A stretch of 64,000 nucleotides of DNA from a candidate division TA06 bacterium 32_111 (GCA_001508335.1 LGFX01000004.1:75654-139653); one strand, 5' to 3'. Positions 1-64,000 are shown, numbered from the stretch's first letter. The notes: generated from the letters alone by a model not told the origin. Made by a program: numbers and translations.

Positions 1-60
1 GAGTATGTTGAAACTTACGAAAAGAATGTTATAGAAAGAGCAAAAAAGGGGGATAGATGA
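1..60 (+). CDS. 3' end of an upstream gene (partial; ...EYVETYEKNVIERAKKGDR*) overlapping the next start (ATGA). By operon context it may be the beta subunit of a 2-oxoacid:ferredoxin oxidoreductase.
   Basis: Open frame from the window edge to TGA at 58-60, overlapping the ATG at 57. Identity is guessed from the downstream gamma subunit only. Confidence 0.25.
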   Translation, partial: EYVETYEKNVIERAKKGDR

Positions 61-614
61 GAGCAGAAATCAGGTTGGCTGGTAGCGGAGGTCAGGGGAT
101 AATTCTTGCAGCAAAAGTTATTGCTGAGGCAGCGGGGATTTTTTCAGAACTCAACGTTGTTCAATCGCAGATTTATGGTGCAGCAGCAAGAGGTGAACTT
201 TCCAAGGCGGATGTTATAATAGATGATGGTGATATATACACTCTTGAAATTTCTACCGCTGATATCCTTTTATGTCTTTCACAGGATGCTTACAACCGTT
301 ATTCTAAAGAGTTGAAGGAGGATGGGAAACTAATTATAGATTCCTTCTATGTTAAAAATTATGATCAGTTGGATAAAAGAATTCTTTCCTTCCCAATATC
401 AGAAATGTCAAAAGAACTCGCCGATTCTGAACTTTTTTCAAATATGATTTCAGTTGGAATATTGACCGTTGTTGGAAAATATTTTTCAGAGGAGAGTGTT
501 TTAAAATCCGTTGAAAAGAATGTTCCGAAGAATTTTCTTGATATGAATATAAAAGCTGTTAAATTAGGTTTTGAAAGAGCGAAAAGGAAGTACCCTGAAG
601 TTTGTGGAAATTAA
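57..614 (+). CDS. 2-oxoacid (pyruvate/2-ketoisovalerate):ferredoxin oxidoreductase, gamma subunit
   Basis: N-terminal RLAGSGGQGIILAAKVIAEAA is typical of POR/VOR gamma subunits. RBS aaaggggg lies upstream. Length is about 185 aa. Confidence 0.75.
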   Translation: MRAEIRLAGSGGQGIILAAKVIAEAAGIFSELNVVQSQIYGAAARGELSKADVIIDDGDIYTLEISTADILLCLSQDAYNRYSKELKEDGKLIIDSFYVKNYDQLDKRILSFPISEMSKELADSELFSNMISVGILTVVGKYFSEESVLKSVEKNVPKNFLDMNIKAVKLGFERAKRKYPEVCGN

Positions 615-1066
615 AATATAGAATCGTAGGAAAATTCGTAGATCACATTTACCTGTAACTTTAAAAGATTTTCCCCTCTAAAGGAATGGATATAAACTTT
701 TGCGTATCCATCCTTACATTTTATAATGTAGAGATGCCCTGCAAGTATTGGTGGAGAGATTGTATCTTTAAACATAGAGTAGGAAACTCTATCGATAGAG
801 TTGAAAGGTGCCTCCCCAAGGTCTATTATGTCCTGTTTTTTTGTTTTTTCATTTATAAGAAAATATATGTAACCTTCACGGGTAACAGTTGAATAGGAAG
901 GATTGTAGTCAACTATTGCAAGTATATCATTAAAGGTTGGATCAACGTTTGAACCTCTGTTTGAAAAATCGAAACCTATAGATGTTATGGTTGCTTTTTC
1001 AAGAGAATAGTCCATAGAACAACTTAAAAAGAGTATAACAAGTATTGAAAGAAGAATTTTATACAT
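611..1066 (-). CDS. Hypothetical lipoprotein
   Basis: Signal peptide with lipobox-like LFLSCS. No recognisable catalytic motif. Confidence 0.45.
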   Translation of the reverse strand: MYKILLSILVILFLSCSMDYSLEKATITSIGFDFSNRGSNVDPTFNDILAIVDYNPSYSTVTREGYIYFLINEKTKKQDIIDLGEAPFNSIDRVSYSMFKDTISPPILAGHLYIIKCKDGYAKVYIHSFRGENLLKLQVNVIYEFSYDSIF

Positions 1067-1095
1067 ATATAATAACTTAACTGAAAAGAAGTTTT

Positions 1096-4083
1096 ATGTC
1101 AACAGAAATAAAGAATATTTTGGAAAAATTCAGAAATGTTAAAAAAGATAAAATAGTCCCGGAAGTTTTTCCCTTAATTTTAACTGAAAAAATAGAAAGG
1201 ACGAAAGATAGTTATATTATTCTTGTAGATTCTTATGATGAATCGACATATCTTTTTGAACACTTTAGAAATTTTCTTTTAGAAAAAGTATCTTTTCTCG
1301 ATACTGGAAGTAATGATGATTTTTATAAAAAACTTTTTCTTCAGAAAAAGTTTCGAAAAAATATAGTAACTCAAAAGAAGATAAAAGAATTTAAATTCCC
1401 TGAAAAAGAGTATATCGAAGAAAACGGTATAGTTTTAGAAAAAGGGCAAAAACTGGATGTAGAAAAATTTATTGAAAAACTTGAAACTTTAAACTTTGAA
1501 AGGGTAGATAACGTTTTTGAAAATGGAGAGTTTGCGGTAAGAGGTTTTATAATAGATCTTTTCCCTTATGGGGATGAACCTTACAGAATTGAACTTGATG
1601 GCGAAAACATAGAATCTATAAGAAGATTTTCACTTGATACCCAATTGAGTTTGGAGAATGTTGAAAGGGTTTTTGTCCCACCAGATTTTGATATTCATCA
1701 CTCAAAAGTTAAGGATTTCGAAAGTTTTTTTTCAGATTACAGGATAGTTAACTTCTCCGATGAGATTTTAAAACTTGAACCAGATTTTACACTTTTTGAG
1801 CCTTTACCTGTCAAAGAGTTGGGTTTTTTAAATTTTTTAGATTTTTACAGAAAAAATTATCCTGAATATAAAGTTCTTATTTTTTCCTCTTCAAAATATG
1901 AAAAGGAAAAGATTGAAAAGTTAACAAAGAATCAGTTCGAAGTTTTTGATTTCAACATTTTTAAAGGTTTTATAGCACATAAGTTCAAAGAGATTTTTAT
2001 CAATGACTTTGAACTTTTCAAAAGGGAAAGAAGTGTTCGGTTTTCAAATCTGAAATTGAGTCCAATTTACCTTGAACAACTTGACCAGATTGAAAATGGG
2101 GACTTGGTTGTTCATCAAACTTACGGGATAGGAATATACGCTGGTATAGAAAAAATTGAATACAACAACAGGACAACAGACTGTTTAAAAATAATTTACG
2201 CTGAAAACGATAAACTTTTTGTTCCTGTTGAGCAGATTTATCTTGTTGACAAATATGTTGGGGATAAGGGAGAAAAATTAAAACTTTCATCTTTAAGATC
2301 AAACTCCTTTATCAAAGAGAAGGAAAGGATAAAAAAATCGATAAAAACTATAGCGGGAGAACTTCTAAGGTTATACGCTGAGAGAAACCTTGTTAAAGGA
2401 TTTTCTTTCAAAAAGGATGATTTGTTGCAACTTGAACTTGAAGAGAATTTCGAATATGAGGAGACTGAAGATCAGTTGAGAGTTATAGAAGAGGTAAAGA
2501 GGGATATGGAGAAGAGTGTTCCGATGGATAGATTGGTAGTTGGAGAGGTTGGGTATGGAAAAACTGAAGTTGCCCTAAGGGCATCCTTCAAGGCAGTTCT
2601 CTCGGACAAACAGGTAGCTTTTCTTGTTCCAACTACAATACTCGCTCAACAACATTATGAAACTTTCATTTCAAGGTTGAAGGATTTTGGGGTAGTTGTT
2701 GAGGTTATAAGCAGGTTCAAAAACGACTATCAGAAGAGAAAAATAAAAGAGGATTTAAAGGATGGGAAAATAGATATAATAATAGGAACACATGCATTGT
2801 TGTCTAAAGGAATAGAATTTAAAGATCTTGGATTACTAATTATAGATGAGGAACACAGATTTGGGGTAAAACAGAAGGAAAAGTTAAAAATCTTGAAAAA
2901 GAATATAGATGTATTATCACTATCTGCAACTCCAATTCCAAGAACACTTGAAATGTCACTTATGGGAGTTAGGGATATAAGCAGTATTAACACACCACCA
3001 TACGGAAGAAAAAATATAAAAACTTCAATTATAAAATGGGATGACAACACAATAAGGTTTGGCATATTGAAAGAGATCGAGAGGGGAGGACAAGTATATT
3101 TTATAAACAATAGGATAGAGAACATAAAATCTTTAGAAACACACCTTATAAAAATATTACCTGAAATTAAAATCATAACTTTGCATGCAAAGATGAGTTC
3201 AAAATATATTGATTTGATGATGCATAGATTCAAGAGAAAAGAGTTCGATGTGCTACTTTCAACTTCAATAATAGAATCTGGAATAGACAATCCTAATGTT
3301 AACACTATATTTATTAACAACGCTGATAAGTTTGGCCTTGCTGAACTACACCAGTTAAGGGGTAGAGTTGGAAGATCTGAAAGGGAAGCGTTCTGTTATC
3401 TGATAATTCAGTCTAAAGATCTTTTGACCGATAACGCAAAAAAAAGGATTTCGGTATTTTCATCCTACCCTTCACTCGGTGCTGGATTATCACTCGCTAT
3501 GAAGGATATTGAGATTAGGGGAGCAGGAAAAATACTTGGAACTGAACAACACGGTTATATAGGAAATGTTGGTTACTCTTTATATTTTAAACTTCTTAAC
3601 GAAGCGATGGAAGAGATTAAAGGAAAGAAAAAAGCAAAACTTATAGAACCAACTATAAACATACCATTCGATTCCTACATTTCAGAAAATTACAATATTA
3701 CAAGAAGTTCAAAGATAAAACTTTACAGATCCATAAATTCTGTGGACACCCTTGAAAATCTTGAAAAGAGAAAAGGAGAGGTTCTGGATATTTACGGTAA
3801 GATCTACTATGATGTTGAAAATCTGTTTAAATTTCAGGAACTTAAAATACTTTGTAAACAGAATGGGATCTCAAAGATAGAGTACATAAATGGAAAACTT
3901 ATTATAGAATTCTATACTGGTAATGATGAAAACCGTAACTCTTTAATAAAGAAAATTTTATCCAAAATAGAATACGATTTTGAAATTTTTTACGATCCGT
4001 CTTTTACCATAGTAATAAAACTCGGTAAAGAAAAAGAAGATTTTAAAACTCTCCACCGATACTTGAAAAAAATATTATTATAG
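1096..4083 (+). CDS. mfd: Transcription-repair coupling factor Mfd
   Basis: Superfamily-2 helicase motifs: GYGKTEVALRA Walker A, LIIDEEHRFGV DEEH box, and a RecG-like translocase core. A C-terminal TRCF-like region is present. 995 aa. TAG stop. Confidence 0.9.
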   Translation: MSTEIKNILEKFRNVKKDKIVPEVFPLILTEKIERTKDSYIILVDSYDESTYLFEHFRNFLLEKVSFLDTGSNDDFYKKLFLQKKFRKNIVTQKKIKEFKFPEKEYIEENGIVLEKGQKLDVEKFIEKLETLNFERVDNVFENGEFAVRGFIIDLFPYGDEPYRIELDGENIESIRRFSLDTQLSLENVERVFVPPDFDIHHSKVKDFESFFSDYRIVNFSDEILKLEPDFTLFEPLPVKELGFLNFLDFYRKNYPEYKVLIFSSSKYEKEKIEKLTKNQFEVFDFNIFKGFIAHKFKEIFINDFELFKRERSVRFSNLKLSPIYLEQLDQIENGDLVVHQTYGIGIYAGIEKIEYNNRTTDCLKIIYAENDKLFVPVEQIYLVDKYVGDKGEKLKLSSLRSNSFIKEKERIKKSIKTIAGELLRLYAERNLVKGFSFKKDDLLQLELEENFEYEETEDQLRVIEEVKRDMEKSVPMDRLVVGEVGYGKTEVALRASFKAVLSDKQVAFLVPTTILAQQHYETFISRLKDFGVVVEVISRFKNDYQKRKIKEDLKDGKIDIIIGTHALLSKGIEFKDLGLLIIDEEHRFGVKQKEKLKILKKNIDVLSLSATPIPRTLEMSLMGVRDISSINTPPYGRKNIKTSIIKWDDNTIRFGILKEIERGGQVYFINNRIENIKSLETHLIKILPEIKIITLHAKMSSKYIDLMMHRFKRKEFDVLLSTSIIESGIDNPNVNTIFINNADKFGLAELHQLRGRVGRSEREAFCYLIIQSKDLLTDNAKKRISVFSSYPSLGAGLSLAMKDIEIRGAGKILGTEQHGYIGNVGYSLYFKLLNEAMEEIKGKKKAKLIEPTINIPFDSYISENYNITRSSKIKLYRSINSVDTLENLEKRKGEVLDIYGKIYYDVENLFKFQELKILCKQNGISKIEYINGKLIIEFYTGNDENRNSLIKKILSKIEYDFEIFYDPSFTIVIKLGKEKEDFKTLHRYLKKILL

Positions 4084-4119
4084 ATTATAATTAAAAACTA
4101 TATCGTAGAAGGAGGTTCG

Positions 4120-5793
4120 ATGAAACTTTCAAGAAGGTTTTTCTTACTCATAATTCTGTCTTTTGTTTTGGTCTTTGTTTTTGGATGTTCAAAAAGTGAC
4201 AGGGTTCTTGCAAAAATTGATAAAAAGGTTATTTATGAGAGCACTTTTAAAAAGTTGTATTCACCCATGCCAAATGTTTCAAAAGAGGAAAATATAAAAA
4301 AGGCAGAAGATGCTTTGAATAACCTTATTAATCAGATGATAGTTTATAACTATATGGAGAAAAACGATCTACTGACGGATGAACTTTTAACGCAAAAGGT
4401 TCAATCTGAAAATAGCAGGTTGATAAGTTTAGTTTATGAAAACGAAGTGACTAAGAAAGTTAAGATAAGTGAAAAGGAATTATGGGACACATATTTGAGG
4501 AGTAAAACTACAATTTGGGCTCAACATATATTGGTAGAGGATAAAAAACTTGCTGATTCTCTCTACGAGATTTTGAAAAAGCAACCTGAAAGGTTTGGAG
4601 AACTTGCCGCACTCTATTCACTCGACACAAACAATAAAAACAATGAAGGGATGCTAAGGGAATTTTCAGGTGGGGTTATGGTAAAGCCTTTTGAGGATGC
4701 CTGTTTTAAACAACCAATAAATGTTATTGGTAAACCGGTAAAATCTAATTTTGGATACCATATAATAAGAGTTTTAAAAAGGGAAAGAAAAGATATTTCA
4801 AATTACCAGAAGGAGATAAAATCTATCGAAAATAACTTGAAAAGAAAAAAACTAAACGAAGTTGCAATGAAATCTGAAGAGAAATTGAGAAAAGAAGGAA
4901 AGATTAATGTGAATTTGGATAATATTAACAAACTGTTTCAATCTTTCAAATATGATTCTCTTGGAAATCTTATTCTTGACTCTCTAAAAGATGAAAGGAA
5001 TCTTGTTTTAGCCACATCGATTTTTGGTCCGTGGACGATAGATGATGTTATGAGAGAGGCCAAAAATGGTGGATTTGGAAAAGTTCCTCTATCCCAACCT
5101 GAAGTTTTAAGAAACTTTATTGACAGAATGCTTTTCTTTATGACTGTTTATCAAAAGGGAAAAAGGATGGGTGGCAACCTTTCAAAGGAGTTTGCAAAAG
5201 AAACTGATGTAAAAATGGCTATAATTTGCGATCAGAAAGTTAGAAAAGATATAATGAACTCAATTCCAACGGATGACTCTCTCCTTGTGAAATTTTACAA
5301 AGATAAGATCGATAGATTCATGGAAAAGGGTAAAGCGTATATATATGTCATAAACAATAAAGATCTACAAAAAATTAGCATGGTAAAGGATTCTTTGAAG
5401 TTTAAGAAGAAAGATTTTAAACGTTTTGCGAAAATCTACTCGACAATAAAACCGAAAGAGTTTTCTAAACCCGATTACTTTATTTTTGATGAAACGGATA
5501 CTACAGGTTATTATAAGAAGGCGCTTGAAACTGGAAAAGGTAAGATCTCAGATATATTTCAGAATTCTAACGGATACAACATAATATATGTTGTTGATGT
5601 TTTTCCACCTAAACCAAAAGAGTTGACCGATGAATTCAAAAAAAGACAGTTGAAAAATGAGTATTTGAAATTTTATACCGATAGTATATATAATGATCAG
5701 ATAGAGAAAGAGAAGCAAAATGTTAAACTGTTTGTTAACAGGGATCTTTTTGATAAAATAGTTAACAGCCTAATAAGTGAAAATAAGGAGTAA
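4120..5793 (+). CDS. Periplasmic parvulin-type peptidyl-prolyl isomerase / chaperone (PpiC/SurA-like lipoprotein)
   Basis: Signal peptide with lipobox FGCS. Parvulin signature ...GGVMVKPFEDACF...SNFGYHIIRV. Confidence 0.7.
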   Translation: MKLSRRFFLLIILSFVLVFVFGCSKSDRVLAKIDKKVIYESTFKKLYSPMPNVSKEENIKKAEDALNNLINQMIVYNYMEKNDLLTDELLTQKVQSENSRLISLVYENEVTKKVKISEKELWDTYLRSKTTIWAQHILVEDKKLADSLYEILKKQPERFGELAALYSLDTNNKNNEGMLREFSGGVMVKPFEDACFKQPINVIGKPVKSNFGYHIIRVLKRERKDISNYQKEIKSIENNLKRKKLNEVAMKSEEKLRKEGKINVNLDNINKLFQSFKYDSLGNLILDSLKDERNLVLATSIFGPWTIDDVMREAKNGGFGKVPLSQPEVLRNFIDRMLFFMTVYQKGKRMGGNLSKEFAKETDVKMAIICDQKVRKDIMNSIPTDDSLLVKFYKDKIDRFMEKGKAYIYVINNKDLQKISMVKDSLKFKKKDFKRFAKIYSTIKPKEFSKPDYFIFDETDTTGYYKKALETGKGKISDIFQNSNGYNIIYVVDVFPPKPKELTDEFKKRQLKNEYLKFYTDSIYNDQIEKEKQNVKLFVNRDLFDKIVNSLISENKE

Positions 5794-5796
5794 AAG

Positions 5797-6663
5797 ATGA
5801 AAAAAGACACAAAAATTATCACAATCCTCGTGCTTTCTTTAATAGTTGTAATCCTACTTGGATACATAGTTTTGAAGAACACGCAGGAAGAAAAAGTTAG
5901 TTTAATACCTTCAGGAAAAGTTCTTGCTACTGTGAATGGGATGAATATCTATGATGGTCTCATTGCAATCGTAACTCAGGGGCAGCAGGTTCCAGAAGAG
6001 AACAAAAAAATTGTTGTTGATGAACTTATCGACAACCTTTTAATCTACCAGGAAGCTTTAAAAAATGGTATAGAGAATGATACAAATCTTATCAACCAGT
6101 TGGAATTGCAAAAGATAATAACTCTTGCAAGTAAATATATGGAAAATAAAATTAAAGATCTACCTGCTCCAACTCAGGATGAAATAGATGCCTACTACAC
6201 TTTGAATAAGCCAAATTTTGAAAAGAATGTAAAAATAGCAATAATAGTTCTCCCAGCTGATAAAGGGTATGCTGATTCAATATACAATTTGATAAAATCA
6301 GGAAAGAAGAGTTTTGAATCTATTGCAAAAGAGGTCTCTCTTGATAAGCAAACTGGACAGAAAGGTGGATTAATTGATTCATGGTTCACTTTCAAACAGC
6401 TTACAAGCATTGGCTTCTCGAATATAGATTCTGTAGCTTTCTCTTTGAAAAATAAAAACGAAATCTCAACACCCTTTGTAGAGGTTAATGGAACATACAA
6501 CATAGTAAAACTTATCGATTTCAAACCATCCAACCTCGATCAAAATACAATAAGGGGAATGCTTTTAAATCTTTTGTATTCTGAAAAATCAAAATCATAT
6601 ATACAGTCATACACTAAACAGTTGAGGGAAAAAGCAAAGATAGAGTACAAGTTTGAAAACTAA
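5797..6663 (+). CDS. Membrane-anchored SurA N-domain / parvulin-like chaperone (PpiD-like)
   Basis: N-terminal transmembrane helix and a parvulin-like GQKGGLIDSWFTF segment. Follows 4 nt after the previous chaperone gene. Confidence 0.55.
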   Translation: MKKDTKIITILVLSLIVVILLGYIVLKNTQEEKVSLIPSGKVLATVNGMNIYDGLIAIVTQGQQVPEENKKIVVDELIDNLLIYQEALKNGIENDTNLINQLELQKIITLASKYMENKIKDLPAPTQDEIDAYYTLNKPNFEKNVKIAIIVLPADKGYADSIYNLIKSGKKSFESIAKEVSLDKQTGQKGGLIDSWFTFKQLTSIGFSNIDSVAFSLKNKNEISTPFVEVNGTYNIVKLIDFKPSNLDQNTIRGMLLNLLYSEKSKSYIQSYTKQLREKAKIEYKFEN

Positions 6664-7918
6664 ATATTTTTTTCTTTCATTATTTATAATTATCCTATCC
6701 GCTTTGAATTTAAAGGCGGATAGGATTTTTATTCAGGTTAACGATTCTATTATCTTAGAATCGGAATATAAGGAAAAACTTTCTCTTATAGAGAGTTCTT
6801 CAGTTTTTAACAAAGAAGCGGCAGATTCTTTAAAGAAAAATCTAACCCAGATTTTGATCGACTCCAAAATTTTGCAGATACTCGCCGATAAAGATTCGAT
6901 TAAGGTTGATTCTCTACTCCTTTTGAAAGAGGTTGACAGGAGAATAGAAGAGTTAAAAAAGAATTTTAACGATACTATTGAGTTTTACGATTACCTTTCT
7001 AAAAATGGAATAAATATAGAAAATCTTAAAAACAACTATTTCCAGCAGGCTGTTACTCTTTACTTGAAAAGACAGATTCTCAACAAAAGGATGATAAGAA
7101 CATCCGTTAACGAGAACGAGTTGAAAGATTTTTATGAACAGAACAAAGATTCCTTCTACATACAGCCTTCTGTGGATCTTTATTACATTTCAATTATAAT
7201 ACAGCCTGATAGCATTAAGATGATGGATCTACTTCAAAAGTTTGAATCCATAATTTTAGAGTTAAAGAACGGAAAAGATTTTTCAAATCTTTCCAAAACA
7301 TATTCTGAAGACAAGTATGCTAAAAAGGGTGGTGCTGTTGGGTTTAAAAAGTTTACCGAACTTTCTATGGAACTCGCCAACTTTCTATACCAGAATAGAA
7401 GATCTGATACGATTCTTTTCACTCAATCAAGGGAAGGTCTCCATATAATTAAAATTATCGAATCAAACGATGATTCGATAAACTACAAACAGATTCTTTT
7501 AAAATTACCCATAACCAGAGATGATTCTCTTAATGCGTATGATAGGATAAGTTTGATAAGAAAGGATATATTGAACAAAAAAATTACATTCGAAGATGCA
7601 GCAAAAAAATATTCCAACGATCAATGGACAAAAGATAGAGGTGGATTCGTTGGAAGAATAACCTTTGAAATGGTTTCTGAAAATATAAGGGAAGTTTTAG
7701 AAAAACTTAAAGAGGGAGAGGTTTCACCTGTAGTAAAAGGTGATTTTGGGTATGAACTTTTCATGGTGAAGAATCTATCCGGAGGTAAGATAAGTCCTTA
7801 TGAGGATGTCCGAGAACTTATAGCATCCGTTCTTGAAAGTAAAAAGGTTGAGGAAGAGATCAAAAAGATTATCGATAAAGAAAAGGAAAAATCTTTTATA
7901 AAAATCTATTCCGAATGA
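6653..7918 (+). CDS. SurA-like periplasmic chaperone with parvulin domains
   Basis: Signal peptide. Two parvulin-like segments (KKGGAVGFKKF... and DRGGFVGRITFEM...). Sits immediately upstream of pdxA, as in the classic surA-pdxA arrangement. Confidence 0.65.
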   Translation: MKTKYFFLSLFIIILSALNLKADRIFIQVNDSIILESEYKEKLSLIESSSVFNKEAADSLKKNLTQILIDSKILQILADKDSIKVDSLLLLKEVDRRIEELKKNFNDTIEFYDYLSKNGINIENLKNNYFQQAVTLYLKRQILNKRMIRTSVNENELKDFYEQNKDSFYIQPSVDLYYISIIIQPDSIKMMDLLQKFESIILELKNGKDFSNLSKTYSEDKYAKKGGAVGFKKFTELSMELANFLYQNRRSDTILFTQSREGLHIIKIIESNDDSINYKQILLKLPITRDDSLNAYDRISLIRKDILNKKITFEDAAKKYSNDQWTKDRGGFVGRITFEMVSENIREVLEKLKEGEVSPVVKGDFGYELFMVKNLSGGKISPYEDVRELIASVLESKKVEEEIKKIIDKEKEKSFIKIYSE

Positions 7919-8856
7919 AAAAAATCCTTCTTTCCGTTGGTGACCTTGGTGGAATAAATCCCTATCTTATATACATTGTAGCGAAAAAGTACAAGGATGT
8001 AAATTTTGAACTTTCAATCTCCGAAAAAATTTTTTATGATATTTTAAAAAATTTCAAAATTGATAAAAGGTTGAAAAATCTTTTTTTCGATTTTCCAAAA
8101 GTTAATATTTCAGGTATAGATTTTGGTAAACCATCTAAAAAATCAACTCAACTTTCGATAATCTCTCTCGATTTTTCTATTCAAAAGATCAAAAAGGGGA
8201 AGAATAAATATTATGGCCTTCTAACCATGCCTATTTGCAAAGAAGAGGTAGGAAAATTTATAAAAGGTTTTGGAGGGCATACTGAATATTTAGAGCAAAA
8301 ATTTGGGAAAAAATTGAGTATGCTTTTGTATTCGAAAAGAATCTCGGTTTTACCATTGACAAGACATATAAAACTCGAAAATGTCGAAAATGAAATTTTT
8401 AAATCGGAGATAAAGAAACAGATAAAAAATCTTTTTGATTTCTATAAAAATTTTTTAAACAAAAAACCTAAAATTTTATTTTTATGTATAAATCCGCATT
8501 GTTCTGACGGCAAACTGCTTGGAATGTCAGACGAAAAGTTTAAAAAGATAGTTTTGAATTTAAAAAAAGAATTCAAAAACATAGATGGACCAGTCTCTGC
8601 TGATTCCGCATTCAATGAGAGCAATTTGAAAAGATATGATACTTTTGTTGGTGTCTACCATGATCAGGTTCTAATTCCTTTTAAAATGTTATCTTTCAAC
8701 GATGGAGTTAACATCACCTTAGGTCTTGATTTTTTGAGGGTTTCACCGGATCATGGACCAGCCTATGATTTAAAATGTAAAAGAGATCTTATAGATACAA
8801 CTTCAACCGAAAGATCTGTTGAGATACTTTTAAATCTTAAATCCTCTCAAAAATAA
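7915..8856 (+). CDS. pdxA: 4-hydroxythreonine-4-phosphate dehydrogenase PdxA
   Basis: PdxA motifs GGHTEYL and VSPDHGPAYD. About 313 aa. Overlaps the preceding surA-like gene (ATGA). Confidence 0.85.
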   Translation: MKKILLSVGDLGGINPYLIYIVAKKYKDVNFELSISEKIFYDILKNFKIDKRLKNLFFDFPKVNISGIDFGKPSKKSTQLSIISLDFSIQKIKKGKNKYYGLLTMPICKEEVGKFIKGFGGHTEYLEQKFGKKLSMLLYSKRISVLPLTRHIKLENVENEIFKSEIKKQIKNLFDFYKNFLNKKPKILFLCINPHCSDGKLLGMSDEKFKKIVLNLKKEFKNIDGPVSADSAFNESNLKRYDTFVGVYHDQVLIPFKMLSFNDGVNITLGLDFLRVSPDHGPAYDLKCKRDLIDTTSTERSVEILLNLKSSQK

Positions 8857-10078
8857 CAACAGTTTCAAAGTGTTTTGTTTGAGGGAACATATCGAAGATC
8901 TTTATCTCGCTTATGAAAAATTCGTCTTTGATGAGGTTTATATCCCTTGTTAAAGTTGAAGGGTCGCATGATATATAGATAAGTTGATCCTTAATTTTTG
9001 GTAGTAAAGATTTTAGAAAGATTTTATCAACACCTTCTCTTGGCGGGTCCAATATAACTGTATCGAAAAGTTTATCATTCCCTATCTTAAAAGTAGAATC
9101 GATGAACCTGTTTATAACTGAAACATTTTTTATTCTGTTTTCCTTTATATTTTTTCTTTGAAAATGAACCGATGATTGGTTACCTTCTACAGAGTAGATG
9201 TTTTTAAAAATACGGTTAAAAATGATCGAATAGATTCCAATTCCAGAATACAGGTCAAGAAGAGTTTCTCCATTTTTTATAACACTCTGTAAATAGGAGT
9301 AAAGTTTTTCAGCGATATTATCGTTAACCTGAAGAAAATTTGAATGGGAAAAATGAAAAATGTTCTCATCGATGAGATTTACAAGTTCACCTTTTCCCTT
9401 TATATACAAAGGTTTTTCATCTTTTAAAAATAATATTATGTTGTCAACATCCAGAGATTCAAGATCAAGTGTTAGATTTGTTATTTCAGAAATCTCAGTG
9501 TAAAAAGTTAATAGGATTTTTCCAGATTTTGATATTCTTATGTTAACTTTTTTTATAAAATTCTGGTAAAGATTCATTCGGTTAAGTTTTTCTATTACCC
9601 CGTTTATTTTTTCGTTAACTATCATGCATGAATCTATGTTAACAAACTGGTTAGATTTTTCCTTCAAATATGAAAGACCACTTTCATTCACTCTTAAAGT
9701 TACCTTGTTCCTGTAATTGTAAGGTATTGATTCTACAAACTCTATGCCTTCCTGATAAGAAATTTTTGAATTCATTCTTAAAAGTTCTCTTAAAATTTCA
9801 GTTTTTATAATCTTATGGTATCTATAATCAATATGTTGAAAATAGCAACCACCACATTCTTTAAAATATTTACAAGGTGGTGTAATCCTATAGGGGGATT
9901 TTTTAATTATAGAAATGATTTCACCTTCAGTAAAACTTTTCTTCTCTTTTAAAATCTTTACTTCAACAACCTCATCAGGGATAACATCTTTAACAAAAAA
10001 TACCTTACCCTCATGCCTGCCAATACCCCTTCCATCGGAAACTATCTTCTCAATTTTTATTTTAGGATTTTGTTTCAT
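8837..10078 (-). CDS. 23S rRNA (uracil-C5)-methyltransferase, RlmD/RumA family (TRAM + Fe-S + SAM methyltransferase)
   Basis: N-terminal TRAM-like region. Cys cluster PPCKYFKECGGCYFQH. SAM-binding DLYSGIGIYS. Catalytic ISCDPSTLTRD motif. Confidence 0.8.
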   Translation of the reverse strand: MKQNPKIKIEKIVSDGRGIGRHEGKVFFVKDVIPDEVVEVKILKEKKSFTEGEIISIIKKSPYRITPPCKYFKECGGCYFQHIDYRYHKIIKTEILRELLRMNSKISYQEGIEFVESIPYNYRNKVTLRVNESGLSYLKEKSNQFVNIDSCMIVNEKINGVIEKLNRMNLYQNFIKKVNIRISKSGKILLTFYTEISEITNLTLDLESLDVDNIILFLKDEKPLYIKGKGELVNLIDENIFHFSHSNFLQVNDNIAEKLYSYLQSVIKNGETLLDLYSGIGIYSIIFNRIFKNIYSVEGNQSSVHFQRKNIKENRIKNVSVINRFIDSTFKIGNDKLFDTVILDPPREGVDKIFLKSLLPKIKDQLIYISCDPSTLTRDINLIKDEFFISEIKIFDMFPQTKHFETVVIFERI

Positions 10079-10947
10079 TTAACAAAAAGAAAATCAGCAA
10101 TAGTTGGATCAAAAGTTGAATCGTCAACAACCGCTATTGTTAAGATCCTTTTTTCAGGCAAAAATTGCTGGAGTTGTGGATATATTCCAAGGTAATAATT
10201 AGAATGGAACTCACCACAGAGATGAAAAACTTTATAACCTTTATTTCTGTTTACAAAATCTCTTATAGAACCAGCCATAGTTGCATCTTTAAAAAGTTGG
10301 GAGATGTAAGCGTTATCTTTGTTAAGGTTAGCCATAGGTGATGATTGCATCATTGAAGAGAAAAAGTCAAAAAATCTCTCCTTATAACTTTTCAGATCAA
10401 CAGCAGGCTCAAAAAATAGATCTTTTATGTTTTCAATCTTATATAGAGAGTCCTTTCCAGATTTTGAAATTATGGAAGCGAATTTCCTTGGAATGTTTGA
10501 AGCGATAACAGGTAAGCCTTTCTCTTTTGCTAAAAGGAGTAAAGGTCTATAATCTGTATAATAGTTGTTCCATGGTCTTGAGTTATTCAAAAATTTCTGC
10601 TCATCTATCTTATCTGAGAGGAAAGAATCCAACAAAGATTGAACATCCCTCTCAAACATTTCCAGAGATAATGCCGTTCTTTCATTTTTGTTAACGAATT
10701 CCTTGAAGGTGATAAGTTCAAGTTGATGAGTTAAAGAATCGTCATGTCTTTCACCAAAAAGTACTATGTCATAAGTAGATATTTTTTCTATAAATTCTGT
10801 GAATTTTATTTCCTTTAAAGAAGATGTTTCAACGATCTTAATATCTTTCATAACATTAATATTAACATTTTTGGTGCAAGATGAAAAGATTATTAAAAAG
10901 ATGATAATCTGAAAGAAAATTTTTTTCATAAAAAAATTGTAATGCAT
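10075..10947 (-). CDS. ChaN-family (DUF399, haem-binding/Tiki-like) lipoprotein
   Basis: Signal peptide with lipobox (FSSC). ...VLFGERHDDSLTHQLELI...LSLEMFERDVQ... matches the ChaN/DUF399 GE.HD...H...LEMF pattern. Translationally overlapped with the downstream methyltransferase gene. Confidence 0.5.
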   Translation of the reverse strand: MHYNFFMKKIFFQIIIFLIIFSSCTKNVNINVMKDIKIVETSSLKEIKFTEFIEKISTYDIVLFGERHDDSLTHQLELITFKEFVNKNERTALSLEMFERDVQSLLDSFLSDKIDEQKFLNNSRPWNNYYTDYRPLLLLAKEKGLPVIASNIPRKFASIISKSGKDSLYKIENIKDLFFEPAVDLKSYKERFFDFFSSMMQSSPMANLNKDNAYISQLFKDATMAGSIRDFVNRNKGYKVFHLCGEFHSNYYLGIYPQLQQFLPEKRILTIAVVDDSTFDPTIADFLFVK

Positions 10948-11007
10948 TAAAAAGTTGAAGTCAAGTTGTCAGGTTGAAAGGAATTTTTAAGAAAAAAGAT
11001 AAGGGTA

Positions 11008-11055
11008 TTGACAAAATTTGACTTTTTGACTATTATACTATAAAAGTCAAAAAGT
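11008..11055 (+). promoter_or_regulatory. Candidate sigma70 promoter with an overlapping TetR-type operator
   Basis: Putative -35 TTGACA (11008-11013), a 17-nt spacer, and -10 TATTAT (11031-11036). A perfect 11-bp inverted repeat, ACTTTTTGACT (11021-11031) and AGTCAAAAAGT (11045-11055), flanks or overlaps the -10. TTGAC half-sites recur three times. SD aaaggag at 11063-11069 precedes the tetR ATG at 11073. Confidence 0.5.
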
Positions 11056-11072
11056 AAAAAAAAGGAGAAACT

Positions 11073-11681
11073 ATGACAAAGGGAAAAAATGTTAAAGAGG
11101 AGATCCTTGAAAAAGCAAATTTAATATTTGCTAAATATGGTTACGAGAAAACAACTATGGATGACATCGCAAAGGCTGTTGGAAAAAAGAAGGGAGCACT
11201 ATATTACTATTTTAAGACGAAAGAGGAGGTTTTTACTGATGTCATAGAAAGGGAAATAATCTATTTGAAAAACAAACTTTTTCTTTCAACATCACATAAA
11301 AAAAATACACGGGATAAATTGTATTCCTATGTTTTAACAAGATACAAACTGATTAACAGTGTTGCAAGTTTTTATAGAACTTTTAAGGAGGACTATCTTA
11401 AACAGTTTGAGTTCATTCAGAAGATTAGAAAAAGGTTCGATATAGAAGAGGAAAAGTTTATAGAGGAACTTCTTGAGGAGGGAGTTAAAAAGGGCGAATT
11501 AAAAAATATAGATGTTTCTTTAACAGCAGAGTCTTTCGTTATAGCTATGAAGGGGTTTGAATACAGGTGGACAGCAGATGTAGATTACGATTATGTTGAA
11601 AAAGTCATAAGATCAATGTTGGATATTTTCTTTTATGGTATCTCAAAGGGGAAAAGGGATGGAAAGAATAGTAAAAAATAA
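11073..11681 (+). CDS. TetR/AcrR-family transcriptional regulator
   Basis: N-terminal HTH ...KTTMDDIAKAVGKKKGALYYYFKTKEE is typical of TetR. About 200 aa. Sits directly upstream of an MMPL transporter. Confidence 0.85.
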   Translation: MTKGKNVKEEILEKANLIFAKYGYEKTTMDDIAKAVGKKKGALYYYFKTKEEVFTDVIEREIIYLKNKLFLSTSHKKNTRDKLYSYVLTRYKLINSVASFYRTFKEDYLKQFEFIQKIRKRFDIEEEKFIEELLEEGVKKGELKNIDVSLTAESFVIAMKGFEYRWTADVDYDYVEKVIRSMLDIFFYGISKGKRDGKNSKK

Positions 11682-13863
11682 CAAATTAGTAATTTTAACA
11701 ACTTTAATTTTTACTCTCACCATGGGCTTTTTTACTTTAAAAATAAAAATAAATCCAGATGTGACAGATTACCTTCCTGAAAGTGATACCGTTGTTAAAA
11801 ATTTTAATAAGATTGGAAGGGATTATGGCGGAAGTTTAACAGGTTTTTTGGTATATGAAAGCGACAAAATATTTGATGAAAGATCCCTTTTAGAGGTTAA
11901 AAGACTGAGTGAAGAGATGGAGAAGGTTGAAGGGATAAATCTTGTAAGTTCCATAAGCAATTTAGTTGATATAAAAAGCAAGGATGATGATATCAGAATC
12001 GAAAAGGTTATCTCTTTTGATTCATTGAAGGATGAAAAGTATCTTTCAGAAAAGGAAAAATTCTTTAAAAGTGATAATTTTTATAAAGGCAAATTTCTGT
12101 CTGAGGATGGCAAGAAAAGTTTAATAATACTTTTTTTTGATGATGACTGTGACCAACAGAAAGTTTGCGCTGAGATTAAAAATATAGTAAAGAAAAGTGA
12201 ATTGAAAGGAAAAATTTACTATGGAGGATTACCTTTTCTTTTTGAAGAGATTGGAACACTCATAGTCAAAGATTTAACCAAATTGCTTGTTCCATGCATT
12301 CTCATAATGGTGATAATTCTTTCTATAAGTTTTAAGAGTGTAGAAGGAGTTTTAATACCTTTATTCAATTCGTTAATTTCTATAATAAGTGTAGCAGGGA
12401 TAATGTCCATTCTAAAAGTAAAGGTAACTATCATCTCTAACATAATTCCAATAATACTCCTTGCTGTTGGTAGTGCTTATTCTATACATTTTATCAGTAA
12501 AGTTTATGAGTTAGAAAGTGAAGGTAAAAATAGAAAAGAGGCTATTGAAGAGAGCCTAAAGGTGATTTTTTTACCTATATCCCTTGCAGCTTTAACGACA
12601 TTTATCGGATTTATATCTTTCGTTGGAGGATCATATCTTGTAATGATAAGGGAGTTTGGAATTTTTACAGCTGTTGGTGTGCTCGTTTCATTTTTCCTAT
12701 CCGTTACATTCACTCCGTCTCTGATGATTATAACAAAGAAAAGTAGAAGTGTTGTTAATTCGGAAAAAGAAAATGATAGATTTGTAGAAATTGTTGATAA
12801 AATTATAAAATACAAAAAAATGTTGGTTACACTATCGGTTACACTTTCCATTGTATCTTTAATCTTCTTACCAAAAATTTCAAGAAGTGCGGACATAATA
12901 GAATATTTTAAAAGGGGTTCAGAATTCAGGAAATCTAACGATATTATAGAAAAAGATTTTAATGGATCATCAAGATTCTTGATAATTGCAGGTGGAAATA
13001 TGAACTCCGTAAAAAATCTAAAAAAGGTAGAAGAAGTTGAAACCTTTATAAAGGATTCTTTGGGACTAAATAATACAAACTCAATAATTCAGGTAATCAA
13101 AAGAACAAATAAAATAATAGAGGGAAAAGAACAACTTCCAGAAAACGATGAAAAACTTTCAAACCTTTATTTTCTTATAGAGGGAGAAAAGAGTTTGGAT
13201 AGACTTATAAAACCTGATAAAAGTGAAACGGTTTTGGAAGTTTCATTTCAAGATGGTCTATCTCTTGAAAGGGTAAGAAAATTGCAGGAAAAAATTGAAG
13301 AAAAAGTGAAGATGGTTAATGGTGATTTGAATTTTAGTATAACAGGCATGCCATCTGTATATATCAGGCTTGATAAGTCTATATTAAAATCAACAATTGT
13401 TTCAACTTTTCTATCTTTGGGACTCATCTTTATCCTTCTATCCTTTATTTTCAGATCTTTGATAAAAGGTGTTAAAGGAATATTACCAATTTTTTTCACA
13501 ATAATTATGGTTTATGGAATAATGTCTTTAACTCGTATATCTTTAGATATAGCAACCAATTTGATAGGCTCGATAGCGATAGGGATCGGAATAGATTATT
13601 CCATCCATTATCTTTTAAGACTAAATTCAGAGTTGAAAAATAATAAGGATTTTAATGTTGCGACGAAGAATACACTTTTAACAACAGGTAGAGCAATTCT
13701 TACGAACGTTTTTACTGTATCGGCAGGTTTCGCAGTTTTAATATTTTCAGAACTGAAACCTCTTTCAAACTTTGGATTTCTTATAATGCTTACAATGTTA
13801 CTCGCAGGCTTTTCCACTATAGTTATTTTTTCAGTTTCAATAACAAAAAAGGAGAGAAAATGA
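11659..13863 (+). CDS. MMPL/RND-superfamily (SSD) exporter, 12-TM. The probable start is ATG 11659; the ORF track begins at 11635.
   Basis: Two 6-TM blocks separated by large periplasmic loops. GxSxxIHF/SIHY sterol-sensing/RND motifs (GSAYSIHFISK, GIDYSIHYLLR). RBS aaagggga precedes 11659. Confidence 0.8.
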   Translation: MERIVKNNKLVILTTLIFTLTMGFFTLKIKINPDVTDYLPESDTVVKNFNKIGRDYGGSLTGFLVYESDKIFDERSLLEVKRLSEEMEKVEGINLVSSISNLVDIKSKDDDIRIEKVISFDSLKDEKYLSEKEKFFKSDNFYKGKFLSEDGKKSLIILFFDDDCDQQKVCAEIKNIVKKSELKGKIYYGGLPFLFEEIGTLIVKDLTKLLVPCILIMVIILSISFKSVEGVLIPLFNSLISIISVAGIMSILKVKVTIISNIIPIILLAVGSAYSIHFISKVYELESEGKNRKEAIEESLKVIFLPISLAALTTFIGFISFVGGSYLVMIREFGIFTAVGVLVSFFLSVTFTPSLMIITKKSRSVVNSEKENDRFVEIVDKIIKYKKMLVTLSVTLSIVSLIFLPKISRSADIIEYFKRGSEFRKSNDIIEKDFNGSSRFLIIAGGNMNSVKNLKKVEEVETFIKDSLGLNNTNSIIQVIKRTNKIIEGKEQLPENDEKLSNLYFLIEGEKSLDRLIKPDKSETVLEVSFQDGLSLERVRKLQEKIEEKVKMVNGDLNFSITGMPSVYIRLDKSILKSTIVSTFLSLGLIFILLSFIFRSLIKGVKGILPIFFTIIMVYGIMSLTRISLDIATNLIGSIAIGIGIDYSIHYLLRLNSELKNNKDFNVATKNTLLTTGRAILTNVFTVSAGFAVLIFSELKPLSNFGFLIMLTMLLAGFSTIVIFSVSITKKERK

Positions 13864-14591
13864 AAAAAATAATATTTCTACTTTTATCTTCAATTTTGAC
13901 ACTTTTTTTATTTTCGGAAGATCTAAAACCGGAAAATATTCTTGAAAAGGTTGATAGTATAACGAACGCCCCAAAAGACCAAAAAATTTTTATGACAATA
14001 ACACTTGTTGACAGGAGTGGAGAAAAATCTGTAAGAAAGATAATTATGTTTCAGAAGGGTAAAGATAAAAGGGTTGGTAAATTCATCTACCCTAGCGATA
14101 AGAAAGGGATAGGATTTTTATCTCTGCCACCAAATGTGATGCACATTTATCTGCCAGCATACAAAAAGATAAAAAATATAACTTCCCAATCAAAGAACGG
14201 CTCTTTCTCCGGAACAGATTTTACCTATGAGGATATGGAGATGACAACTTTCTCAAAAGATTACACCTGCAAGATGCTTTCACAAAATGATTCGTTCTAT
14301 AATTTAGAAGTAGTTCCCAAAAAGGAAAAAAACAGTTTTTATGAAAAACTCATTTTAAGTGTTGATAAAAAATATTTCATACCTACAAGGATCCAATTTT
14401 ATGAAAAGGGGAAAAACACGAAAGTTCTTGAAAGAGAATCGATTGAAAGGGTAAAAGATTACTATATTGCAAAAGTGATGGTTATGAAAAATCTTCAAAC
14501 AGGGCATCAAACTATAATGACCTATGACAGTATTTTCTTTGATACTAACCTGCCAGACGATATTTTTACGGACAGATTTTTAAAGGAGTAA
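13860..14591 (+). CDS. Outer-membrane lipoprotein-sorting (LolA-like) protein associated with the MMPL transporter
   Basis: Signal peptide. Size (243 aa) and position fit the LolA-like partners of MMPL exporters. Motif-level support is weak. Confidence 0.4.
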   Translation: MKKIIFLLLSSILTLFLFSEDLKPENILEKVDSITNAPKDQKIFMTITLVDRSGEKSVRKIIMFQKGKDKRVGKFIYPSDKKGIGFLSLPPNVMHIYLPAYKKIKNITSQSKNGSFSGTDFTYEDMEMTTFSKDYTCKMLSQNDSFYNLEVVPKKEKNSFYEKLILSVDKKYFIPTRIQFYEKGKNTKVLERESIERVKDYYIAKVMVMKNLQTGHQTIMTYDSIFFDTNLPDDIFTDRFLKE

Positions 14592-14596
14592 ATTCT

Positions 14597-15895
14597 ATGA
14601 AAAAATTTTATTCATTAATAACCTTTTTACTATTTTTTTTAAATCTCTTTCCTTCAGATTTTTATGGAGAGATTGAGAATAGTATGAGAATAAATTTTTT
14701 GCAGGGTTATAGTTTTTATGACTATTCATTGCTTGATCTGAAATATGATAGATGGATGGGTGATAGAATTAAATTTTACCTTGATGTGCAGGTGCAAACC
14801 GATCTCCTAACATTATTGAAAAGAACGGAAGATCTATCCTTTGCGGACAATTTTTACAACAGTGATTTCAGAATCTACGAGACATCTCTATTTTTGAAAA
14901 GATTTCCTTTCGATTTTGTAGATCTTACTTTTGGAAAAACTTACTATAATCCGGGAAAAGGTTTTATTGTATCACCTGTGGATATAATAAACCCAGACGA
15001 TCTTTCAGATCCTTTAAAAATGGATAGAAAGTTAACAAAAGGGTTGTTCATAGTTGAAATGTATTCAAAGATTTTCAACCTAAATATAATCTACTCTCCA
15101 TTTTTTACACCAACACTTTTACCTTCAGGATATATAGATTACAGTGAGTATCTTGGAGGGGTTAATGTAAAAGATAGTTTGATTTTTCCAGAAGATATTG
15201 CAAAATCAAGTGAACTCTTCCTTTTTATGATAAAAGATTTTAACAACCTGCAGACATCCTTTTTCTATGGATATTCAAGAAGCAGAACTCCTCTGGCAAA
15301 AAATGTAAAAATAATTATGAATAGTTCATTTTCAGCTATTGCCGATTTACAGTTGTGGTTTCCAAGAGTTCATAATTTTGGTTTTACTTTCAGTACCGTT
15401 TTAAAAGATTTTGGAATATGGGGTGATCTATGCGGAAATTTCGTATCTGAAAAGAATTTCAAAATCGATATGTCAGATATTGGTAGAGGAACAGTTGATA
15501 CTTTCAACTTTAAAGAGAAGTTCTTCTTTAATTTTCTTGCAGGAATAGATTATACACTATTTTCAAATTACTACATGACTTTTCAATATGTTCACGGAAT
15601 GCGAGGGGTATATGGAGAGGAAAATATAAACGACTATTTCTTTTTTGGTTCGAGGATTAATCTGCTGGGTGGAAAAATAGTGTTTGAACCTTTGAATTTT
15701 GCATACGAAATTGTTAACTGGAAAAATCTTAAAAATGAAGGTGGATTGCTTTTAAATCCTAAAATCACATTTGATTTTATAGATAATTTTTCTTTTGGAG
15801 TCTCCTTTTACTATATTAAAGCAACAAAAAATTCATATTTTGATAAGATTGATAAAAAAGATTGTGTTGAGTTTACAACAAAAATATTTTTCTAA
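14597..15895 (+). CDS. Outer-membrane beta-barrel protein (DUF1302-like?), part of the MMPL cluster
   Basis: Signal peptide. Aromatic/Gly-rich alternating segments. C-terminal ...TKIFF ending is typical of outer-membrane barrels. Confidence 0.4.
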   Translation: MKKFYSLITFLLFFLNLFPSDFYGEIENSMRINFLQGYSFYDYSLLDLKYDRWMGDRIKFYLDVQVQTDLLTLLKRTEDLSFADNFYNSDFRIYETSLFLKRFPFDFVDLTFGKTYYNPGKGFIVSPVDIINPDDLSDPLKMDRKLTKGLFIVEMYSKIFNLNIIYSPFFTPTLLPSGYIDYSEYLGGVNVKDSLIFPEDIAKSSELFLFMIKDFNNLQTSFFYGYSRSRTPLAKNVKIIMNSSFSAIADLQLWFPRVHNFGFTFSTVLKDFGIWGDLCGNFVSEKNFKIDMSDIGRGTVDTFNFKEKFFFNFLAGIDYTLFSNYYMTFQYVHGMRGVYGEENINDYFFFGSRINLLGGKIVFEPLNFAYEIVNWKNLKNEGGLLLNPKITFDFIDNFSFGVSFYYIKATKNSYFDKIDKKDCVEFTTKIFF

Positions 15896-16629
15896 TGAAA
15901 AGATTTTTAACAATCTGTTTTGCTATAATAATTTTTCATCAATTTTTATTTAGTGTTGAACAGTTGCTGAAGGAAAAAGAACTTTTTGAGGATGAAAAAC
16001 TCTTTAAACAAAAAATAGAAGAAAAACTTAAATTTATTTCCGATGGAAATGAAGGAGTTTTCGAAGATGAAAATATTTTACTTGAATATATTCTGCTTAA
16101 AGATACATATTTAAAATTTTTTGAAAAGAAAAGTGAGGTTAAGAAAAAAGAATACAAAAAACTTTTGGACGAAATCGAAGGGAGAAGGGAGGAAACTAAA
16201 AATCCTCTTCTATCATACTGTTTAGCGATTCTTTATGGAAGATATGGTGAACTTTTATCAATAATGGATGCAGTTAAGATGGATATTCCCAATAAAATAA
16301 AAGATTGTGCGGAAGATGTTATAAAAAGAAGGGAGGAGATAGATGATTACGGAGCGTATCTTATTCTTGGAAGATTATATGGGGTAACACCAAAAATTCC
16401 TTTCTACACAGGTTGGCAATCTTTTGAAGTTTCAGAATACTATCTTAAAAAGTATATTGAAAAAAATAAAAATTCGGTTACAGGAAAATTTTTTCTTGCG
16501 GAAACATATAGAGCAATGAAAAAAACAAGCCTTTATGATAGTATTATTGAAGATATATTAAAAAATGGCGATTTTGAAACTTTTCAGGATAAGAAGATTC
16601 TCGATTCTCTAAAAAAAAGTAAAGAATAG
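15895..16629 (+). CDS. Hypothetical secreted helical protein
   Basis: Signal peptide. Charged helical repeats. No catalytic motif. TAG stop. Confidence 0.4.
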   Translation: MKRFLTICFAIIIFHQFLFSVEQLLKEKELFEDEKLFKQKIEEKLKFISDGNEGVFEDENILLEYILLKDTYLKFFEKKSEVKKKEYKKLLDEIEGRREETKNPLLSYCLAILYGRYGELLSIMDAVKMDIPNKIKDCAEDVIKRREEIDDYGAYLILGRLYGVTPKIPFYTGWQSFEVSEYYLKKYIEKNKNSVTGKFFLAETYRAMKKTSLYDSIIEDILKNGDFETFQDKKILDSLKKSKE

Positions 16630-16667
16630 ACACTTTACTTTTTCAAAAAAACTTTTAAAATATTCGT

Positions 16668-17693
16668 ATGGGTGGGGTTTTCTCTAAAAAAACTTTTTTA
16701 ACTTTAATATTTTTTCTTCTCTACCTTCAAACCTTTTCTGCAACATTTCTATCTTCAGATCTAAATTTCTGTAACGACTTTGAAGATCTTCTGGCTTTGA
16801 GTAGAGAAAAATCATATGACTATATTACATTTGGTTGTTCGAACAGGTTTTTCATTAAAAATTTGAACAATTTTTACTCTTTCTCGAATTTTAATTTTAA
16901 AAATTTTTCTTCAGGTCATCTTTTAATTGCTGATTTAAATGATATTTTCAAAAGTTATACTCTATCTTTTAAACTTTCATACAACTATAGAAATGTTAAA
17001 GTTGGAGTTGCGCCGTATACGAATTTTATAAAATTTTCTGATGGTATGAATAAGTTTTCTAATGGAATAATAGTTTCAGCAATGATAATGGATGAGAGTT
17101 TCTACATTTTACCCTCATACATTTTAAAAAAAAAGCAGAATAGTTCTTCTCTTATTTTAGGATATTGCAAGAATGGTTACGATATTCAATTCCAAACAAG
17201 TTATGGGAATGGCTTTGTTTTTACAGGAAGGGTTATCTATGATTTATATGGGAATGTAAAGTTGAATTTTTCCATAGATAGTGAAAAAAGAATATTCTTC
17301 GGTTTGAAGTTTGTTAAATTTCCATATTTTCTTGAGTACACCACTTTCATTCATCCATATCTTTCAAATTCAAACGATATAAGATTTTCAATTTTTAAAG
17401 AAAACAGATATTATGATTTACCATATATAAAAATAAACAGAGTGCATTTTGATATACCTTTAAAAATTAAAAAAATAAAAGGTTTTTATAGAAGGGAAAA
17501 AATTGATTTGAATAAGGCATTCTATGAAGAGATACTTTCAATAGAAGGTTTGACTAAAACTGCTCTTAGAAGAATATATATTTTTAGGTTGATTAATGGT
17601 AAAATAAATTCTTATGATCAACTTGAAAAACTACATGGTATAGGTAAAAAAAGTATTGAAAAGTTGAAAGAACAAACATTTATTGGAGAGTAA
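16668..17693 (+). CDS. Secreted protein with a C-terminal helix-hairpin-helix (ComEA-like) DNA-binding domain
   Basis: Signal peptide. C-terminal ...LSIEGLTKTALRRI...YDQLEKLHGIGKKSIEKLKE is a typical ComEA HhH pair. The N-terminal ~260 aa are beta-rich and unassigned. Confidence 0.5.
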   Translation: MGGVFSKKTFLTLIFFLLYLQTFSATFLSSDLNFCNDFEDLLALSREKSYDYITFGCSNRFFIKNLNNFYSFSNFNFKNFSSGHLLIADLNDIFKSYTLSFKLSYNYRNVKVGVAPYTNFIKFSDGMNKFSNGIIVSAMIMDESFYILPSYILKKKQNSSSLILGYCKNGYDIQFQTSYGNGFVFTGRVIYDLYGNVKLNFSIDSEKRIFFGLKFVKFPYFLEYTTFIHPYLSNSNDIRFSIFKENRYYDLPYIKINRVHFDIPLKIKKIKGFYRREKIDLNKAFYEEILSIEGLTKTALRRIYIFRLINGKINSYDQLEKLHGIGKKSIEKLKEQTFIGE

Positions 17694-18237
17694 AATGGAA
17701 AAGACAAAAGAATCAAAATTGATCTATTCTGGAAGGATATTGAATTTGATAAAGGATAGGGTTGAACTACCTTCAGGAAGAGAGAGTACAAGAGAGGTGG
17801 TTATCCATAGGGGGTCTGTTGCGATAATCCCTTTCGATGAAAAGACAGATACTATATTTTTTGTGAAACAGTACAGGTATCCATTCAAAAAGGAGATGAT
17901 AGAGATTCCGGCAGGAACACTTGAAGAGGGAGAGGATCCATTCGAGGCTGCTAATAGGGAGTTAAGCGAAGAGATAGGATTCTTTTCGAAAGATCTTAAA
18001 AAGTTGAAAAGTATAGCATCCTCCCCCGGTTTTTTAAACGAAGTTCTGCATATATTCCTGGCAAAAAATCTTGTTGTAAAAAAGAAAGAAAAAGATTTCG
18101 ATGAAAATATTCAGATAATAAAAGTGAAAAGAAAAGAGATAAAAAATTTTTTATTGAAAGAGGATATTGTTGATGGAAAAACACTTGCAGCTTTCCTTTT
18201 GTGGGAATTTTTTGATAATGGTGAAAAAATATTTTAG
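17683..18237 (+). CDS. NUDIX hydrolase (ADP-ribose pyrophosphatase-like)
   Basis: Canonical Nudix box GTLEEGEDPFEAANRELSEEIGF (Gx5Ex7REUxEExGU). Confidence 0.8.
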   Translation: MESKMEKTKESKLIYSGRILNLIKDRVELPSGRESTREVVIHRGSVAIIPFDEKTDTIFFVKQYRYPFKKEMIEIPAGTLEEGEDPFEAANRELSEEIGFFSKDLKKLKSIASSPGFLNEVLHIFLAKNLVVKKKEKDFDENIQIIKVKRKEIKNFLLKEDIVDGKTLAAFLLWEFFDNGEKIF

Positions 18238-19786
18238 TTTCATTTTTATCTTGATTTTTGCTTTTACATTTTTGATAGGAGAGGAAGAGGAGGTTTTTGA
18301 GACATCAGAATTCGTTGATTCACTCGATTTTCTTCTTCAGGATCTTAACGAATTTTTAACAGAGAACGAAAAGGAACAACTTAAGAATCTTTATCTTTCA
18401 AAAGATAAGATAACTTATAGAAACATTTTCGAGATTACAGGAAACCAGATTGTTTCATCGGTTCTGGAAAAAAATTTTAATAGAAAAAAAAAGTTTTTAA
18501 AAATCGAGGGAGGTTTTAACCTTGATTCACTTTTTTCCATAAAGAATAAAAATTTTTTTAAAACAACAGGTAGGTTTAATGGGATTGATTTTTTTCTATT
18601 AACTGAGAAGGATTTTGATGAAAAAAAGTTTTATGATAATTTTAAATTAGGTGTGTCGTATCAAAGTTTTATGTTCGGAAATTTTACTATTAAAACTGGA
18701 AGAGGACTCTTTTCCAACCCGAACACTTTTCAAAAAAGTTTGAACAGAGTTTTTTTTTCAAACAGGTTGGAACTCGATGATTCCTATAATGAGTACCCAT
18801 CATTCTTTGGATTAACAAAAATCTTTACCTTTAAAAAATTTATCATAACTCCTTTCTTGAGCAACGTTTATTATGATTGTTCTCTTGACAGTTTAGGCAA
18901 CGTAAAAAAAGTCCTAACTTACAATATCCATAAGGATTCACTTTCAATTTCAAGAAATAATAACCTAAAAGAAATTATTTTGGGAATGCTTTTAAGCAGC
19001 AAGAGTGAGTTTTTAAATTTTGCAACATATTTTGCTGACTATTCAAAAGATATGAATATGATATGTTCCGATAAGAATTTTGTTTTTTCCGCTTTTGGGA
19101 ATATCTCATACCTATCTTATGATGTTGCCTTTTCACTTCCCAATAAGGGATACTCTATTTCAACATCTTTAAAAAAATCTACAAGCGATTTTACAACTTT
19201 ATCAGGTTTTACAATGAATAGAAAGTTTTTTAATCTTCATTCAAATATTTTAGATGAGAAGGATTTTTATGGATTCTTTTTCGATTTTTCGAAAAAAAGG
19301 GGAGTGAAATTTGATAACAGAACAGATTTTTTAGAAGGCGACTACAGAGATTTTAAAAATTCAACAACTTTTACTTTTTTCAATTTTTTAAAATCAACTT
19401 TTACTTATAACTTCCTTGAGAAAGAAAAAAGTTCTATGAAAATGGAGTTCTTTAAGAATTACAAGGAAATTTTATCTTTAAAGTTAACTTACTTTTTGAA
19501 TTATAATAATTCTTCTTATCAAAAGGTAGATCTTTTCTTCGGGAATAAAAATTTTAAAATTTCAACCTTTCTCTATACATATAAAATTATCGAAAGTGAT
19601 TATTTGTCCATATTCGAATACTCCTTTACAAACTATTACCCACTGAAAGTATACAGAAGTGGAGATGGTTTAGTTTATGGATTAAATGTATCCATAAAAG
19701 GTAGGATTAAAACAGATTTAGGACTTGTAAAAAATAGCAAAGATTTTTACAGATTCTACATACTTTTTTCCTGCTTTTTACTCTAA
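18215..19786 (+). CDS. Hypothetical secreted/outer-membrane protein. The probable start is ATG 18215; the ORF track begins at 18167 inside the NUDIX gene.
   Basis: Signal peptide MVKKYFSFIFILIFAFTFLIG. Phe/Tyr/Asn-rich beta-strand-like repeats. No motif assigned. Confidence 0.4.
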   Translation: MMVKKYFSFIFILIFAFTFLIGEEEEVFETSEFVDSLDFLLQDLNEFLTENEKEQLKNLYLSKDKITYRNIFEITGNQIVSSVLEKNFNRKKKFLKIEGGFNLDSLFSIKNKNFFKTTGRFNGIDFFLLTEKDFDEKKFYDNFKLGVSYQSFMFGNFTIKTGRGLFSNPNTFQKSLNRVFFSNRLELDDSYNEYPSFFGLTKIFTFKKFIITPFLSNVYYDCSLDSLGNVKKVLTYNIHKDSLSISRNNNLKEIILGMLLSSKSEFLNFATYFADYSKDMNMICSDKNFVFSAFGNISYLSYDVAFSLPNKGYSISTSLKKSTSDFTTLSGFTMNRKFFNLHSNILDEKDFYGFFFDFSKKRGVKFDNRTDFLEGDYRDFKNSTTFTFFNFLKSTFTYNFLEKEKSSMKMEFFKNYKEILSLKLTYFLNYNNSSYQKVDLFFGNKNFKISTFLYTYKIIESDYLSIFEYSFTNYYPLKVYRSGDGLVYGLNVSIKGRIKTDLGLVKNSKDFYRFYILFSCFLL

Positions 19787-19828
19787 CTCTTACTTGACAA
19801 ATGTTTAACTCAAGGTATATTTTAAAGA

Positions 19829-20779
19829 ATGAAAAAAATTCTTTTTCAAATTTTAAGAATTCTAATAACGGTCTTGATACTTTTTTTAATCTTCAGAAAT
19901 ATAGATACAACCCAACTTTTTAAAATATTAAAAAATTCAAATATCTTTCTTCTTTTTCTTAGTGTTATAACCATAGGAATTGTTTGTTTCATCATATCGT
20001 TAAGGTGGCAACTCGTTTTGAAACTTTACAATTTCAATGTTTCCATCTGGAGGGCTTTCAGAATATATAACATAGCCTTCTTTTTCAACAATTTCCTTCC
20101 ATCAACCATTGGTATGGATTTTATAAGGGGCGCTTACATAGTCTCGGATGAAAAAAGGATAGCTGACGTTATATCTTCTATAATAATAGAAAGATGGATT
20201 GGACTTTTAGGAATAATAGTTTACATATCCATAACTCCCTTGATATTTTTCAAATATGGTGTAACGAAATATTTTCTTTATGTATCAATAATAGGCATTT
20301 TGGCTTCAGTAATATTTATAACCGTCATAATCTCTGATAAAGTTTTTAACTTTTTTATCTTTCTTTTTTCAAAAATAAAAATTTTAAAAATAGGTGAAAA
20401 GATAAACTCTCTGATGAATTCTTTGAGAATAATTAAACATAGGAAAAGTGACCTTGTTTACAACCTTTTTCTTTCAATAATGATACAGGTAGTTTTTGTT
20501 GTTACCAACCATCTAATTGTTATTTCACAGGGTTTATCAGTTAAACTTATAGATGAGATAATCTATGTTCCTTTCATATCAATAATCTCAATGATCCCTA
20601 TAACAATAAATGGGCTTGGTTTAAGGGAATGGGCTTATATAAATTTTTTCAAGTTAACAACCAAAGAAGAGATAGTTTCACTATCTTTAACATTTTTTTT
20701 GGTTTCAGTTTTGTACAGTATTGTTGGTGGATTTTTATTTATTTTTGATAAAAGGAATATTACAAAGGAGAACAAATGA
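19829..20779 (+). CDS. Integral membrane protein resembling the flippase-like TM domain of lysylphosphatidylglycerol synthase (UPF0104)
   Basis: About 8 TM helices. N-terminal ...LFLIFRNID... and NxxPSxIGxDxxR-like segment (FFNNFLPSTIGMDFIRG) are typical of the UPF0104/MprF flippase domain. Confidence 0.45.
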   Translation: MKKILFQILRILITVLILFLIFRNIDTTQLFKILKNSNIFLLFLSVITIGIVCFIISLRWQLVLKLYNFNVSIWRAFRIYNIAFFFNNFLPSTIGMDFIRGAYIVSDEKRIADVISSIIIERWIGLLGIIVYISITPLIFFKYGVTKYFLYVSIIGILASVIFITVIISDKVFNFFIFLFSKIKILKIGEKINSLMNSLRIIKHRKSDLVYNLFLSIMIQVVFVVTNHLIVISQGLSVKLIDEIIYVPFISIISMIPITINGLGLREWAYINFFKLTTKEEIVSLSLTFFLVSVLYSIVGGFLFIFDKRNITKENK

Positions 20780-22122
20780 AAAGGGTCTTTTACTTTCTCT
20801 TAACAATTTTAATCTCTTTTTCAATTTTTTCAGAAACACTTTACAAAAGGGAGTTTAAAAGTTTTAAACTTGAAAATGGACTTGAAGTTTTGATGGTAAA
20901 AACTACAGCTCAGCCTATAGTTACAATAGAGATAGCAGCCAAAAATGGCTCTTACACTCAAACTCCTGAAAACTGCGGTCTATCACATCTTTATGAACAT
21001 ATGTTTTTCAAAGGAAATGTGAAATGGAAGAGTCAGGAGGAATACAATAAAAGGATAAGGGAGTTGGGAATAGTTTATAATGGGATGACTTCGAATGAAT
21101 CAGTTAGGTACTATTTCACCCTTCCATCGAAAAATATAGATCAGGGACTTGAATTTATGTCTTTCGCTATAATAGATCCTCTTTTCGATTCAATTGAACT
21201 TGAAAAGGAAAGGAATGTTGTATTGAACGAGTTCGATAGAGATTTCTCAGTTCCAGCATACAAATTCTATCAGATGGCTGACTCAATTATGTTTGAAAAA
21301 TATTTTTATAGAAAGAATACGATAGGCTTTAAAAATGTTATAGCAAATGCAACAAGGGAACAGATGAACGAGATAAAAAATAAATACTATGTACCAAACA
21401 ACTGTGCTCTCATCGTGGTTGGGGAGATAGATTTTGATAAAACTGAAAAGATCGTAAAAAAATATTTCTCAAGATGGGAAAGGGGGAATGAGGTTGATTT
21501 CAATTTTCCCCCACATCCCTTACTTGAGAGGAATAAAAACTTTTTAATCGTCGATAGGGTAGCCACAACAAAATACCTTTTATCTTTCAGAGCGCCAGAT
21601 TTTAAAGGAGATTCAAAAGATTGTTACGCTTTAGATCTTCTTTCAGATTATCTTTCTTTATCATCTTCTAAACTCTATAAAGATCTTGTAGAGAGTGGTC
21701 TTGTTTACAACTATTATGTTTGGTACTCTGGATTAAAGGATGGTTCAGAATTTTCACTATATTTTGATCTTAGAGGTGATAATATAGATACGGTTAGAAA
21801 GATCATATTTGAACATATCAAAAACTTGAATAGTCCTGATTACTATGATATCGATCTGCTCCAACATTCGAAGGAGTATGGACAGGTAAACACATTCAAA
21901 AGGCTTGAGTCATCACTCTCGTTCGCATTGACTTTAGGATATTGGTGGTGTATTGGAGGAGTTGATAATTTTAAAGAGTACAACCATAAGATATCTGAAA
22001 TTTCAAAAGATGATATAGTATCTGTCGTTAACAGGTATATTTCTAACGCTAATTATATTGAGGGATTTTTAACTGATTCTTTGACCTACAAAAACAAACT
22101 ATCATTTTTAAAGGGAGAGTAA
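20776..22122 (+). CDS. M16-family zinc peptidase (pitrilysin-like), active subunit
   Basis: Signal peptide. Inverted zinc motif HxxEH in GLSHLYEHMFFKG with a downstream Glu-rich region. Confidence 0.8.
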   Translation: MKRVFYFLLTILISFSIFSETLYKREFKSFKLENGLEVLMVKTTAQPIVTIEIAAKNGSYTQTPENCGLSHLYEHMFFKGNVKWKSQEEYNKRIRELGIVYNGMTSNESVRYYFTLPSKNIDQGLEFMSFAIIDPLFDSIELEKERNVVLNEFDRDFSVPAYKFYQMADSIMFEKYFYRKNTIGFKNVIANATREQMNEIKNKYYVPNNCALIVVGEIDFDKTEKIVKKYFSRWERGNEVDFNFPPHPLLERNKNFLIVDRVATTKYLLSFRAPDFKGDSKDCYALDLLSDYLSLSSSKLYKDLVESGLVYNYYVWYSGLKDGSEFSLYFDLRGDNIDTVRKIIFEHIKNLNSPDYYDIDLLQHSKEYGQVNTFKRLESSLSFALTLGYWWCIGGVDNFKEYNHKISEISKDDIVSVVNRYISNANYIEGFLTDSLTYKNKLSFLKGE

Positions 22123-22123
22123 G

Positions 22124-23380
22124 ATGAAAAAAATATTTTTAATTTCTATAATTATTACAATTTTCCTGTTTTCATTCTCAGAAGTTTTTAAGGAAAAGAT
22201 TACAAAAAATGTGGAACTTCTATACAACTATGTTCCAGAAAACGATATATCCGCTGTTACAGTATTTATAGATGGTGGAAGCATGAACTATGATTTTGAA
22301 AAGTCAGGGATCGAGAATCTGATTTTCAGGTTGGTGGAAAAATGTGGAAAAAATTATTCTGAAAGTAAGATGAATGAACTTATGGATAAATATTTTGTGA
22401 CCGTCTCCTTTGAAAATTCATACGATTATTCTTCCTTTTCTTTTTCCACCCTTAACAAATATCTTTTCGATGTTACAAAAATTTTTGCTGATAATTTCAG
22501 AGAGCCAGATTTTTCTGATGAAATTTTGAAAAGAGAAAAGGAAAAGATGATAGATGAAATAAAATCTAAGGAAGAGGACCCAGATGAACTTCTATATTTG
22601 AAATTGAACGAGTATTTTTTCAAAAACCATCCATACATAGCAAACCCTGAAGGTTATGTTGAAACTGTTCAGAATTTGAAAAGTGCAGATCTTTACGAGC
22701 ATCTTAAAAAGATTTTTTCTTCAAGAAGAGTTATAATAAGTGTTGTTTCAGGTGTTCCATTCAAAGAGGCTAAAAAGTTTTTCAAAAAAGAGTTTGGATT
22801 CATAAATGGAAAAGTTGAAATGATGAAAAATCTTAAAGATTTCAATCTGTGTGAAGGGGATACTCTTTTAAAATATGAAAAGGGAGGTTTACAAACAAAA
22901 TACCTTGGGTGCAAATTTAAAGTGCCTTCGGTTAACGATAAAGAGTATCTTCCCGTAAGGGTTGGGCTTTCTATACTTTCAAAGAGGGTTTATGAAACAT
23001 TGAGAACAAAACATGGTTTAACTTATGCTGCCTATGTTGGTGCATCGAATAAGTTGTCTAACTACGGGGTATTCTATGTTAGCACTCTTTATCCAGATTC
23101 TGCGATGAAACTTTTCAAGGATGAGGTTGAAAAGGTAAAAAAGGAAGGAATCAAGCAGGAAGAGATAGATGATATGAAAAATCTTTTCCAGACATCTTTT
23201 TTTCTTAATAAAGAGAGAACCTCAAACAGAAGTTTTTCTCTTGGATACAACTATCTTATTTTCAACGACTACGATTACGATCTTAAATTCATAAAGGAAC
23301 TTGAGAAGTTGAAAAGCGAAAAGGTTACTAATGCCATAACCAAGTATCTGAGAGATTTTAAATTTATTCTTGTTGAATAA
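22124..23380 (+). CDS. M16-family peptidase-like protein lacking the HxxEH motif (probably the non-catalytic partner subunit)
   Basis: Same-size paralog immediately downstream, with an M16 fold-like C-terminal half and no HxxEH. This paired arrangement is typical of M16B. Confidence 0.65.
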   Translation: MKKIFLISIIITIFLFSFSEVFKEKITKNVELLYNYVPENDISAVTVFIDGGSMNYDFEKSGIENLIFRLVEKCGKNYSESKMNELMDKYFVTVSFENSYDYSSFSFSTLNKYLFDVTKIFADNFREPDFSDEILKREKEKMIDEIKSKEEDPDELLYLKLNEYFFKNHPYIANPEGYVETVQNLKSADLYEHLKKIFSSRRVIISVVSGVPFKEAKKFFKKEFGFINGKVEMMKNLKDFNLCEGDTLLKYEKGGLQTKYLGCKFKVPSVNDKEYLPVRVGLSILSKRVYETLRTKHGLTYAAYVGASNKLSNYGVFYVSTLYPDSAMKLFKDEVEKVKKEGIKQEEIDDMKNLFQTSFFLNKERTSNRSFSLGYNYLIFNDYDYDLKFIKELEKLKSEKVTNAITKYLRDFKFILVE

Positions 23381-23385
23381 AAAAG

Positions 23386-23446
23386 GAAGCAGGATTGTCG
23401 TTTTTTGATTGAGTAGTGTTTACGACAATTTTATACCTGCTTCCAT
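23386..23446 (+). terminator. Long imperfect hairpin after the M16 pair (candidate intrinsic terminator or structured element)
   Basis: GGAAGCAGGATTGTCGT ... ACGACAAT-tttata-CCTGCTTCC. A 17-nt arm is interrupted by a 6-nt bulge on the 3' side. It starts 6 nt after the stop codon. No clean U-tract follows. Confidence 0.35.
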
Positions 23447-23533
23447 TATAAGATTAAAACTAAAGAAAATTTTTGGCAATAGGATTTTAATTTAATTATT
23501 GAAATATACTTGAATTGAATATAAAATTAAAAT

Positions 23534-23920
23534 ATGAAATTTAATGATAAAAGAATTATTTTAAAATTAAAAAAACTTTCCCAAAATAGTTATTCAAAAT
23601 ATTCCAAATTCTCAGTTTCTTCAATACTTGTTACCAAAAAGGGAAAAGAGTTTTACGGTGTTAATGTTGAGAACGCATCTTACTCTTTAACAATATGTGC
23701 TGAGAGAAACGCTTTTTTTAGTGCTCTTACAAGTGGGGAAAAAGATTTTAAAAGAATATATATTTATGCCAACTCCGATAAACTACCATTTCCATGTGGA
23801 GCATGCTTGCAGGTTATGTCAGAGTTTGTGGATGAGGATTTTGAAATCGTTCTCTTTTCAAAAAAAGAAAAAAGAGAATTCAAATTTAATGAACTTCTTC
23901 CAAAAAGATTCAAACTATGA
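23534..23920 (+). CDS. cdd: Cytidine deaminase
   Basis: Zinc-binding motifs CAERNA and PCGACLQVMSEF. 128 aa. Confidence 0.9.
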   Translation: MKFNDKRIILKLKKLSQNSYSKYSKFSVSSILVTKKGKEFYGVNVENASYSLTICAERNAFFSALTSGEKDFKRIYIYANSDKLPFPCGACLQVMSEFVDEDFEIVLFSKKEKREFKFNELLPKRFKL

Positions 23921-25014
23921 AAAAATTCCTTCCAATTTTTTTTCTTCTGATATTTTTATCATGTTTTAAAAGTTATGATATCAACGAAATAGAGTCAAAA
24001 CAGAATCTCTCTGAAACAAAGGAGGAGATAAAAAAACTTCTTCTTTCAACATACGATTATAAAATTTCTATAAAAGATGAGGTTTTGGATATATCTTTCA
24101 ATGGTGAAAAGGACCCCTTAAACAGGTTTACCCTGAAAGGTTATTTTAAAATATTGGATCAGAAAAACTATTTTGATCATATTTTTACAGGAAGAGAATG
24201 GATAAAAAGAAAAGACCTATCCTTAGATTTTGGTGATATTTTTGATATACCTTCATTTATTGAAAACATAATCGATCCCGAAATGTTAAACTACAGAAGT
24301 TTTGAAAAAGGAGAATACATTTTTGATGTGAAAGTTAATACTGCTTTGATAGATCCCTCCAATTATCTTCAGGATGGCCTTCTTTACTACGATCCTGTTA
24401 AAAAAGAGATTCTGATCACCCTTTACGATCGAAAAAAATTTCAGGTTAAAATTTCTTATAAAAAGATAGAAAAAATAAAATTCAATGACAGGTATTATAA
24501 GACCAAAATAAAAGTTTTTGGGGATAAAAAAGATTTAGAAAAATTGAATGAAAGGTTTTTAATTTCTGATCTGGGAAAGGTAGAAAAAGAGAATGTTTTT
24601 TTGAAGTTCGATCCGCAAAAATATATTTTTGATATAAAAATGCTTCTTGAAGATTCTCTTTCCTTTTACACTTTTTCATATGTATCACCTGATAATGAAA
24701 GCGAAAATATACTCTATATGAATTTTGATTTGAGAAACACAGTTTTAAAAGAAGATAAAATTTTGGCTCTATCAGGTAAAGAATTTTTTGTAGAGAAGAA
24801 TGGAGAATTTTATACAATTCATTTCAAAGATGTGAATCTTGAAAAAGATTATGAAATGGTTTGTAAACTTAGCAAATTTTCCTTCCATTCAAAGTATACA
24901 AAAGCAAACAAAACCTTAGTGATAAAAGGTTTAAATGAAACGGTTCTATCTGTAATTCTTGCTCTAAACAGTTTACCTTATAATTTTAACAACATTTACA
25001 TTAAGGAGGAATAA
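23917..25014 (+). CDS. Hypothetical lipoprotein
   Basis: Signal peptide with lipobox LSCF. No motif assigned. Confidence 0.45.
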   Translation: MKKFLPIFFLLIFLSCFKSYDINEIESKQNLSETKEEIKKLLLSTYDYKISIKDEVLDISFNGEKDPLNRFTLKGYFKILDQKNYFDHIFTGREWIKRKDLSLDFGDIFDIPSFIENIIDPEMLNYRSFEKGEYIFDVKVNTALIDPSNYLQDGLLYYDPVKKEILITLYDRKKFQVKISYKKIEKIKFNDRYYKTKIKVFGDKKDLEKLNERFLISDLGKVEKENVFLKFDPQKYIFDIKMLLEDSLSFYTFSYVSPDNESENILYMNFDLRNTVLKEDKILALSGKEFFVEKNGEFYTIHFKDVNLEKDYEMVCKLSKFSFHSKYTKANKTLVIKGLNETVLSVILALNSLPYNFNNIYIKEE

Positions 25015-25187
25015 TGATAGATAAAAGATTACTCGACATACTTATATGTCCAAAATGCAAAGGGGAACTTGTATACGATGGGGAAAGGGATATCCTCATA
25101 TGCAAAAAGGATGGTATATATTTTGAGATAAAAAACAATATCCCTATTATGTTACTGGAAAAAGCAAAAAAACTCGATGAAAAATAA
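25014..25187 (+). CDS. Trm112/YcaR-like small zinc-ribbon protein (UPF0434). 57 aa; too short for the ORF track.
   Basis: MIDKRLLDILICPKCKGELVYDGERDILICKKDGIYFEIKNNIPIML... matches the UPF0434 consensus (LL.IL.CP.CKG.L.YD......L.C.......Y.I.DGIP.ML). It overlaps the upstream stop (TAATG) and the downstream start. Confidence 0.7.
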   Translation: MIDKRLLDILICPKCKGELVYDGERDILICKKDGIYFEIKNNIPIMLLEKAKKLDEK

Positions 25188-28100
25188 AATTTTAATATCT
25201 ATCCTAATACTTTTAACCTTTTTAGTAAACATTGCTAAAGTAGTTTCCTTTTGTGATGAAAAGGGAGTTTTGATAGAGTATTTTCCCAAAGATGAAAATA
25301 TCTCTATATACGATCTTGAATATGAGAACGGTTATTTAGTAAAAAATATCTATGTGAATGTTCCAGAGGGTGATGTTGAGATAAGAGTTAAAAGTGAGGG
25401 AAAGGAGAGAGGTAGAAATTATTTTACGGGTTTAACAAAAAATGGGAAACTGTTTGAAAAACATTTTGTTTACGCTTCAAGCCAAAGGATACTTCTTTTG
25501 AAAATATATCCGGTTTACTCCTTCGATAAAAATGAGATTTCCTTTTACAAAAAAATTAATATAGATGTTAAATTTAAAAATCAACTTAAGAGAACAAGTC
25601 AGCATGATCCACTTTTGGTTTCATCGGTAAACTCTGATTTCATATCACCAACAAAATTTTTTAAATTTTCAAAAAGTTCTCAACCTCAGATAAAATCTTA
25701 TTTAAAACTTGAAATAAAGGATAACGGTATATACATGGTAGATTATTCGGATCTGAAAAAAGTTGGTTTAAATCCAGAACTAATATCTCCAAAAAATCTC
25801 GGACTCTATAAAAGAAAGAACCTCATTCTTCCATCTGATACACCTGAAATGTTTTACTATATCGATCCGATAAAAGTTCCTATTAAATTTTTTGGAGATG
25901 ATGATAACTCTTTTGAAAAAGGAGAATATTTTGTTTTTTATGGGAATTCTATAAAAGGTAAAGGGAAAAATTTTTACCTTTCGTACGATATCTACAACAA
26001 CCCTTTTACAGATTACAACCAGTACATTTTGACTTTCAACGATACAAACTTTTTAGAAATGGGAGATATTATCTATGATGCTTTGAAAGGTGATTCTTTA
26101 GTTGATATTTCTTTAACCTTCAGGTACGATTCTATAAACCCTCTTCTTGCAGGCTATGGATGGGCTTGGAGAGAATTCACTATTTACAAAGATTCCACAA
26201 ATGTTAAAGACTATACCTGGAACTTTAACCTTAACAACATAGTTGACTCAACTGGAAAAATTACAGTTTCATTTTTCTTTCAAACCGATCTTAACGATAC
26301 CTTTGATATTGATATAGAAATAAATGGAAAAATTGTTGGTAGAGCTTCCTCAAGGGGGGCTTATACAACCATTCCCAAAAGTTTTACTTTTGATGTTTTC
26401 AATTTCAAGCAGGACAATTCTATAAGGATAATACCTGTAAATCTTGATAACAAAACAAAAACTTTTTATCTCTGTTCTGTTGAACCTCAGTACAAAGCAT
26501 ACCTTGGTGGCGAAAAGGATTTACAAATTGAGGATAACACAAAAGACATATTATCTTTAAATCCAAAAATTGATCTTTATGTTGCATTTTCTTCTTCCGA
26601 ATTTTCTTTTTTTGGAAAGTTAAAAAAGAATCAGAAAATTAATTTGAAAACAAAGGGAATTCAGCAGATATATTTTTCAAAAGATTTAAAAAAGGTTGAT
26701 AGGTTTGAATTTGTTGATTGCTCTAAAATTTTTGATTTTAGCGATGGATGTGACATCCTTATCATAACTGGAAAAGGGTTCAAAAATTCAGTTAACTCAT
26801 ATGTCCAGTATAGAAAAAGTAAAGGGATGACTGTAAAAGTTTTTGAATTCAACGATATAGATAACGCTTTCTCTTTCGGTATGAAAACCCCTACTTCAAT
26901 AAAGTCCTTTCTCTACTATGCAAAGGAAAGGTGGTCAAAGTTTCCCAAATATCTCCTCCTTCTCGGTTCAGGTTCATTCGATTACAAAAATCGCCTTAAC
27001 ACTTTTGAAAACAGGAGTGTTGTTCCAGTTTATGAAACAGGGTATGGTGTATACAAACTTGCACTTTTAACTTCCTACAGATCCGAATGTGTTGACAGAT
27101 GGTTTGCTCTTCTTGATGATGATAAGTATATGGATATTATCCCGGGAAGGATAACCGTTTATACTAAAGATCAAGCATACTACGCTTTGAATAAGATAAT
27201 AGATTATGAAACTAAAACTCCAACATACATGAAAAGTAGAGCGGTTGTTATCTCTGATGATGAATACAGTTCAAGGGTTACAAGTGATTTTAACGATATA
27301 AGTTTTATAAATGCGAGTGAAGAACTTGCACAACTTTTAGGAAACAACTTCGCCCTTGAAAAACTTTATCTAACAGATTACAAGGGAGACCTTGAAGGAA
27401 CTGATCACTGGCCTTACAATCCAGGATTAAAGAGAAATGTCAGGTTCGTTTTAAAAGATATACTTTCAAGGGGAGTAAATTTTGGATTCTTCTATGGACA
27501 TGGTTCTTACTATTCTTTAACACATGAACATTTTTTGGAGTACCCAAACGATCTTGACCTTTTTGATAATCTGCACAAGTACCCTATATTTCTTTTCGGG
27601 ACATGTCAGGCTGGACAGTTTGATAACGATTATGGTTCAATCGCTTCAGATTTTCAGATACTTCCATACTCAGGATTTTCAGCAACCATAGGTGCAACGA
27701 GAGCAACAAGTGCTGATGAGAACAGAAATATACTCTATCTATCTTTTGTCTATGATCTTTTCCTTTATGGTGGTTACAACACAATAGGTGAATACTACCT
27801 ATCTATGATAAACAAAAACAACTATGCTTATACATCACATCAACTTTTTGGTGATCCTTCTATGGTTGTGAAGAAGTATAAATATGATGTTGATGTAATC
27901 TCTCCGGATACTGTAACACTTGGCAGCAAAAACAACATTGGATTTTCATACAATGGTAAAAACAAAGAAGAGGTTTTTTTGGATATTTACCAGCCATTCT
28001 ATACAGACTCACATGACTATCTTCATACCTATCCTTACTCTTATATCTATTACACTAAAAATGATGGTTTGATGAGAAGAATATCAGATTCTTCAAGAGA

Positions 28101-28854
28101 AAAAATCTTTGAACTTACTCTTCCCGATAGTTTTCAAAATAGAAAATATGAGAAAAGGTTGGCCATAGTTTCTGTTTTTGAGGATGATAGTTTTATACAT
28201 TCTAATTTAAAGAAAGTTTTCTTTAAATTAGAAAAGGATACTTTTTCCTATGATGGGAATTTGAAGTTGAAAGTTAACGGTGTGGAAGTATCGGATAGTA
28301 TTTCCGTTCCAGATAAGTTCAAACTTTCTGTTGAATTCGTTTCTAAAACTGGAGTTTACCTTGGAAATCTGTCAGAATATAAACCAACTCTTTATATAAA
28401 TCAAGAAAAAACGTTAAACTTTAACAATTTTATATCTTTCAGTGATACTTTTAAAAGTGAAATGTTTATCGATTCATCCTTTTCACAGGTTGATACTTTA
28501 AAAGTTATCCTTTTTGATAACGATTTTAAAAAGTATGAAAAAACAATATTTTTAAAACATCCACAACAGAATCTTTCGAAAAATATTCTCGTTTATCCAA
28601 ACCCTTTCAAAGATGATTTTTATATTACTTTCAACTCAAACTCTTCTGGATTTTTCTATTTTACAATTTTTAACGATAGAGGAGAGATCGTTGAAAGTGG
28701 TAGAAAAAATTTTACCTATGGTTTCAACAGCATACTTGTTGAAATGAAAGATAAAAAGAGATTAACAGGTGGAGTTTACCTTCTTTCTTTAGATATTCAT
28801 TCCCATTCTTCTGAAAGAAGATATAATAAAAATATAAAGATAGTTAAAAAATGA
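25177..28854 (+). CDS. C25 (gingipain-like) cysteine peptidase with a type IX secretion C-terminal sorting domain; possible PorU-like protein
   Basis: Catalytic-core matches to gingipain: FFYGHGSYY (His), FLFGTCQAGQFD (Cys), GDPSMVV. The C-terminal ~80 aa carry CTD motifs (YPNPFKD, FTIFNDRGEIV, GGVYLLSLDI, KIVKK). Signal peptide present. Confidence 0.75.
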   Translation: MKNKILISILILLTFLVNIAKVVSFCDEKGVLIEYFPKDENISIYDLEYENGYLVKNIYVNVPEGDVEIRVKSEGKERGRNYFTGLTKNGKLFEKHFVYASSQRILLLKIYPVYSFDKNEISFYKKINIDVKFKNQLKRTSQHDPLLVSSVNSDFISPTKFFKFSKSSQPQIKSYLKLEIKDNGIYMVDYSDLKKVGLNPELISPKNLGLYKRKNLILPSDTPEMFYYIDPIKVPIKFFGDDDNSFEKGEYFVFYGNSIKGKGKNFYLSYDIYNNPFTDYNQYILTFNDTNFLEMGDIIYDALKGDSLVDISLTFRYDSINPLLAGYGWAWREFTIYKDSTNVKDYTWNFNLNNIVDSTGKITVSFFFQTDLNDTFDIDIEINGKIVGRASSRGAYTTIPKSFTFDVFNFKQDNSIRIIPVNLDNKTKTFYLCSVEPQYKAYLGGEKDLQIEDNTKDILSLNPKIDLYVAFSSSEFSFFGKLKKNQKINLKTKGIQQIYFSKDLKKVDRFEFVDCSKIFDFSDGCDILIITGKGFKNSVNSYVQYRKSKGMTVKVFEFNDIDNAFSFGMKTPTSIKSFLYYAKERWSKFPKYLLLLGSGSFDYKNRLNTFENRSVVPVYETGYGVYKLALLTSYRSECVDRWFALLDDDKYMDIIPGRITVYTKDQAYYALNKIIDYETKTPTYMKSRAVVISDDEYSSRVTSDFNDISFINASEELAQLLGNNFALEKLYLTDYKGDLEGTDHWPYNPGLKRNVRFVLKDILSRGVNFGFFYGHGSYYSLTHEHFLEYPNDLDLFDNLHKYPIFLFGTCQAGQFDNDYGSIASDFQILPYSGFSATIGATRATSADENRNILYLSFVYDLFLYGGYNTIGEYYLSMINKNNYAYTSHQLFGDPSMVVKKYKYDVDVISPDTVTLGSKNNIGFSYNGKNKEEVFLDIYQPFYTDSHDYLHTYPYSYIYYTKNDGLMRRISDSSREKIFELTLPDSFQNRKYEKRLAIVSVFEDDSFIHSNLKKVFFKLEKDTFSYDGNLKLKVNGVEVSDSISVPDKFKLSVEFVSKTGVYLGNLSEYKPTLYINQEKTLNFNNFISFSDTFKSEMFIDSSFSQVDTLKVILFDNDFKKYEKTIFLKHPQQNLSKNILVYPNPFKDDFYITFNSNSSGFFYFTIFNDRGEIVESGRKNFTYGFNSILVEMKDKKRLTGGVYLLSLDIHSHSSERRYNKNIKIVKK

Positions 28855-30155
28855 AAACAAAATTACTACTTTTTTCATTACTTTTATTTTTAAATATATT
28901 TGCACAAAAGAAGGTAATGGATGTTTTTCTTGGAGGGAAAAAGGTTGGCTATTATGTTGAAGAGAAGACCTATGTTGATTCACTTATAAGGATAGATGAA
29001 AGAAATAAAATGAGGTTTGAGGTTTATGGAAACGATGTTGAGATATTTTCAAATTCCGTATCATTTTATGATAGAAAGTGGAATATAAAAAAATTTTTTG
29101 TAAGTGTTAAAAGTAAAGATATATCCTTCTTTCTAAACGGTTACCTTCAGGATGATAAGTTTGTAATAAAAACCGATCTTTCAGGAAAAGAGAAAACTGA
29201 CATTTTGGATGTTAAAGGTAAAAAGATAATCTTCAATATTGAAAGTGTTGATAGGGAAATTTTAAAAGAGAATCTTTTCACATTGAATCCTTTGAATATG
29301 AAACTCGAAAAGGTTGATATTAAATTTTTAAAAGATGAATCTTTGAAAATCTCAGGTAAAACATTCGCTTCATCAAAATATCTTTTAAAAAGTGAAAGTT
29401 CAACTTTCTACTTATGGTTTGATAAAAAAAATAGGTGTGTCAAATCCTTAAGCGATCAGGGAATAGAGATGGTTTTAACGGATTCTGTAAAGGAACCAAC
29501 TGAAAATTTTAACATTTTGGATTATTTCAAAATAGAAGCAAAAGGTAATTTCCGAAATATCAGAAAAGATAATTATGCAAAATATGTTATAGAAGGAATA
29601 AAGGATAAAGACCTTTCCAATTATAGACAAATTCATAAAAAAGATACTCTTGAAGTTTTTAGAAAAACTTTAAACAGCGAAGGTTTTGAGGAGATAAAGG
29701 ATTCCTTCTACCTTATGCCTGATAGTTCTATAATCTCTATATCTGAAAGGTTGTTTAAAGAGAGTAGGTTCGATACACTCACCTTTATAAAAAAGAGTAT
29801 GGAATTCGTAAACAAAAAGTTGAAGAAAAAAGTTTTTTCTGGACTTGTAACACCATCTCAGATATTGAAAAACTCTTATGGGGATTGCACAGAGCATTCA
29901 CAACTTTTTGCTTCTCTACTTATATCAAAAAACGTTAGGGTCAATGTTGTTTCTGGATTGGTTTTTTCGGAAGGACAATTTTTTTACCATGCTTGGAACA
30001 ATGTTTTTTACAAAGGGAAGATATACTCTATAGATCCAACCTTTAAACAGTTTGAGGTAGACCCATCCCACATTGAAATATCTATAGGTTTTCCTCCACA
30101 GGAGGTGTTACTCAAAAACATCTCAGGAAAAATCGTAATAAGGAGGATAAAATGA
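28851..30155 (+). CDS. Secreted transglutaminase-like cysteine protease-fold protein
   Basis: Transglutaminase core Cys-His-Asp: YGDCTEHSQLFASLL... YHAWNNVFYKGKIYSIDPT. Signal peptide. ATGA-coupled to the C25 peptidase gene. Confidence 0.7.
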   Translation: MKTKLLLFSLLLFLNIFAQKKVMDVFLGGKKVGYYVEEKTYVDSLIRIDERNKMRFEVYGNDVEIFSNSVSFYDRKWNIKKFFVSVKSKDISFFLNGYLQDDKFVIKTDLSGKEKTDILDVKGKKIIFNIESVDREILKENLFTLNPLNMKLEKVDIKFLKDESLKISGKTFASSKYLLKSESSTFYLWFDKKNRCVKSLSDQGIEMVLTDSVKEPTENFNILDYFKIEAKGNFRNIRKDNYAKYVIEGIKDKDLSNYRQIHKKDTLEVFRKTLNSEGFEEIKDSFYLMPDSSIISISERLFKESRFDTLTFIKKSMEFVNKKLKKKVFSGLVTPSQILKNSYGDCTEHSQLFASLLISKNVRVNVVSGLVFSEGQFFYHAWNNVFYKGKIYSIDPTFKQFEVDPSHIEISIGFPPQEVLLKNISGKIVIRRIK

Positions 30156-31054
30156 AATATTTTATTTTTGTTTTTTTTGTTCTATTCTCTTTTTATCTAT
30201 TTTCGTCGGATCCTCAGGTGATAGGTTTTTCGGATGATGGAAAATTCTTTGCTTTTTTTTATGAAAATGAAGATCATATTGGAAATTTATTCTCCGAATT
30301 GAAAGTTCTTTCTCTTGAAACAAAAAAGGTTGTTTTATTTTTGAGATTTTCAAAAGAGGATGGAGATTATAAAAAGTTAGAGGATGTAAAAAAAATTTTT
30401 TTCGAAAAATATGGAGAAAAATTCAATTTTAAAGAAGGGAAAGAATTTTTAAGATTTTCAGGAACTATGGAGGGTGATAGTTTTATTTTGAGTAACAGTG
30501 TCAGTTTGGGGCTTAAGGTAGAATATCTTAAGGAGAAGAATGAGTATGGAACCTACTCATACACGAGTTTGATGAAAGATAGAATGATGGTTAAAAACAC
30601 ATTAAAAGGAAAAGTTATAGATATTTATTCTTTCTATATTTTTGAAAAAGGTTATGGTGTCGCCATACTTAAAAGTAGGGATGATGGACTTGAGGGAGAG
30701 TTCACAGATTACTACCACCCCATTTTTGTAAATGTTGAGGATTTTGATCTAAAAAAGGATGTTGAAATGGAATTGAAGTTCAATGCTGAAAAATCAAAAA
30801 GGATTCTTGAAAAGTTTTTTGAAAAGAACAGATCCTATCCTGCGGATATTGAGAATTTTTTCAGGTATGGAAAAGTTTTAATAAATCCTGTTGATGAGAG
30901 CAGAGATGCTGTTTTTTTTATAGAGGGAAACTTAAAGTACAACAAGAAGTATGAAGGCTGTATAATAATAGAGAATCTACCTAAATCTAACTATTACAAC
31001 ATGTGGTACTTTTATAATGGAAAAATTGTTAAAACTGAAGGAGTTGATAGATGA
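30152..31054 (+). CDS. Hypothetical secreted protein
   Basis: Signal peptide. ATGA-coupled to the transglutaminase-like gene. No motif assigned. Confidence 0.4.
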   Translation: MKYFIFVFFVLFSFYLFSSDPQVIGFSDDGKFFAFFYENEDHIGNLFSELKVLSLETKKVVLFLRFSKEDGDYKKLEDVKKIFFEKYGEKFNFKEGKEFLRFSGTMEGDSFILSNSVSLGLKVEYLKEKNEYGTYSYTSLMKDRMMVKNTLKGKVIDIYSFYIFEKGYGVAILKSRDDGLEGEFTDYYHPIFVNVEDFDLKKDVEMELKFNAEKSKRILEKFFEKNRSYPADIENFFRYGKVLINPVDESRDAVFFIEGNLKYNKKYEGCIIIENLPKSNYYNMWYFYNGKIVKTEGVDR

Positions 31055-31701
31055 GAGATATTAACAGATTTATCGATCATACACTTTTAAAGGCTGATGC
31101 TACTTTTGATGATATAAAAAGATTGTGTGAAGAAGCGAGAAGATACAATTTCTTTTCTGTTTGTGTAAACCAGGTTTATGTCAACTACTCTAAAGAACTT
31201 TTAAAAAATTCGGATGTGAAAGTTTGTACCGTTGTGGGTTTTCCACTCGGCGCAACTGATATTGAAACAAAGATTTTTGAAACAAAAAGATCTTTACAAC
31301 TTGGTGCCGATGAGATAGATATGGTTATGAATATTGGATACATGAAATCAAAGATGTATGAAAGAATAGTGGATGAGATAAAGTGTATTAAGGAAGTTTG
31401 TAAAAACAAAGTCTTGAAAGTTATAGTTGAAACATGTTTGCTCACAGAAGATGAAAAGAGAGAAGTTGTGAAACTCCTTATAGAAGGTAAGGCTGATTTT
31501 ATAAAAACATCTACAGGATTTTCAACAGGCGGAGCGAAGGTTGAAGATATAAAATTGTTTAAGAGTATTGCAGGAAATAGAATAAATATTAAAGCGAGTG
31601 GTGGTATAAGGGATCTGAAAAGTGCACTTGATATGATAGAAAATGGAGCTACAAGGATAGGGAGTTCAAACTCTGTAAAAATAATGGGAGGAGATTTATG
31701 A
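31051..31701 (+). CDS. deoC: Deoxyribose-phosphate aldolase
   Basis: DeoC motifs: ...SVCVNQ..., FIKTSTGF (Schiff-base Lys), IKASGGIRD. Confidence 0.9.
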   Translation: MRDINRFIDHTLLKADATFDDIKRLCEEARRYNFFSVCVNQVYVNYSKELLKNSDVKVCTVVGFPLGATDIETKIFETKRSLQLGADEIDMVMNIGYMKSKMYERIVDEIKCIKEVCKNKVLKVIVETCLLTEDEKREVVKLLIEGKADFIKTSTGFSTGGAKVEDIKLFKSIAGNRINIKASGGIRDLKSALDMIENGATRIGSSNSVKIMGGDL

Positions 31702-33002
31702 ATCCGGTAGAGATAATTAAAAAGAAAAGGGATGGGAACGAGTTGACGGAAAGTGAAATGGAATTCCTCTTAAAAGGTTATATTGAAGGGAAAATCGCTG
31801 ATTATCAGATGTCCGCTTTCCTGATGGCTGGTTTTTTAAAAGGTTTTTCAGATAACGAAACCAAGATTTTAACTGAGATAATGATGAAATCTGGATATAT
31901 TTACGATTTTTCGGATGTAGAGGGGATAAAAGTTGATAAACATTCAACTGGAGGTGTTGGAGATAAAGTTTCGATCCCACTGCTTCCTATACTTGTTTCT
32001 TTGGGTTTTAAAGTTCCAATGGTTTCTGGAAGAGGGCTTGGTCATACGGGAGGAACTCTTGATAAACTCGAATCTATAGAGGGAATGGATGTTTTTTTGA
32101 GTAAAGAGAAGATGTATGAGATGGTAAAAAAGATTGGTGGGGGTTTTGGTGGGCAGACTGAAAATTTTGTACCTGCAGACAAACTTTTGTATTCTTTAAG
32201 GGATGTAACCGGAACTGTTGAATCGATTCCACTTATAACATCATCAATAATGAGTAAAAAGTTGGCTGAGGGGATAGACTCCTTAATACTCGATGTAAAA
32301 TGTGGAAATGGTGCTTTTATGAAAAGTTTTGATGAAGCCAAAAAACTTGCTGATAGTATGTTTTCTATTGGAGAGATGTTTGGAAAAAAGATGGTCTATC
32401 TGATAACAGATATGTCACAGGTTTTGGGAGAATACGCTGGTAATGGCTGTGAGGTTTATGAATCGTTAAAATTACTTAAAGGTGAAACTGAAAACGATCT
32501 TTTCAAACTCGTAAAGGCGATTGCAGTTCTTCTTATGGAAAAGAATGGAATTGGAGAAAGTTGTGAGGATAGAATAGCAAAGGTAAAAGATGTTATTAAG
32601 AAAGGTTATGCTTACGAAACGTTCCTTAAAATAGTTTCCTCCCAGGGAGGAAATGTTGAAAAGTTAAAAAAAGAGGATCTTTTTTATCAGAAATCTGTGG
32701 AAATAAGATCTGACAAGGATGGTTACATATCATATTTCGATACTTACAAAATAGGAATCGCCCTTATATATATGAATGCAGGAAGATTCAAAAAGGAGGA
32801 GAGTATTGATCACAAAACAGGTCTGAAAGTTTACAAGAAGATTGGAGATAAGGTTTCAAAGGGGGATCCCATTTATGAAGTATTCGTTGGTGATAAGGGT
32901 TATGATGAGAGTATAAATATTTTGAAAAACTCTTATAAAGTTGTGGATAATAAAGAAAGCATTGAAAAAATAGAACTTATAAAATATATAAAAGGAGTAT
33001 GA
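31698..33002 (+). CDS. Pyrimidine-nucleoside (thymidine) phosphorylase
   Basis: KHSTGGVGDKVS phosphate-binding motif. GRGLGHTGGTLDKLESI. C-terminal alpha/beta domain. About 434 aa. Confidence 0.9.
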   Translation: MNPVEIIKKKRDGNELTESEMEFLLKGYIEGKIADYQMSAFLMAGFLKGFSDNETKILTEIMMKSGYIYDFSDVEGIKVDKHSTGGVGDKVSIPLLPILVSLGFKVPMVSGRGLGHTGGTLDKLESIEGMDVFLSKEKMYEMVKKIGGGFGGQTENFVPADKLLYSLRDVTGTVESIPLITSSIMSKKLAEGIDSLILDVKCGNGAFMKSFDEAKKLADSMFSIGEMFGKKMVYLITDMSQVLGEYAGNGCEVYESLKLLKGETENDLFKLVKAIAVLLMEKNGIGESCEDRIAKVKDVIKKGYAYETFLKIVSSQGGNVEKLKKEDLFYQKSVEIRSDKDGYISYFDTYKIGIALIYMNAGRFKKEESIDHKTGLKVYKKIGDKVSKGDPIYEVFVGDKGYDESINILKNSYKVVDNKESIEKIELIKYIKGV

Positions 33003-34641
33003 TGAAAAGAATATTTCTTCTTTTATCAATTTCATTTTTTATTATTCTTTTTTCAGAAGAGTTTATAGATCTTGACGAACTGAAAATAGGAATGAAAGGG
33101 TATTGCAAAACAGTTTTTCATGGAACGGAAATTGATACATTCGAAGTCCAGATAATAGATATAATGAGAGATTCTAATATGGAGATGATACTTGTAAAAT
33201 GTTTAGGAGAGAATGTTGAAAAAACTGGGGTAGCAGCCGGAATGAGTGGAAGCCCTGTCTATTTCAACAATAAACTGGCAGGTAGTTTGAGTTATACATG
33301 GGATAACCTTAAAGAACCAGTTGGAGGTGTTACTCCGATAAAAAGGATCGTTGGACTTAACGATTATGAGAAATTACAGAAAAAAAACAAATTTGATTTG
33401 AAAGAGATATCTCTTCCTATTGTTCTTTATGGATTTTCCAGTGAGATTATAAGTTTTGGTGAGAGTTTAAAAATATTTCCAAAAAACTCTATTATAGCGG
33501 GAGGAACAATTTGAATTTAAAAGAAAATGGAAAGAGCCAACTTTCACCGGGAAAAGCGGTATCCATAAAACTTCTTGAAGGTGATTTTGAAGTATCAGCT
33601 ATAGGTACGGTTACCTATATTGACGAAGATAACATATACTGTTTAGGACATCCTTTCACATTGAAAGGGGAGGTTGATTTCCCAATTTCTGAGGCTTATA
33701 TTTATACAATTCTTCCCAAAAATGATATATCCTTTAAAATGGGATTCTCATTAAAGGATAATGCTGGGAAGGCTACTCAGGATAGAACTTTTGGTGTATT
33801 AGCAAAAACGAAAGAGAGATCTGAAATGGTAAAGGTGAGGATGAAAATAAATCAGTTCGAATACAATCTTTCCGTGGCTAAAGATAAAGATATAATTTCA
33901 AATTATCTTCCCCTGACTTTCCTTTCCGCAGTTTCAAAAAATTTTAAATCTGGAGGAGATCTTTCAATAAAATATAAAATTAATGTTTTCGGTAACAATA
34001 AAAAAAGTTTTGAATACAAAAATATGTTTTCAGGTGATAACATAATGTTGCAAATATTTTTTGACATTTCAGGGCTTTTACAGGCATACACGAACAATGT
34101 TTACAAAAGTGTTAAAATAGATTCTTTGAATATAGAATCTGATATTGTTGAGCAGAATCTAACTTTTGTGATAGATGACCTTTTAAGTGATAAAAAATAT
34201 TATAAAAGTGGAGAGAATCTACATCTTACTATAAAATTGAAGGGTTACGATCAAAAGATGTTGACGAAAGAGATAAATGTTAAGATTCCTGAAAATATTA
34301 AAGAGGATTCTTTAATGGTTACTGTAAACGGAGGAGGTGATGATCTCTATTTTGAAAGTTCAAGGAGTTCAGGGAAATTCGATTTTAAGGATGTTGAGAC
34401 ACTCGAAAATATAATAGACCAGTTAAATCCATCAAACAGTTTGGTTTTACGAGTTACAACTTTTGAAAAAGGATTTATAGATAACAACCTTGAATTTTTC
34501 AACTACCCAAGTTCTTTTGTAAAGGAACAACTTTTAATGGGTAAAAAACAGATTAATGGAAACAACATAGTTGTTAAAAAATATTCTTCAGATTTTGTTG
34601 TAAAAGGTTCTAAAAGCATAGTTATAAAATTGTGGAGGTAA
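32999..34641 (+). CDS. S55 (SpoIVB-like) serine peptidase, read as two ORFs (32999..33514 and 33511..34641) because of a -1/+1 frame change around an A6 run at 33481-33486
   Basis: ORF1 has a signal peptide and the SpoIVB-type catalytic-Ser motif GMSGSPVY. ORF2 continues with the S55 C-terminal region (...AIGTVTYIDEDNIYCLGHPF...). The two frames overlap across 33463-33514. Confidence 0.55.
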
Positions 34642-34642
34642 G

Positions 34643-36583
34643 ATGAAAAAACTTTTTGTAATATTTTTTCTCCCAATATTTTCTTTCTTCCTGAGTGCTC
34701 TTGAAACTGGAAGGATATTAGATACACCTTTTGAAAATATAAAATCTTTGAAAACATCATACGGTGTTATGGTTTCAAAAAATTTTGTTAAAAATGGATT
34801 TGTTGTTGAAAAGGTTGAAACGAAAATGCTCGATCAGGTATTCTCTATTCTAAAATTCAAAAAAGATATTCTTGTTGGAACGGGTGGAAACGCTTATATT
34901 TTTAATGTTACTAAAAATGATACAGTTGCCAAATTTAGAGAGGGAGAGATAATAAAAAACATTTTAAAGATTGATGAAAAAAGTTTTATAGCCTCAGTTG
35001 AGCCATCTGGAATTATTGTAAAGATAGATGATAAAAAGAAATGTGACACACTATTCAAAAATGGAAACAAAAGTATAAACAAACTTTTAAATCTGGATGG
35101 GGAAATTTATGCTCTTGTTGGCGAAAACATTTTTGAGTTAAAAAAGAACAGGTTTGAGAAGTTCTTTGAAGTAAAAGATAGAAACTGTTTGCAGATGAAA
35201 AGATATAAAAAAGGTTTTCTCTTTTCAACAGAGGGTGAAGGGAAACTGATAAATTATCAGGAGGGAAAAACGGATTATATTTTCGTTTCAAATGGGAGCG
35301 AGATAAAGGATTTCTTTTTAAAGGATGATAAGATTTTTATACTACTTAATTCCAAGATCTCAAATACGGATGATCCGTTAACAGAAGAGTACAAATCATA
35401 TATAATTTCCATAGAGAACAATCTTCTTGATACTTTGTTTTTCTTTGATACATATATTTCACAGGTTGGTTTTTTTAAAGATGGTGTTACCATATTTCTC
35501 TCAAAACCAGCGAGAGCATACTTTTTCGATTTTAAGGATCTTTTCTTCTGTGGAAATTTTGATTTTGATTTTGTAACTTCGGTATATAAGGATGGTGAGA
35601 ATCTTTTAGTTGGAAACGATGGAAAACCTCAAATTTTAAAGATAAAAGATAACAATGGAAAAGGGGAATTCCTTTCAAGGGTTTTCGCTTTTAATTCTAA
35701 AAATTCTATAACATCCGTTTATCCAGAATTCTCTGGTAAAGTGAAGGTATTTTTTAGATTTGGCGAGTCTTATGATGTTGATAAAAACTGGACAGATTTT
35801 TATCAGGTCTTCAGCGGTTTAAATAGTAATCTTCCAAAAGCAAAATTTTTCCAATACAAGGTTGTTTTGAACGATGATGAGGATAAATTTAAAAAGATTG
35901 AGATCTTCTATAAAGGTGAAAACAGAAAGCCAAAAATAGAAAATATAGTAGTTTTCCCGCCAAGAATTTTACCAGATTATGCAATGCCCCAAAATGTTAT
36001 AACTGACAAAAATTTCAAAAAGAATCTTTATATGGATCTTAAGGAACAGAATATTTCTAAAATTTTTGAGAAGAAAATATTCGTTAGATGGGAAGGTTTT
36101 GACCCTGATAACGATAGATTATCTTACTCTATATTCCTTAACGATAGAAGATACGATTATCCTTTGATTTCACAAACTGAGGATAACTATATTGTTTTCA
36201 ACTATGAGAATTTCCAAACAGGATATTACAGGATAAAGGTTCTTGTTTCCGATTCAATTGAAAATAGAGAACCTTTAAATGAAGAAAAACTCTCTGAAGA
36301 TTTTCTTATCGATAATAATCCACCAAGAATAAAGGATGACATTTTCCAGAATAACAGTTTGAGTTTTACTGCTTTCGATGAAGAGAGTTTTATAGACAAA
36401 GTTGAAATTTCTATAAATGGAAGTGAATTTAAAGATGTTTTTCCTGTTGACCAGATATTTGATAACAGGGAAGAAAATTTTGCAATAGATATACCTTTTA
36501 ACGGTAAAGAACCACTTTCAATACTTGTAAAGGTTTATGACAAGTTTGGAAATGTTTCTTTTCTTAAAAAGTTTTTGAGATGA
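34643..36583 (+). CDS. Secreted beta-propeller + Y_Y_Y domain protein (periplasmic sensor-type module without a kinase)
   Basis: Signal peptide. C-terminal FDPDNDRLSYSIFLNDRRYDY...NYIVFNYENFQTGYYRIKVLVSDS matches the Y_Y_Y domain pattern. The upstream region has repeated blade-like segments. Confidence 0.45.
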   Translation: MKKLFVIFFLPIFSFFLSALETGRILDTPFENIKSLKTSYGVMVSKNFVKNGFVVEKVETKMLDQVFSILKFKKDILVGTGGNAYIFNVTKNDTVAKFREGEIIKNILKIDEKSFIASVEPSGIIVKIDDKKKCDTLFKNGNKSINKLLNLDGEIYALVGENIFELKKNRFEKFFEVKDRNCLQMKRYKKGFLFSTEGEGKLINYQEGKTDYIFVSNGSEIKDFFLKDDKIFILLNSKISNTDDPLTEEYKSYIISIENNLLDTLFFFDTYISQVGFFKDGVTIFLSKPARAYFFDFKDLFFCGNFDFDFVTSVYKDGENLLVGNDGKPQILKIKDNNGKGEFLSRVFAFNSKNSITSVYPEFSGKVKVFFRFGESYDVDKNWTDFYQVFSGLNSNLPKAKFFQYKVVLNDDEDKFKKIEIFYKGENRKPKIENIVVFPPRILPDYAMPQNVITDKNFKKNLYMDLKEQNISKIFEKKIFVRWEGFDPDNDRLSYSIFLNDRRYDYPLISQTEDNYIVFNYENFQTGYYRIKVLVSDSIENREPLNEEKLSEDFLIDNNPPRIKDDIFQNNSLSFTAFDEESFIDKVEISINGSEFKDVFPVDQIFDNREENFAIDIPFNGKEPLSILVKVYDKFGNVSFLKKFLR

Positions 36584-37605
36584 AAAGAGTTTTTTTTGCA
36601 AATTCCTTAAAGGGAACACTTTCAAACAGTGAAATATTTTTTCTATACAAAAATATTTTTCCTTCAAAAAATGATATTGTTATACCTGTTTCCGATGGGG
36701 GAGATGGTTTTTTAAATCTTATAAAATTTATCCATCCATCTGGGAAAAAAAAGTTTTTCAAAACTTTTTCACCAGATGGTGAAAAGATGGATGTTGAAAC
36801 TTTTGAGTTCAAAAATACCCTTTTCATTGAAAGTGCAAAGATAGTTGGTTTTTTAAATGTTAAAGATATTTATAAAAATCCAGAAAAGAGAAGTAGTAAG
36901 GGTATAGGTTTTATTTTAAAAAAAGTTTACAATGATTATAAAAAAATTTATCTCGGTATAGGTGGAACAACAACCTTCGATCTTGGAGCAGGTTCGTTTG
37001 AACTTTTAGGCTACGAAACTTTAAAATTACCTGAAAGTGAAATTTTGATAGATTTTAAGAAAAATGAAAATTCTATAATCTTAAAAAATCTAATATCTGT
37101 GTGTGATGTTAGTTCACCACTTGATGGAAGATCTGGTGCTTTAACTTTTTTGAAACAAAAAGGTGTTAAAGAAAAGGATTTGAAATTTTATGAGTCCATT
37201 TTTAAATATGTAGCAAAAAAGTATGGTGTTTCAGGCAAAGATTTTTTGGGTAGCGGTGGAGGACTTGGCTTTTTCACACACTCTGTTGGAGGAAAAAATA
37301 TTTCCTGCTGGGAATTTCTATCAAAAAATATTAAAATCGAAAATTTGATAAAGGAGAGTGATTCTGTAGTTATAAACGAAGGAAAATTTGATGATCAATC
37401 CATGATGGGAAAAATAAATGGAGAGATAGTGAAAAGATCTTTAAAGTATGGAAAAAAAGTTTTTGTTATTACAGGTGAGGTTGATCTTAAAAGTAAAAAA
37501 TTGAAAAAGGTTTTAACTTTCATAATCCTTGATAAAAAATCAAAAGATTGTAAAATAGAGTTTTTTAAAAAAGCAAAAATTTTAAAGGAGATAATTGATG
37601 GCTGA
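36580..37605 (+). CDS. Glycerate kinase family protein
   Basis: N-terminal ...IPVSDGGDGF... (ADGGEG-type motif) and YLGIGGTTTFDLGAG (ILGIGGSATVDGG-type) are typical of GlxK/GarK. Confidence 0.6.
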   Translation: MKRVFFANSLKGTLSNSEIFFLYKNIFPSKNDIVIPVSDGGDGFLNLIKFIHPSGKKKFFKTFSPDGEKMDVETFEFKNTLFIESAKIVGFLNVKDIYKNPEKRSSKGIGFILKKVYNDYKKIYLGIGGTTTFDLGAGSFELLGYETLKLPESEILIDFKKNENSIILKNLISVCDVSSPLDGRSGALTFLKQKGVKEKDLKFYESIFKYVAKKYGVSGKDFLGSGGGLGFFTHSVGGKNISCWEFLSKNIKIENLIKESDSVVINEGKFDDQSMMGKINGEIVKRSLKYGKKVFVITGEVDLKSKKLKKVLTFIILDKKSKDCKIEFFKKAKILKEIIDG

Positions 37606-38527
37606 AAGAGTTGCGGTGCTTTTTGGTGGTCCTTCTAAAGAGAGTGAAGTGTCAAAAAGATCAGCGATAAGGGTTTGTGATGCTCTTTTGAGGAAAGGTT
37701 ACGATGCAAAAAAAATAGAGTACGATGGGAAACTTATAGAAAATTTGAAAGGTTTTGATAAGGTTTTCAATGTTATGCATGGAAGACCTGGAGAGGATGG
37801 GATCGTTCAAGGGATACTTGAGTATCTTAAAATACCTTACACAGGTTCAGGTGTTATCCCTTCATCTTTGACCATAAACAAATACCTGACACAGCAGATG
37901 GTAAAATCTTTAAATATTCCAGTTTTAAATTCACACTACATCAACAGAAAAATATTTGAAAAAGATGAGAATATTGTTGAAAAGAACTTTAAAGGAAAAG
38001 TTATTCTAAAACCAAACACAGGTGGATCATCTGTCGGAACATTTATAAGTGATTCTTCTAAAGCAAAGGATCTTTTGAAGAATTGTTTAAACGAGTTCAA
38101 CGATTATTTGATAGAAGAGTATCTTGAAAACGGTTTAGAGGTAACTGTTGGAGTTATCGAGTATAAAGGTAAAACAAAGGTTTTGACTCCTTTACAGTTG
38201 AAACCTAAAAATAGATTTTACGATTATGAGGCAAAGTATACAAAAGGAAAAACCGATTTTATTATCCCACCAGAGGTCGATAGGAAAACCGTTGAACTTT
38301 TGATGGAAAGAACACTAATTATATTTGAAAGTTTGAACATGAAATCTTTCGCAAGAGTTGATTATATAATAGATCGAAATGAAAGAATATTTGAACTTGA
38401 AGTAAACTCTATTCCAGGTATGACAGATCTTTCGGATCTACCTATGGAGGCTGAATATGATGGAATAAAGTATGATGATCTTGTCGAAGAAATTTTAAAA
38501 AGTGCGGGGATTTTAAAAGATGCTTGA
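37595..38527 (+). CDS. ddl: D-alanine--D-alanine ligase
   Basis: N-terminal VAVLFGGPSKESEVS. ATP-grasp motifs. C-terminal ...ELEVNSIPGMT.... Confidence 0.9.
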   Translation: MMAERVAVLFGGPSKESEVSKRSAIRVCDALLRKGYDAKKIEYDGKLIENLKGFDKVFNVMHGRPGEDGIVQGILEYLKIPYTGSGVIPSSLTINKYLTQQMVKSLNIPVLNSHYINRKIFEKDENIVEKNFKGKVILKPNTGGSSVGTFISDSSKAKDLLKNCLNEFNDYLIEEYLENGLEVTVGVIEYKGKTKVLTPLQLKPKNRFYDYEAKYTKGKTDFIIPPEVDRKTVELLMERTLIIFESLNMKSFARVDYIIDRNERIFELEVNSIPGMTDLSDLPMEAEYDGIKYDDLVEEILKSAGILKDA

Positions 38528-39809
38528 AAGGATAACTGAAAGGTTCTCAAACATTTTTTCTAAAATAAAAAACAAAGGAAAGGTAACTGAAGATGATCTG
38601 AAAGTTACTTTAAGGGAGATAAAACTTTTGCTTCTTGAGGCTGATGTTAACTACAGGATAGTTAATGATTTTGTGAACTCCTTAAAGGAAGATATAGTTG
38701 GTAAAGAAGTTTACAGGTCTCTAAAACCAGAGCATATAATAATAAAGAGTGTTAACGATAAACTTGTTGAACTTTTTTCAGCAGGTGATAGAGAGTTACA
38801 TTTTAAAGGAAATCCAGCAATAATATCTTTAGTTGGGCTTCAGGGTAGTGGAAAGACAACAACATGTGGTAAACTTGCAAAACTATTTCAGAAGTATGGA
38901 AGGAGAACTCTTCTTGTTCCGTGTGATATAAAAAGGCCTGCAGCTTACGATCAGTTGAAACAACTTTCTGAAAAAAATTCTTTGAACTTTTTCAAGACCA
39001 GTCAAAATGATCTCATAAAAAGGATAGAAGATGCTGTTGGATTTGCACTTAGAGAGAACTTTGATACCCTTATTTTGGATACTGCTGGAAGGTTACATAT
39101 AGATGAAGAACTGATGGATGAACTTAAAAGGATCGAAACAGAGTTTAAACCATGTGAAAAAATTTTTGTTGGAGATTCTTTAACTGGACAGGATGCTGTT
39201 AACAGTGCGAAAACTTTCAACGAGATGATAAATATAACCGGTGTGATTTTAACCAAGATGGATGGTGATCAGAAAGGTGGAGCCGCTCTTTCAATAGTAA
39301 AAAGTGTTGAAAAACCTATAAAATTTATATGTAAAGGTGAACATATAGATGATATTGAAAAATTTTATCCAGATAGGTTCGTTTCAAGATTACTGGGAAT
39401 GGGAGATATAGTAACACTTGTTGAAAAAACTGAGAACCTGATGAAGGAAGAGGAAACTTTAAAGTTAGAGAAAAAATTAAAAGATGGTAAATTTGATTTT
39501 GAGGATTATCTTGTTCAGATAAAACAGTTGAGGAAGATGGGACCTTTAACTGAGATCATAAAGATGATACCTGGAGTTGGTGGTAAGGTAAAACTTTCAG
39601 GTATGGAAGAGGAGAATGTTAAAAAAGTTGAAGCGATGATAAACTCTATGACAAAAGAGGAAAGAAAAAATCCAGAACTTTTAAATAATAAAAGCAGAGT
39701 TAAAAGAATTGCAAAAGGAAGTGGAACAAGTGTTGCTATGGTTAAGCAACTACTTGTTCAACACAAGAATATGAAAAAGATGCTAAAAAATTTCAAAGAT
39801 TACTTTTAA
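38520..39809 (+). CDS. ffh: Signal recognition particle protein Ffh
   Basis: N-domain MLERITERFS...LREIKLLLLEADV. G-domain GLQGSGKTTTCGKLA and DTAGRLHIDEELMDEL. Met-rich M-domain. Confidence 0.9.
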   Translation: MLERITERFSNIFSKIKNKGKVTEDDLKVTLREIKLLLLEADVNYRIVNDFVNSLKEDIVGKEVYRSLKPEHIIIKSVNDKLVELFSAGDRELHFKGNPAIISLVGLQGSGKTTTCGKLAKLFQKYGRRTLLVPCDIKRPAAYDQLKQLSEKNSLNFFKTSQNDLIKRIEDAVGFALRENFDTLILDTAGRLHIDEELMDELKRIETEFKPCEKIFVGDSLTGQDAVNSAKTFNEMINITGVILTKMDGDQKGGAALSIVKSVEKPIKFICKGEHIDDIEKFYPDRFVSRLLGMGDIVTLVEKTENLMKEEETLKLEKKLKDGKFDFEDYLVQIKQLRKMGPLTEIIKMIPGVGGKVKLSGMEEENVKKVEAMINSMTKEERKNPELLNNKSRVKRIAKGSGTSVAMVKQLLVQHKNMKKMLKNFKDYF

Positions 39810-41696
39810 CTATTCTCCAAGTATTAAAAACTCGATTCTTCTATTTTTTGCCCTTCCTTCTCTAGTTGCATTGTCTGCTATCGGCATAAGTTCACCAAAC
39901 CCTTTAGCAACTATTCTTGAAGGATCTATACCTTTTAAAATAAGATAATTTCTAACAGCTTCAGCTCTTGCCTGTGAGAGAAGAAGGTTTGATCTCTCAC
40001 TTCCAACGGAATCTGTATGACCTTGAACCTCTATTCTAACTTTTGGATTATCTTTTAAAAGTTTTACAGCCTCATCGAGAATAGGATACGATTCTGGAAG
40101 TATCGTGGCTTTACCTGATTCAAAATTGATTCCCCTCAATGTTATCTTTCCACCTTTCTTCAACATCTCTATATTCAGAATCAAAGTTTTATCAGCCTCT
40201 ATAACAACAGGTTGGACGTAGGTTACATACCCATCAAGAGTGGCAGCAAGAGTGTATGTTCCAGGGTTCAAACTTATCCTGTAAACACCTGTCTGTGGAT
40301 CCGGAGTAAATGTTGGGATATCTGTTTGAGGGAAAGATAACTTTGCCTGAATATTTTCTCCAGTTGATTTGTCTTTTACCCAACCAGTGATTATTCCCTG
40401 TGCTACAACCTTTTTATTCAAAGCGAAATCAACTATCTTTGTCTGTCCTTTTTCTATAATTATACCTTTCTCCTGCCATCTGTATCCTTCCCTTTCAACT
40501 TTTAGCCTTATACTTCCAGGTTTCACCTCTATAGAGTATAAACCAGTAGAATCGGTTACTATCTGCAAAGTTTCAGAATAACCGGGAAGTGTAATTATCG
40601 CTGATAAGGGTTTACCGCTCTCACCATCAATTATCTTTCCTGTTATTAAAGTTTTTGGTTCTTCTTTCTTTACAACTTCCTGCTTAAAATCATAATAGTA
40701 AGTTAAACCAAAAAATACTTTCCAATCTGGAGTACCTTCCCAACCATCGTTTATGAAGAGAATGTCGGAACTCGTATTGAGGGTAGGTTCAAGATCTGGA
40801 ACAAATTTTGATATTCTGTAATCTGCAGCAAGATCTATAACAAGCCCTATAGGTGTATCGAACCTAACTCCACCTGTTACATTATGAATCAACCTTCCGT
40901 CATTCACTTGGTCAAACATATATTTTGTTCCATAAACTTCGAAGAATGGGATGAAGGACCCGAACCTTATAGAGAATGATCCGGAGTAATCGAACATAAC
41001 AGGATTTGAAATTGATGATGGAAGGTTATTAAATTTAGTATACCCACCATTTAAGTTTATTGCTAATGGAACCTGAGTTGATGTGACGAAAGATATGAGT
41101 AGTTTAACTCCAAAATCCTGGCCGTTAGTTGTAAAATGTCTAAAAATTCCCCCATGGTTTTTAACATAATCTATTGAGAAGGATGAAGTGTTGTCCTTCA
41201 ATGTATCGAAAATATCACCTGTTGCTAACCTGTAAAAACCATAGATCCCAAAATCTGCATTTTTAGTTGCGCCAAAAATTCCACCTGTTGTTAACTTCAA
41301 TCCTATCTCAGTGTCTCCAAAACCATAACTTGCATAATTCGTGTTCGCATCAACTCTACCAGAGGATTCAGGTGTGTCTATAGCGTCTACATTTATGTTT
41401 GAGTATATGTTAACTTCAAGCCAGTTCGTGAAAGAATATCCTAAACCATACATTAGTGTAGCAAAAGCATAGGTGTCAAAACTGTAATGGGTATCTCCAT
41501 CTATGGTCGAAATGTAAGGTATCTGAAAATCCCTTGATGAGCCATAGAAATGGAAACCTAAATTCAATCTCTGTTCTTTAAGTATTGCATCAAGGGAATG
41601 GATATAACCTGAACTTATCTGTGTCGAAGGTGCTGAAAAAATAGATATTGCCAAAATTGAAAGTAGAAAAATAAAAAAAGATTTTTTTAAATTCAT
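39810..41696 (-). CDS. OmpA-family outer-membrane protein with CarboxypepD_reg-like beta-sandwich repeats and a C-terminal OmpA peptidoglycan-binding domain
   Basis: Signal peptide. Two GKIIDGESGKPL / GWVKDKSTGENI carboxypeptidase-regulatory-like repeats. C-terminal OmpA_C motifs (...VQGHTDSVGSERSNLLLSQARAEAVRNYL...). Confidence 0.7.
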   Translation of the reverse strand: MNLKKSFFIFLLSILAISIFSAPSTQISSGYIHSLDAILKEQRLNLGFHFYGSSRDFQIPYISTIDGDTHYSFDTYAFATLMYGLGYSFTNWLEVNIYSNINVDAIDTPESSGRVDANTNYASYGFGDTEIGLKLTTGGIFGATKNADFGIYGFYRLATGDIFDTLKDNTSSFSIDYVKNHGGIFRHFTTNGQDFGVKLLISFVTSTQVPLAINLNGGYTKFNNLPSSISNPVMFDYSGSFSIRFGSFIPFFEVYGTKYMFDQVNDGRLIHNVTGGVRFDTPIGLVIDLAADYRISKFVPDLEPTLNTSSDILFINDGWEGTPDWKVFFGLTYYYDFKQEVVKKEEPKTLITGKIIDGESGKPLSAIITLPGYSETLQIVTDSTGLYSIEVKPGSIRLKVEREGYRWQEKGIIIEKGQTKIVDFALNKKVVAQGIITGWVKDKSTGENIQAKLSFPQTDIPTFTPDPQTGVYRISLNPGTYTLAATLDGYVTYVQPVVIEADKTLILNIEMLKKGGKITLRGINFESGKATILPESYPILDEAVKLLKDNPKVRIEVQGHTDSVGSERSNLLLSQARAEAVRNYLILKGIDPSRIVAKGFGELMPIADNATREGRAKNRRIEFLILGE

Positions 41697-41752
41697 AACT
41701 CCTCCTTACAGATAAAAATATAGTAAAATAATGCGTTAATGTCAACAAAAAA

Positions 41753-42541
41753 TTATAACTCTTTTATCATCCTATCAACAAAATCTTTAAAGGTGTTCGT
41801 TATAGGAGAGTCTTTTTTTAACTCAACGTAAGGTTTCCCCGAATCTGAAAGTTCAACAAAATCTTTTTCAATAGGTATTCTAACAAGGTTTTCTATACCA
41901 TACCTTTTGGAAAGTTTTTCACCACCACCTTCACCGAATATGTTATGTTGAGTTTTACATACGGGACAGATAAAGTATGACATATTTTCAACAATTCCAA
42001 CTACCTGTCCACCTACCATCTTTACAAAATTTATTGACCTTGCTACATCAGATGTTGAAACATCCTGTGGAGTTGTAACAATAACAACACCGTTCACACC
42101 CTCTATCTGTTGTAAAACAGTTAAAGGTTCATCACCTGTTCCAGGAGGTGAATCAATTATTAAAAAATCGAGTTCTCCCCAATTCACATCCTCAAAAAAC
42201 TGTTGTATAGCCTTTATCTTTAAAGGTCCCCTCCAAATTATCGGTGAATCAGATCTTTCTACAAGCATGGACAGAGATATAGTTTTTACACCACCTTCAG
42301 TTAAAACAGGTTTCATAAGGTTGTTTTCATCAACTTCAACCCTTCTATTCTCAACTCCAACCATCTTTGAAATGGAAGGACCATGAAGATCTATGTCCAA
42401 AAGTCCAACCTTGTAACCTGAATTTTTCAAGGTGTAAGCAAGGTTTACAGATATAGTGCTTTTACCAACTCCTCCTTTACCACTTAAAACAAGTATCTTG
42501 TTTTTTATTCTGTTAAACTGGTTCTTTTTTTTCTCATCCAT
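41753..42541 (-). CDS. Mrp/NBP35-family Fe-S cluster carrier ATPase (ApbC)
   Basis: Deviant Walker A GKGGVGKST. CxxC pair (FICPVCK) for the bridging cluster. 262 aa. Confidence 0.85.
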   Translation of the reverse strand: MDEKKKNQFNRIKNKILVLSGKGGVGKSTISVNLAYTLKNSGYKVGLLDIDLHGPSISKMVGVENRRVEVDENNLMKPVLTEGGVKTISLSMLVERSDSPIIWRGPLKIKAIQQFFEDVNWGELDFLIIDSPPGTGDEPLTVLQQIEGVNGVVIVTTPQDVSTSDVARSINFVKMVGGQVVGIVENMSYFICPVCKTQHNIFGEGGGEKLSKRYGIENLVRIPIEKDFVELSDSGKPYVELKKDSPITNTFKDFVDRMIKEL

Positions 42542-42601
42542 TTTTTCTCCTTATGTTTTAAACTTAATATAGTTAAATTTGAGAAAAAAACAATAGAAAG
42601 C

Positions 42602-42629
42602 TTGATAATGTGACTTTTTTTGTTATAAT
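42602..42629 (+). promoter_or_regulatory. Candidate sigma70 promoter for the dfx-rbr gene
   Basis: TTGATA (42602-42607), a 16-nt spacer, TATAAT (42624-42629). A strong SD gaggaggag precedes the ATG at 42650. Confidence 0.45.
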
Positions 42630-42649
42630 AAAAAAAAAGAGGAGGAGAG

Positions 42650-43513
42650 ATGAACATAAAAAAAGATATTTTGAAATGTACCAATTGTAAAAATGTTGTT
42701 GAGATTTTAAGGAAAGGTGATGGTGAACTTTTCTGTTGTGGTAAACCTATGGTAAAAGAGGAATCTAAAAATAATGATAATGGTGTTGAAAAACATCTTC
42801 CTGTTATAAAAGAAAAAGAGACCTATTTTGAAATAGCTGTCGGAGAAGTAGAACATCCAATGACTTCAGAACACCATATCGAATGGGTTGAGGTAAATAC
42901 GGATAAAGAGAGTATAAAAAAATTTTTTAATGTTAACGAAAAACCTGTTTTTAATATTCCAAAAAATCACAAAGTAAAAAATGTAAGGGCTTATTGTAAC
43001 ATACATGGTTTATGGAGAAGGATGAACATAGATGAGATAAACAGGGAGGATCTTATTCTTTTAGCCTTAAAAAATGAGATAGATTCTATGAATGTCTATA
43101 TAAACCTCTCCCAAAGGGTTAAAAATTATTTTTTGAAAGATAGGTTGAATTTCCTTGCAGGTGAAGAGGAAAAACATAAAAAATATTTTGAAGAGTTTTA
43201 TAAAAAAACTTACCTTAAAGAAATTGTTATACCTGTTGAAGATGTTATGCCCCTACCAAAGGTTGATATATCTGATCCCCAAAAACCTATAAGTGACATA
43301 CTCTATGAGGCTATGCAGAGTGAAATAGCAGCTCATGAATTTTATCTTGATCTTTCAAGAGTTTTTAAAGATGATCAGAAAACCTCAAATATGTTGAAAT
43401 TTTTCTCCTCTATGGAGATGATACATTATTCCATTCTTCAGATTGAAAGGGAGAACGCTTTAAAATTTGAAGATTATGGTAACGAGATCCCTATGATACA
43501 TGTTGGTCCATAA
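42650..43513 (+). CDS. Desulfoferrodoxin (2Fe superoxide reductase) fused to a C-terminal rubrerythrin/erythrin-like diiron four-helix-bundle domain
   Basis: Dx domain CTNC...CCG. SOR centre II ligands EKHLPVI, VEHPM, EHHIEW, CNIHG. The C-terminal ~155 aa carry two E...ExxH pairs (NEIDS / EEKH; SEIAAHE / EMIH). Confidence 0.8.
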   Translation: MNIKKDILKCTNCKNVVEILRKGDGELFCCGKPMVKEESKNNDNGVEKHLPVIKEKETYFEIAVGEVEHPMTSEHHIEWVEVNTDKESIKKFFNVNEKPVFNIPKNHKVKNVRAYCNIHGLWRRMNIDEINREDLILLALKNEIDSMNVYINLSQRVKNYFLKDRLNFLAGEEEKHKKYFEEFYKKTYLKEIVIPVEDVMPLPKVDISDPQKPISDILYEAMQSEIAAHEFYLDLSRVFKDDQKTSNMLKFFSSMEMIHYSILQIERENALKFEDYGNEIPMIHVGP

Positions 43514-44747
43514 GGGCAAGTTTTTTTATTCTTTTTGTTAGGGTTGGATGTGAATAGTAAAAGAATTCATAGAATGGATCAACATTGATATTTGATAGTT
43601 CTGAAGAAGCGAATTTTTTCAGAGCTTTTATCAAAGGTGAACCATTTCCCAATAAATTTCTTGAAAAAGAATCTGCTGAGTATTCGAATCCTCTTGATAT
43701 AGAGTTTAGAAGTGGATTGAAAAAATATAAAATGATTTCAGAAAATAAGATAGAGATTAAAAATATTCCAGTAAAAGAGTTTGTTGGAATGTTGAAAATA
43801 TTGTATATATAGTTGTTTGAAAGTAAAGCAAAGGAAGACAGAATGAAAAGAGTTACTGAAAACATGTTAAATATTAGAAGTTTTTGAATGTGTTTCAGTT
43901 TCCCATGTCCTATTTCATGTCCAATAACTCCCAATATCTCATCCTCTGAGAAATTGTTTAGAAGGTTATCATATAGAATCACTCTTTTTTTGTTACCTAT
44001 TCCTGTGAACATTGCGTTGGAATGTGTTGATTTTTCACTCTCTTTAATAACATAAACCCCAAAGAATCTGTAACCTGATCTTTCAATAATCTCTTTAATT
44101 TTCAAAAATAGTTCATCATTTTTTAATTTTTCAGTTTTGTACATGAAAGGTATAAGAACTGTTGGAAAAATGTAGATAAAAATTATCAAAAGTATTATGA
44201 AAATCGAACTCACTATTGTAACTTTAATTAGAGAAAAGTAAAAAATATTTCCAACTATTCCGATAAGAACCAGGATGAAAATGGATGTGAGTACCAAGTT
44301 TAATAACAACTCTTTCAATTTATCTTTCACCCATCCTTTAAAATTGTATTTCAAAAAGCCATATTTTTTCTCTATTTTAAAATGGAAGTAAAAATCGAAG
44401 GGAAGGTTGAAAATTGTTGATAAGATTATAAGGGATGTAAAAAAAAGTAAAGATTTTATCAAATAGTATGTATTCAAACTTTCAAAAAAATTTGAAAATA
44501 TTCCAAAGAGAGGTGAAAAAATGAATATAAGTAGTAAAGTTTTTGAAAATATTAAAGAAATATTGGAGAAGTTCAACTTTTCAATGTTGTAGTTGTTTGA
44601 AAGTTCAAATTTCTTTTCATCCAAAACATCCCTATATATATCAGGTAAATTTTTAGAGTTCTTTTTAATGTAATTTTTCTCTTTTAGATTTAGAAAGATA
44701 ACAAATAAATTTTTTGCTAAAATTACAACTAAGATAAAAAATTTCAT
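43491..44747 (-). CDS. M48-family zinc metallopeptidase (Ste24/HtpX-like), polytopic membrane protein
   Basis: Multiple TM helices. HExxH in ILGVIGHEIGHGKLKH with downstream Glu. SD aaaggag before the ATG at 44747. Confidence 0.8.
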   Translation of the reverse strand: MKFFILVVILAKNLFVIFLNLKEKNYIKKNSKNLPDIYRDVLDEKKFELSNNYNIEKLNFSNISLIFSKTLLLIFIFSPLFGIFSNFFESLNTYYLIKSLLFFTSLIILSTIFNLPFDFYFHFKIEKKYGFLKYNFKGWVKDKLKELLLNLVLTSIFILVLIGIVGNIFYFSLIKVTIVSSIFIILLIIFIYIFPTVLIPFMYKTEKLKNDELFLKIKEIIERSGYRFFGVYVIKESEKSTHSNAMFTGIGNKKRVILYDNLLNNFSEDEILGVIGHEIGHGKLKHIQKLLIFNMFSVTLFILSSFALLSNNYIYNIFNIPTNSFTGIFLISILFSEIILYFFNPLLNSISRGFEYSADSFSRNLLGNGSPLIKALKKFASSELSNINVDPFYEFFYYSHPTLTKRIKKLALMDQHVS

Positions 44748-44828
44748 AACAAACTCCTTTAGAATTATTTTGTTATAGAAGAGATAAAGAAAGTTAGAAC
44801 TACTGTTGGTGTTTTTGATGTTTCACAT

Positions 44829-45764
44829 ATGGGAGAGATAATAGTAAAAGGAAAAAGAAGAAAAGAGTTCGTTGATTTTATTACAACAAATTCGGTTCTC
44901 TCCCTTAAGGAGAATCAGGTCCAATATTCAAACATGCTTTATCCAAATGGTGGTATAGTTGATGATCTTTTAGTTTACAATCTTAAAAATGAGATGATGC
45001 TTGTTGTAAACGCATCAAATACTGATAAAGATTTTGAATGGATTATGAAGAACAGATGGGAAGATGTTGAGGTTGAAAATATCTCAGATAGAATAGCACA
45101 ACTTGCTGTTCAGGGACCTGTTGCTGAAAAGGTTATTCAGAAACTTACAGATTATCCTCTTGAAAAGATGGGATTCTACTTCTCTGCTGAAACAAAAGTT
45201 TGTGGTATAGATATGGTTATTTCAAGAACAGGTTACACTGGAGAAGACGGTTTTGAACTTTACTTTTACAAAGAGAATGCTGAAAAGATGTGGAACGAAA
45301 TTTTTGAAGCAGGTAAAGAGTTTGGAATAGAACCTATAGGTCTTGCTGCAAGGGATACTTTGAGGTTGGAGATGAGATATATGCTCTATGGAAACGATAT
45401 AGATCAGAACACAACACCTCTTGAAGCAGGTATAGGTTGGTGTGTAAAACTTGAGAAAGGTAATTTCATAGGAAGAGATGCTTTGATAAGACAAAAAGAG
45501 GAAGGTTTAACAAGGAAACTCGTCTCTTTTGAGATGGTAGAGAAGGGTATTCCAAGACATAATTATAAAATTTTTGTTGATGGAAAAGAGGTTGGTTTTG
45601 TAACCAGTGGAAACTATTCACCATCTATTGATAAATACATTGGACTTGGATATGTTAACCTTCCATTCACAAAGTTGGGTCAGGAAATAGATATAGATAT
45701 AAGAGGGATGAAAAAAGCAGTTATAGTTAAACCACCATTTTATAAAAATGGAACACATAAATAG
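44829..45764 (+). CDS. gcvT: Glycine cleavage system T protein, 5'-truncated. GcvT-like coding continues in-frame upstream to 44763 with no start codon.
   Basis: ...GEIIVKG...YSNMLYPNGGIVDDLLVY... and the C-terminal GcvT barrel. The upstream in-frame peptide VIEEIKKVRTTVGVFDVSHMGEI matches the conserved GcvT N-region. The first ~30 aa are absent. No SD precedes ATG 44829. Confidence 0.8.
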   Translation: MGEIIVKGKRRKEFVDFITTNSVLSLKENQVQYSNMLYPNGGIVDDLLVYNLKNEMMLVVNASNTDKDFEWIMKNRWEDVEVENISDRIAQLAVQGPVAEKVIQKLTDYPLEKMGFYFSAETKVCGIDMVISRTGYTGEDGFELYFYKENAEKMWNEIFEAGKEFGIEPIGLAARDTLRLEMRYMLYGNDIDQNTTPLEAGIGWCVKLEKGNFIGRDALIRQKEEGLTRKLVSFEMVEKGIPRHNYKIFVDGKEVGFVTSGNYSPSIDKYIGLGYVNLPFTKLGQEIDIDIRGMKKAVIVKPPFYKNGTHK

Positions 45765-45772
45765 GAGGATTT

Positions 45773-46162
45773 ATGAAACTTCTCGATAACCTTAAATATA
45801 CTAAAACTCACGAATGGGTAAAAGTTGAGGATGGAATATGTGTTGAAGGTATAACAGACTTTGCGCAATCTGAACTTTCAGATATCGCTTTCGTTGAACT
45901 TCCAGAGGTTGGAAGGAAGGTTAAATCTGGAGATGTGATAGGAACGATTGAGGCTGTTAAAGCGGTTTCAGATCTTATTGCAGCAGTTTCAGGTGAAATA
46001 GTTGAAGTAAACAACACTCTTTCAGATTTACCTGCAAACATAAATGAGGACCCATATGGAAAAGGGTGGATAGTGAAGATAAAACCTGAAAATCTCGATG
46101 AGTTGAAAAATCTTATGGATAGCAAAGAGTACGAAAAACATTGCGAGGAAAGCCATCATTAA
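45773..46162 (+). CDS. gcvH: Glycine cleavage system H protein
   Basis: Lipoyl-lysine motif ...IEAVKAVSDL.... 129 aa. Confidence 0.9.
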   Translation: MKLLDNLKYTKTHEWVKVEDGICVEGITDFAQSELSDIAFVELPEVGRKVKSGDVIGTIEAVKAVSDLIAAVSGEIVEVNNTLSDLPANINEDPYGKGWIVKIKPENLDELKNLMDSKEYEKHCEESHH

Positions 46163-46171
46163 GAGGATATT

Positions 46172-47512
46172 ATGAAAAAATATATACCTTCCAACGAAAA
46201 GAAAAGAGAGGAACTCTTAAATGAGATAGGGGTTAAATCTTTCGAAGAGTTGATAAAACATATCCCAAAAAATCTGAGGAGTGAACTGGTTGAACTTGAT
46301 GAAGGTATAGATGAGTATCAACTTTTGAAAGATGTAAAAAAAATTGCCCAGAAGAATAAAACTACCGAAGATTACATTTCCTTTATGGGATGTGGTATCT
46401 ATGATCATTACATACCGCCACTTATCAAGCACATAGTTTCAAGACCAGAGTTTTATACCGCCTATACACCATATCAACCTGAGGTATCCCAGGGTACATT
46501 GCAGTCAATATATGAGTTCCAATCTATGGTATGCGAACTTTACAAAATGGATGTTGCGAACGCATCTATGTACGATGGGGCAACAGCTACCGCTGAAGCA
46601 TGCCATATGGCTATGTCTTTAAAAGGCAAAGAGAAAGTTTTGCTTTCAAAAGGTCTTAATATAAAAATAGCAGAAGTTATTCACACATATTTGAAAGGTC
46701 AGAATATAGAATGTGATTTTGTTGATCTTAAAGATGGAACATTGGATATAGAACAACTTGAGAAAAAACTTGACGACTCATATGCTGCTTTCGTTTTACA
46801 AACACCAAACTTCTTCGGTTTTGTAGAGGATGGTGAAAGGATAGGCAAAATAGTTAAAGAAAAGGGTGTTATCTTTATAGTTAATCAGAATCCTATGACA
46901 CTTCCAATTTTAAAACCTGCAGGTGATATGGGGGCTGATATAGCAATAGGTGAAGGTCAGGTATTTGGATTGGAGCAGAATTTTGGAGGTCCTCTTTTGG
47001 GAATTTTCGCAAGTAGAAAAGAGTATATTAGAAGTATGCCGGGAAGAATAATAGCAAGGACAAAGGATAAAAATGGAAAAGAATCTTTTGTGATGACACT
47101 CCAAACAAGAGAACAACATATAAAAAGGGAAAAAGCAACATCCAACATATGTACGAATGAGGGACTCTGCATGCTTATGGCAACAGTTTATCTTTCAGCA
47201 CTTGGGAAAAAAGGTCTTAAAAAGGTTAGCACTGATTCATTACTTTCAGCACATTATTTGAAGGAAAAGTTGAAAGAGGTTAAAGGTGTTGAGATCTTAT
47301 ATGATGGAAAAGATTTTTTCAACGAATTTCCTGTAAAGATAAAAGATCTTGATGAAGTTTACAAAAAGATGAAGGATAGAGGATTTCTGATAGGTGTTAA
47401 ACTTGAAAAGTTTTCTAAGGATTATAAGGATATGCTACTAATAGCATCAACCGAAAAGAGAAGTAAAGACGATATAGATCTAATGGTAAAAAATTTAAAA
47501 GAGGTATTATGA
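46172..47512 (+). CDS. gcvPA: Glycine dehydrogenase (decarboxylating) subunit 1
   Basis: N-terminal MKKYIPSNEKKREELLNEIGV. 446 aa. Conserved GcvPA regions. No gcvPB follows. Confidence 0.85.
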   Translation: MKKYIPSNEKKREELLNEIGVKSFEELIKHIPKNLRSELVELDEGIDEYQLLKDVKKIAQKNKTTEDYISFMGCGIYDHYIPPLIKHIVSRPEFYTAYTPYQPEVSQGTLQSIYEFQSMVCELYKMDVANASMYDGATATAEACHMAMSLKGKEKVLLSKGLNIKIAEVIHTYLKGQNIECDFVDLKDGTLDIEQLEKKLDDSYAAFVLQTPNFFGFVEDGERIGKIVKEKGVIFIVNQNPMTLPILKPAGDMGADIAIGEGQVFGLEQNFGGPLLGIFASRKEYIRSMPGRIIARTKDKNGKESFVMTLQTREQHIKREKATSNICTNEGLCMLMATVYLSALGKKGLKKVSTDSLLSAHYLKEKLKEVKGVEILYDGKDFFNEFPVKIKDLDEVYKKMKDRGFLIGVKLEKFSKDYKDMLLIASTEKRSKDDIDLMVKNLKEVL

Positions 47513-47751
47513 TATTCGTTTCAACACTTGAAATAATACCGGGTAACACTGATAAAGCGTTGGAACTTGTTAAAAAAGTTGTTCCACCTGAAGATATAAA
47601 AATTTTGTATTTTTTACAGATGTTTGGAAAACCAGATTTCTATCTGATATTTGAAGCACCTAACGAAGAGAAAGCGATGGATTTTATCCTCGAGTTTTCT
47701 CCATTTCTTGAATCGTCGACACAACTTGGTGTTCCTGTAGAAGAGTTATAA
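47509..47751 (+). CDS. GYD-domain protein
   Basis: 80 aa. ...YLIFEAPNEEKAMDFILEFSPFLESSTQLGVPVEE matches the GYD family C-terminal pattern. Confidence 0.5.
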   Translation: MIFVSTLEIIPGNTDKALELVKKVVPPEDIKILYFLQMFGKPDFYLIFEAPNEEKAMDFILEFSPFLESSTQLGVPVEEL

Positions 47752-47757
47752 CTGTTA

Positions 47758-48273
47758 ATGGAAAAAGGATATATACAGGTTTATACTGGTGATGGGAAAG
47801 GCAAGACAACTGCTGCCTTGGGGCTTGCTCTAAGGGCTTTAGGCAAAGGAAAGAAGGTTGCAATTGTTCAATTTTTAAAAAAGAATGAAAATTATGGAGA
47901 ATACATATTTCTTTCTCCCCAAACAACCTTTCTCCAATTCGGTTTTTCACATTTTATAGATCCCAAAAATATAAAAGAGGAAGAAAAGGAATTTGTTAAC
48001 AAAGGTATCGAAAAAAGTAGGGAGATTATTTTCTCAGGTCTTTACGATATAGTGATTCTTGATGAAATACTTGTAACTGTTCTTTTTAAAATGGTTGATG
48101 ATAAAACTGTGGTTGAAATTATGAAGAATAAACCTAACGATGTTGAACTGATTTTAACAGGAAGAGGTGCTACAAAAAGAATAATAGAAAACGCTGATCT
48201 TGTAACTGAGATGAGAGAGATAAAACACTATTTTAAAAAAGGTGTAAAAGCAAGGGAAGGTATAGAGTTCTAA
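47758..48273 (+). CDS. Cob(I)alamin adenosyltransferase, CobA/CobO/BtuR family
   Basis: GYIQVYTGDGKGKTTAALGLALRA P-loop is typical of CobA-type adenosyltransferase. 171 aa. Confidence 0.8.
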   Translation: MEKGYIQVYTGDGKGKTTAALGLALRALGKGKKVAIVQFLKKNENYGEYIFLSPQTTFLQFGFSHFIDPKNIKEEEKEFVNKGIEKSREIIFSGLYDIVILDEILVTVLFKMVDDKTVVEIMKNKPNDVELILTGRGATKRIIENADLVTEMREIKHYFKKGVKAREGIEF

Positions 48274-49229
48274 TGGATTTTGAAAATTTTTTAAAAAAGT
48301 TAAAAGAAAAGGATAGGGTTACACTTTCAAAAGTTATAACACTTGTTGATAACGAAACGAAGGAAGGTGTAGAGTTTTTAAAAAAGTTTTATAAGGAAAG
48401 AAAAGATAGTTTCAGAATAGGTATAACTGGACCACCTGGTGTTGGGAAATCAACTCTTTTAAACAAACTTATAGAAAGGTTCGCAAAAAAATATGATAGT
48501 GTGAGTGTGGTTGCAGTTGATCCCTCAAGTCCATTCACTGGAGGTGCTATTCTTGGAGATAGATTGAGAATGGAAAACATTTATAAATTCGACAATGTTT
48601 ATATGAGATCCGTTGCATCGAGAGGTTCTTTGGGTGGTTTATCCTCTTCAACGGAAAATATTTTACAGGTTCTTGAAATATTTGGGACAGATGTGATCTT
48701 TGTTGAGACGGTTGGTGTTGGACAATCCGAACTGGATGTTATGGAGATAACAGATCTTGTAATTGTTACTCTTGTTCCAGAATCTGGTGATTCAATACAG
48801 GCTATGAAAGCTGGAATTATGGAGATAGGTGACATTTTTGTGATCAACAAATCCGATAGGGAGGATGCTTACAGAGTTTCAGAATATGTAAAATCAATAC
48901 TTCAGATGAAATATCAGGATAAAGAATTGACTCCACCTGTTATCAATGTTTCTGCAAAAAATGATACCAATATTGATGAACTTGTAAGCCGTATAGAAAA
49001 TTTGAAAGAGATTTTTATTCAAAAAGGAATAATTGAAAGGAAAAGGGAGATTAGAAGAAAAAAGGAGGTAAGGGAAATTTTAAGGGATATGTTTATAAAA
49101 AGTATTGACAGGGAGTTAAAAATTATAGAAAATAAAAACGATAAGGATGTTTCACCTTATGAGATATCCGAAAAGATTTTAAAAAATATAGATTTCAAAA
49201 GTTTGGAGGATATATGGAAAGAAAGATAA
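48273..49229 (+). CDS. meaB: MeaB/ArgK G-protein chaperone for B12-dependent mutases
   Basis: Walker [13 protein letters not shown]. ...[10 protein letters not shown].... NKSD G4 motif (VINKSD). Confidence 0.85.
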
Positions 49230-49618
49230 AAGTTCTTGTTGCTAAACCTGGACTTGATGGACATGATAGGGGAGCAAAAGTTATAGCGTCAGCTCTTTCA
49301 GATGCTGGTATGGAGGTTATTTACACAGGTTTGCATCAAACTCCAGAAAAGATAGTTAAAACTGCAATAGATGAGGATGTTGATGCTGTTGGACTTTCAA
49401 TACTTTCTGGAGCACATATGACAATTTTTCCAAAAGTTTTAAAACTTTTGAAAGAGAATAAAAGGGAAGATATACTACTTTTTGGTGGAGGAATAATACC
49501 AAAAGAGGACATGGAAGAACTTGAAAAAATGGGAGTTGGAAAGTTGTTTGGTCCAGGTAGTCAGACTAAAGAAGTTATAGATTATCTGAGAGATTGGTTT
49601 GAAAAGAATAGAAAATAA
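49214..49618 (+). CDS. B12-binding small subunit/domain of a methylmalonyl-CoA mutase-like (acyl-CoA mutase) enzyme
   Basis: [20 protein letters not shown] contains the DxHxxG cobalamin His-ligand motif. ...LSILSGAH... 134 aa. Confidence 0.8.
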
Positions 49619-49626
49619 TAGGAGGT

Positions 49627-50796
49627 TTGATGCATCTTTTACTATCAGGAGAACTTCTTGAAGTGAAAAATCTTTCAAGACAAATTGCTGAGGAGAAGAT
49701 TAAACCTGTAAGAGAAGAGTATGATGAACAGGCGAAATTTCCAAAAGAGATAATGGAATACCTTGCCAAATCTGATCTTTTCAGGGTTTTTATTCCTGAA
49801 GAGTATGATGGGATGGGACTTGGTATAACTGGAATGTCTATTGCAACTGAAGAGTTATCGAGAGTTTGTGCAGGTATAGCTTTGGGTTACGCTGGTACAG
49901 GTCTTGGAACTATGCCCATAATTCTTTTTGGAAATGAGGAGCAAAAGAAAAAATATTTACCTCAGATAGCATCAGGAGAAAAACTTGCTGCTTTCGGATT
50001 GACTGAAGCTGAGGCTGGTAGTGATGCTTCAAACATAAAAACTGTAGCAAAAAAAGATGGTGATTTTTACCGTATAACTGGAACAAAACAGTTCATAACT
50101 AATGGAGAGGTTGCGGATATCTACGTTATAATAGCGAATGTAAATCCTGAAAGAGGTATAAGGGGACTTACAGCGTTTATAGTTGAAAAAGGTGAAAAAG
50201 GTTTCACTTTTGGAAAACATGAAAACAAGATGGGTATAAGAGCCTCAGCAACAGTTGAACTTGTTTTCGATGATTGTAAGGTTCCAAAGGAGAACATACT
50301 TTTATCAGAGGGACAGGGTTTTAAAGTTGCTATGAAAACTTTAGATTATTCAAGGATAGGTGTTGGAGCCCAAGCGTTAGGTATAGCACAGGGTGCTTAT
50401 GAAGAATCTGTAAACTACGCTTCACAGAGAGTTCAGTTCGGACAGAAGATAATAACTTTCCAAATGATTCAAAACATTATTGCTAATATGGCTATAAAAA
50501 TAGAAGCGGCAAGATCCTTGACTTATATATCTGCAAAATATGTTGACGGAGGTGGAAAAGATATTGCAAGAGTGGGTTCTATGGTAAAAACATTCTGTTC
50601 AGATGTTGCAATGGAGGTGACAACCGATGCTGTTCAGGTCTTTGGCGGATACGGTTATATAAAAGAGTATCCTGTTGAAAAGATGATGAGGGATGCAAAG
50701 ATAACTCAGATATATGAGGGAACCAATCAGATTCAGAGACTTGTTATCGCGCAGGAGATTATTAAAAGGGGCTGTGAGATAACAGATATGTACTAA
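49627..50796 (+). CDS. Acyl-CoA dehydrogenase (short/medium-chain type)
   Basis: ACAD signatures: ...GLTEAEAGSDA..., catalytic region ...QVFGGYGY.... FAD-binding segments. 389 aa. Confidence 0.9.
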   Translation: MMHLLLSGELLEVKNLSRQIAEEKIKPVREEYDEQAKFPKEIMEYLAKSDLFRVFIPEEYDGMGLGITGMSIATEELSRVCAGIALGYAGTGLGTMPIILFGNEEQKKKYLPQIASGEKLAAFGLTEAEAGSDASNIKTVAKKDGDFYRITGTKQFITNGEVADIYVIIANVNPERGIRGLTAFIVEKGEKGFTFGKHENKMGIRASATVELVFDDCKVPKENILLSEGQGFKVAMKTLDYSRIGVGAQALGIAQGAYEESVNYASQRVQFGQKIITFQMIQNIIANMAIKIEAARSLTYISAKYVDGGGKDIARVGSMVKTFCSDVAMEVTTDAVQVFGGYGYIKEYPVEKMMRDAKITQIYEGTNQIQRLVIAQEIIKRGCEITDMY

Positions 50797-50805
50797 GGAG
50801 GTATA

Positions 50806-51402
50806 ATGGTTAAAAGATTTTCTTTTTTCTCAATCGTTTTTTTACTTCTTTTTTCTTTGAGTTGTTCACTCCTTCCATGGGTAAAAGATCCAAACAACAT
50901 TTATGATTGGTCCTCAAACTTTAAAGAGGATGTTACTTACTATTACAAATCTACATACTACATTTCCGCTATCAACTATACAACAACTTACAACTATCAA
51001 TGGAAAGTAGTTGATGTTACTGAAAAAACTGATAAAAAAGTTTATACCATAAATGATGATGGACAGACAAGGTTCCTTGTAGTTGATAAAGATGAGAATC
51101 TTATTTTCTATGGAAAGGATGAATATTTTTCAGGTTTTTCTGAGGATGAGGTTTTGCTTGAAGCACCTGTAACGATTGACAACAGTTGGATATACAAATC
51201 TGAAACAAGAAAAGTTTCCGTAATAGATACAACAGTTGAGATAACTGCTGGAAAGTACAACGATGTTGTAAAGGTTAAAATAGTTGAGGATGATTATTAC
51301 GGGTACCTTTACTGGTCAGTTTCAAAAGGTCTTATTTATAAGTATATTGAGTATACAAATGGCAACTATACAAAAGTTGAACTTATAGATGTGAACGAGT
51401 AA
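50806..51402 (+). CDS. Hypothetical lipoprotein
   Basis: Signal peptide with lipobox LSCS. Tyr/Thr-rich beta region. No motif assigned. Confidence 0.4.
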   Translation: MVKRFSFFSIVFLLLFSLSCSLLPWVKDPNNIYDWSSNFKEDVTYYYKSTYYISAINYTTTYNYQWKVVDVTEKTDKKVYTINDDGQTRFLVVDKDENLIFYGKDEYFSGFSEDEVLLEAPVTIDNSWIYKSETRKVSVIDTTVEITAGKYNDVVKVKIVEDDYYGYLYWSVSKGLIYKYIEYTNGNYTKVELIDVNE

Positions 51403-51416
51403 AACAATAAGGAGCT

Positions 51417-53141
51417 TTGATGGAAGATCTATTTTTGATCAAAGATATCCCTGAACTTTCGGCAAAAAAATTCGGAAGCAAAATAGCGTTACAGATGAAA
51501 TCAGGATACACTTTCAGGTCAATAACATATGAACAGTTGGATGATATGACAAAAAAACTTGCTGAGTACATTCTACATCTTGGAATAAAAAAGGGAGAAT
51601 CTTTTGCTGTTTTAGGTGAGAACAGACCTGAATGGGCTATATCCTACCTTTCAATAGCAAGGACAGGTGCTTACGTAATACCTGTTGATTCTATGCTGAA
51701 AGAGAAAGAGATAAAGATGATACTCCATTACATTAAAGCGAAAGGAATATTTGTCTCTCCAAGGTATCTTGATCTTATAAATGAAATAAAGGATTCACTT
51801 CCAGATTTGAAATATGTTATATCTATGGAAGATGTTGAACACACACATGAAATTCCCTTCCATTTTGCTCTTGATGAGGGTAGAAAACTTTTGGAACAGG
51901 GATCGCATAAATATCGTGATGTTAAAATATCTTTGGATGAACCTTATGTTATAATATTCACATCTGGAACAACAGGTCAATCTAAGGGTGTTATGCTCAC
52001 GAGCAGAAATGTAAGTTACGATATAGTATACTCTACAAAACTTATAGAGGTAAAAGAGAATGATAGGTTTATCTCCGTTCTCCCTTTACACCACACATTT
52101 GAAGCAACTGCAGGTTTTTTACTCCCACTTTACAATGGATGCACTATAACTTATGCAAGATCTTTGAAACCTAATGAGATTTTAGAGGATATAAAAGATT
52201 CTCAATCAACGATTCTTTTGGGAGTTCCTCTTCTTTTTGAAAAGATAATTCTCGGAATAAAAAGAGAAATTAAAAAATCTCTCATCAAAAATACTATAGT
52301 TAACGGAATGCTTGCTATAGAGAAAGGTTCAAAATTTTTGTTAAATATAAAACTTGGAAATCCTATTTTTAAAACTTTAAGGGAAAAATCTGGTCTTTCC
52401 ACTATAAGACTTATGATTTCAGGTGGTGCAGCTTTAAAACCTGAGGTTGCTGAAAGTTTTGAATCTTTTGGATTTCTACTTGTTCAGGGGTATGGATTAA
52501 CAGAGACATCCCCAGTTGTTTCAGTAAACCCTTTGCATAAATATAAACATCGTTCTATAGGTGTTCCAATAGAGGGTGTTGAAGTTCAGATAGACAACCC
52601 TAACGAGAATGGGTAGGGAGAAATTAAGATAAGAGGACCTATCGTTATGAAAGGTTATTATAACAACCAGGCTGCTACAGATGATGTGATAAAGGATGGA
52701 TGGTTTTATACTGGAGATATAGGTTATATTGATAAAGAGGGATACATTTACATTTCAGGTAGAAAAAAATCTATAATAGTTACAGAGGCTGGAAAGAATG
52801 TTTATCCTGAAGAGATAGAGGAGATGCTTGGAGAGAGTGAACTGATAGAAGAGGTTTTAGTTCTACCTGTTATAAACAAGAAGAGTGGAAGAGAGGAAGT
52901 TGGTGCTGTCATCTATCCCAACCCAGAACTTATTGAGAGTGTTATGAAAAAGAACCTTTCTGAAGAGGAAGGTGATAAAGAGTTAAAAGATATTATTGGA
53001 AAAGAGGTAGCGAGGATTTGCGAAAATCTTGCTGATTACAAGAGGGTAAAAAAATTTGATATCAGATATGAAGAGTTTCCAAAAACAACGACAAAAAAGA
53101 TCAAAAGGTATCTTTTTAACAATTATATTATTTCTGATTAG
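51417..53141 (+). CDS. Long-chain acyl-CoA synthetase (AMP-binding), interrupted by one in-frame TAG at 52614-52616. The two ORFs are 51417..52616 and 52647..53141.
   Basis: AMP-binding motifs TSGTTGQSKG and GYGLTETS before the stop. Immediately after the TAG, in the same frame, comes GEIKIRGPIVMKGYYNN. The C-terminal domain follows. Confidence 0.7.
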
Positions 53142-53553
53142 TTTTGAAAGTTGTTTCTACTCTTTCGTGAAAGGTAATTTACCTTTTGATAAATTGGTTT
53201 TTGGAAAATTTGAAAACAGAACCTACTATCTTGATTTTGAAGAGAGATTTTACAATAGCATCTTTGAAATATTTCCAACCTATGGAAATGTGAAGATTGT
53301 TGGAAACGATGAAATGGATACTTTATCAGTAATACTGGAAGATTATTTTAGAACTCCTTATGAGTATAGTGATGATGGGATAATAAAAAGTTATAAATAT
53401 ATTTTAAAATCTATTTATAAAGTTTCAAAAAACACCGAAAGTATTTTAACAGAAAAGATCTTTTCAACTTCAATTTCCGAAGAAGAATGCAAAGACTCTT
53501 TAGTTGTTCAAAATGTGAAAAGTTTCATTGATAAGATAAGAAAAGAATTTTAA
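53068..53553 (+). CDS. Hypothetical protein (the start is ambiguous; the ORF track begins at 53056, overlapping the acyl-CoA synthetase 3' end)
   Basis: Open frame with a hydrophobic N-terminal segment. No motif assigned. Confidence 0.3.
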   Translation: MKSFQKQRQKRSKGIFLTIILFLISFESCFYSFVKGNLPFDKLVFGKFENRTYYLDFEERFYNSIFEIFPTYGNVKIVGNDEMDTLSVILEDYFRTPYEYSDDGIIKSYKYILKSIYKVSKNTESILTEKIFSTSISEEECKDSLVVQNVKSFIDKIRKEF

Positions 53554-53602
53554 AACTTGACTTTTTAAATTATAAGAATAATATTATCAAAAAGGGGGAA
53601 GT

Positions 53603-53911
53603 ATGGCTGAAGAAAAAGAGAAAGCAAAAACGAAAACTAAAGCGGATGTTATAGATCAAATAGCTGAAAGAACTGGTGTAATGAGAAGGGATGTTGAGAT
53701 ATGTTTTGAAACTTTGATAGATCTTATTACCGAAACACTTGTTAACAGGGATAGAATAGAGATAAGAGGGCTTGGAGTTTTTAAAACAAAAAAGAGAAGA
53801 GAGAGGATTGCAAGACATCCAAAAACTGGAGCAAAAGTTCATGTTCCTGAAAGGTATGTTCCTGCATTCAAACCATCAAAAATTTTAAAAGAGAAAGTTG
53901 AAAAGAGATAG
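53603..53911 (+). CDS. HU/IHF-family DNA-binding protein
   Basis: ...RIEIRGLGVFKTKKRRERIARHPKTGAKVHVPERYVPAFKPSK is typical of the HU beta-arm. A Lys-rich N-terminal extension is present. Confidence 0.85.
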   Translation: MAEEKEKAKTKTKADVIDQIAERTGVMRRDVEICFETLIDLITETLVNRDRIEIRGLGVFKTKKRRERIARHPKTGAKVHVPERYVPAFKPSKILKEKVEKR

Positions 53912-53922
53912 AGGAGGTTTAA

Positions 53923-54014
53923 ATGCCGTGTGGAAGAAAAAGAAAGAGAAAAAAAATCGCAACACATAAAAGAAAAAAAAGAAGAAAAGCGATGCGTCAT
54001 AAGAAGAAAAAATG
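53923..54014 (+). CDS. Tiny, extremely basic peptide (30 aa: MPCGRKRKRKKIATHKRKKRRKAMRHKKKK), a ribosomal-protein-like candidate small ORF
   Basis: Strong SD gaggagg sits 5 nt before the ATG. The ORF ends 1 nt before the tRNA. Composition (about 70% K/R/H) resembles small ribosome-associated peptides. No family assigned. Confidence 0.35.
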
Positions 54015-54088
54015 ACACCCGTAGCTCAACTGGATAGAGCGGCGGATTCCGGTTCCGCAGGTTGAAGGTTCAAGTCCTTTCGGGTGTA
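54015..54088 (+). tRNA. tRNA-Arg (anticodon CCG)
   Basis: Manual cloverleaf. Acceptor stem ACACCCG/CGGGTGT. D-arm GCTC-AACTGGATA-GAGC. Anticodon stem GCGGA/TCCGC with loop TTCCGGT (CCG). T-arm GAAGG-TTCAAGT-CCTTT. Discriminator A. CCA is not encoded. Confidence 0.85.
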
Positions 54089-54206
54089 AAAAAAGTGTTG
54101 ACTTTTTAAAAAAAACATTTTAAAATAAATGTTAAAGAAGGAGGAAAAAATAGAAAAGAGATGGTTCTTCAAGGAAAAAAAGGAAACCTTAAAGATAGGA
54201 GGTAAA

Positions 54207-56102
54207 ATGAAGAGGATTTTTGTTCTTCTCTTTGTCTTGGCATTCGCATTTTCACTTTTTGCAATGCCATCAACAGATGCACTTGCAAAGATAAGACAGA
54301 CAACAAGTGTTTCACAGGATGGAAAATTTTTAGAAGTTAAAGATGATGATGCAAACGCAGCTGGAATGACAGCGATTTTGGAACTTGGCGGTGATATGAG
54401 AGGTTTTGCTCCAACACCACTTCAAAGTATAGTTTCGTCACAGGATGGTCAGACTATACAGGTTGTTTCTGGATTGTTTAGTGGTGGCGGATTCGTTGGT
54501 GTTTACTATACAGCATCACTTAATGGTGGTGCGACATGGTCAACCCCAACTCTTATTTCATCAGCAGGTCCATTTGCAAGAAACTATAATGAAATTGCGG
54601 TTGCAACTGGAGAATATCCTTATGTTGTAATGAACTACAGGACATCAAGTTACTTTGGTGACTGGTTTACAACAGATGTTTTAGGTCCAAACGGTGGTGG
54701 TTGGACATCTCCAACTCTCGTTACTGATACAGCAAACTATTTGGCATATATGCCTTCAATAGCTGTTAACACAGATGGTGACAAATGCGTTATGATAGCA
54801 TACGATGCTGCAGGCGGATTTGGAACAAACAGTTCAACCGATTATGGAGCAACATGGGGAACATATGACTGGCCAGCAGATTTAAACACAGACACACTCT
54901 GGGGTATAGATGTTTCATGTGTTAGATGGGGAAATGGTGATGATGTTCATGCTATATTTGGAATGGTCTGGAAAGATGAAACAAGATCAGATATTTTAGC
55001 ATCAGGTCCTGGTAGTGCAATAGTTCCCGGTTATGCATACACAACTGACCTTGGTGCAACATGGAATGCATACACTGGACTTTTCGAAGGAAACATCTGG
55101 CCAAATGTTAACACTTTAAATGGTGATACAGTTATATATAATCTTGATACAACAGCAAACGCAACAAATGATGCTTTCCCAGTAAAAGCGTATCTTGATG
55201 CTACGACAGGTGGATGGACAGATGAACTTGGAACTGCTCTTGGTGATGGTTTCGGAACATGGTGGTACTGGTGGGATGCAGAGTATTATACAAGAGGAAC
55301 AAACGGTGTAATGGCTTATGTTGTTCCTTTGAATGACCTTTTTGTTGATTACTATGAGAATGGTGACCTTTACACATTCGTATGGCAGGGTCAGTCATTT
55401 GTCTTCGGTTATAAATTCGACGGTGAAACAGATTTTAGATATGATTATATAGATATCCATGATGCAGATGTTTTGGATGAAACAGGAGCAACAGCAACAT
55501 GGAGAGGAAACGCATACAGTGCAAACCTCTGCTATGATCAAGCAACTGATAATATGTATATAGTTTATCTTGACTATGTTGATACAGCAACAGGGATATC
55601 TTCTGTTGAAGCTTTGAAACTTGATCCAGCAACAAACGGTGTTTACAGAACAACAATAATACTTAATGCTGGTCTTTATGAAGTTGAATGTGGAAAGTAT
55701 GTTGATGACAACGGATATATCCATATAGCAGGTGTAGCAGGTTCAGAGGATTCAATATACTATAAAGCAGTTGATATAAATGATGCAGGATTGGTTTGGG
55801 AAGATCTCGGTGTAACAACAGTATGGGGTATGAATAACGAAGTATCATCCAACTTTAAGAATAACATATACAACATTCCATCATTCGTTGGAAAGAATGG
55901 CTCTATAAGTTTTGTTATGAATGAAGGAAGGAATGTAGAAATATCAGTTTACGATGCAACAGGAAGAAATGTTAACACAATTAACAAATTCTTCTCAAAA
56001 GGAACTCACTCAGTTAACCTGAATCTCAAACAGGGTGTTTACTTTGTTAAGGTTAACGATGGAGTTAACAACTTTACCAAAAAAGTTGTTTCAGTTAAGT
56101 AA
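54207..56102 (+). CDS. Secreted BNR/Asp-box repeat protein with a type IX secretion C-terminal sorting domain. The probable start is ATG 54207; the ORF track begins at 54129.
   Basis: Signal peptide MKRIFVLLFVLAFAFSLFA after the RBS ataggaggt. Asp-box repeats SLNGGATWST, STDYGATWGT, TTDLGATWNA. C-terminal CTD motifs (VEISVYDATGRNV, GVYFVKV, KKVVSVK). Confidence 0.75.
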   Translation: MKRIFVLLFVLAFAFSLFAMPSTDALAKIRQTTSVSQDGKFLEVKDDDANAAGMTAILELGGDMRGFAPTPLQSIVSSQDGQTIQVVSGLFSGGGFVGVYYTASLNGGATWSTPTLISSAGPFARNYNEIAVATGEYPYVVMNYRTSSYFGDWFTTDVLGPNGGGWTSPTLVTDTANYLAYMPSIAVNTDGDKCVMIAYDAAGGFGTNSSTDYGATWGTYDWPADLNTDTLWGIDVSCVRWGNGDDVHAIFGMVWKDETRSDILASGPGSAIVPGYAYTTDLGATWNAYTGLFEGNIWPNVNTLNGDTVIYNLDTTANATNDAFPVKAYLDATTGGWTDELGTALGDGFGTWWYWWDAEYYTRGTNGVMAYVVPLNDLFVDYYENGDLYTFVWQGQSFVFGYKFDGETDFRYDYIDIHDADVLDETGATATWRGNAYSANLCYDQATDNMYIVYLDYVDTATGISSVEALKLDPATNGVYRTTIILNAGLYEVECGKYVDDNGYIHIAGVAGSEDSIYYKAVDINDAGLVWEDLGVTTVWGMNNEVSSNFKNNIYNIPSFVGKNGSISFVMNEGRNVEISVYDATGRNVNTINKFFSKGTHSVNLNLKQGVYFVKVNDGVNNFTKKVVSVK

Positions 56103-56123
56103 ACTTTTTCTTTATAAAAAAAA

Positions 56124-56149
56124 GGGGAAACATCGTTTCCCCTTTTTTT
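56124..56149 (+). terminator. Rho-independent terminator
   Basis: GGGGAAAC-atc-GTTTCCCC stem-loop followed by T6-7. Sits 22 nt after the stop. Confidence 0.7.
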
Positions 56150-56178
56150 ACATTATTTAAGATTTAAAAAGGAGAGTA

Positions 56179-59100
56179 ATGATGTCAAAGAAAAATTATC
56201 TTTTTGGAATTATTCTCCTTCTGGTTCTTCTCTTTTCAGTTAATATTTTTGCAGGTGTTACAGGAAAGATAACTGGAAGAGTTATTGACAAACAGACAAA
56301 AGAGGGTATCCCCGGTGTTAACGTTATAATACCGGAACTTGGAATAGGTGCTGTTACAGATCTTGACGGATACTACTTTATTCTGAATGTCCCAGTTGGA
56401 GTTTATTCTGTTACAGCCCAGATAATCTCATACCAAACACAAACAAAAACCAATGTTTCAGTATCTGCAGACATCAACACAACAGTCAACTTTGAACTTG
56501 TTATGGGTGCGATAGAATATGATACGGTTATCGTTGAGGCTAAAGAATCTAAGATACAGACAAACGTTACACAGAAAGAGAGAACGATGAACCAGCAACT
56601 TCTTGATGAATCCGTTTCAAACAACATAATGGCAGCTGTCGCAAACAATGCTGGAGTTGTTGGAACAGGGAATGCGATGCATGTTAGAGGTGGAAGAACG
56701 GATGAAGTTGGATACATGGTTGATGGTATGTCAATTATAGACCCTGTTACAAAAGGCCTTGGAGCAACTATAAATAAAAACGCTGTTTCAGAAGTTAAAT
56801 TCATATCAGGAGGATTCAACGCTGAATATGGTGAGGCGATGTCTGGAATTTTAAACATAGTAACAAGGGAAGGTTCTAAAAAATATGAGGGAACTGTTAG
56901 ATATGAAGGTAATTCCTTCCTTCCAACTTCTTTCAACTATGGTGACAACAGACTTGAATACTCTTTGGGTGGACCAATATACAAAGACTTTTTAAGATTT
57001 TTCATTTCTGGTGATATTTACACAACGAACGACTGGTCTCCACTCTTTGTTGATAAACCAAACTTTTTCTATAAAAATGATTCAACAGGTTATGCTTTCT
57101 CATACGATTTTGTTGATTACTCTTTAGCAGGTTACGATTCTTTGGGTAATCCAATAATTGATACATCATATACAACAGTAAACTGGACACAGGACTCAGT
57201 TCCATATTTCACATATGGAGTTGATACTGTTGTTGATACTTTAAATGATACAACATTCTATTATAATAAAGTTGTTATCGATACAGTTATGTGGAACAGG
57301 TATGGACCAACATATTGGGAGAATCTTGGTGTTGTTGTTCCACATCACAAAAGAAGTGAATACCATGCTCAGGCAAAATTCACTTTAAAACCAACAAAAA
57401 ATTTAAAAATCAATCTTGGTGGTTTCTATTCACATTCCTCATTCCAGCAGTTCAACAGCGCTTTAAAATACAATCTTGAAAGATACCTTACAAGAAATAC
57501 CGATGGATACCAGATAAATGGAACTGCAAACTGGATGGTAAACCAGGCAAACTTTGTAACACTTACTGGTAGTTACTTTTATACTCAAACACATTATGGA
57601 CCTGAATTTGATGCTATACTTTTTGATGAAAATGGTGATAGTATTTATCCACCAGAAGTTATTATTCCGAAATGGTATGAATTCTGGAAACCTTACGGTG
57701 TTATAGATACAAACAATTTCCATTATGTGCCTGGTATGGTTGATAAATGGAAAAACAACTCTCCATGGGGATGGTGGATAGATGCTCAGTACATTTATCC
57801 AAACTGGTATGGTGTATCAAGTTTCAGGTATTCAAATTACCTTACTGTTAAGGCTGATTGGACAAGCCAGATTGGAAGGTACCATGAGATGAAAACTGGT
57901 GTTGAGTATAAAGCTTATGAATTATATCTATGGGATCTCTATCTGCCATGGGATCCAAACCCATTCTCCGATCAGTACCATGTTTATCCAAAACAGTTAG
58001 CAGCCTATGTTCAGGATAAGATGGAATTCGAAGGAATGGTTGTTAACATAGGTCTAAGATTTGATTATCTTGATGCGAACACACCATACTATTATGTTGC
58101 AAATAACAGGAGTTTCCCACTCTATCAGCAGGATACAATTATAGACACAATAACAGGTGATACAACAATAGTGATAACTCCAAATCCAAATATAACAAAG
58201 CCTGATTCATATCCAGGTTATCCAGATTCTGTATGGGATACCTTAACATGGCCAGTTAGAATGGCTGAAAAGAAATACAAAGTTTCTCCAAGGTTGGGAA
58301 TATCACATCCAATATCTGAGGTCTCAGTTTTACATTTCAACTATGGCCATTTCTTCCAGACTCCACAGATGGATTACCTCTTCTCAGGTCTTGGTGTTGA
58401 TCTTTCCAAGAGAGGAAACTCAAATATAGGTTCACCAAACCTTGATGCTGAAAGAACTATATCCTATGAGTTTGGAATAGCAACACAGATAGGTGCAGAC
58501 ATGGCTTTGGATGTTACGACATATTATAAAGATATTTATGGACTTATAGGTTCAAGAAAAGTTTACGCTTTACCAGCACCATACTATGCTTTGCAGAACG
58601 TTGAGTACGGTAATGTTAAAGGTTTTGAAGTTGCTTTCTCCAAGTCATCAAAATACTTCTCAGCCGATATAGCCTACACACTCTCCTTTGCAAAAGGAAC
58701 AGCATCGGATGCATGGGAAGGTTACTATCTAACTTATGCTGAAAGGGATCCGGTTACAGGTGGAGATATACAGATGCCTAAGATCCCGTACTACCTATCA
58801 TTCGATCAGAGACATACTATAAATATAGGTTTTGTTTTGAGAATGCCAGCAAAAGAACTACCTATATATGCTGACAACTGGACAATATCTGTTGACAACT
58901 CAATTAACTCAGGTCAGCCATACACTCCAGTTAATGAGAAGGGAATCAAGACTGGTGTTACAAACAGTGAAAGGAAGCCTTGGAGATTTAACACTGATCT
59001 CAAATTCAGAAAAGGATTTTTGTTTGGAACATTTGAGCCAAACATCTATATCACAGTTACAAACCTTTTCAACATAAGGAATGTTGAGGATGTCTACGCT

Positions 59101-59337
59101 TCAACAGGACTTCCAGATAGGAACGCAACACTTGCATCCATTAAGAAAGATATATTCAACGCCTATAATATAGGTGAGCCTGGATACGATGTTAGAAGAG
59201 ATATTGATAGGGATGGAACTGTTTCTCAGGATGAGGCTTACGAATCCTATATAGCATATTATAAAGATTACCTTAATGACCCAACCAACTGGTCAGCACC
59301 AAGAGTTGTTACTGTGGGTCTTGAATTTTCATTCTAA
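56179..59337 (+). CDS. TonB-dependent outer-membrane receptor with an N-terminal CarboxypepD_reg domain
   Basis: Signal peptide. GKITGRVIDKQTKEGIPGVNV... carboxypeptidase-regulatory-like domain. Plug motifs (...DGMSIIDP..., FISGGFNAEYGEAMSGILNIVTREG). Large barrel with a C-terminal ...VGLEFSF. Confidence 0.75.
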   Translation: MMSKKNYLFGIILLLVLLFSVNIFAGVTGKITGRVIDKQTKEGIPGVNVIIPELGIGAVTDLDGYYFILNVPVGVYSVTAQIISYQTQTKTNVSVSADINTTVNFELVMGAIEYDTVIVEAKESKIQTNVTQKERTMNQQLLDESVSNNIMAAVANNAGVVGTGNAMHVRGGRTDEVGYMVDGMSIIDPVTKGLGATINKNAVSEVKFISGGFNAEYGEAMSGILNIVTREGSKKYEGTVRYEGNSFLPTSFNYGDNRLEYSLGGPIYKDFLRFFISGDIYTTNDWSPLFVDKPNFFYKNDSTGYAFSYDFVDYSLAGYDSLGNPIIDTSYTTVNWTQDSVPYFTYGVDTVVDTLNDTTFYYNKVVIDTVMWNRYGPTYWENLGVVVPHHKRSEYHAQAKFTLKPTKNLKINLGGFYSHSSFQQFNSALKYNLERYLTRNTDGYQINGTANWMVNQANFVTLTGSYFYTQTHYGPEFDAILFDENGDSIYPPEVIIPKWYEFWKPYGVIDTNNFHYVPGMVDKWKNNSPWGWWIDAQYIYPNWYGVSSFRYSNYLTVKADWTSQIGRYHEMKTGVEYKAYELYLWDLYLPWDPNPFSDQYHVYPKQLAAYVQDKMEFEGMVVNIGLRFDYLDANTPYYYVANNRSFPLYQQDTIIDTITGDTTIVITPNPNITKPDSYPGYPDSVWDTLTWPVRMAEKKYKVSPRLGISHPISEVSVLHFNYGHFFQTPQMDYLFSGLGVDLSKRGNSNIGSPNLDAERTISYEFGIATQIGADMALDVTTYYKDIYGLIGSRKVYALPAPYYALQNVEYGNVKGFEVAFSKSSKYFSADIAYTLSFAKGTASDAWEGYYLTYAERDPVTGGDIQMPKIPYYLSFDQRHTINIGFVLRMPAKELPIYADNWTISVDNSINSGQPYTPVNEKGIKTGVTNSERKPWRFNTDLKFRKGFLFGTFEPNIYITVTNLFNIRNVEDVYASTGLPDRNATLASIKKDIFNAYNIGEPGYDVRRDIDRDGTVSQDEAYESYIAYYKDYLNDPTNWSAPRVVTVGLEFSF

Positions 59338-59352
59338 GGATGGAGGAAAAAT

Positions 59353-62300
59353 ATGAATAAAAATTTAAAAAAACTCTTTTTTGTCCTCCTCACACTCCTT
59401 TTTACTTTAACAATTTTTGCTCGTCCAGCATACATAGATCCAAAGATGACCTCAGGTAGAGTTTTTGACCAAAGGATTCTTGATATAAACCAGATAAACA
59501 CATACATAACAAACTTTGCTATTTTTGCTCAGGATGTTTATTCTGGGAACAACTCTGGACTTTACTGGCCTGCTGGTTTTCCTCAGGAGACATACGTTTT
59601 TGGTGCTGGAGTGTGGGTTGGTGGAATTATAGAGAATGATGATGGAACCGCTGATACAACAATGTCATGCGGTTATTATCCAAACTCCGCATCAACAGAG
59701 TTTGTGCCTGGAGATATAAATGATGCATCACCAGATAGACCAACCCCATACAATAACCCATGGGATATAGTTTACATTTCAACAAGTGACAACTATGGTC
59801 AACCCTGGCCTTTGAAGACAACATCTGGTGCGGATTCTGTCGTTTCAATGCAGGATTCATACACAGAGTTTAACGATATGGATTTAAGTTACCGTTTGGT
59901 TCCAAGTTCAATACCACTTGAAATTGAGGTAAAACAGACAACTTACGCTTGGGTTGGTCCTTTGAAAGAGGACATTATTTTTCTAAAGTATGATATTCAA
60001 AACAAGAGAAGTGACAAGAAAGATATAAAGAAATGTTATGTTGGAATAGGTGCTGATAATGATATTGGAAATGAAGCCCAAGATGCTGCAAACGATCTTT
60101 TAGGTTTTATAGATACGATGACAGTTGATTATGCTGGAGTTAAAGATACATTGATGCAGATAAATGTTGGATACCAGTTTCAACTTGAATCTGAAGCTGG
60201 TTGGACACATTTTCCAGGTATAGTTGCATACAAGTATCTTGAATCACCAAAAGCGACAGAACCGATAGATCTTTACCATGATGGTTCTTTCATAATTCCT
60301 GCTGGTGAAAGGATTGGAATGACAACTTTCAACTACTTTACAATTCAAACCGATCCATCAGATCATATAAAAAGATACCTTGTTCTTGCAGGATATGATC
60401 ACACCAGGTATAATCCAAATGATCCGGAAGCATCATACAGACCATTCCCTAATTGGGAAATAGGAGTTCCCGGTTTTCCTGGAAAGACTGAGGATCCAAC
60501 CGCAGCAGGTGATAAGAGGTTTGCTATGGCATCAGGGCCGTTCACTTTGATGTATGATTCAACAGCAACGGTTATTATTGGAATAATAATTTCAAAAAAT
60601 TCCGCTGAAATGCTTGACAAAATGTTATTAGCACAGCAGATATATGATCAGGGATGGCTTGGACCAGTTGCACCTGGACAGGTTAACTTTGATGTTGTTG
60701 GAATGGATAAAAAAGTTGTAATTTACTGGGATAATGCACAGGAACTTATTCCAGACAAATATTACTCTCTTGTTTCAGACACAACCCTTCCAATATACAA
60801 CCCGGCATACAGAGAGTATGATATTGAAGGATACAACATATACAAATCAAGAACAGGTGCAGGTGGAACATGGGAATTACTTGCGCAGTATGATAAAATA
60901 AACGAGTATACTATTCTTTTAAAAGATTCACTTATATACTATAACGCAGCAGCAGCAAGATATGAAACAACATATTATTATGATACTGTTGGTTCAAACA
61001 CAGGTATTCCATACTATTTTGTTGATTCTAACCTTACAAACGGAATACAGTACTATTATACCATAAGAGCATACGATGTTAACTTCAACGGATACGCTGT
61101 TACTCCTTCAAACGATACTATAGGTACTATTCCACTTGTTCTTGAAGGTGCAGGAAAGACAAAAGCAGCGGTTCCAAGATCTTTAACATCAAACATCATT
61201 GCTGGAACATATGATCTTAACCTTGTATCTGGAAACATCGATACATCTTTGATAGATATAGAAATAATACATGCACTGGATACTCTGGTAGAGAAGGTAA
61301 AAAATGATACATTCACCTTAACATTTGGTCTTGCGGAAAGGTCATCTGTTGATACAACTCTTCCCGCATATCCTTACACAATAACAAACAAAAATGGTGA
61401 TACGGTTATACAGGATATAATGGATCTTGATACACTATGGGTTAATAACGAAAAGATAATAGTACTTCCTATTGAAAAGTATAATCCATATTCTGGATTC
61501 ATTTTCAAAATAAACGATTTCAAACTTGACACATCAGGATGGACCAATAAAGACAACTCCACTTTTAAAGTTTCGGTTCAGAGTGGTCTTTACGATAGTT
61601 CAATACTTAAGGTAGAAAATATAGATGCTGCAAGACTGTTCTATCACAACAGTAAAGAGTACATCATAACCTGGCATGAGGTTGTTTATCCAACCTTTAC
61701 AGTTGTTGGAACTGACACATTCCTTCCAAACGATACAAACCTTACGGTTACAATATATGATGTTGATAACAACATAGATATACCTTATTCAAACAGAGTT
61801 TTAGGTGATAACTGGCATTTCAACTATTCAACAACAGCAGCAACTCCAGAGCAGTGCCCAAGGTATCTCAAAGAATCGTCAGCAGCAACTGCTAAAGTAG
61901 GTCTCTATTTCTCTGGTATGAAAATATCTTTCAACTATACAACAAGACCTAATGCTATAGTTTGGGAATCAAGACCAAAGGATGGTGACACATGGGTTGT
62001 TAAAGTTACACCAAACGATTCAAATTTCGTTATGACTTATCCACCTATAAACTCACAGTATAAGTTCACAGTAACTCCAGCAACTTTTGCGGAAGTTACA
62101 GAATCAACACTTGACAATATAAAAGTTGTTCCAAATCCTTATGTTGTAAGAAGTGAACTTGATCTCGATTACAACTACAGAAGGATACTATTTACAAATC
62201 TTCCAGATAAATGCACTATAAGGATATACACTCTTTCAGGTGATCTTATAGCAACAATTAACCATGATGTTGAAATAAGTATTACGAAAGATAACAAGAC

Positions 62301-62448
62301 AACTACAGCTTATGACCTGACAAAAGGTTACGCAGAATGGGATGTGTTGACTAAAAACGATCAGATACCAGCACCAGGAATATACATCTACCATGTCCAG
62401 ACACCTAACGGTGAAACAAAAATTGGCAAATTTGCTATAATTAAGTAG
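59353..62448 (+). CDS. Large secreted protein (1031 aa) with a type IX secretion C-terminal sorting domain; function unknown
   Basis: Signal peptide. C-terminal CTD motifs VVPNPYVV, IRIYTLSGDLIATI, WDVLTKNDQ, PGIYIYHVQT, KFAIIK. Confidence 0.7.
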   Translation: MNKNLKKLFFVLLTLLFTLTIFARPAYIDPKMTSGRVFDQRILDINQINTYITNFAIFAQDVYSGNNSGLYWPAGFPQETYVFGAGVWVGGIIENDDGTADTTMSCGYYPNSASTEFVPGDINDASPDRPTPYNNPWDIVYISTSDNYGQPWPLKTTSGADSVVSMQDSYTEFNDMDLSYRLVPSSIPLEIEVKQTTYAWVGPLKEDIIFLKYDIQNKRSDKKDIKKCYVGIGADNDIGNEAQDAANDLLGFIDTMTVDYAGVKDTLMQINVGYQFQLESEAGWTHFPGIVAYKYLESPKATEPIDLYHDGSFIIPAGERIGMTTFNYFTIQTDPSDHIKRYLVLAGYDHTRYNPNDPEASYRPFPNWEIGVPGFPGKTEDPTAAGDKRFAMASGPFTLMYDSTATVIIGIIISKNSAEMLDKMLLAQQIYDQGWLGPVAPGQVNFDVVGMDKKVVIYWDNAQELIPDKYYSLVSDTTLPIYNPAYREYDIEGYNIYKSRTGAGGTWELLAQYDKINEYTILLKDSLIYYNAAAARYETTYYYDTVGSNTGIPYYFVDSNLTNGIQYYYTIRAYDVNFNGYAVTPSNDTIGTIPLVLEGAGKTKAAVPRSLTSNIIAGTYDLNLVSGNIDTSLIDIEIIHALDTLVEKVKNDTFTLTFGLAERSSVDTTLPAYPYTITNKNGDTVIQDIMDLDTLWVNNEKIIVLPIEKYNPYSGFIFKINDFKLDTSGWTNKDNSTFKVSVQSGLYDSSILKVENIDAARLFYHNSKEYIITWHEVVYPTFTVVGTDTFLPNDTNLTVTIYDVDNNIDIPYSNRVLGDNWHFNYSTTAATPEQCPRYLKESSAATAKVGLYFSGMKISFNYTTRPNAIVWESRPKDGDTWVVKVTPNDSNFVMTYPPINSQYKFTVTPATFAEVTESTLDNIKVVPNPYVVRSELDLDYNYRRILFTNLPDKCTIRIYTLSGDLIATINHDVEISITKDNKTTTAYDLTKGYAEWDVLTKNDQIPAPGIYIYHVQTPNGETKIGKFAIIK

Positions 62449-62456
62449 GAGGAAGA

Positions 62457-63509
62457 ATGAAAAAATTATTATTTATAATCATTTCTGTTACCCTTTTAGC
62501 AAATTTTGCCTATTCTTTCAATGAGGGAACCACAGGTGCCCAATTTTTAAAGATTCTGGTTGGCTCAAAGGCAGCCGCGATGGGCGGAGCATTTGTTTCT
62601 GTCGCTGATGATCCATCAGCCCTCTATTACAACCCTGCAGGTATAGCAGCTATGAACAAGATGGGAATACTTTTAAACTATGTTAAATATCCAGCGGAAA
62701 TAAGCTATTCCTATATAGGTTTCGTTGCTCCTATGGGAATAATGGGTTCTTTTGGTTTACAGGCTGGAATAATGACAATGCCACAGATGGAGATAACAAC
62801 CGTTGAAAAGCCAGAAGGAACGGGTGAATATTTCTCTGCATCAAGTTATCTTTTTGGAGCATCATATGCGAAATCCTTCACCGATAAGTTGACATCAGGA
62901 ATAACTTTGAAATATATACAGGAAAAAATAGTTGATGCAACCTCAACAATTATAGCGTTTGACGCTGGAGCACTCTATAAAACTGGTTTCAAATCATTGA
63001 GAATAGGAATGTCTATCAGAAATTTTGGATCTGAAGGAATGTTTGCAGGTGGAACAATTTTGACAGACAACTATCCAAAATGGACTGATGGTCAAACACC
63101 ACTTAACATATATTACAAAACTGATACCTACACTCTTCCTATGAACTTCAACTTTGGCCTTGCTTATGACATTCTTGAAGGTCCAACCAATTTTATGACA
63201 ACAACACTTGAATTCCAGAATCCAAACGATGGAACAGAGAACGTTAGATTTGGAATGGAATACAACCTTTCAAAAATACTTTTTATAAGGTTGGGATACA
63301 TATTCAACTGGGAAAAGTTCAAATATGTTCTTGACAACATGGATGATCTAACACAGAACGAAAAGATAGAGAATCTAACAGCAGGTATAGGTTTCAAGTA
63401 TGGATTCTCTGGAATGGATATTGGGATAGATTATTCCTATACTGAGATGGGACTTCTTTCAGATAATTATATGAATGGACATAGAGTCACATTGACTCTT
63501 AGTTTCTAA
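62457..63509 (+). CDS. FadL-like outer-membrane beta-barrel, PorV-like candidate
   Basis: Signal peptide. N-terminal ...GAQFLKILVGSKAAAMGGAFVSVADDPSALYYNPAGIA is the FadL/PorV-type start (NPAG motif). C-terminal ...TLTLSF aromatic terminus. 350 aa. Confidence 0.45.
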   Translation: MKKLLFIIISVTLLANFAYSFNEGTTGAQFLKILVGSKAAAMGGAFVSVADDPSALYYNPAGIAAMNKMGILLNYVKYPAEISYSYIGFVAPMGIMGSFGLQAGIMTMPQMEITTVEKPEGTGEYFSASSYLFGASYAKSFTDKLTSGITLKYIQEKIVDATSTIIAFDAGALYKTGFKSLRIGMSIRNFGSEGMFAGGTILTDNYPKWTDGQTPLNIYYKTDTYTLPMNFNFGLAYDILEGPTNFMTTTLEFQNPNDGTENVRFGMEYNLSKILFIRLGYIFNWEKFKYVLDNMDDLTQNEKIENLTAGIGFKYGFSGMDIGIDYSYTEMGLLSDNYMNGHRVTLTLSF

Positions 63510-63518
63510 AAAAAGATC

Positions 63519-63547
63519 GGGTGGGGTTTAAAAACCCCACCTTTTTT
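63519..63547 (+). terminator. Rho-independent terminator
   Basis: GGTGGGG-tttaaaaa-CCCCACC hairpin followed by TTTTTT. Sits 10 nt after the stop. Confidence 0.7.
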
Positions 63548-64000
63548 ATGAAAAAGTTATCACTCTTTTTTATACTCCTTTTACCAACTTTTCTGATATC
63601 GAGAAATCTTTTTATAGGTTATTTCTGTGCTGACAATAACATGTATAATGGTTTTTTAAAAAATTATGATCAGATGGTTCAAATTTCAAAAGAATTAAAA
63701 AATACTGATATTATAATTTTTCTTGATTCATATACTCTCTCCTATACATTGAAAATATATGAAGGAAAGAGTGAAACTTTAAAAGTTTCTGAAAATACAA
63801 ATTCTGGTGATTTTAAAAACATTTCAAATTTCTTCTCCAACTTCTATAGATTCGATTACGATTTAAGAATTATGGTTCTCTGGGATCATGGGAATGGATG
63901 GTACAACTTTACAACAAAAAACAAATCTATATTTTTTGATAACCATCCTTTCGATTTTATTTCTGTAACTGAAGGTGAACTAAAAAATATTTTTGTGGAT
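63548..64000 (+). CDS. Hypothetical secreted protein (5' partial; runs off the window end)
   Basis: ATG at 63548 immediately after the terminator T-tract. Signal peptide MKKLSLFFILLLPTFLIS. Open to 64000. Confidence 0.35.
   Translation, partial: MKKLSLFFILLLPTFLISRNLFIGYFCADNNMYNGFLKNYDQMVQISKELKNTDIIIFLDSYTLSYTLKIYEGKSETLKVSENTNSGDFKNISNFFSNFYRFDYDLRIMVLWDHGNGWYNFTTKNKSIFFDNHPFDFISVTEGELKNIFVD

What the first reader, a model, noticed from the sequence alone, without database searches (positions are those of the whole stretch)
43491..45764. gcvT has lost its 5' end exactly where a divergently oriented M48 peptidase gene begins
GcvT-like coding runs in-frame from 44763 (VIEEIKKVRTTVGVFDVSHMGEI...) with no start codon. 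The first ATG is at 44829, with no SD. A TAG at 44760-44762 closes the frame only 13 nt from the ATG (44747) of the opposite-strand M48 metallopeptidase. About 30 N-terminal residues that are conserved in GcvT are missing. The M48 gene's SD and presumed promoter lie inside what would have been gcvT sequence. This looks like a rearrangement or insertion breakpoint. The inserted material may be M48 alone, or M48 plus the dfx-rbr gene. The remaining gcvT is either N-terminally shortened or a pseudogene. The usual glycine riboswitch position is occupied by coding sequence.
Basis: seen in the sequence. Interest (0 to 1): 0.55.

Follow-up and report, generated by a model that had tools for sequence, protein, structure and literature searches.

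The report
186-bp gap truncates gcvT; probably misassembly
The glycine-cleavage gene gcvT looks beheaded only because this one metagenome-assembled contig lacks 186 bases that every other assembly of the same bacterium has, so it is most likely an assembly error and not an insertion of the neighbouring peptidase gene.

Summary
The gcvT frame opens just after a TAG at 44760-62. It has no start codon before ATG 44829 and lacks the conserved N-terminus.

The interpretation, that M48 or M48 plus dfx-rbr was inserted, is wrong. The order mrp, dfx-rbr, M48, gcvT is found in eight other assemblies of the same species. M48 also sits divergently next to gcvT in two related species.

The window matches a JGI contig at all 64,000 bases, and an NCBI MAG over the parts compared. 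The one difference is a 186-bp segment missing between 44771 and 44772. That segment holds two conserved back-to-back promoters, the gcvT Shine-Dalgarno (SD) site, its start codon and its first 32-36 codons.

The junction has no microhomology, and the remaining gcvT shows no decay. No glycine riboswitch exists in the intact locus either.

The 311-aa ORF equals KUK51184.1 from "candidate division TA06 bacterium 32_111". That MAG is an uncurated IDBA-UD assembly, and its sister MAG 34_109 is intact.

- **Most likely (about 0.78):** a local assembly or scaffold-gap error.
- **Alternative (about 0.2):** a very recent real deletion that removes gcvT function and both promoters.

Either way the finding is of low interest.

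The parts
42650..43513 (+). Desulfoferrodoxin-rubrerythrin fusion gene (287 aa). It is an ancestral neighbour, not inserted material.
   Evidence: Pfam PF06397, PF01880 and PF02915. Same gene at the same place in all same-species contigs.
43491..44747 (-). M48 (Ste24/Zmpste24-like) metallopeptidase CDS, intact at 418 aa, start ATG at 44747.
   Evidence: Pfam PF16491 and PF01435. Exactly this protein occurs in 4 NCBI MAGs. The start is conserved in L001 and L002.
44754..44759 (-). Native Shine-Dalgarno site of M48 (AAGGAG on the - strand), 6 nt before the ATG.
   Evidence: Read directly. The same CTCCTT is present next to the M48 start in L001 and in intact same-species contigs.
44760..44762 (+). 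TAG that closes the gcvT frame. It belongs to the retained M48-proximal intergenic sequence.
44771..44772 (.). Junction. 186 bp present in all other assemblies (L011 2814-2999) are absent between these two bases.
   Evidence: BLAST and exact string comparison: 100% identity on both sides, 0 nt microhomology, no flanking repeat of 8 nt or more.
44772..45764 (+). gcvT remnant: codons 33-362 of the 362-aa protein plus the stop codon, nucleotide-identical to intact alleles.
44829..44831 (+). First in-frame ATG, equal to Met52 of the universal DVSHMGE motif. No SD. This is the start of the deposited 311-aa protein KUK51184.1.
45773..46162 (+). gcvH, intact. It would lose its operon promoter if the gap is real.
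   Evidence: Pfam PF01597. Identical protein in 19 contigs.
46172..47512 (+). gcvPA (glycine dehydrogenase subunit 1), intact.
   Evidence: PF02347 in the precomputed annotations.

Best explanation
gcvT appears truncated because this contig lacks 186 bp between window 44771 and 44772. The contig comes from the MAG 'candidate division TA06 bacterium 32_111'.

**What the missing segment holds.** It is the native M48/gcvT divergent control region plus the 5' end of gcvT:
- a - strand promoter for M48 (TTGAAA-16-TAAAAT);
- a + strand promoter for gcvT (TTGAAT-16-TATAAT);
- the gcvT SD (GGAGG) and its TTG/ATG start;
- the first 32-36 codons of gcvT.

M48 and dfx-rbr are ancestral neighbours. Nothing was inserted.

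**Most likely cause.** The gap is a local assembly or scaffolding error in an uncurated IDBA-UD metagenome assembly. An unassembled stretch, whose intergenic part is 20% G+C, was probably closed without Ns. On this reading the organism has a normal gcvT-gcvH-gcvPA operon.

**Shown:** the 186-bp difference, its content, the conserved synteny and the origin of the window.
**Inferred:** that the gap is an artefact and not a real allele.
For: **The only difference in 64 kb**
- All 64,000 window bases match tiles of JGI contig Ga0136247_10000002 with 0 mismatches and 0 other indels. NCBI DMCX01000035.1 is identical over the parts compared (window 25896-39490 was not tiled for it). The only difference is the 186 bp.
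- The identical 186 bp with identical flanks occurs in 13 loci from 8 distinct samples or assemblies. None carries the junction.

**Database picture**
- In the 17-member 90% cluster, the full-length members listed are 362 or 366 aa.
- The shorter entries are P0128 (323 aa, on a 2.4-kb contig), P0134 (103 aa, on a 1.4-kb contig) and the 311-aa KUK51184.1. Only KUK51184.1 sits on a long contig (254 kb). It equals the window ORF exactly.
- The sister MAG 34_109 from the same study is intact.

**Assembly method**
- That study assembled with IDBA-UD and binned scaffolds (PMC4725000).
- Chen et al. [quoted passage not shown] They report 13 in one 1.13-Mb genome, about one per 90 kb (PMC7111523). One error in 64 kb fits that rate.

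**Features of the junction and the remnant**
- The junction has 0 nt microhomology and no flanking repeat of 8 nt or more. That is untypical of slippage deletions.
- The gcvT remnant has no substitutions relative to intact alleles.
- The missing intergenic part is 20% G+C.
- Other contigs of the same species end inside or beside this segment: L015 begins inside it at L011 coordinate 2918, and L013 begins 103 nt to its left at 2711. Contigs of related species also end just upstream of gcvT (L001, L005, L006, L008). The spot is fragile in assembly.

**Selection**
- Both promoters are conserved in three species, so losing them would be selected against.
Against: - No reads could be mapped, so the junction's read support is unknown.
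- The contig has no Ns at the junction, and coverage of the bin was nominally high (name suffix _111).
- De Bruijn mis-joins usually happen at shared k-mers, and none exist here. The artefact would therefore have to arise at the scaffolding or gap-handling stage, which I cannot verify.
- Real deletions without microhomology do occur.
- The DNA scans of genome contigs and metagenome contigs were uninformative. Neither the junction nor the intact allele was found there.
Confidence: 0.78

Rival explanations
1. The deletion is real and very recent in the population sampled for bin 32_111. It removes both divergent promoters, the gcvT ribosome-binding site and start, and 32-36 codons. That gives a gcvT null allele, probably silences gcvH and gcvPA (no co-directional upstream gene to read through from), and lowers M48 expression.
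For: - The sequence is deposited as continuous contig sequence without Ns.
- As written, the ORF has no start codon or SD, and both 10/12 promoter matches are gone.
- The T-protein N-terminus is described as essential for proper H-protein binding (Lee et al. 2004, as cited in bioRxiv 10.1101/2020.03.16.993188).
- The missing residues align without gaps to the start of the solved structures 1YX2 and 1WOO. A product made from ATG 44829 would therefore very likely be inactive.
Against: - There are zero SNPs or other indels in 64 kb against other assemblies. A fixed 186-bp deletion would be the only difference.
- It is absent from 8 other samples and from the sister MAG.
- No microhomology at the junction.
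- No decay of the remnant.
- It destroys conserved elements of a conserved operon.
- The assembler used has a published record of local errors at about this density.
Confidence: 0.2
2. One reading: an insertion or rearrangement placed M48 (or M48 plus dfx-rbr) into the 5' end of gcvT.
For: Only the appearance of the junction in this single sequence.
Against: - M48 is divergently adjacent to a full-length gcvT in all same-species contigs and in the related species L002. In L001 the start of an opposite-strand gene with the same N-terminal sequence sits there. The intergenic region is about 100 nt in each.
- The M48 start and SD are conserved.
- The window differs from intact contigs by absence of 186 bp, not by presence of extra DNA.
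- No repeats, target duplication or mobile-element genes are present.
Confidence: 0.01
3. A lineage-typical short GcvT, or a full-function protein started from a non-canonical codon upstream of 44829.
For: The frame stays open for 22 codons upstream of ATG 44829.
Against: - The 120 best hits listed are 337-398 aa, and the closest relatives are 353-366 aa with a conserved N-terminal block.
- The only near-cognate codons are two ATA, neither with an SD.
- Pfam profile positions 1-29 are missing.
- The identical allele elsewhere is 362 or 366 aa.
Confidence: 0.01

Closest known systems
Local assembly errors in uncurated IDBA-UD metagenome scaffolds (Chen, Anantharaman, Shaiber, Eren and Banfield 2020, Genome Res 30:315; PMC7111523)
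   Same: - A single short discrepancy in an otherwise perfect contig from an IDBA-UD MAG.
[quoted passage not shown]
- The density, about 1 per 64 kb, is close to the 13 per 1.13 Mb they report.
   Different: The defining test, that no read supports the consensus at the junction, could not be run here. The error here is a clean omission, not garbled sequence.
Bacterial pseudogenes formed by deletion of the promoter and 5' end
   Same: Loss of promoter, ribosome-binding site, start codon and N-terminal codons, leaving an otherwise intact ORF. Downstream operon genes are left without a promoter.
   Different: - Real cases usually show microhomology at the junction, linked polymorphisms or later decay. 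None is seen here.
- The allele is seen in only one assembly.
gcvT-gcvH-gcvP operons controlled by the glycine riboswitch (Rfam RF00504)
   Same: Same operon type (gcvT, gcvH, gcvPA in a row).
   Different: No glycine riboswitch in the window, in the intact same-species locus, or in related species. The intact leader is only about 30 nt after a sigma-70-like promoter.
Aminomethyltransferase GcvT with solved structures (B. subtilis 1YX2, T. maritima 1WOO, E. coli 3A8I)
   Same: The intact allele aligns end to end with them, E = 7e-105 to 9e-62.
   Different: The window copy lacks the residues that align to positions 4-35 of 1YX2 and to the first 31 positions of 1WOO.

Membership tests
GcvT aminomethyltransferase (PF01571 + PF08669) | Complete folate-binding domain, profile positions 1-255 | tested here: not met
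   The window ORF covers only profile positions 30-255. The intact allele P0122 aligns from residue 1 to solved GcvT structures.
GcvT aminomethyltransferase (PF01571 + PF08669) | C-terminal barrel domain, and a gcvH and gcvP genomic context | tested here: met
   PF08669 at 2.9e-24, with gcvH and gcvPA immediately downstream.
GcvT aminomethyltransferase (PF01571 + PF08669) | A usable translation start (start codon plus SD) and a promoter | tested here: not met
   No ATG, GTG or TTG before 44829 and no SD. The 10/12 promoter of the intact locus is absent.
Peptidase M48 / Ste24-like | N-terminal five-helix membrane domain plus M48 catalytic domain with an HExxH motif | tested here: met
   PF16491 at 3.1e-29 and PF01435 at 1.3e-30. 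HEIGH is present in the translation.
Glycine riboswitch (RF00504) | Covariance-model match upstream of gcvT | tested here: not met
   No match at gathering score in the window or in L001-L004 and L011. No match at E<=1 in the intact intergenic region.
Insertion or mobile-element breakpoint | Extra DNA relative to relatives; terminal repeats or target duplication; mobility genes | tested here: not met
   Relatives have the same neighbours. The window has less DNA, not more. No repeats of 8 nt or more at the junction.
Local assembly error | Discrepancy absent from independent assemblies of the same population | tested here: met
   8 other samples or assemblies and the sister MAG carry the 186 bp. 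The rest of the window is identical.
Local assembly error | No sequencing read supports the consensus across the junction | not testable with these tools
   The raw reads (SRP057267) cannot be mapped here.

The most novel reading that the evidence does not exclude
The 186-bp deletion is a genuine, very recent allele that became the majority in one Alaskan oil-reservoir population of this TA06/WOR-3 bacterium. One event would then switch off the glycine cleavage operon (gcvT null, gcvH and gcvPA without a promoter) and the divergent M48 protease, by removing a shared back-to-back promoter region.
Probability: 0.2. Interest if true: 0.25.

Novelty: not a real feature. Interest (0 to 1): 0.08.

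Why it matters
The main value is as a curation point. A truncated 311-aa "aminomethyltransferase" (KUK51184.1) sits in public databases. It could lead metabolic reconstructions of this candidate-phylum MAG to score the glycine cleavage system as defective, or to infer a rearrangement.

The comparison also defines the native control region. It is a compact pair of conserved divergent sigma-70-like promoters for M48 and gcvT, and this lineage uses no glycine riboswitch.

If the deletion were real it would be an ordinary loss-of-function allele of local ecological interest only.

Tried and rejected
- **Missing 5' end elsewhere.** I looked in other frames and upstream. All three + frames upstream of 44763 are closed and unrelated.
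- **Short-form GcvT lineage.** Rejected by the homologue lengths.
- **M48 insertion.** Rejected by synteny.
- **Strain-variation bubble at the junction as the cause of misassembly.** Not supported. Other strains (L009, L012, L013) first diverge from the window about 2-4 kb further right, at L011 coordinates 4951 and 7082.
- **Junction 37-mer in genome contigs and metagenome contigs.** No hits. The control 40-mer for the intact allele also gave no hits. Those collections evidently lack this species' contigs, so the negatives carry no information.
- **Exact look-up of the 311-aa product by position index.** Nothing found, although the cluster look-up later found it as KUK51184.1.
- **Tracing GCA_003485365.1 to its source reads through Parks et al. 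2017, and the bin table of Hu et al. 2016.** Paper or supplements are not held.
- **Automatic alignment of the intergenic region across species.** MAFFT misaligned it. I resolved it by reading the sequences and by BLAST.

Full report
**1. Observation**

The sequence is as described.
- In the gcvT frame a TAG sits at 44760-62.
- The frame then reads NYFVIEEIKKVRTTVGVFDVSHMGE.
- The first ATG, GTG or TTG is ATG 44829. That codon is the Met of the universal DVSHMGE motif.
- No SD precedes it, although neighbouring genes have clear SDs.
- The opposite-strand M48 peptidase starts at 44747, with AAGGAG 6 nt upstream.

Pfam finds GCV_T only from profile position 30 of 255, plus a complete GCV_T_C domain. 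The M48 protein is a complete Ste24-like protein with PF16491 and PF01435.

**2. Relatives have a full-length protein**

- The 120 best database hits listed are 337-398 aa, and the closest relatives are 353-366 aa.
- In alignment the window protein lacks an N-terminal block containing ten nearly invariant columns.
- This is therefore not a lineage-typical short form.

**3. M48 was not inserted**

- A relative with 85% identical GcvT (L002) has M48 divergently upstream of gcvT, with a 106-nt spacer.
- The closest other species (L001, 92%) has, 99 nt upstream of gcvT, the start of an opposite-strand gene whose sequence (ATGAAATTT...) matches the M48 N-terminus.
- Contigs carrying exactly the window's GcvH or M48 protein all show mrp, dfx-rbr, M48, then gcvT (362 or 366 aa), gcvH and gcvPA.

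**4. What actually differs**

- BLAST of the window against these contigs gives 100% identity up to 44771 and again from 44772. The other contigs hold an extra 186 bp, at L011 2814-2999.
- Exact comparison shows that all 64,000 window bases match tiles of JGI contig Ga0136247_10000002 with zero mismatches and no other indel. NCBI DMCX01000035.1 is identical wherever it was compared.
- The 186-bp segment with identical flanks is present in 13 fetched loci from 8 distinct samples. None has the junction.
- The junction has 0 nt of microhomology on either side and no flanking repeat of 8 nt or more.

**5. Content of the missing segment**

- It holds two back-to-back promoter-like sites, each matching 10 of 12 consensus positions.
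  - On the + strand, TTGAAT-16-TATAAT at L011 2847-2874, for gcvT.
  - On the - strand, TTGAAA-16-TAAAAT at L011 2836-2809, for M48.
- The same pair, in the same arrangement, is found in L001. In L002 the + strand site is again 10/12 and the - strand site (TTGAAT-16-TATATT) is 9/12. This is a phylogenetic footprint.
- Next comes ATGGAGGTtaaaTTG, which holds the SD (GGAGG) and the TTG or ATG start.
- Then follow codons 1-32 of the 362-aa form (or 1-36 of the 366-aa form).
- In the window neither promoter remains. Only chance-level 9/12 matches are found.
- The gap removes the -35 hexamer, the spacer and the first base of the -10 hexamer of the M48 promoter.
- No glycine riboswitch is detected in the window, in the intact intergenic region at E<=1, or in related loci. 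The "riboswitch position" argument therefore does not apply to this lineage.

**6. Source of the window**

- The 311-aa ORF is identical to KUK51184.1, [quoted passage not shown]. Among the listed members of a 17-member 90% cluster, it is the only shortened one on a long contig.
- The other listed members are 362 or 366 aa, apart from two shorter entries on 1.4-2.4-kb contigs.
- The sister MAG 34_109 (KUK87836.1) is 362 aa and identical over the shared part.
- The window's G+C content is 32%, which fits the bin name.
- Both MAGs come from Hu et al. 2016, from Alaska North Slope Schrader Bluff samples. They were assembled with IDBA-UD and binned from scaffolds (PMC4725000).

**7. Artefact or allele?**

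Points that favour an assembly artefact:
- Chen et al. [quoted passage not shown] They report 13 in one 1.13-Mb genome, about one per 90 kb, and note that such errors propagate incomplete genes into databases (PMC7111523). One discrepancy in a 64-kb window fits that rate.
- A real deletion would be the only difference in 64 kb from several other assemblies.
- It would lack microhomology.
- It would have left no decay in the gcvT remnant.
- It would have destroyed two conserved promoters and a conserved enzyme.
- The missing intergenic part is 20% G+C.
- Several other contigs of the same and related species end within or next to it. L015 begins inside the segment, L013 begins 103 nt to its left, and L001, L005, L006 and L008 end 50-301 nt upstream of gcvT. 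The spot seems hard to assemble.

I therefore rate a scaffold or gap-handling error at about 0.78 and a genuine recent deletion at about 0.2. I could not map reads, so this is inference. My recollection that IDBA's scaffolder can join contigs without Ns when the gap estimate is not positive is from memory and unverified.

**8. Consequences if the deletion is real**

- The gcvT product would lack residues that align, without gaps, to the first 31-32 residues of solved GcvT structures.
- The N-terminus is described as essential for proper H-protein binding (Lee et al. 2004, as cited in bioRxiv 10.1101/2020.03.16.993188).
- With no promoter, SD or start codon, gcvT would be null.
- gcvH and gcvPA would lack their operon promoter, because the upstream gene is on the opposite strand.
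- M48 would lose its -35 region.

**9. Verdict**

- The insertion interpretation is refuted.
- The feature is a 186-bp gap private to one uncurated MAG contig, and it is most probably not biological.
- Interest is low.

Noticed in passing
window 44829-45764 (public record KUK51184.1): The truncated 311-aa protein is deposited in GenBank as 'Aminomethyltransferase' of TA06 bacterium 32_111. The error, or allele, is thus already in public protein databases.
   Followed up: yes
window 43491-44747; L011 1533-2846: The M48 gene is called as 418 aa by NCBI but as 437 aa in Logan and JGI gene calls, which start inside the intergenic promoter region. The 418-aa start has an AAGGAG SD and is conserved in L001 and L002, so the 437-aa calls look over-extended.
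   Followed up: partly
window 43491-43513: The convergent dfx-rbr fusion gene and the M48 gene overlap by 23 nt at their 3' ends, which leaves no room for a terminator between them. The dfx-rbr protein fuses the desulfoferrodoxin N-terminal domain, desulfoferrodoxin and rubrerythrin in 287 aa.
   Followed up: no
L009 from L011 coordinate 4951 (about window 46723); L012 and L013 from L011 coordinate 7082 (about window 48854): Other strains are 100% identical to the window up to a sharp point, then become 3-4% divergent with dense SNPs (inside gcvPA in L009, near the 3' end of the MeaB-like gene in L012 and L013). This looks like homologous-recombination mosaicism between strains.
   Followed up: partly
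window 45773-50796: The operon continues gcvT, gcvH, gcvPA, an 80-aa GYD-like protein, a cob(I)alamin adenosyltransferase-like protein, MeaB, a B12-binding domain protein and an acyl-CoA dehydrogenase. Only one PF02347 (GDC-P) gene is listed for the loci tiling the window, so no gcvPB candidate was seen and it is presumably encoded elsewhere.
   Followed up: partly
L003 9048-10001 versus L004 6349-7147: In the clade with 81% identical GcvT (P0004), contigs with the identical GcvT protein have different upstream neighbours: SHMT and DUF1015 in L003, a DNA methyltransferase cluster in L004. There are 800-950 bp without called genes before gcvT. L003 and L004 align only over the last ~420 bp before the gcvT start (a 524-bp match that includes the first ~100 bp of gcvT). 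The upstream edge of the gcv operon is a synteny breakpoint there.
   Followed up: partly
Genome contigs and metagenome contigs collections: A 40-mer from the intact allele, present in JGI 3300010235 contig Ga0136247_10000002 (L010), was not found by the metagenome-contig scan or in genome contigs. Negative DNA-pattern scans for this species in those collections therefore carry no information.
   Followed up: yes
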